Below the pieces are notes generated by a model. The model saw only the letters and a list, made by a program, of their open reading frames with translations. It was not told where the DNA came from and did not search any database. From assembly GCA_014729935.1 (NCBI GenBank), contig WJJB01000384.1, forward strand, positions 1 through 16,841: a DNA stretch of 16,841 nucleotides. Direction: 5' to 3'. The stretch comes from Candidatus Bathyarchaeota archaeon (lineage in GTDB: Archaea; Asgardarchaeota; Lokiarchaeia; Sigyniarchaeales; Sigyniarchaeaceae). The position numbers were made by a program, and so were the translations under genes. Positions within the stretch are counted from its first letter, which is position 1, and every line of letters begins with the position of its first letter. Shown one piece after another: positions 1-16,841 of this stretch.

Positions 1-32
1 CTGTTGATTACGGGAAGAGAGAGTGAAGAAAC

Positions 33-455
33 ATGGCAGAAATCAAGGATAACTTGTTGTACACGAAAACTCATCAATGGTACGATCCAGAATCGGGAAA
101 GGTAGGCATCACGGATCACGCGCAGGATCAATTGGGCGAGATCGTTTATGTTGAATTGCTGTGGGATGATGGCTTGGCTGGTACTGAAGTTAGTGCAGTT
201 ACCTACGATGGAGACGAACCCGCCAGCGATCCAATCGATGATATCTCGGTTGAAAGTCAGAAAGCGGTAGGTGATATTTATGCACCACTATCTGGCGAGA
301 TCACGTCCGTGAACGAGGATCTCATGGATGAGCCAGAAAAAGTGAATGAAGACCCTTATGGCGAGGGTTGGTTATTTACATTGGATCCATCTGATTTTGA
401 CGGTGAGAAAGGAAACTTGCTTGATGCAGCTGCCTACAAGGCATTTTGCGAGTAA
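33..455 (+). CDS. gcvH: Glycine cleavage system H protein (lipoyl carrier), with an extra acidic insertion before the lipoyl-lysine
   Basis: ATG at 33. Characteristic GcvH motifs are present: YTKTHQW, GITDHAQ, lipoyl-lysine context VESQKAVGD, C-terminal NEDPYGEGWLF and AAAYKAF. At 140 aa it is about 15 aa longer than typical. Confidence 0.9.
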   Translation: MAEIKDNLLYTKTHQWYDPESGKVGITDHAQDQLGEIVYVELLWDDGLAGTEVSAVTYDGDEPASDPIDDISVESQKAVGDIYAPLSGEITSVNEDLMDEPEKVNEDPYGEGWLFTLDPSDFDGEKGNLLDAAAYKAFCE

Positions 456-466
456 CCCTGATTCAT

Positions 467-496
467 GGAGCATTGCTCCCTCTCCTTTATTTTTTG
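467..496 (+). terminator. Hairpin GGAGC-ATT-GCTCC followed by a TTTATTTTTT run just downstream of the gcvH stop. Likely an oligo-T transcription terminator.
   Basis: Read directly from the sequence: stem at 467-471/475-479, T-run at 487-496. Confidence 0.4.
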
Positions 497-676
497 TCCA
501 CTCACCCGGTCTAGGTAAACTCCACTCTTCCTCTTTAATCTACTGAAAAACACCCACGAATCGTATGTCCGGGTTGTTTCCCTGTTCCATGGCATGAGTT
601 ACTTTTAGGCTGGCTATAATGATCGAAACGGGAGTGAATCTTTATTTACACTAAACTAATATTGAGTATAGGAATT

Positions 677-698
677 ATCCAACTGTACCAAGTTGGAT
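677..698. promoter_or_regulatory. Perfect inverted repeat ATCCAACT-gtacca-AGTTGGAT (8-bp arms, 6-nt spacer) upstream of the hypothetical gene. Candidate operator for a dimeric DNA-binding protein.
   Basis: Read directly from the sequence. It lies in the 270-nt intergenic region between gcvH and the next + strand gene. Confidence 0.3.
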
Positions 699-755
699 GA
701 CAGTATTTCTTGTGGGGCATGAGCATTGCACGTGGTAGAAATAGGTCTGTTGTAC

Positions 756-1250
756 ATGGAAAAACCTCTCGTTCGCTTGGGATTCTACCGCAGGAACGAG
801 TTACTCGACGATACCACGTCCAAGCGAATTTTCATAGCTTTATATGGGCTGTTTAGGGAGATTTTTGACGATACATTGCAGGAGCTTGATTTTGATGATT
901 ACCGGGTCTTGTTCTACGTCTTTCCCATCAAGGGGGCTCCTGCCAAGGATACCAACAAGATAGATGATGAACGCATACTGGTCTATTGCGTGCTCGATCT
1001 TGAAGGGAGGAAATCTAACAATGTATTTCGCGATACCATGAAATTGAAGATGGTTAAACTTAGTGAACTTTTCAGGAAACGATATTCTCAAGATGAATTC
1101 ATGGTTCTCGTGAAGACCCATAATTTCAAACCATTCATGAGTGACCTGATGGCAGTGTTCAAGGACCTCACGATACCTTCTACAGACAGGTTTGGTACCA
1201 TTTTCGGGAATCCGCCATACCACGAAGGCAATGGGAAAGGTTCAGAATAG
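756..1250 (+). CDS. Hypothetical protein (alpha/beta, about 164 aa), no confident family assignment.
   Basis: Long ORF in the track, which starts it at TTG 726. The first ATG, at 756 (MEKPLVRL...), is preferred. No recognisable catalytic motif. The predicted alternation of strands and helices could fit a roadblock/longin-like fold, but that is speculative. Confidence 0.5.
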   Translation: MEKPLVRLGFYRRNELLDDTTSKRIFIALYGLFREIFDDTLQELDFDDYRVLFYVFPIKGAPAKDTNKIDDERILVYCVLDLEGRKSNNVFRDTMKLKMVKLSELFRKRYSQDEFMVLVKTHNFKPFMSDLMAVFKDLTIPSTDRFGTIFGNPPYHEGNGKGSE

Positions 1251-1288
1251 AACATTCTTGATCCCCCCTGATGGTTTCTAGGACCATG

Positions 1289-1855
1289 TTACACCGGGAA
1301 GTATCCTTTCTCATGAAAGTAAAAGAAAAAGGCGTTGATCACGAGAGAATGCGTGATTATGCCATCATGAATATGCTTGAATGCCTGCCTTGGTGAAACG
1401 GTGCACGAGGATACGCGTTCGTTTGGCCCGTCGAATTCAGGTTCACCTAGTTTCTTGGCATTATCAATCAAGAACGTGTAACAGGAATGGCGGTGGATGG
1501 CTGGATTCGGGTTCACCTTCCCGATGAGCTTGGTTGATTCTCCCTTGTATCCCGTCTCCTCGTGAAGTTCCCTTTCAGCTGCAACCGAAGGTTCCTCACC
1601 TGATTCTATGATACCACCGGGTATTTCAAGCTCCACCTTGTTGGAACCAAAGCGGAACTGTCGAATGAGAACTACTTCCCCGGTTGTAGTTTCCGCTATG
1701 ATATTCACCCAATCATTGCTTCTGATGAGAAAAGTCTCGATCTCCCTTCCATCGTGTGGATTCTCAAAGATAACCTCATCAACCGAGAAAATTTTGAAAG
1801 ATCCCCTTTCCGTGGTGCCCTTTTTCTTCCAATCCCTGATCTCCATGCTATGCAT
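1289..1855 (-). CDS. Nudix hydrolase, ADP-ribose/NDP-sugar pyrophosphatase-like
   Basis: Canonical Nudix box GGIIESGEEPSVAAERELHEETGY (G-x5-E-x7-REUxEExGU). Start placed at the internal ATG (MHSMEIRDW), so it does not overlap the upstream mutase gene. It is the last gene of the minus-strand sugar-phosphate operon. Confidence 0.85.
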   Translation of the reverse strand: MHSMEIRDWKKKGTTERGSFKIFSVDEVIFENPHDGREIETFLIRSNDWVNIIAETTTGEVVLIRQFRFGSNKVELEIPGGIIESGEEPSVAAERELHEETGYKGESTKLIGKVNPNPAIHRHSCYTFLIDNAKKLGEPEFDGPNERVSSCTVSPRQAFKHIHDGIITHSLVINAFFFYFHEKGYFPV

Positions 1856-1860
1856 TCCCT

Positions 1861-3261
1861 TCAGATTGAATTCATGGCTTCCTTCACGAGCTTGATACCC
1901 CATTTCGCGAGGGCTATTGCACCTTTCATTGACTTGCTATCGGCAAAACTCCTGAATTTTGGTTCTGTTCCGGACGGTCGTATCAGGACGGAGCCCCCGT
2001 CCTTGAAAATCTTCACGCCATCTATAAGCGTTCGTCGTTCCTCGCTGGTAACTTTCTTGATGCGAGCCAAGATATCATCCTTTAAATAATTCTCCACCTT
2101 TATGGTTTCCTTGTGAAGGTGATACTTGGGAAGCTCTGCAAAAAGCTCGGACAATGGAACATTTCGCTTCACGAGAATCTTGATGATGAGTGCCAAGGCG
2201 ACGCCCCCATCACGGACGGGTTGGAATGGCGTGTAAAATATGCCGCCGTTCTCTTCCCCCGCTATCATGGCATCCAGTTCCTGCATGCGACGGGAAACGG
2301 TGATGCTACCCACCTTGGTCCATTCCAGTTTGGCACCCCTGGCGTTCACGATCTCATCCACGAGCATGGATGAGCTCACGGGGGTAACGACCCATCCCTT
2401 ATACGTTTCCAAGAGATGATTCAAGATAACTGCAAAACTCTCGTCTCCCCAATGGAACACTCCCTTGTCATCAATGAATATTGCCCTATCGCCATCTCCA
2501 TCGAACCCGATCCCGAACGATGCTCGTTCCTTGACGATTGCATCCTTCAACTGTTCCAACGATCTTGGCGTGGGTTCCGACACGCGATTGGGAAACGTGC
2601 CATCCGGTTCATCAAAGATCGATGTCACCCTCACGCCTATATCATCCAAGAGCTCCTTGAAGTAGGAACACGCGATTCCATTCCCTGGATCTACCACCAC
2701 GTGGATATCCCTGGCTCCATGGCCATCGATGGGAATGACTTCGCCGATACGTTTCCTGTAATACTTCACGATATCGGGATTGTGCTCGAGTAATCCCATA
2801 CCATTCCATTCGGGTAAACTGAACCCAGGTACCTCGTTATTGAAAATGCTCTCGATTTCACGTTCCTTGGAGGCGGGGAGCTCGATGCCGTCCCTATCTA
2901 TCACCTTGATCCCGTTGAATTCAGGGGGATTGTGGGACGCAGTGATCATGAGGCCCATGTCGAATCTTGCGGTATCCTTGATGTATTTTTGCAATGCAGG
3001 AGTCGGGGTGAAACCAGCATCTTCCACATTAACTCCAGATCCGAGGAGTCCCGCAACGAGGCCAGATTTCACCATGGCCCCGGAAACACGATAATCGGTA
3101 CCGACAAGTACCTTGCCACCTCCAAGGTAAGTTCCCATGGATTGGCCGATGCGCGTGCAAGTGGCTGGAGTGAGATCGACATTGGCGATCCCGCGTATTC
3201 CATTCGTGGTGAATTTCAATGATCTTGATTCTTGTGCTACCAAAACATGTTCACCTTTCAT
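1861..3261 (-). CDS. Phosphomannomutase/phosphoglucomutase (alpha-D-phosphohexomutase family; archaeal ManB/GlmM-like)
   Basis: Active-site serine loop TASHNPPEFNGIK, metal-binding loop GFDGDGDR, sugar-binding GEENGG, N-terminal TNGIRG. The track starts it at GTG 3288. The ATG at 3261 (MKGEHV...) lies 5 nt from the upstream gene's stop, which suggests translational coupling. Confidence 0.9.
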   Translation of the reverse strand: MKGEHVLVAQESRSLKFTTNGIRGIANVDLTPATCTRIGQSMGTYLGGGKVLVGTDYRVSGAMVKSGLVAGLLGSGVNVEDAGFTPTPALQKYIKDTARFDMGLMITASHNPPEFNGIKVIDRDGIELPASKEREIESIFNNEVPGFSLPEWNGMGLLEHNPDIVKYYRKRIGEVIPIDGHGARDIHVVVDPGNGIACSYFKELLDDIGVRVTSIFDEPDGTFPNRVSEPTPRSLEQLKDAIVKERASFGIGFDGDGDRAIFIDDKGVFHWGDESFAVILNHLLETYKGWVVTPVSSSMLVDEIVNARGAKLEWTKVGSITVSRRMQELDAMIAGEENGGIFYTPFQPVRDGGVALALIIKILVKRNVPLSELFAELPKYHLHKETIKVENYLKDDILARIKKVTSEERRTLIDGVKIFKDGGSVLIRPSGTEPKFRSFADSKSMKGAIALAKWGIKLVKEAMNSI

Positions 3262-4420
3262 CCTGTTGTTGTATGATGCGTTCGACACGTGCCTTGATTT
3301 CCTCCTGCACGTGTACCTTGTTTTTTAATTCTTCCTTGAGACCTTGAATGTAAGTTACTGGCGTGGGATCCTTTCCATTCAAAAATGCAAGGTAAATGCT
3401 CATGAAATCACCCATGTACACCAAGGAGAGCATGCGGGCGAGTCGAGAAGTCCCGCGTGCTACCAAATTAATGCATGCTGCTGCCTTTTCTTCCAGAATA
3501 CCCTTCGTGTATCTCACCCGAACACCCATGGAACCAGCCTCTTGCTTTTCATCCCGCAACAAGATGCAAGAGACGTGCATAGATACATCAGGAGCTACTT
3601 CCCATCCCACAGTCTCGTTATGATTTAGCTCTGGAAAAAAATCGTGATATGCAGGATTCTTCCCATTTTCGTTTATCTGGCCCTTCAAGCGCCGCGCAAC
3701 ACTGACCAGGCAACCATGGCCATATATTGCAATGATGGTCTTGAACACCTTCAATGCGGCTTGCTTCATGGGATTTTCGTTCACCGTGGATTCTCTACCG
3801 CATTCCGAGGCTAAAGTGTGAAGGATCGCTGATGTTTCTTCGAGCTCGGTAATGATCTTTTCCTCGGGCACGATACCCGTGCCAGCCATCAGGATGGCAA
3901 GGGCGGTGAATAAATACAGCAGGGCCGCACGGGGTTGATAGCCACTTGGCAGGTGAATGCATAATCCATTCACCCTTTCAAGGAAGGAGGCCAATAACCC
4001 CCCGGAGGTGATGCCAATGCAAGTAACTTCACGCTCGATCGCATCGGCGAAACAGCTTAATGTTTCCTCCGTGTTACCAGAATAGGATAGAAAAATACCC
4101 AAGTAATGGTTGGTAATGTAAACCGGTAATGAATAACCTCGAACGACAATAATGGGTATATCCATGGCATCTTGCAACCAATCGCGCAATAAATCTCCAG
4201 AAATTGCAGACCCACCCATGCCAACGACGAAAATACCCTTCAGTTTTCCTCTCGAGATATAATTTGATACCTTCTCGATGATTCGCGTTTTTTGAACACG
4301 GGCCATGGATTCAATGCACCAGTCCATGAATCCGGGAGATTTTTCCACGATACCAAGCATGTCTCCTGAATCGAGCTCCTTCAACCTCTTGCGATCATCA
4401 AGAATGCTGGTGAGCGTCAT
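3251..4420 (-). CDS. Bifunctional phosphoglucose/phosphomannose isomerase (SIS-domain, archaeal PGI/PMI family)
   Basis: SIS-domain signature GIFVVGMGGSAISGDLL and an SYSGNTEET-type loop. Length of about 390 aa and the overall pattern match the crenarchaeal/Thermoplasma-type bifunctional PGI/PMI. It sits immediately upstream of the phosphohexomutase. Confidence 0.75.
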   Translation of the reverse strand: MTLTSILDDRKRLKELDSGDMLGIVEKSPGFMDWCIESMARVQKTRIIEKVSNYISRGKLKGIFVVGMGGSAISGDLLRDWLQDAMDIPIIVVRGYSLPVYITNHYLGIFLSYSGNTEETLSCFADAIEREVTCIGITSGGLLASFLERVNGLCIHLPSGYQPRAALLYLFTALAILMAGTGIVPEEKIITELEETSAILHTLASECGRESTVNENPMKQAALKVFKTIIAIYGHGCLVSVARRLKGQINENGKNPAYHDFFPELNHNETVGWEVAPDVSMHVSCILLRDEKQEAGSMGVRVRYTKGILEEKAAACINLVARGTSRLARMLSLVYMGDFMSIYLAFLNGKDPTPVTYIQGLKEELKNKVHVQEEIKARVERIIQQQDER

Positions 4421-4443
4421 CAGGCAAGGAGAAAGCCGGGCAC

Positions 4444-4453
4444 GATATATTGA
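4444..4453 (-). promoter_or_regulatory. TATA-like box (minus-sense CAATATAT) centred about 28 nt upstream of the PGI/PMI ATG. There is no SD, which suggests a leaderless or short-leader transcript.
   Basis: AT-rich octamer at the expected archaeal TATA distance. Confidence 0.35.
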
Positions 4454-4468
4454 TTTCCCCCTAGTTGA

Positions 4469-5011
4469 TTACATGTAATACACAGTGGAGCTCCTGTCAA
4501 ATCCCTTGACCAGTTCAATGGAGCGAGTATCTGGGGTGAATTGGTATTCAACTGGCGCATACCGGTGCCTCGGGAAGAAATACCCGATGCCATGCTTTGC
4601 CATCAACGTTACCGGGTGATCCTCAGGGAATACTTTCCTCGATACTTCCCGCGTGATTTTCCTGCAAGTCCCCTCATCAAGGAACCCGAGAGCGTGGATG
4701 TACTCGTGTTGCAATACATGGTAAACGTATGCTTCCACGATTTCCTCTCGATCCAATTGACGGGCATTTTTGTTCCATCGTGATGCGGTTTCCCCCGTCG
4801 CCAATAATACCTGTAATGCACGCCGGTTCATGAGAATCATGGTTCCTCCCGAGAAGAACATCCCCCCGATGAAACCTCGTGAAGAAATACCCATATCCAC
4901 CAATCCCAAGCTCAATCCTGCACGCTGCCTTCCAAGGACGTGCTTGACATCCCGCTTCACCTGTTCGAATATATCAGGCATTGCCTGTTTCAATTTTCTC
5001 AAGTCCATCAT
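4469..5011 (-). CDS. Small zinc metallopeptidase-like protein with an HExxHxxGxxD motif (metzincin-like minimal protease). Family uncertain.
   Basis: HEYIHALGFLDE motif, with a possible Met-turn (VTLMAKHG) downstream. The track starts it at TTG 5029. The ATG pair at 5011/5008 (MMDLRKL) is preferred, and a TATA-like AGTTATATAC sits about 25 nt upstream. Confidence 0.55.
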   Translation of the reverse strand: MMDLRKLKQAMPDIFEQVKRDVKHVLGRQRAGLSLGLVDMGISSRGFIGGMFFSGGTMILMNRRALQVLLATGETASRWNKNARQLDREEIVEAYVYHVLQHEYIHALGFLDEGTCRKITREVSRKVFPEDHPVTLMAKHGIGYFFPRHRYAPVEYQFTPDTRSIELVKGFDRSSTVYYM

Positions 5012-5153
5012 GATGTTCGACGGTTCCAAGTATATAACTTCCCCCGTTATGTGATATCGCCACGAAATATCCCGCGGGCATGATACAAGTGCAATCTTCT
5101 TTAACCAAGAATTTAATAACTAGCTATCAACAGGACTCGAAGGTGGAAGCAAC

Positions 5154-5744
5154 ATGGTGAATGATACTTCCGTGGTAGAGATAGACAAGGCGCTTGGCGA
5201 AATTGACAAGCTTGAAGATGAAATGGTTGGCGTGCGCGAATCGCTTAAAAAACTCGATCGCCTCACGGGGATCCTCTCCGATGTTCGACGGATCCTGCAC
5301 GGTAGCAAGGATGCGATTAATCAACTAGATTTCGAACGCCGCGTGCTCGAGGAGGAGAAGAAAAAGAAGGATGAGGAGATCTCACAGCTCACGGGTGAAC
5401 AGCGAAAGATATTGGAGGAATATGACCAGATTGAATCACAGCTGAAAAAATTCCAATCTTTAGTGAGCAAATTCGAGGAAAAGGAATTTAAGTTTGAAGA
5501 CGTGAAGGCCATGCTCAGCATCTTCACGATTTTGCTCGAGGAGATATTTCAAGGACAACCCCATGCCAGGATACTTTTTACATTGCACGGTGGTGCCAGT
5601 TCCATGACACGGGACCAGCTCAAGAATGCAACCGGTATCAGTGGCGCCATGGTATTGCGGGCGGTGCATGAGCTTGATCGGGCGGACCTCGTGAAATATG
5701 ATTCAGATACCAGCGAGGTGACGCTAGTCCGCCGAATCTATTAG
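5154..5744 (+). CDS. Coiled-coil protein with a C-terminal winged helix-turn-helix. Putative DNA-binding regulator or adaptor.
   Basis: The N-terminal two-thirds is a heptad-like, charged coiled coil (EEEKKKKDEE, LEEYDQIESQLKKF). The C-terminus (ILFTLHGGASSMTRDQLKNATGISGAMVLRAVHELDRADLVKY) resembles a MarR/ArsR-like wHTH. An SD (AGGTGGA) lies 9 nt upstream of the ATG. Confidence 0.7.
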   Translation: MVNDTSVVEIDKALGEIDKLEDEMVGVRESLKKLDRLTGILSDVRRILHGSKDAINQLDFERRVLEEEKKKKDEEISQLTGEQRKILEEYDQIESQLKKFQSLVSKFEEKEFKFEDVKAMLSIFTILLEEIFQGQPHARILFTLHGGASSMTRDQLKNATGISGAMVLRAVHELDRADLVKYDSDTSEVTLVRRIY

Positions 5745-5854
5745 GATGCCACATGGTATCATTCAATGCAATTCCCGGTCCAAAATTTTTTAAACTACTA
5801 ACAAGATCTTCATGAGAGGAACATTCTTGAAATGTGCCTTAGGAGATAATCGAT

Positions 5855-6091
5855 ATGCAAGGTATTTCAGCAAGAGATTTCGAGGTTCTTTGCAAGAAGC
5901 ATAATGGATTGTGCCTGTTTTTCCAAGCAAGCACCCTCATCGCCTTCGTGCTATCCGTGATCATCATCGTGTACAATTATTTTATCAAATTGGATATGCC
6001 AATGCACGGCTTGGCATATTTACTCCTTGGCATCATCGTGACGTCATTAGTAGTCGTGATCCTGCAGAAACTCAAGTTCAAGCGTGATTAA
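5855..6091 (+). CDS. Small membrane protein with two predicted TM helices (78 aa)
   Basis: Two hydrophobic stretches (LIAFVLSVIIIVYNYFI and LAYLLLGIIVTSLVVVIL). An SD (TAGGAGA) lies about 9 nt upstream. Confidence 0.5.
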   Translation: MQGISARDFEVLCKKHNGLCLFFQASTLIAFVLSVIIIVYNYFIKLDMPMHGLAYLLLGIIVTSLVVVILQKLKFKRD

Positions 6092-6274
6092 CCTGGTGAA
6101 ACGGGTTCATTCGGCACCTACCAGCCCTTTCCTTTTTCTAATCATTTCTATAGTTTCAAGCGATTAGTTTTTATTCTAGGCAACTAAAACTCTATTTAAT
6201 ACCCTTCCCCTGCGTCCCTTGGTATCCCCGGATTGTGGTGGTAGGGTGAAAATTGCACCGTTGAGGTAATATTC

Positions 6275-6613
6275 ATGGCTAAAGACAAGACTATTGGAGC
6301 AATCATCTTGGTAGGTGCTGCCGCACTACTCGTCTTTTACACGTTCTGGTTGATCGGTGGATTCATCCAAGATAATATAGTTCCTGGGAATATCTGGGAT
6401 AAGCTAAGCTGGTTCCCCCACATACCCGGACTTCCGTGGGAGCTTGCAGTGATCATTCCGTTGTGGCTGGTGGCAGCACTCGTCCTCGCGATCGCTATCT
6501 GGATCGGTTGGAGCATGTTGACAACCCCACCACCTGTGCCACTGGAGGAGCTAGAAGAGCAGCTTGAGGCAGAGGAAGCCGAGGCAGCAGCAGCCGAGGG
6601 CGACTCAGAATAA
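6275..6613 (+). CDS. Membrane protein with two TM helices and an acidic Glu/Ala-rich C-terminal tail (112 aa)
   Basis: Hydrophobic segments GAIILVGAAALLVFYTFWLIGGF and LAVIIPLWLVAALVLAIAIWIGW. Tail PVPLEELEEQLEAEEAEAAAAEGDSE. SD GAGGT 8 nt upstream. Confidence 0.6.
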   Translation: MAKDKTIGAIILVGAAALLVFYTFWLIGGFIQDNIVPGNIWDKLSWFPHIPGLPWELAVIIPLWLVAALVLAIAIWIGWSMLTTPPPVPLEELEEQLEAEEAEAAAAEGDSE

Positions 6614-6660
6614 GCATGCACTTGCATGCCTTCCATTTTTCACCGTTTTTATTTTTTCTC
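6614..6660. terminator. Bidirectional terminator between convergent genes: hairpin GCATGC-ACTT-GCATGC followed by T-runs (TTCCATTTTTCACCGTTTTTATTTTTT).
   Basis: Read directly from the sequence. Located between the 6275 (+) and 6710 (-) genes. Confidence 0.45.
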
Positions 6661-6709
6661 CTTAACGTGCGTGCCTGATTGCAAATCTCCATGGATGGGT
6701 GGAATGATT

Positions 6710-7870
6710 TCACTTTTTCACCTGAACTTTCTTGGCTACTTCTTCATCAATGTCCTCGATGGATATCTTGAGTGAATCGTCCAAGTCCATCCCGAGGCTA
6801 TCCAACTCTATCTTGGCGTCTTGGACCATGTCATCTGCCTCGATGTTACTACCGGTGTTCACGCCAAGATTGGCGATTTCTTCCATTTCCTTGTTGATAT
6901 TTTCTTCCATTCGGCGGATTTCAGCCATTTCCTCATCGAAAGTTTTCATGGGCGGAGGATTGTTACTTGCCGGGGTGCTCATCCCCGTTTCCTGGCTTTT
7001 TCCAGAAGTTGCTTGAGTTGCTTCCGTGGATTCACCCGTGTTGATTTCATCTTCTGTGAAGTCGGAGAGAAAATCGGACTCGTGGAACATGTAATCCTCG
7101 TCGTTCAACACGTCCATGTCATGACCCGTTATTGCTTCTTCCTCCGGCGGGGATTCTATCTCCGGGGAAATCCCCTTGGTGTTGCCAAGCGCCCCCGATC
7201 CAGGTACCGTTGGACCGCGCTTCTCGAGATTCGTGACGCGTACCATTTCCTCCTTGAATGCCTTGTACCTTGCAGGGATGATTTCGTCAATATTGCTATC
7301 GCCGTTTTCAGCAATTATTTCCCTGTATTCCTCCAGCTCATCACCGGTGTACACGTGTCCGTTCCCCATGTTGTAGAACAAGGGAATGATGCGGGCATCC
7401 GGGATCACCTTCTTGATGATCTCTAGTTCCCTTACCTGATCGAGCAAATGGGTAACCTCATTTGTGAAGAATCCGAACAAGTCCATGGCGCTCTTTAGGG
7501 AAGAGAAATACTTCGAGATTGTTCCCGATGATGCGAATATTTGTTTTAACTTGGAAAGATTGCGTCTCAGGGTGTCCACATCCGAAAGCATGCTGTTGGA
7601 ATGTCCCAGGATGACAATTTCCTTCACTTTCCCATGCAGGAGCAAGGCGTAGATCGACCTTATCACATCATTACTCACGGTGGGCCCTGCATTCCGAATC
7701 ACGCATGCTTCTCCTGGCTCCAACTTGAAGATATCGAACGGATTGATCCGTGGGTCTATCGACGTGATGATGACCACGACTTCCTCCCTTTTTTTATCTA
7801 CCACTCCCGTGTCCTGTCCCAGAGTCTCCTTCTGGTGAACCGAAACCATGTTGTTTAATATCAAGTCCAT
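6710..7870 (-). CDS. Beta-class carbonic-anhydrase-like domain protein. Both zinc-ligand cysteines are replaced, so it is probably a pseudoenzyme. It is fused to a long acidic, disordered/coiled-coil C-terminal region.
   Basis: The N-terminal roughly 200 aa align by eye to Cab-type beta-CA. IITSIDPR corresponds to the CxDxR loop, with Cys replaced by Ser/Thr. VIRNAGP is present. ILGHSNS corresponds to HxxC, with Cys replaced by Ser. The C-terminal roughly 170 aa are D/E-rich (e.g. DEDYMFHESDFLSDFTEDEINTGESTE, EEMAEIRRMEENINKEMEEI). Confidence 0.7.
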   Translation of the reverse strand: MDLILNNMVSVHQKETLGQDTGVVDKKREEVVVIITSIDPRINPFDIFKLEPGEACVIRNAGPTVSNDVIRSIYALLLHGKVKEIVILGHSNSMLSDVDTLRRNLSKLKQIFASSGTISKYFSSLKSAMDLFGFFTNEVTHLLDQVRELEIIKKVIPDARIIPLFYNMGNGHVYTGDELEEYREIIAENGDSNIDEIIPARYKAFKEEMVRVTNLEKRGPTVPGSGALGNTKGISPEIESPPEEEAITGHDMDVLNDEDYMFHESDFLSDFTEDEINTGESTEATQATSGKSQETGMSTPASNNPPPMKTFDEEMAEIRRMEENINKEMEEIANLGVNTGSNIEADDMVQDAKIELDSLGMDLDDSLKISIEDIDEEVAKKVQVKK

Positions 7871-8089
7871 GTAATTACGCCCCGTGTACTACAACCAATC
7901 CTGCTATTAAATGATTATAGCTCTACCCAACAAGAGATCGTGGCTTTCTGGCGGAAACCGGATATACCGCGATATTTGCATTAACACATGTATTCCCTTT
8001 ATATTCTATTGCTCTCTTACCAGACACGAGCAGGCTTGATCCTTCAAGTTTGCAGGTACATGCAAGTAACGTGAAGAAGAGGAAACATC

Positions 8090-9337
8090 ATGAACATGCA
8101 ATTCGGCGGGGGTTTCAACCTGACCATGTTTCTCGTGCTAGCGGGAGTCATCGTGGGTATCGCCGTGATCATATATATCATCGTGTGGTTCAACACCCTG
8201 GTTGTGGTGCCGTTTAATGAGGTGCACGTTGTATCGAAAACAAAGAAAGTAAACCAGTATGACGGATCTGGGAGGTATCGTTATTTCAAGGTATTGCACG
8301 GTCGAACCATCATTCCCAAACACGTGCTGGATATCGAGCCACCACTCATTAAACTGCATGATATTGACAAGCTCCCCTTCGGTGTGGAAATTTCTGTTAA
8401 AGTGCAGGTCACTGACCCGAGAAAAGCTGCCGAGACTTTGACAGCCATTAACCACCAAACCATCAGCAAAGTGGTGGAAGATACCGTCATGAGTGCTGCC
8501 AGGTCCGTTGCAATGGAGCGGAACATCCTGGATATCATGAAGGAGCGTGAGGAAATTGAATCCGCCATTTACGGGATGGTATCGGACGCGTTGAACAAGT
8601 TGGGGCTTTCTCCCATCATCTTCGACATCAAGAACATCCGGGACATCGATGGGATGGACGTGATTGCAAGCCTTGAGCGGGTGAAGATCGCGGAATTGAA
8701 GAAAAACGCTCGGGTATCCGAGGCGATTCATAATAGCGCGGCGATTACCATAGAGGTTGAGAAAAGGAAGGAAAACACGGTTAAAGACGAGCAAATGAAG
8801 CAGGAAGAGGAAAATGCGCGTCTTGAACGTGAAAAAAGCATTGCTGATCAGATGATTCAAGTGGAAAAGCGGAAGCTCGCAATTGCTCGCCAGAAGGCTC
8901 ATGAAATGGCTGAAATCGAACTGGAAAAGCAGCAAATGGCGGCACGCGCCCTGCGGGATAAGAAAATGATCTTGGCACAGGCAGAAGCAGATGCAATCAA
9001 GCTCAAGGCGGAAGCGGACGCGGAGGGCATCAAACTCAGGGGTGAGGCAGAAGCTGCTACCATCAAGCACAAGGCTGAAGCCATGAATGAGTATAACAAC
9101 GTGAGTGCGGCAGGTGCGAAGATCAAGATGGCTGAAATTCTCAGCGCCGCACAAGTTGAAATGGCGGAAAAGCTGGCTACCGCCCTTGGATCAAATAACA
9201 AGATCATGTATCTTCCCATGGATGGCAAGAGCAGTTTCATAGGAAATTTCCTGCCAAAATTGGACATGCTACTTCAATCCGATGTGGTGCAAAGAATGCT
9301 AAGCAAGCTGAGCGGGAAAGGGGACAGTCCCGAGTAA
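8090..9337 (+). CDS. Flotillin-like SPFH/band-7 protein (FloT/YqiK type)
   Basis: N-terminal TM helix, SPFH domain, then a long coiled coil with characteristic EA repeats (AEADAIKLKAEADAEGIKLRGEAEAATIKHKAEA). SD GAGG 8 nt upstream of the ATG. A TATA-like CTTTATATTC lies at about 7997-8006. Confidence 0.9.
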   Translation: MNMQFGGGFNLTMFLVLAGVIVGIAVIIYIIVWFNTLVVVPFNEVHVVSKTKKVNQYDGSGRYRYFKVLHGRTIIPKHVLDIEPPLIKLHDIDKLPFGVEISVKVQVTDPRKAAETLTAINHQTISKVVEDTVMSAARSVAMERNILDIMKEREEIESAIYGMVSDALNKLGLSPIIFDIKNIRDIDGMDVIASLERVKIAELKKNARVSEAIHNSAAITIEVEKRKENTVKDEQMKQEEENARLEREKSIADQMIQVEKRKLAIARQKAHEMAEIELEKQQMAARALRDKKMILAQAEADAIKLKAEADAEGIKLRGEAEAATIKHKAEAMNEYNNVSAAGAKIKMAEILSAAQVEMAEKLATALGSNNKIMYLPMDGKSSFIGNFLPKLDMLLQSDVVQRMLSKLSGKGDSPE

Positions 9338-9343
9338 CACCCG

Positions 9344-9356
9344 TTCATTTTTTTTT
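9344..9356 (+). terminator. T9 run immediately after the flotillin stop. Terminator, and/or a TATA-like element for the next gene.
   Basis: TTCATTTTTTTTT, seen directly. Confidence 0.3.
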
Positions 9357-9380
9357 ACCCCATCCTTGTGTGATCCAATA

Positions 9381-10028
9381 ATGGTGAAAGTTCCAACTGG
9401 GGCACGGGTAACCGTGGACTTGTGGAGTAAAAATAAGGGAAAGGGTATGGTGAAATATCATGCGGATACCATGTTTCTTGTCCGGGGTGAAAGTGATTTT
9501 CCCCTCGAGAAAGGGGTTCCCGCCATAGTGGTGGAATCCCACGAGAATTTTGTCAGGATCATCCCGCTTGATGACTACACCCGTATTCTTGGCAAGAACC
9601 TGACCGGCATCAATATTGAAGCATTATCCAAGGTAATCTACGAGTATCTTAAGAAACATATCGACCATACAGGGGGAATGGTGTCGGTTGATGACATGCT
9701 CGTGATGTTGAAGAAAACTTCCATCGCCATGGAAATCAAGCGAAAGCACCTGTTGAAAGCGGCGGGTGCAGGCAAGTACCAGGTCCAGCTCTACGAGCAT
9801 GGTGGCATCATGTTTCTCGCGCTATCGGAACAAGAATGCACCACGGACCAAGCAACCATCTTGGAGCTGGCGAAGGGTAGGGATTATCTTGGCATGGTGG
9901 AGATTCGAGCGGTTACGGGATGGAAAGATGCACGTATTGTCAGGGTGATGGACTTTCTCGTGGAGCGAAATGCCTGTCGCAAGTCCAGCACGTACAAGGA
10001 CGGCATGCGTTTTTACTTCACCCCGTGA
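9381..10028 (+). CDS. Small beta-barrel (KOW/SH3-like or NfeD-OB-like) N-terminal domain fused to two tandem winged-helix domains. Function unknown.
   Basis: The N-terminal region carries a KOW-like motif: GARVTVDLWSKNKGKGMV, then FLVRGES...GVPAIVVESHENFVRIIP. After that come two helix/helix/beta-hairpin repeats (ALSKVIYEYLKK...YQVQLY and QATILELAKG...IVRVMDFLVERNA...MRFYF). The track starts at TTG 9366. The ATG at 9381 is preferred. Confidence 0.65.
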   Translation: MVKVPTGARVTVDLWSKNKGKGMVKYHADTMFLVRGESDFPLEKGVPAIVVESHENFVRIIPLDDYTRILGKNLTGINIEALSKVIYEYLKKHIDHTGGMVSVDDMLVMLKKTSIAMEIKRKHLLKAAGAGKYQVQLYEHGGIMFLALSEQECTTDQATILELAKGRDYLGMVEIRAVTGWKDARIVRVMDFLVERNACRKSSTYKDGMRFYFTP

Positions 10029-10147
10029 TATCATGCACCTTGATCGATATGGAATCTCGGAGCATGCCTCATGCCCCATGCATAAATATCCGAGAATGTA
10101 TTTGGATAGTGATATCATCTCCTTAATGAGAGAGGAGGAGTATAATC

Positions 10148-11911
10148 ATGGGGAAATTCACGAAAAAGATGAAAATAGCATCCATCACAGTGGCCGTAGT
10201 GGCCCTAACAACATTTTCGTTCCTGCTTTTCTTGCAACCATGGAAATCCACGAGGAATGGTAATGATACGCCGCCATTGGTGGGAACCCCATCTACGGGA
10301 ATTCCAGTTGCTGGAAGCCCAATTCGCGTGAACGTGACCGTCACGGATGATATTGGGGTGCAACAAGTTCTCCTTGGATACACGACAGACCTGAACATGT
10401 GGCAGAATGTTACCATGTCCGGTGCCGGCACGGAGACATGGATTGGCTACGGGCACATACCCGCACAGGATATCGAAAAAGAGATCCATTACGTGATTCA
10501 CGGGATCGATTCCAGTGGGCATGTAACGACTAATGACAACTCGTCTTCGTACTACAAGTTACATACCGGTTCGCGCAAGGCGATGATATTATGCTCCGCG
10601 AATGATTTTCACGGGGAGGAGCCTGAAGGAGCATTCAATGGCAGTCCTGATGGAACTTTCGATTCATGGACGGGAAACTGGGAGGTGGAAAATGGCGGGT
10701 CATCCTTCGTGATGGCACCTGGGCCACCTGAAGTCTCCTTCGAAAAGGCCGTGCCTGGCCCCGACCAGAATGCCATTTCATTCAACTGGACGGGGAATGG
10801 CTATGATTTAGTTGAATATGCCGAATATCAAATTTCCGTGATGGCAAGAATCGATACCGTAGTCGATGGACCTGGTGCGAGGGTTGGTATTCGGTGGTTG
10901 AACGAATCGGGATCCACAATCAGGATGGATTGGTCTGGAAATCTCAACGACACGGTTGGGACATGGGAGTCCCTGCAGGCAACTGGCCCGTGTAATAATG
11001 AATCAAGTGGAATAATTACGGGAATGGAAGTGCTCCTTGATGTTCAAGGAAATAATGCTGTTACCGTGTTTTTTGATAATGTGACCGTGAACAAGCTCAT
11101 CACGGTGAACGTGAGCAACCCTTTAGATCCTGGGAATTCCCCCCCGCCACCATATATTGATTCAGATGGATTCCCCGCGCAAGCATTGCACGTGTACTGG
11201 ATCTTGAAGAATCATGGCTACAGTGATGATAATATCTTCTTGATGCTCTATCACACCAATGATCCCGTGATTGATATACAAGCAGGTGATGGGATTCCCA
11301 ATGATCTCGTTGGCGCGAATATTGACGTCGAGAATGATGACGTGAACGCCAGCAGATTCATCGAGGAACTAAACGTGTCGCACGCCGGATCTTTTGCATC
11401 ATCCATCAAGGAAAATGATCAGCTCATCGTGTATCTCGTGGATCACGGTTCGAATGCCATCCTTGGGGATGGAAATGTCACGTTCCATTTCGAGGCAGAC
11501 GGGAGTTACGTGAGCGAGATGGAATTTCATGATTTGGTGAATAATATCTCTTGCAACCGCATGATGATAAACGTGGATTGCTGCTTCAGCGGCAATTTCT
11601 TGCAAGTGAATGCCAGTGCAGGCGGTTGGCTTGATATCGACAATTGCATCATGGTCACCTCGTCATTGAACGTGTTCTCGTGGTACTGGGTAGATAATTC
11701 GAACGGGGACATGTTCGCTGGCTCCTGGTTCTTCCACGTGTTCTGGGAGATTCTTGACATTGGACTATCGATAGCAGATGCATTCACTCAATCGGAAAAC
11801 TTCGTGCCTTTCGGGAAGCCAATGCCCTTATTCGTGTCACAATGTCCATTATATCACGATCCCGGTAACATTGGATCGACCTGGAATTTCACCAGCGTGC
11901 CAAGATTATAA
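10148..11911 (+). CDS. Secreted or membrane-anchored cysteine peptidase of the C13 family (legumain/GPI8-like) with a large N-terminal domain. Heavily decorated with N-glycosylation sequons.
   Basis: N-terminal signal/anchor segment (KIASITVAVVALTTFSFLLFL). Catalytic-His context LIVYLVDHGSNAILG and catalytic-Cys context NVDCCFSGNF match the legumain His-Gly-spacer-Cys arrangement. I count 17 N-x-S/T sequons. Strong SD GAGGAGGAG upstream. Confidence 0.75.
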   Translation: MGKFTKKMKIASITVAVVALTTFSFLLFLQPWKSTRNGNDTPPLVGTPSTGIPVAGSPIRVNVTVTDDIGVQQVLLGYTTDLNMWQNVTMSGAGTETWIGYGHIPAQDIEKEIHYVIHGIDSSGHVTTNDNSSSYYKLHTGSRKAMILCSANDFHGEEPEGAFNGSPDGTFDSWTGNWEVENGGSSFVMAPGPPEVSFEKAVPGPDQNAISFNWTGNGYDLVEYAEYQISVMARIDTVVDGPGARVGIRWLNESGSTIRMDWSGNLNDTVGTWESLQATGPCNNESSGIITGMEVLLDVQGNNAVTVFFDNVTVNKLITVNVSNPLDPGNSPPPPYIDSDGFPAQALHVYWILKNHGYSDDNIFLMLYHTNDPVIDIQAGDGIPNDLVGANIDVENDDVNASRFIEELNVSHAGSFASSIKENDQLIVYLVDHGSNAILGDGNVTFHFEADGSYVSEMEFHDLVNNISCNRMMINVDCCFSGNFLQVNASAGGWLDIDNCIMVTSSLNVFSWYWVDNSNGDMFAGSWFFHVFWEILDIGLSIADAFTQSENFVPFGKPMPLFVSQCPLYHDPGNIGSTWNFTSVPRL

Positions 11912-11947
11912 CACGGTTGCTGGTGTCTTACTTTTTCCCATTCATTT

Positions 11948-12982
11948 TCATGATGCACGTGCATGGTTCACGCCCATGACAGTTGACTTTCTTGCAGAGG
12001 TGTAAATTGACTCGATCAGCTCGAGAGCCCTGGTGCCATCTGTTCCGGTGATGGCTGGTGCACGCCCTTCCTTAATGGCATTCGAGAAGTCCTGTAGCAG
12101 GCGCCCGTGGGAAAGGATCTTCAACTCCTTTGAAGAAATTCCACGTTCACCTGCGAAATCCCTTCTATCGATATTTCCATCACCCTTGAAAAAAATCAAG
12201 GAATCCTTGCGAATTTCAATGGCACCCCTAGTTCCATGGATGGTTAGGCTTGTTCCCATGGGCGTCTTCACCGAAATGGAAGCTTGGATGGTCCCGAACG
12301 CGCCGTTCGTGAACTTGAATGCAGCCACGGCATTATCCTCGGTTTCGATATCATGCATGAGATGCGATTGGAATCCAGCCACCAAATCCACATCTCCGAT
12401 GAGATGTAATGCCAAGTCGATGTCGTGAATGGCTTGGTTGATGAGCGCACTGCCCCCTTCCATGTTGAGCCTTCCACGCCACTTGCTTTCAGTGAAATAT
12501 CCCCCATCCCGTTTCAAGTAGACCTCTATCTTGGCAAGCAGTAACTTTCCCAGCTTTCCCGAGTCTATCATCTGTTTCGCCAAGAGGGTTGAATCATTGA
12601 ACCGGTTTTGGTGATATACTCCAAGAACGAGATTTCGCCTGCTTGCCTCTTGGATCATCTCCCGTGCATCATTCGTGCTCGTGGCAATGGGTTTTTCAAC
12701 CAGCACGTGCTTGCCGTGTTCGAGTGCATCCAGGGCCACGGGGTGATGCAACCTGTGGGGCAAGGAGATGATGATACCCTCCACGTCCTTCATCACGCAA
12801 AGATCGAGATGGGAATCCACCGTGGTAGGAATGCTGAATTCCCTCGCGAGATTTCTTGCTTTTACGATATCATGGTTTGATATTGCAATGATATCGAGAT
12901 TAGCAGCTTTTTCCACTCCACGTGCAATGTTCCTTGCAGACCATCCCGCGCCAGCAATGGCGAGCCGTGCTCTTGAATCCAA
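11948..12982 (-). CDS. Gfo/Idh/MocA family NAD(P)-dependent oxidoreductase (paralogue 1)
   Basis: N-terminal Rossmann IAGAGWSARN, the family EKP motif (HVLVEKPIA), and a C-terminal alpha/beta domain. TTG start supported by an SD (AGGTGA) 7 nt upstream. The only in-frame ATG further upstream is cut off from this ORF by a TGA stop. Confidence 0.85.
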   Translation of the reverse strand: MDSRARLAIAGAGWSARNIARGVEKAANLDIIAISNHDIVKARNLAREFSIPTTVDSHLDLCVMKDVEGIIISLPHRLHHPVALDALEHGKHVLVEKPIATSTNDAREMIQEASRRNLVLGVYHQNRFNDSTLLAKQMIDSGKLGKLLLAKIEVYLKRDGGYFTESKWRGRLNMEGGSALINQAIHDIDLALHLIGDVDLVAGFQSHLMHDIETEDNAVAAFKFTNGAFGTIQASISVKTPMGTSLTIHGTRGAIEIRKDSLIFFKGDGNIDRRDFAGERGISSKELKILSHGRLLQDFSNAIKEGRAPAITGTDGTRALELIESIYTSARKSTVMGVNHARAS

Positions 12983-13029
12983 GTGCTTTCACCTATTCCT
13001 GTCCATGTCGCTTGTGACATTAACCTAAT

Positions 13030-14076
13030 CTAAAGGGTGATGATCTTTTCACCATTTGATTCATACACGGCTCGAACGACCTTCAAGGATTCCAATGCCG
13101 CCTCACCATTCACGACCGGTTCCCTATCCTCGATAATGGCATTGCAGAAATCCATCATCATCCTGCCGTGTGCTAATAGCGAGAATTTACTCGGATCTTT
13201 TGCAGAACCGACTTGACCACCGTGCTTCGCGGCATAATCAATCACTTTTTCCTTTCCATCAGCATCGTGTATGGTAAGTATATTTCCATCTATTTGAATG
13301 GCACCCTCGGAACCAAAGATCGTGAGTTTTGCGGGAAATGCTGCTTTGGTCGCCGTGCTCGTTTGTAGGGTGCCAAAGGCCCCGTTTTCGAATTGGAATG
13401 CCGCCGCGGTGAGGTCGTCCACCTCGATGTCATGTATGGCATGATCCCACAAGCCGAAGAGTGTCTTCACGCTACCAACTAAGTGCACCATTTCATCCAC
13501 GGGATGGATGGCTTGGTTTATCAGGCTACCACCGCCTTCCAATACCCATGTGCCACGCCACCCGCTTTTCTGGTAATAATCGTCGTCCCGGTACCACATG
13601 ACGCTCACGTTGGCTTGAAGAATTTTGCCCAATTTGCCCCCATCTATCAGCTTCTTTGCTTCTTGGACGGCATCGAAGAACCTGCATTGGAAATGCACGC
13701 CGAGCTTTAAATTCTTCTTCCTTGCGGTATCTATCATTTCCTCGGCGTCTTCTATTTTCGTGGCAATTGGCTTTTCAACAAGCACGTGCTTTCCATGTTT
13801 CAAGGCATACATGGTTATTTCGTGGTGCAATCCGTGGGGCACGCTGATGATGACGAAATCCACCGATTCATCATCGCACACGTCCTTGTAATCATCACTC
13901 ACGATTTTCGAGTCATGACCTGCAGCTATCTTCTTGGCGGCATCGATATTCTTATCCGCGATTGCCACCAAGCTTAAATTTTCGATGGTCGCAATGGTTG
14001 CGGCGATGTTCGTCGCGGAGCTTCCCGCGCCAATCATGCCCGCTTTCAAGTTCCTTGCTAACTTTCGTGATTCCAT
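13030..14076 (-). CDS. Gfo/Idh/MocA family NAD(P)-dependent oxidoreductase (paralogue 2)
   Basis: GMIGAGSSATNIA Rossmann motif, HVLVEKPIA, and the same architecture as the downstream paralogue. ATG start with a strong SD (GAGGTGA) 7 nt upstream. Confidence 0.85.
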   Translation of the reverse strand: MESRKLARNLKAGMIGAGSSATNIAATIATIENLSLVAIADKNIDAAKKIAAGHDSKIVSDDYKDVCDDESVDFVIISVPHGLHHEITMYALKHGKHVLVEKPIATKIEDAEEMIDTARKKNLKLGVHFQCRFFDAVQEAKKLIDGGKLGKILQANVSVMWYRDDDYYQKSGWRGTWVLEGGGSLINQAIHPVDEMVHLVGSVKTLFGLWDHAIHDIEVDDLTAAAFQFENGAFGTLQTSTATKAAFPAKLTIFGSEGAIQIDGNILTIHDADGKEKVIDYAAKHGGQVGSAKDPSKFSLLAHGRMMMDFCNAIIEDREPVVNGEAALESLKVVRAVYESNGEKIITL

Positions 14077-14113
14077 GAATCGTTCACCTCACGACATTGA
14101 TCGCACCCTTGCC

Positions 14114-14124
14114 AATAAAATTTT
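14114..14124 (+). promoter_or_regulatory. TATA-like AATAAAATTTT about 30 nt upstream of the EF-2-like gene ATG. No SD, so probably leaderless.
   Basis: AT-rich element at the canonical distance. Lies in the divergent region shared with the Gfo paralogue 2 promoter. Confidence 0.35.
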
Positions 14125-14148
14125 CAAACATGGTGTCCTTACATTCCC

Positions 14149-16362
14149 ATGCCAGCGAGGAAACGGCACATCGATCGGGTACTGGAGCTCATGTACCGAC
14201 CTGAATCCATCAGGAACTGCTCGCTTATTGGACATGTTGACCACGGTAAGACCACGCTATCCGATTCATTGCTTGCCAGCTCGGGATTGCTTAATCCAAA
14301 TCTTGCTGGCGAGGCTCACTTGCTTGATTTCATGGACGAGGAGCAGGAACGGGGCATCACCATGAAATCGGCAAATATCTCGCTTGTCTTTGCCCAGGAT
14401 GGTAATGATTACCTGGTCAACCTGGTAGATACACCTGGACACGTTGATTTCAGTGGCAAGGTTACCAGGGCACTGCGATTGATCGATGCAGCCATCGTGG
14501 TGGTGGATGCAGTGGAGGGCGTGATGATCCAAACGGAGCACGTGCTCCGTCAAGCTCTCGAAAGTGCCGTCCGCCCATTATTATTCATCAACAAGATCGA
14601 CAGGCTAATCGGTGAGCTGGGCTTGGAAGCACGAGAGATACAGGAACGTTTCAAGAACATCATAGGTGATTTCAACAGGTTGCTGGACGTGCACGCTCCC
14701 CCTGCATTCAAGTCCAAGTGGCGAGTGGGATTGGATGACGGCACGGTCGCGTTCGGGTCTGCCTTGGATGGGTGGGGCGCCACCCTTTCACAATTCTTGG
14801 ATCGATGTGATAGCTTCCAATTCATCATCGATCGATACTTGTTGGAACGTGAAGGGGAAGTTAATAAGGATACTTCGCAACTAAAGGAGCTCCTACCTGT
14901 TGATCGGGCCATCGTCAAGATGCTTGTTGAAAAAGCCCCTGATCCCGTCACCGCGCAAGAATACCGGATCCCGGTTATATGGGAAGGTGATGTTGCTTCA
15001 GATCTCGGTCAAGCCATGAGGCGGGCTAGCAAGACTGGACCCGCCATGATCTTTACCAGCAAGGTCATGGTGGAACATAACCAGCGGATTGTCGCAGGGA
15101 GGTTATTTTCGGGCACATTGCATTCCAAGGATGAACTCTTGTTGCTCAAGAATGGAGGACGGGAGCGGGTACACTCCATTGGTATTTTTATGGGCCACCG
15201 GATCTTGGCAGTGGAGGATATTCCAGCTGGAAATGTTGTTGCCATACAAGGATTGAAAGGGGTCAAGAGCGGGGAAACCTTGTTGCACTCTAATTATGAG
15301 GGCGATGCCAAGGGATCCCTTTCCTTTGGCCAGATCTCCTACATGATGGAACCCGTGATTACGGTATCGGTGGAACCTGAACGCTTGGTGAACCTGCAAG
15401 CCCTGCAGGAACACATTGAATTGAAACTCATTGAAGATCCAAACCTTCGGGTTGAAATAAGTGAGGAAACGGGGGAAATACTCCTATCAGGCATAGGTCC
15501 GCTCCACTTGGAAGTGGTGACCAGCGATATCGCCAAGCTTGGCATCCCGGTAATCATGTCAGAACCCATCACTTTATTCCACGAGAGCGTGGAGCGATCG
15601 GCGGGACCTATGGTGGGGGAAAGCATCAATGGGTTGAACAAGGTCACGATGCGCGTAGCACCTGTCTCGAAGGCGGAAGCGCGCGCCATAGAGCCAGTGA
15701 AGGAAATACCATCTCACGCGATCTCGGAACACACAAGGAGGCAGCTTGAGTCATTCCCGGAATGCTTCAAAGAAGAGGAGGTTAGCGCCATCGTTGGCAT
15801 TCTTGATGACCACGTCATCATCGAGATGCCCAACCTAAACGATTCCAGCAAAGCACCCATCTCCCGAGAGGAGATCCAGCTCGTTAACGGTGCCATCGAA
15901 ACCATCGTGAAGCGAGGACCACTCGTCCAAGAATCCATCAGGGATCTGAAGATCATCATTGAAGAAATTACCTTGGCTTCAAAAGCTGAAGATCGAAGCA
16001 TTGCCGAGTTGATCCCCATGATTCGGAAGGCTCTATTCGAGCTAATGCGACAGGCAGGTATTATCCTGCTCGAACCCATGTTCGAGAGTACCGTGTTCGG
16101 TTCCGTCGGGAACATTGGCACCATTACCTCGCTTATATCTCAGCATGGGGGAAAGGTAGTTTCCATGACCCAAGAGGGTAGTACCATAAAAATCCGTGCC
16201 ATTTTTTCCGTGCGAAGGAGTTTCAAGCTCATCGAGGCTGCCAGGTCGGCAACATCTGGCAGGGCTGTCTTCCAGAACGTGTTCCACGGATTTGAAAAGG
16301 TCACGGGAGGAGAAAGAAATGCTATTTACGAGCACTTGAAGGAACGAAAGGGACTTATATGA
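14149..16362 (+). CDS. Elongation factor 2 family GTPase. Divergent paralogue (aEF-2p-like) lacking the diphthamide histidine.
   Basis: Intact G-domain motifs (GHVDHGKTT, RGITM, DTPGHVDF, NKID) and full EF-2 domain architecture over 737 aa. In domain IV the canonical ...HRG... diphthamide loop reads EDRSIAELIPMIR, with His replaced by Asp at 15991-15993. The second tip loop (canonical SPNxHNR) reads SINGLNK. Confidence 0.9.
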   Translation: MPARKRHIDRVLELMYRPESIRNCSLIGHVDHGKTTLSDSLLASSGLLNPNLAGEAHLLDFMDEEQERGITMKSANISLVFAQDGNDYLVNLVDTPGHVDFSGKVTRALRLIDAAIVVVDAVEGVMIQTEHVLRQALESAVRPLLFINKIDRLIGELGLEAREIQERFKNIIGDFNRLLDVHAPPAFKSKWRVGLDDGTVAFGSALDGWGATLSQFLDRCDSFQFIIDRYLLEREGEVNKDTSQLKELLPVDRAIVKMLVEKAPDPVTAQEYRIPVIWEGDVASDLGQAMRRASKTGPAMIFTSKVMVEHNQRIVAGRLFSGTLHSKDELLLLKNGGRERVHSIGIFMGHRILAVEDIPAGNVVAIQGLKGVKSGETLLHSNYEGDAKGSLSFGQISYMMEPVITVSVEPERLVNLQALQEHIELKLIEDPNLRVEISEETGEILLSGIGPLHLEVVTSDIAKLGIPVIMSEPITLFHESVERSAGPMVGESINGLNKVTMRVAPVSKAEARAIEPVKEIPSHAISEHTRRQLESFPECFKEEEVSAIVGILDDHVIIEMPNLNDSSKAPISREEIQLVNGAIETIVKRGPLVQESIRDLKIIIEEITLASKAEDRSIAELIPMIRKALFELMRQAGIILLEPMFESTVFGSVGNIGTITSLISQHGGKVVSMTQEGSTIKIRAIFSVRRSFKLIEAARSATSGRAVFQNVFHGFEKVTGGERNAIYEHLKERKGLI

Positions 16363-16449
16363 TGAAATTTGGGGGATTTTCTTCGACTGGTGCCTCTCCA
16401 CCTTCTTTCTTTTTTCCATCATTCCCCATTCGATTTAAATCCATCGACA

Positions 16450-16460
16450 GATTATATGTT
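16450..16460 (+). promoter_or_regulatory. TATA-like box GATTATATGTT 27-37 nt upstream of the tRNA 5' end
   Basis: Seen directly. Sits at the appropriate distance for an archaeal tRNA promoter. Confidence 0.4.
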
Positions 16461-16486
16461 AACGCAAGGAAAGCCAATACTAATTT

Positions 16487-16597
16487 GCGCCTATTGTCTA
16501 GTGGTTAGGATACCAGCTTCCCAAGGTGTAGCGGTATATATCCCTTTTGGGACACCGGAAATAGCTGGTCGCCCGGGTTCAATTCCCGGTAGGCGCA
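16487..16597 (+). tRNA. tRNA-Gly(CCC): tRNA-Gly(CCC) with a 39-nt intron at the canonical 37/38 position
   Basis: Hand-folded cloverleaf. Acceptor GCGCCUA/UAGGCGC (7 bp, discriminator A). D-arm GUCU/AGUGGUUA/GGAU. Anticodon stem CCAGC/GCUGG with loop UU-CCC-A. T-arm CCGGG-UUCAAUU-CCCGG. The exons total 72 nt, and no CCA is encoded. Confidence 0.8.
16524..16562 (+). other. tRNA intron (archaeal splicing-endonuclease type)
   Basis: A 39-nt insertion between anticodon-loop positions 37 and 38. It has internal pairing GGUGU/ACACC and a CCC-UUUU-GGG hairpin, consistent with an archaeal bulge-helix-bulge substrate. Confidence 0.65.
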
Positions 16598-16653
16598 TTC
16601 TTCATTTTCACCTTCCTTGCTATTCCTATGCCAAAGAGTGATTCTGTTCACGT

Positions 16654-16841
16654 CTATAAAGTGCATTCTGCTATTTCATTTACAATTCGAGGCTCGCGAT
16701 CGCCATCTTCACCCAAGGCTGTGGGCCGCTGGAGCGGACGCATGCGAGGGTCTTGGTGGCATTTTCCGGTGCCTCTATTGATGTTACCACCTGCGGGAAA
16801 ATCGTTGATGGCATCCCGCGCCTGCTTCATCGTGCTCGTGA
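16654..16841 (-). CDS. Possible 3' end of a minus-strand gene running off the window edge (C-terminus ...GEDGDREPRIVNEIAECTL*)
   Basis: Open minus-strand frame from the window edge to a TAG (plus-strand CTA at 16654-16656). Local GC is higher than in the flanking intergenic DNA. No homology recognised, and a plus-strand frame is also open here. Confidence 0.2.
   Translation of the reverse strand, partial: TSTMKQARDAINDFPAGGNINRGTGKCHQDPRMRPLQRPTALGEDGDREPRIVNEIAECTL

Follow-up and report, generated by a model that had tools for sequence, protein, structure and literature searches.

Does a beta-carbonic anhydrase (beta-CA) homologue that has lost its zinc-binding cysteines, encoded back to back with a flotillin-like gene in an Asgard archaeal genome, still act as an enzyme? 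The window analyzed here is the whole 16,841-nt stretch of contig WJJB01000384.1 (GCA_014729935.1). It carries such a gene, named hypothetical protein GF325_14105 at NCBI; we refer to its product as the query. An original prediction, made from the sequence by eye, proposed a Cab-type beta-CA homologue turned into a non-catalytic or repurposed scaffold with an unusual acidic tail. We examined its fold, metal ligands, relatives, C-terminal extension and gene context.

Fold and zinc ligands

The coding sequence and the parts of its N-terminal region are as follows.

6710..7870 (-): zinc-ligand-less beta-CA-like coding sequence, complete, 386 aa plus stop
7343..7870 (-): N-terminal helix and beta-CA alpha/beta core, residues 1-176 (Pfam, PDB matches, AlphaFold2, Foldseek)
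7355-7774 (-): Pro_CA match, residues 33-172 (Pfam)
7748..7762 (-): first ligand motif S-I-D-P-R, residues 37-41, C-x-D-x-R in active enzymes (alignments)
7685..7696 (-): conserved loop R-N-A-G, residues 59-62 (alignments; G62 invariant in the family)
7592..7603 (-): second ligand motif H-S-N-S, residues 90-93, H-x-x-C in active enzymes (alignments)

Residues 33-172 of the 386-aa ORF match Pfam PF00484 (Pro_CA) with an E-value of 1.9e-9 and 38.4 bits, above the curated gathering score of 25.7. Every phmmer match of the query in the PDB is a beta-CA or a relative from the CS2/COS hydrolases, with Rv1284 (1ylk, 5e-6) at the top and Cab (1g5c) among the rest. AlphaFold2 (AF2), given the family alignment as input, models residues 1-220 with a pLDDT of 93.3 and a pTM of 0.85. 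The top Foldseek matches of the query model in the PDB are all beta-CAs with probability 1.00 (3las at 2e-10, then 1g5c and 1ylk). Profile, PDB search, model and structural search all bear out the proposed Cab-type homology, and on the model the ORF encodes a beta-CA-fold protein.

The zinc site is altered. In homologue alignments, 'ITSIDPR' of the query aligns with 'VACMDAR' and 'GHSNS' with 'HHTDC'. The first ligand Cys is replaced by Ser37 (codon TCG, 7760-7762), with Asp39 and Arg41 kept, and the second by Ser93 (codon AGC, 7592-7594), with His90 kept. The Cys-His-Cys ligand set is therefore incomplete in the query (Ser37, His90, Ser93), and the 386 residues hold no alternative Cys pair, C56 being the sole Cys. 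The Asp/Arg dyad, RNAG loop and ligand His were correctly predicted to be retained (D39, R41, R59-N-A-G62, H90). The predicted loss of both Cys ligands also holds, except that the replacements had been given as Ser/Thr and are Ser at both positions.

Two of three metal ligands are thus gone from a confidently predicted fold, the pattern of essential residues lost and fold kept that characterizes pseudoenzymes. With both Cys ligands lost and Asp, Arg and His kept, the most economical reading of the sequence is the non-catalytic or repurposed scaffold of the original prediction. The short (~165 aa) Cab-type beta-CAs, such as Cab (1G5C), Rv1284 (1YLK) and the S. mutans CA (3LAS), share the query's fold, D-x-R, RNAG and G-H, at 19-22% identity in structural alignments. 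The query differs from them in having Ser for both Cys ligands, an extra helical module and a ~170-aa tail.

An Asgard family of long beta-CA-like proteins

An exhaustive phmmer search of 1.84 billion representatives found ~55 long relatives of the query (E 2e-35 to 1e-10). The nearest is 36% identical (P0002, the top match, E 2e-35), and canonical short CAs appear only from ~E 1e-7. No close relatives were found in a word-indexed search of a 5.8-billion-protein set, nor in searches of genome contigs or metagenome contigs. A profile search returned 874 clusters at E<=1e-20, none of them labelled more specifically than 'carbonic anhydrase' or 'hypothetical'. A sharp drop in score separates the family (E 1e-77 to 8e-52) from bacterial CAs (5e-25). 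All named family members are Asgard, and we found no paper describing the family in a literature search.

Family proteins are ~300 aa long, with ~120-150 residues beyond a canonical beta-CA as the norm. The query shares with them the N-terminal domain, the helices after the core, a long low-complexity C-terminal region and Asgard origin. It differs in lacking the zinc ligands and the family's basic C-terminal repeat, in having an acidic tail and in lying outside the family operon described below. These sequence comparisons show that the query belongs by descent to this Asgard-only family. No other member is as divergent (<=36% identity), and the query keeps 28 of the 41 family columns conserved at >=85%, among the lowest scores in the family. 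A quick neighbour-joining tree, built without support values, places it within clade A.

About 94 of 114 members carry the canonical C-D-R-H-C residues. In a derived subclade of the query's clade every member is altered, to SDRHS, SDRHT, SDRNP or CS[W/Y/N]HC, and this subclade has repeatedly lost ligands or the Asp/Arg dyad. About 20 family ORFs at first seemed to begin just past the first Cys codon, an artefact of calling ORFs from ATG only; selenocysteine at that ligand position was considered and rejected, as translation shows the Cys itself and no stop in frame.

Nearly all family members end in a basic repeat peptide of the form (hydrophobic-Pro-Lys/Arg-hydrophobic-x). This motif is confined to the CA-like ORFs among those scanned (65/2062).

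The family operon

In 70 of 71 family loci, the CA-like gene has a partner-type Band_7/SPFH gene upstream on its own strand, and a transmembrane (TM) partner gene is present in 61 of them. The order is TM protein, SPFH/Band_7 scaffold, CA-like gene. No bacterial control locus has the Band_7/CA-like arrangement. The partner Band_7 proteins are 52-80% identical to one another. Two family members without zinc ligands, L074 (DDRSS) and P0006 (SDRNP), have retained both the operon position and the basic motif, so the operon role does not depend on the zinc site.

The TM partner has acidic or His-Asp repeats, three hydrophobic stretches and a C-terminal all-beta domain. Prokaryotic SPFH-NfeD operons (PH1510/PH1511, YbbJ-QmcA, YuaF-FloT, YqiJ-YqiK) pair a small membrane protein with an SPFH scaffold (PMC2636767). 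As in the Asgard operon, a membrane protein with a beta-domain is encoded just upstream of the SPFH protein; unlike it, the described operons have no beta-CA-like third gene. The architecture of the TM partner fits the description of NfeD (PMC2636767), with homology itself not demonstrable by Pfam, PDB or hhalign: Pfam and PDB-profile searches gave no match, and hhalign gives 27% probability against E. coli YbbJ (colinear) and 18% against YqiJ. The window itself contains no such TM-partner/Band_7 operon.

The C-terminal extension

Downstream of the core, the extension divides into three parts.

7223..7342 (-): two helices after the CA core, residues 177-216 (AF2 pLDDT >90; clade A alignment)
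6941..7222 (-): low-complexity, probably disordered linker, residues 217-310 (20% D+E, net charge -14)
6713..6940 (-): acidic helical C-terminus, residues 311-386 (30% D+E, net charge -14)

As a whole, the last 210 residues (177-386) contain 25.7% D+E and 9% K+R, for a net charge of -35, and residues 217-310 are 49% S/T/P/G/N/Q. The helical module at 177-216 is conserved across the family, and its E178, P199, R201 and Y202 do not vary among the aligned clade A sequences, to which the query belongs. Further helices are predicted at 311-338, 342-367 and 371-385 with low to moderate confidence; they come from a full-length AF2 model built from the single sequence, which is poor (pLDDT 48.7) and was used solely for the secondary-structure tendency of the tail. 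GC content by codon position is gene-like in the tail and the other frames are stop-rich, which indicates that the tail is really coding.

Where the query has residues 311-386, its relatives carry a Met-rich helix followed by the basic hydrophobic-P-K-hydrophobic repeat. The three conserved C-terminal prolines of the family correspond to A352, D365 and K380. In nearly all other members, the final 30 residues have a net charge of +3 to +11, compared with -35 over residues 177-386 of the query. The basic repeat (hydrophobic-P-K/R-hydrophobic) is absent from the query protein, from its other frames and from the sequence downstream. A motif hidden by frameshift or read-through was rejected, since no such repeat occurs in any frame of 6300-7300 (-), where the alternative frames are stop-rich. 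A vestigial motif ('GMSTPASNNPPPMKT' compared with 'VRVFTPKIRMPRIKG') was also considered; this alignment is low-complexity and we do not rely on it.

The long acidic extension had been called unusual for a CA. It is indeed foreign to the canonical ~165-aa beta-CAs, but it is not a one-off fusion, since ~120-150 extra residues are the rule in the Asgard family. What is unique to the query is the acidic character of the extension and the loss of the basic C-terminal motif.

Neighbouring genes

The genes and the intergenic region next to the query gene match the predicted layout, with an acidic-tailed membrane protein convergent to it and a flotillin divergent from it.

6275-6613 (+): small acidic-tailed TM protein, convergent to the CA-like gene
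7871..8089 (no strand): divergent intergenic region between the CA-like and flotillin-like genes, 219 nt
8090..9337 (+): flotillin-like SPFH/Band_7 protein, divergent from the CA-like gene
9366..10028 (+): EAP30/Vps36-like (ESCRT-II-type winged helix) protein, downstream of the flotillin-like gene

A putative TATA-like element, TTTAATAG, can be read from the sequence at 7904-7911, ~34-41 nt ahead of the start codon (ATG) of the CA-like gene. For the EAP30-like protein, an N-terminal NfeD-like OB domain was considered and rejected (hhalign probability 0.1%).

The window flotillin is only 21-27% identical to the Band_7 proteins that partner the family, which marks it as a different SPFH paralogue from the family's operon partner. 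The query gene is not downstream of a partner-type Band_7: the adjoining Band_7 gene is divergent, and the TM partner is absent from the window. Lacking both the C-terminal motif and the operon context, the query is linked to SPFH biology by descent only.

Interpretation

We think the query is probably a catalytically dead beta-CA-fold protein (a pseudo-CA) from the Asgard family that acts by protein contacts. The ancestor would have been a long beta-CA-like protein encoded as the third gene after the TM protein and the SPFH/Band_7 protein. Its layout would be that of the family: a dimer-forming CA core, two conserved helices, a variable disordered linker and the basic C-terminal peptide, which most likely tethers the CA-like protein to the SPFH assembly, the TM partner or the membrane. 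The copy in the window would have kept the fold and the conserved helices, lost both zinc cysteines and the basic tether, gained a partly helical acidic tail with a charge of -35, and moved out of the operon. Judged by its residues, it is expected to be inactive, and most probably works via protein-protein contacts instead of CO2 hydration. Possible roles are those of an oligomeric scaffold or adaptor, or of a partner that regulates a canonical paralogue or forms heterodimers with it. A non-catalytic scaffold or adaptor is the best reading of the query; the particular role sketched here is inferred.

The original prediction went further and placed a possible structural or adaptor role near flotillin. 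An SPFH-related role is plausible at the level of the family, given the 70/71 loci, but the flotillin here is not the family's partner, and local adjacency is weak evidence. In its strongest form, this idea makes the query a dedicated adaptor or structural part of the adjoining flotillin-like SPFH and EAP30-like module, with the acidic tail as interaction element and the 219-nt promoter region shared. The two genes are directly adjacent and divergent, the query's family almost always goes with an SPFH protein, and, on a rough estimate with few SPFH genes per genome, landing by chance beside a second SPFH paralogue is unlikely. Against this, the flotillin and EAP30-like pair is conserved in four other Asgard loci (Hodarchaeota, a Sigyn-type contig, Promethearchaeum syntrophicum MK-D1 and a Lokiarchaeota MAG), and none of the four orthologous pairs has a CA-like neighbour, which leaves the adjacency in the window as a single observation. 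In one of these loci (L096), the divergent gene upstream of the orthologous flotillin has no similarity to the CA-like gene. We consider a dedicated adaptor unlikely. The query could also be a decaying paralogue that was duplicated, left the operon, lost its zinc site and targeting peptide and is now drifting, its tail being low-complexity sequence that evolves fast and serves no specific role. In favour of decay, the query stands alone among 15 billion proteins, none of which exceeds 36% identity to it; the ligands, the C-terminal motif and the place in the operon were all lost together; and its conserved-column score of 28/41 is among the family's lowest. Yet nothing interrupts the 386 codons of the ORF, GC by codon position is gene-like along its whole length and the alternative frames are rich in stops. 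The fold prediction is of high confidence, and conserved residues other than the ligands are kept, among them those of the extension that do not vary within the clade. Other members without ligands have clearly been maintained within operons. The 28/41 columns, the invariant E178, P199, R201 and Y202 and the gene-like GC are signs that the fold may be under selection in the query, and we regard plain decay as improbable.

Continued enzymatic activity is a third reading, in which Ser37, Asp39, His90 and Ser93 bind a harder metal or act metal-free, with a reaction other than or additional to CO2 hydration. The CS2 and COS hydrolases use the beta-CA fold for other chemistry. Replacement of Cys by Ser or Thr with Asp, Arg and His kept is seen in separate branches (the query, P0003 with S..T and P0021 with S..S), and such recurrence could reflect selection instead of decay. 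However, Cys to Ser takes a single mutational step, so under relaxed selection it is expected to recur, and the sister proteins differ in what they lost (P0006 its His, the CSWHC group its Asp/Arg dyad), which looks like erosion and not like a new conserved site. The known neo-functionalised beta-CA-fold enzymes (3ten, 3vqj) retain the Cys-His-Cys zinc site. A surviving enzyme is very unlikely on this evidence, and we return to the pseudo-CA.

CA folds without zinc ligands have precedents. The animal CA-related proteins CARP VIII, X and XI are CA-fold proteins without zinc ligands that work by protein binding; they differ from the query in being alpha-class (an unrelated fold), in having lost His ligands and in being eukaryotic. 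CsoSCA, the alpha-carboxysomal CA, joins a beta-CA domain to a duplicated copy that lacks zinc and to a targeting peptide that is disordered (PMC10614612). Like the query, it has a beta-CA-fold domain without zinc-binding residues, and its disordered terminal peptide recruits it into a large assembly (PMC10614612). It differs in that its dead domain shares a polypeptide with an active one, and in that its targeting peptide lies at the N-terminus and binds Rubisco; beyond the fold class there is no sequence relationship to the query.

A more speculative proposal, to which we give little credence at present, would unite these observations in an Asgard three-part membrane-scaffold system. An Asp/His-repeat TM protein and an SPFH cage-former would be joined by a beta-CA-fold client, recruited by its repeat peptide and serving mainly as a non-catalytic hub; the charge-inverted tail of the query would redirect its dead core to a second flotillin system with an ESCRT-II-like protein. 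If the client is above all an oligomeric hub with no catalytic task, that would account for catalytic residues having been lost repeatedly.

Implications

Dead carbonic-anhydrase folds are already known, so ligand loss alone is not startling, and the operon context of the family matters more. A large Asgard-restricted family filed as "carbonic anhydrase" is bound to an operon with a highly conserved SPFH protein and has repeatedly lost catalytic residues. For annotation, the ORF in the window and several of its relatives should not bear the name carbonic anhydrase. SPFH proteins form cage-like membrane microdomains whose archaeal clients are mostly unknown, and Asgard archaea are the closest prokaryotic relatives of eukaryotes. 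With an SPFH client that can be recognized by sequence and carries a candidate targeting peptide, the function of SPFH proteins in Asgard archaea could be tested directly.

Fold and ligand site

The query gene (7870–6710, reverse strand) is an uninterrupted ORF of 386 codons. Residues 33–172 match Pfam Pro_CA (PF00484) at 38.4 bits, against a curated threshold of 25.7. Significant matches among solved structures are exclusively beta-class carbonic anhydrases (beta-CAs) and CS2/COS-hydrolase derivatives; Mycobacterium tuberculosis Rv1284 is the best PDB sequence match, and archaeal Cab is also matched. AlphaFold modelled residues 1–220 with pLDDT 93.3 and pTM 0.85 from an 86-sequence alignment (single-sequence prediction was poor, pLDDT 48.7), and every top Foldseek match of the model in the PDB is a beta-CA. 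The beta-CA fold of the original prediction is thus confirmed.

Ligand-site features of the query
First ligand motif, C-x-D-x-R: S37-I-D39-P-R41 (pairwise and multiple alignments agree)
Second ligand motif, H-x-x-C: H90-S-N-S93 (pairwise and multiple alignments agree)
RNAG loop: residues 59–62, intact

The original prediction held that both zinc-binding Cys are replaced while Asp, Arg, His and the RNAG loop are retained. This is correct, except that the replacements, given as Ser/Thr, are both Ser. The beta-CA mechanism needs a Cys-His-Cys zinc centre. Because the defining ligand set was tested and is absent, the query does not, judged by its sequence, count as a functional beta-CA enzyme. The predicted D/E-rich tail is also present: residues 177–386 are 25.7% Asp+Glu versus 9% Lys+Arg, with a net charge of −35.

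An Asgard family of long beta-CA-like proteins

A word-indexed search of 5.8 billion proteins returned only the query itself, labelled hypothetical protein from 'Candidatus Bathyarchaeota archaeon'. HMMER, run exhaustively against 1.84 billion cluster representatives, gave 202 matches. About 55 are proteins of 270–500 aa aligned to query residues 30 to 185/210, the nearest being the homologue P0002 (E 2e-35, 36% identity); canonical beta-CAs of ~165 aa enter the list only from about E 1e-7. Every named family member belongs to the Asgard archaea, within Sigynarchaeota or Promethearchaeota. In a pattern scan that took a single genome for each GTDB species, 69 loci from Asgard MAGs matched at E 1e-77 to 8e-52, one of them bearing a bacterial label that is plainly wrong; below these there is a steep drop in score, to 5e-25 for bacterial beta-CAs. 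At E<=1e-20 a profile search returned 874 clusters, whose annotations go no further than 'carbonic anhydrase', 'beta-class carbonic anhydrase' or 'hypothetical protein'.

Family members consist of the CA core, two further helices (E178, P199, R201 and Y202 are invariant in the query's clade), a variable low-complexity linker and a basic C-terminal peptide of hydrophobic-Pro-Lys/Arg-hydrophobic-x repeats, e.g. IPKINVPKINYPKIKVSIPNIYKK. Among 2062 ORFs scanned from all fetched loci, this motif is confined to CA-like proteins (65 ORFs). The query is a member of this family by descent, with two family hallmarks absent.

A conserved SPFH operon

In the first seven family loci a Band_7/SPFH gene lies upstream on the same strand, adjacent in six and with one gene between in locus L008. 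This holds for 70 of the 71 fetched loci with enough upstream sequence, in some cases with one further membrane-protein gene, or another CA-like paralogue, in between, and 61 of the 70 also have the upstream membrane protein (TM partner). Bacterial control loci have neither arrangement. The one exception, L025 (5484–6371), has unrelated neighbours; its CA-like gene has the canonical CDRHC pattern and the basic motif, so relocation out of the operon befalls intact members also.

The partner SPFH proteins are 52–80% identical across the family, and their nearest solved structures are flotillin-1 and stomatin. Along its chain, the TM partner shows a first TM helix, an extended Asp-His or Asp-Val repeat, a pair of further TM helices and, at the C-terminus, a small domain rich in beta structure. 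It matches the NfeD partners of SPFH proteins in architecture and gene position (PMC2636767). It has no match in Pfam or PDB profiles, and hhalign gave 27% probability for Escherichia coli YbbJ and 18% for YqiJ, which does not demonstrate homology to NfeD. The repeat between TM1 and TM2 reaches ~150 residues and is of D-H-(V/I)-D-H or D-V-D-V type, or D/E/A/G-rich in Sigyn-type loci. It would be a strongly acidic cytoplasmic loop, possibly metal-binding, opposite in charge to the CA-like basic tail.

TM partners with this repeat (and equivalents in alignment A4)
L004: 2715–3614
L006: 3545–4471
L016: 3752–4627

Some operons carry two CA-like paralogues, which adjoin in L008 (3467–5873) and have one membrane-protein gene between them in L055 (4005–6909); both operons also hold extra multi-TM proteins, and the linker of one L008 paralogue, a protein of 500 aa, is very long and rich in Lys/Asn. 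In six loci of the query's clade (L001–L004, L009, L093), the CA-like gene is followed 3' by a KTI12/AAA_33-like kinase, a PhoU_div protein and, on the opposite strand, an Arf/Ras-like small GTPase, a recurring order that points to a more extensive conserved neighbourhood in genomes of the Sigynarchaeota type. Our literature search found no report tying SPFH proteins to carbonic anhydrases in archaea.

Erosion of the catalytic site

The canonical C-D-R-H-C pattern is kept in ~94 of 114 non-identical family sequences; rows seemingly without the first Cys are ORF-calling artefacts. A neighbour-joining tree places the query in a clade with the canonical P0005 and P0007 and a derived group in which every member has an altered pattern.

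Catalytic patterns in the derived group
Query: S-D-R-H-S
P0003: S-D-R-H-T
P0006: S-D-R-N-P
Sigynarchaeota-type members: C-S-[W/Y/N]-H-C (ligands kept, Asp/Arg dyad gone)

Elsewhere in the family, ligands were lost independently in P0021 (S..S), L074/P0051 (D..S..S), P0038 and P0057. L074 and P0006 have no zinc site yet remain in the operon with the basic peptide, so zinc catalysis is not strictly required for the operon-linked function. Ligand loss in itself has precedents, since 3 of ~72 sampled short beta-CAs also lack ligands. Zinc ligands are missing from the short homologues P0064 (DDRSN), P0106 (GDRVS) and P0116 (CDRKK), of ~170 aa and outside the Asgard family; ligand-less beta-CA-fold proteins may be commoner than annotation implies.

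The original prediction looked to homologues for a Cys-to-Ser pair together with an acidic tail. In the 114 sequences Cys loss recurs, but the combination of both Cys losses, a lost basic peptide and an acidic tail is found in the query only.

Genomic neighbourhood

Neighbours of the query in the window
4469–5029, −: 186-aa ORF with an HExxH motif (HEYIH) and no Pfam match; may be a small metallopeptidase-like protein
6275–6613, +: small protein encoded convergently to the CA-like gene; 2–3 TM helices, acidic tail of Glu/Ala
8090–9337, +: flotillin-like SPFH (Band_7) protein
9366–10028, +: EAP30/Vps36-like protein (ESCRT-II-type winged helix)
10148–11911, +: 587 aa, N-terminal TM helix and Peptidase_C13 (legumain/GPI8-type) domain

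The 6275–6613 ORF has a weak Pfam match (23.4 bits, below the cut-off of 27.3) to DPM2, the dolichol-phosphate-mannose synthase regulatory subunit; the Peptidase_C13 protein, of a eukaryote-flavoured protease family, lies a few genes away. NCBI labels the contig (proteins GF325_14105, GF325_14110) 'Candidatus Bathyarchaeota archaeon'. Members of the CA-like family come solely from Asgard archaea, as do all best matches of the flotillin. The contig probably stems from an Asgard archaeon or was mis-binned.

Interpretation

We favour, with somewhat better than even confidence, a pseudo-carbonic anhydrase or adaptor. The beta-CA fold is kept but can no longer hold a Cys-His-Cys zinc centre, in a descendant of an SPFH-operon family whose history indicates that catalysis is dispensable. 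The family itself offers an analogy, and so does CsoSCA, in which a beta-CA domain without zinc occurs together with a disordered peptide for recruitment (PMC10614612): family members may be clients or adaptors of SPFH assemblies, and the query may work by protein binding.

The original prediction noted the flotillin beside the query, and the acidic tail might redirect the protein to this flotillin/EAP30-like module. The flotillin is indeed there, but it is a different paralogue from the family partner: the query lies outside the family operon, and the window Band_7 protein shares only 21–27% identity with the partner type. It is one of a second flotillin-like family, likewise well conserved in Asgard archaea (55–68% identity to proteins from Hodarchaeota, Lokiarchaeota, Sigynarchaeota, Lokiarchaeum ossiferum and Promethearchaeum syntrophicum). 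As in the window, an EAP30/Vps36-like gene directly follows this flotillin in four other genomes (L090, L091, L092, L096: Hodarchaeota, a Sigyn-type contig, a Lokiarchaeota MAG and cultured P. syntrophicum MK-D1), so that the two form a conserved pair, and in none of the four is there a CA-like neighbour. An SPFH-ESCRT contextual link has been noted in other archaea (PMC10936438). We regard a link between the query and the adjacent flotillin as unlikely.

Drift in a decaying gene seems similarly improbable. The last 30 residues carry a charge of −4 versus +3 to +11 in nearly all other members, three highly conserved motif prolines have become A352, D365 and K380, no basic motif is concealed in another frame of the gene, and no close relative was found in any protein, genome-contig or metagenome-contig collection searched. 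Of the 41 family columns with conservation of 85% or more, the query still matches 28, about as many as its clade relatives do (27–32). The tail is genuinely coding, as its GC by codon position resembles that of neighbouring genes and alternative frames are stop-rich. Retained or new enzymatic activity is more doubtful still. C56 is the sole Cys of the whole protein, so there is no alternative Cys pair. The query could also pair with a canonical paralogue.

Dead CA-fold proteins are already known as a kind, and the query, read as a pseudo-enzyme or adaptor, is a variant among them. The undescribed, Asgard-specific operon of SPFH protein, TM partner and beta-CA-like protein, with a candidate targeting peptide, is arguably of greater interest than this single ORF.

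Follow-up and report, generated by a model that had tools for sequence, protein, structure and literature searches.

The window, that is, the whole stretch of 16.8 kb (16,841 nucleotides) analysed here, carries on its forward strand a single unbroken open reading frame (14149-16362) that starts with ATG and encodes a protein of 737 residues followed by a stop codon. Upstream, on the reverse strand and in divergent orientation, lies a gene (13030-14076) whose 348-aa product is assigned by Pfam to the Gfo/Idh/MocA family of NAD(P)-dependent sugar oxidoreductases; its best NCBIfam models, archaeal UDP-GlcNAc 3-dehydrogenase and inositol 2-dehydrogenase, both score far under their cutoffs. A second Gfo/Idh/MocA oxidoreductase gene, likewise recognized by Pfam, occupies positions 11948-12982 of the same strand. 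Downstream of the 737-residue frame, a tRNA-Gly(CCC) gene (16486-16598, forward strand) is interrupted by a 39-nt intron at the canonical 37/38 position; it was found by Rfam (RF00005, 50.8 bits) and by ARAGORN with introns allowed (-i), and missed by ARAGORN in its default mode. This intron indicates an archaeal origin. The contig bears the label Bathyarchaeota, but both its relatives and its gene neighbourhood are Asgard, a minor new point; the window shares synteny with Asgard-labelled MAGs. No Dph protein occurs among the Pfam-matched ORFs of the window, a result that says nothing about the whole genome, and a word-indexed search with an EAP30-like ORF matched nothing but the ORF itself.

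The two divergent genes are separated by 72 bp (14077-14148). An A/T-rich box about 30 nt 5' of the ATG, AATAAAATTTT (14114-14124), could serve as an archaeal TATA element, in which case the transcript would have a short leader or none. Of the four orthologous intergenic regions, three (L004, L006 and L007) have a similarly placed A/T-rich box (ATTTTCAAA / AATTTTAAAT / ATTTAAAAAT) and one, L003, has none. A conserved promoter in this region was considered and rejected, as the A/T-rich box is only loosely common and the remainder is poorly conserved.

The 737-aa protein belongs to the EF-2 family over its entire length. Pfam detects all five domains (GTP_EFTU, GTP_EFTU_D2/EF-G_D2, EFG_III, EFG_IV and EFG_C), and the best PDB matches by sequence are archaeal EF-2 proteins, aligned along the full length, at ~495 bits (HMMER). 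The best NCBIfam model is TIGR00490 (aEF-2) with 592.3 bits, below the equivalog cutoff of 738.45. An AF2 model (pLDDT 85.6) superposes along its full length on the archaeal EF-2 crystal structures 6u43, 5h7j and 6u45 (E about 1e-77).

The G domain had been described as canonical in the original prediction made from this DNA, and motifs G1-G5 are indeed all present. In an alignment of 67 paralogues in which both clades described below are represented, the G1/P-loop GHVDHGKTT (residues 28-36; 14230-14256, forward strand, as for the other motifs) is invariant at H29, D31, H32, G33, K34, T35 and T36, and the G4 motif NKID (residues 148-151; 14590-14601) at N148, K149 and D151. The G2/switch I motif RGIT (residues 68-71; 14350-14361), the G3/switch II motif DTPGH with its catalytic His98 (residues 94-98; 14428-14442) and the G5 motif GSA (residues 203-205; 14755-14763) are invariant throughout. 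Besides these motifs, about 100 further positions are invariant across the 67 paralogues.

Both loops at the tip of domain IV have been altered. In tip loop 1, the diphthamide loop (15976-15999, forward strand), A-S-K-A-E-D-R-S replaces the canonical H-x-D-x-x-H-R-G according to HMMER alignment and column statistics, the query segment kaeDRSiae lying under dnvHRGpaq of P. horikoshii EF-2 (5h7j) and daVHRGpaq of M. smithii EF-2 (6q2d). Since the aligned loop histidine is residue 600 in 5h7j chain numbering, the diphthamide site of P. horikoshii EF-2, the H-R-G triplet corresponds to D615, R616 and S617 (nt 15991-15999), with D615 (nt 15991-15993) at the site of the diphthamide histidine. In tip loop 2 (residues 492-498; 15622-15642, forward strand), SINGLNK replaces the canonical SPNKHN[KR], the query geSINgLNk being aligned by HMMER under gkSPNrHNr (5h7j) and gkSPNkHNr (6q2d). 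The S-x-N-x-x-N skeleton of this loop is retained, and its proline, tRNA-contacting lysine and stacking histidine are gone. The acidic residues E614, D615 and E620 are found at the tips in place of the lost canonical ones. These loops had been read by eye as D-R-S for HRG at nt 15991-15999 and as SINGLNK for SPNxHNR at nt 15622-15642. Alignment to the two PDB structures proves both readings exact, codon arithmetic agrees for the first, and the register holds, with an aspartate and not a conserved histidine at the diphthamide position.

The loss is shared by a whole family. The diphthamide histidine is absent from all 120 of the best 120 database matches listed for the window protein, and is present in 100% of the sequences of both canonical reference sets; the H, D, H, R and G of the diphthamide loop each show 100% conservation in the canonical archaeal set. 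The pattern is not a product of chance: the protein is conserved, and its homologues with the same loss number in the hundreds. A distance-based neighbour-joining (NJ) tree (78 taxa, 717 columns, 100 bootstraps) places the window protein in a clade (clade A, 100% bootstrap support) that is the sister of a large Loki/Thor-type aEF-2p clade (clade B). Clades A and B group together at 100%, and canonical Asgard aEF-2 forms a separate clade, also at 100%, so that the window protein falls outside canonical Asgard aEF-2. Clade A comprises about 19 clusters at 90% identity, with proteins of about 737 aa that are 53-60% identical to the window protein; identity to the large 729-aa Loki/Thor-type clade is only about 41%. 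We note that the deep placement of aEF-2p clades was left unsettled in the original description of the family (Narrowe et al., PMC6143161).

Taken together, these results indicate that the gene at 14149-16362 is very probably aEF-2p, the divergent second EF-2 of Asgard archaea devoid of diphthamide biosynthesis. The original prediction of an EF-2 paralogue rather than the translocase is borne out by the missing histidine in the 120 best relatives and by the His-less Asgard clade with its 100% bootstrap. The paralogues that it mentions from some diphthamide-lacking archaeal lineages correspond to aEF-2p, an EF-2 copy without the histidine that was reported from Asgard archaea and Korarchaeota devoid of dph genes (Narrowe et al., 2018, Genome Biol Evol 10:2380, PMC6143161). 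The paralogue reading is right but not new, aEF-2p having been described in 2018.

Within clade A, the diphthamide His position is occupied by E or D and the Gly position by D or S, and the Arg of H-R-G is kept in most members. In tip loop 2, the column statistics give S 1.00, N 1.00 and N 0.95 with the K and H positions substituted, and H 1.00 in the canonical sets. Position 620 is an invariant E in clades A and B and an invariant Q in the canonical sets. Given that the S-x-N-x-x-N skeleton and the H-R-G arginine are partly kept in this subclade, some interaction with the decoding centre is possible.

The genomes in which aEF-2p was described also carry a canonical aEF-2, in which R702 is replaced by T and E660 by R/K, so that H-T-x stands for H-R-G, and they are missing dph2, dph5 and dph6 (Narrowe et al., PMC6143161). 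Our searches recovered a canonical Asgard aEF-2 family of this kind (P0161; 750 aa), whose members are 72-90% identical among Loki, Thor, Odin, Heimdall, Hermod and 'Hod'-labelled MAGs and display the H-T-Q/S loop and E660 to R as in the published canonical copies. The taxon labels of this family recur among the matches to the paralogue, a co-occurrence that holds at the level of lineage labels only: the 'Hodarchaeota'-labelled canonical proteins P0303 and P0292 come from assemblies GCA_048887165.1, GCA_048886165.1 and GCA_048886345.1, and the clade-A paralogue P0005 comes from a different one, GCA_048886965.1. No Bathyarchaeota-labelled canonical copy appeared among the 120 matches listed for the P0161 search, and a contig scan with the window protein yielded two distant EF-2 genes (37-39% identity) in Hadarchaeota and Parvarchaeota MAGs. 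No second EF-2, the companion expected in the original prediction, has been located for the genome under study, of which the sequence at hand is the 16.8-kb contig, and a single EF-2 does exist in some dph-lacking archaea, namely Geoarchaea, K. cryptofilum and Kor 2/4 (Narrowe et al., PMC6143161), which would agree with the window protein being the sole EF-2 of its organism, a translocase operating without diphthamide or canonical tip loops. Nevertheless, these single-copy dph-lacking lineages strictly keep HxDxxHRG and SPxKHN (PMC6143161), both of which the window protein has lost. Moreover, the window protein sits inside a paralogue clade with 100% support that holds no canonical EF-2, the lineages of its closest relatives also possess the 750-aa canonical aEF-2, and its domain IV is the least constrained of its domains, the reverse of the pattern in translocases. 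We therefore regard a sole EF-2 as highly improbable, and the second-copy reading, aEF-2p, is retained.

Conservation along the protein is markedly uneven. In clade A, it reaches 0.83 in the G domain, 0.73 in domain II, 0.81 in domain III and 0.77 in domain V, and falls to 0.55 in domain IV and 0.53 in the diphthamide loop, whereas in the canonical sets no part of domain IV is better conserved than the tip loops. A domain IV that is the least conserved of all, in a protein whose G domain and domains III and V stay conserved, fits a ribosome-binding GTPase other than the translocase. Faster evolution (mean identity of 0.62 within clade A vs 0.81 within canonical Asgard aEF-2) and the disappearance of functional loops are also what a functionless duplicate, relaxed or on its way to becoming a pseudogene, would display. 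Yet the ORF is full length with neither frameshift nor stop, G1-G5 and the roughly 100 additional positions are invariant across 67 paralogues of both clades, the AF2 model is confident, and the family is kept in many Asgard lineages as hundreds of sequences. In addition, the Q to E change at position 620, specific to the paralogues and fixed in both clades, is a sign of new constraint and not of decay. A decaying duplicate is therefore extremely improbable.

The gene neighbourhood provides a further element specific to this subclade. The divergent oxidoreductase adjoins aEF-2p at each of the six clade-A loci examined (the window plus L003-L007), where it is 65-75% identical, compared with 55-60% for aEF-2p itself; it is absent beside both clade-B aEF-2p genes examined, which belong to Loki-type genomes. 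Its conserved pairing with clade A is a minor new point, and provides context and a candidate partner at most. A non-ribosomal, metabolic-regulatory role coupled to the oxidoreductase, with co-regulation from a bidirectional promoter, would account for a neighbour that is present at every clade-A locus and better conserved than aEF-2p. However, its absence at the clade-B genes makes the pairing lineage-specific, and the other syntenic and unrelated genes of clade-A loci (a 196-aa ORF, a DPM2-like ORF and a 186-aa ORF) fit a gene order inherited among related genomes. Conservation of the intergenic sequence is poor, and the EF-2 ribosome-binding domains are the best-conserved parts of the protein. 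A functional link to the oxidoreductase was consequently judged very unlikely, clade B being without this neighbour and unrelated genes being equally syntenic. As to what the context says of the protein, the original prediction correctly located the gene between sugar oxidoreductases and a tRNA; its use of a non-translational context as an argument against a translocase is weak, because the canonical Asgard aEF-2 genes examined likewise lie outside any ribosomal-protein operon.

Based on these observations, we propose that the window protein, as an aEF-2p, would still dock at the factor-binding site of the ribosome and hydrolyse GTP there, but would be unable to guide the codon-anticodon duplex across the decoding centre, and hence would not act as a translocase. 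Translocation would be left to a canonical aEF-2 encoded elsewhere in the genome. The paralogue could have taken over an auxiliary GTPase activity, dependent on the ribosome, which in other archaea falls to their single aEF-2. [quoted passage not shown] Three candidate roles can be envisaged on a speculative basis, each of them rather unlikely when taken singly: GTP-dependent removal of the anti-association factor aIF6 from the 50S subunit, by analogy with the division of labour seen with EFL1; back-translocation; and the rescue or control of ribosomes that are stalled or idle. The literature that we found on aEF-2p function consists of the 2018 description and later papers citing it, with no experiment and no function for any member. 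A bolder proposal would set clade A apart in function as a third kind of archaeal EF-2-family protein, marked by its length of about 737 aa, its acidic [DE][DE][RK][DS] tip and its retained S-x-N-x-K-N loop. The acidic tip would contact a ribosomal protein ligand, e.g., aIF6 or an SBDS-like factor, instead of RNA, and the gene would be co-regulated with the oxidoreductase; we consider this quite improbable. In a more extreme version of that proposal, the organism may have no other EF-2.

Lineage-wide duplications of a core translation factor are few among the archaea most closely related to eukaryotes, and aEF-2p is one of them; it is tied to the loss of diphthamide, a modification formerly held to be universal in archaea and eukaryotes. 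The window adds one more member and leaves the existing picture unchanged; anyone specialized in archaeal translation or Asgard genomics would recognize the protein at once. It also helps to define a coherent subclade, distinguished by a tip-loop signature and a gene neighbourhood of its own, and this could help in choosing proteins for biochemistry.

Among known systems, Tet(M)/Tet(O), EF4/LepA and BipA are ribosome-dependent GTPases of the same superfamily that have altered or replaced domain IV tips and do not translocate, and the analogy between Tet proteins and aEF-2p has been drawn before (Narrowe et al., PMC6143161). The window protein is a distant relative of theirs, differs from them in its domain IV and C-terminal architecture, and matches their NCBIfam models at 140-210 bits, mostly through the G domain; no evidence here supports an antibiotic-related or back-translocation role by likeness to these bacterial EF-G paralogues. 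EFL1/Ria1, which acts in 60S maturation and eIF6 release, and the spliceosomal Snu114 are EF-2 duplicates that kept the GTPase and the five domains and gave up translocation. They offer a conceptual precedent for neofunctionalisation, and are weaker matches in structure and sequence. Orthology with either was rejected, as they exceed 850 aa against 737 aa, and score 214 bits (EFL1, 5anb) and about 206 bits (Snu114) against about 495 bits for archaeal EF-2. Furthermore, eEF-2, Ria1 and Snu114 form a clade with the aEF-2 of Heimdall-LC3 and not with aEF-2p (Narrowe et al., PMC6143161), so that the likeness is one of analogy, not orthology. With canonical archaeal EF-2 (TIGR00490; 5h7j, 6q2d, 6u45 and 8hl1), the window protein has in common the fold, the GTPase motifs and 34-37% full-length identity, but it scores under the TIGR00490 cutoff, belongs to a separate clade and is without the diphthamide His, the HxD, the Gly and the Pro, Lys and His of loop 2. 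The closest correspondence is with aEF-2p as published, in which G1-G5 are kept, HxDxxHRG and SPxKHN are not conserved, and the histidine (H701 in D. melanogaster numbering) is absent (PMC6143161). Like aEF-2p, the window protein has five domains, intact G1-G5 motifs, no diphthamide histidine and neither tip loop conserved; it also evolves fast relative to canonical aEF-2 and clusters with the His-less proteins of Asgard archaea. Unlike the large Loki/Thor-type group, its own subclade of aEF-2p is smaller, has a conserved gene neighbourhood of its own, and combines an acidic residue at the His position with an H-R-G arginine kept in most members.

The gene encoding the EF-2 family GTPase is a single, uninterrupted open reading frame (14149-16362, plus strand) with an ATG start, whose product of 737 aa is identical to database entry MBD3187972.1, 'GTP-binding protein [Candidatus Bathyarchaeota archaeon]'. 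The protein carries the complete EF-2/EF-G set of Pfam domains (GTP_EFTU, E 9e-52; domain 2; EFG_III; EFG_IV; EFG_C), and its top NCBIfam model is that of aEF-2 (TIGR00490), matched over its full length at 592 bits, below the equivalog cutoff of 738 bits. By sequence, the closest solved structures are archaeal EF-2, aligned end-to-end: P. horikoshii (5h7j, E 2.5e-147), M. smithii (6q2d), a Sulfolobus-type factor (8hl1) and M. nitroreducens (6u43/6u45). The same structures are the best Foldseek matches in the PDB (~735 aligned columns, E ~1e-77) to a confident AlphaFold2 model built with 67 relatives as input (mean pLDDT 85.6, pTM 0.78).

The original prediction held that the G domain is canonical and that both loops at the tip of domain IV are replaced, a reading made by eye whose register proved right. 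The motifs G1 (GHVDHGKT), G2 (RGIT), G3 (DTPGH, including the catalytic His), G4 (NKID) and G5 (GSA) are all intact, with no variation among 67 aligned paralogues. In the HMMER alignment, 'dnvHRGpaq' of P. horikoshii EF-2 lies over 'kaeDRSiae' of the query; its His, number 600 in the chain, is the diphthamide site of that protein. Since DRS is thus aligned with HRG, H is replaced by D615, R is kept as R616 and G is replaced by S617 (nt 15991-15999), leaving no His at the diphthamide position. The HxD half of HxDxxHRG is likewise lost (A610, K612). In the second tip loop, 'geSINgLNk' is aligned to 'gkSPNrHNr', which places SINGLNK at residues 492-498 (nt 15622-15642), exactly as predicted.

The nearest relatives (clade A, P0002-P0019) share 53-60% identity with the window protein, are ~737 aa long and come from metagenome-assembled genomes (MAGs) labelled Promethearchaeota, Sigynarchaeota, Hodarchaeota and Lokiarchaeota. 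A far larger set (clade B), drawn from MAGs with Loki, Thor and Hermod labels, is mostly 729 aa long and shares 40-43% identity. The diphthamide His is missing from every one of the best 120 matches listed. Canonical archaeal and eukaryotic EF-2, recovered when representatives at 50% identity were searched, all carry SPNKHN[KR] and HxDxxHRG; one representative bearing 'RHTS' (P0161) is canonical Asgard aEF-2, whose family is 750 aa long and, in MAGs with Loki, Thor, Odin, Heimdall, Hermod and 'Hod' labels, 72-90% identical. In a neighbour-joining tree (78 sequences, 717 columns, 100 bootstraps), clade A, clade B and the two together are each monophyletic at 100%, canonical Asgard aEF-2 and eukaryotic EF-2 stand apart, each also at 100%, and the window protein is sister to P0002 at 88%. 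In this distance-based tree, the window protein does not fall within canonical EF-2. The paralogues evolve faster than the canonical copy, members of clade A sharing a mean identity of 0.62 and those of canonical Asgard aEF-2 one of 0.81. That the window protein could be the sole translocase of its host is unlikely: single-copy archaea lacking dph genes strictly retain the tip motifs, which it does not; it is nested in the paralogue clade; and, judging by taxon labels, canonical aEF-2 is also present in the lineages to which its relatives belong, the canonical and paralogous copies located for them coming from different assemblies. Additional metagenomic EF-2 family proteins of ~710-730 aa (P0082/P0120, P0122, P0124, P0130, P0133, P0127) also lack the diphthamide His and group loosely with the Asgard paralogues, the whole His-less set having a bootstrap of 76%. 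Because of these proteins, His-less EF-2 paralogues may be broader in spread and diversity than the two published clades.

Constraint is unevenly distributed over the protein. Mean column conservation within clade A is 0.83 in the G domain, 0.73 in domain II, 0.81 in domain III and 0.77 in domain V, and drops to 0.55 in domain IV and 0.53 in the diphthamide loop. Within domain IV, the canonical reference sets are most strongly conserved at the two tip loops (0.74-0.88). Clade A retains an S-x-N-x-x-N skeleton in loop 2, and clades A and B have E or D in place of the diphthamide His. At position 620, Glu is invariant in clades A and B and Gln in both canonical sets; this fixed, paralogue-specific change argues against simple decay. 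A decaying duplicate is also unlikely given the intact reading frame, the invariant catalytic motifs and the family-wide retention of the gene. The EF-2 fold and GTPase centre are intact, with a relaxed domain IV and an acidified tip.

As originally described, the gene lies between sugar oxidoreductases and a tRNA. Upstream, two tandem Gfo/Idh/MocA oxidoreductase paralogues occupy the minus strand (13030-14076 and 11948-12982); the best NCBIfam matches to the one beside the EF-2 paralogue, archaeal UDP-GlcNAc 3-dehydrogenase and inositol 2-dehydrogenase, both fall far short of the cutoff. Such an oxidoreductase, 65-75% identical to the copy in the window, divergently precedes the paralogue in all five clade-A loci fetched (L003-L007, four organisms), the gap being 70-110 bp throughout, window included; L007 also has the second copy. 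The oxidoreductase neighbour is absent at both clade-B loci examined, one on a 4.36-Mb Lokiarchaeota contig, and the intergenic region is poorly conserved save for an A/T-rich box ~30 nt ahead of the start codon. We read the shared neighbourhood, a new but minor point, as gene order inherited within one Asgard lineage, in preference to a functional coupling of the paralogue with the oxidoreductase. Downstream lies a tRNA-Gly(CCC) interrupted at the canonical position 37/38 by a 39-nt intron (16486-16598, plus strand), missed by default ARAGORN and detected by Rfam (50.8 bits) and intron-allowing ARAGORN -i. A reading frame overlapping this tRNA (16369-16641, plus strand) is probably spurious. 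At three other loci (L011, L012, L013), canonical Asgard aEF-2 of 750 aa is encoded downstream of aIF5B and a CCA-adding tRNA nucleotidyltransferase and outside any ribosomal-protein operon; two Arf/Ras-family small GTPase genes come after it at L013.

The contig is probably mislabelled as Bathyarchaeota, or was mis-binned. An Asgard origin is indicated by the paralogue itself, by the shared neighbourhood and by a 220-aa EAP30/Vps36-family (ESCRT-II-like) reading frame (GF325_14115; 9366-10028, plus strand), a weak match (27.5 bits; cutoff 26.8) for which a word-indexed homologue search returned only GF325_14115 itself. Proteins of this family are of the eukaryotic-signature type typical of Asgard archaea. 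The window has a five-gene neighbourhood in common, its proteins up to 75% identical, with MAGs that bear the labels Promethearchaeota and Ca. Sigynarchaeum springense. The label is further doubtful because published bathyarchaeal paralogues are nested in the clade of TACK EF-2 and lie apart from Asgard aEF-2p (Narrowe et al., PMC6143161). The paralogue, its oxidoreductase neighbour, a 196-aa reading frame of no confident family (5154-5744, plus strand) and a DPM2-like 112-aa membrane protein (6275-6613, plus strand) are syntenic with L003-L007, the last two in four organisms (L003-L006); a 186-aa frame of no confident family (4469-5029, minus strand) recurs in one related locus. The three small frames are 52-76% identical to their counterparts near aEF-2p in related Asgard loci and are therefore real genes. 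Directly before the EAP30-like gene lies an SPFH/Band-7 gene (8090-9337), and after it a gene (10148-11911) whose 587-aa product bears a legumain-like peptidase C13 domain. A minus-strand sugar-phosphate cluster (1289-4420), whose neighbouring frames overlap by ~40 nt, comprises a bifunctional phosphoglucose/phosphomannose isomerase passing TIGR02128 (3251-4420), a phosphoglucomutase/phosphomannomutase (1861-3288) and a NUDIX hydrolase (1289-1903). The window also encodes a glycine-cleavage H protein (33-455, plus strand) and a 386-aa protein (6710-7870, minus strand) in which the first 170 residues match beta-carbonic anhydrase (Pro_CA) and the C-terminal half, an unusual extension, matches no family.

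The G, III and V domains, the ribosome-contacting parts of EF-2, are conserved in clade A. The window protein would bind the ribosomal factor site and hydrolyse GTP, and would be unable to stabilise the codon-anticodon duplex during translocation, and would therefore play an auxiliary role. The most attractive idea would be subfunctionalisation of a secondary aEF-2 activity; eukaryotes assign the job of releasing the anti-association factor to an EF-2 paralogue, EFL1. In Sulfolobus, aEF-2 frees the anti-association factor aIF6 from the 50S subunit through its ribosome-dependent GTPase (PMC8024482). Narrowe et al. propose back-translocation or translational regulation, with Tet-like proteins as precedent (PMC6143161), and our literature search found no paper assigning aEF-2p a function. 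The original prediction pointed to paralogues already described in some diphthamide-lacking archaeal lineages, and Narrowe et al. (2018, PMC6143161) indeed describe aEF-2p as an additional EF-2 copy of Asgard archaea without dph genes and of some Korarchaeota, a pattern restated by Eme et al. (2023). Its companion, canonical aEF-2, carries R702 to T and E660 to R/K changes (PMC6143161), both reproduced in our canonical Asgard alignment (T, 1.00; R, 0.82). The predicted identity of the window protein, an EF-2 paralogue rather than the translocase, is supported by its 100% clade with His-less Asgard proteins and by its fit to published aEF-2p. It is an additional member of an already described family, an ordinary find in an Asgard genome, and agrees point for point with aEF-2p as published, in which G1-G5 are kept, the HxDxxHRG and SPxKHN loops are unconserved, H701 is absent and a translocase role was judged unlikely (PMC6143161).
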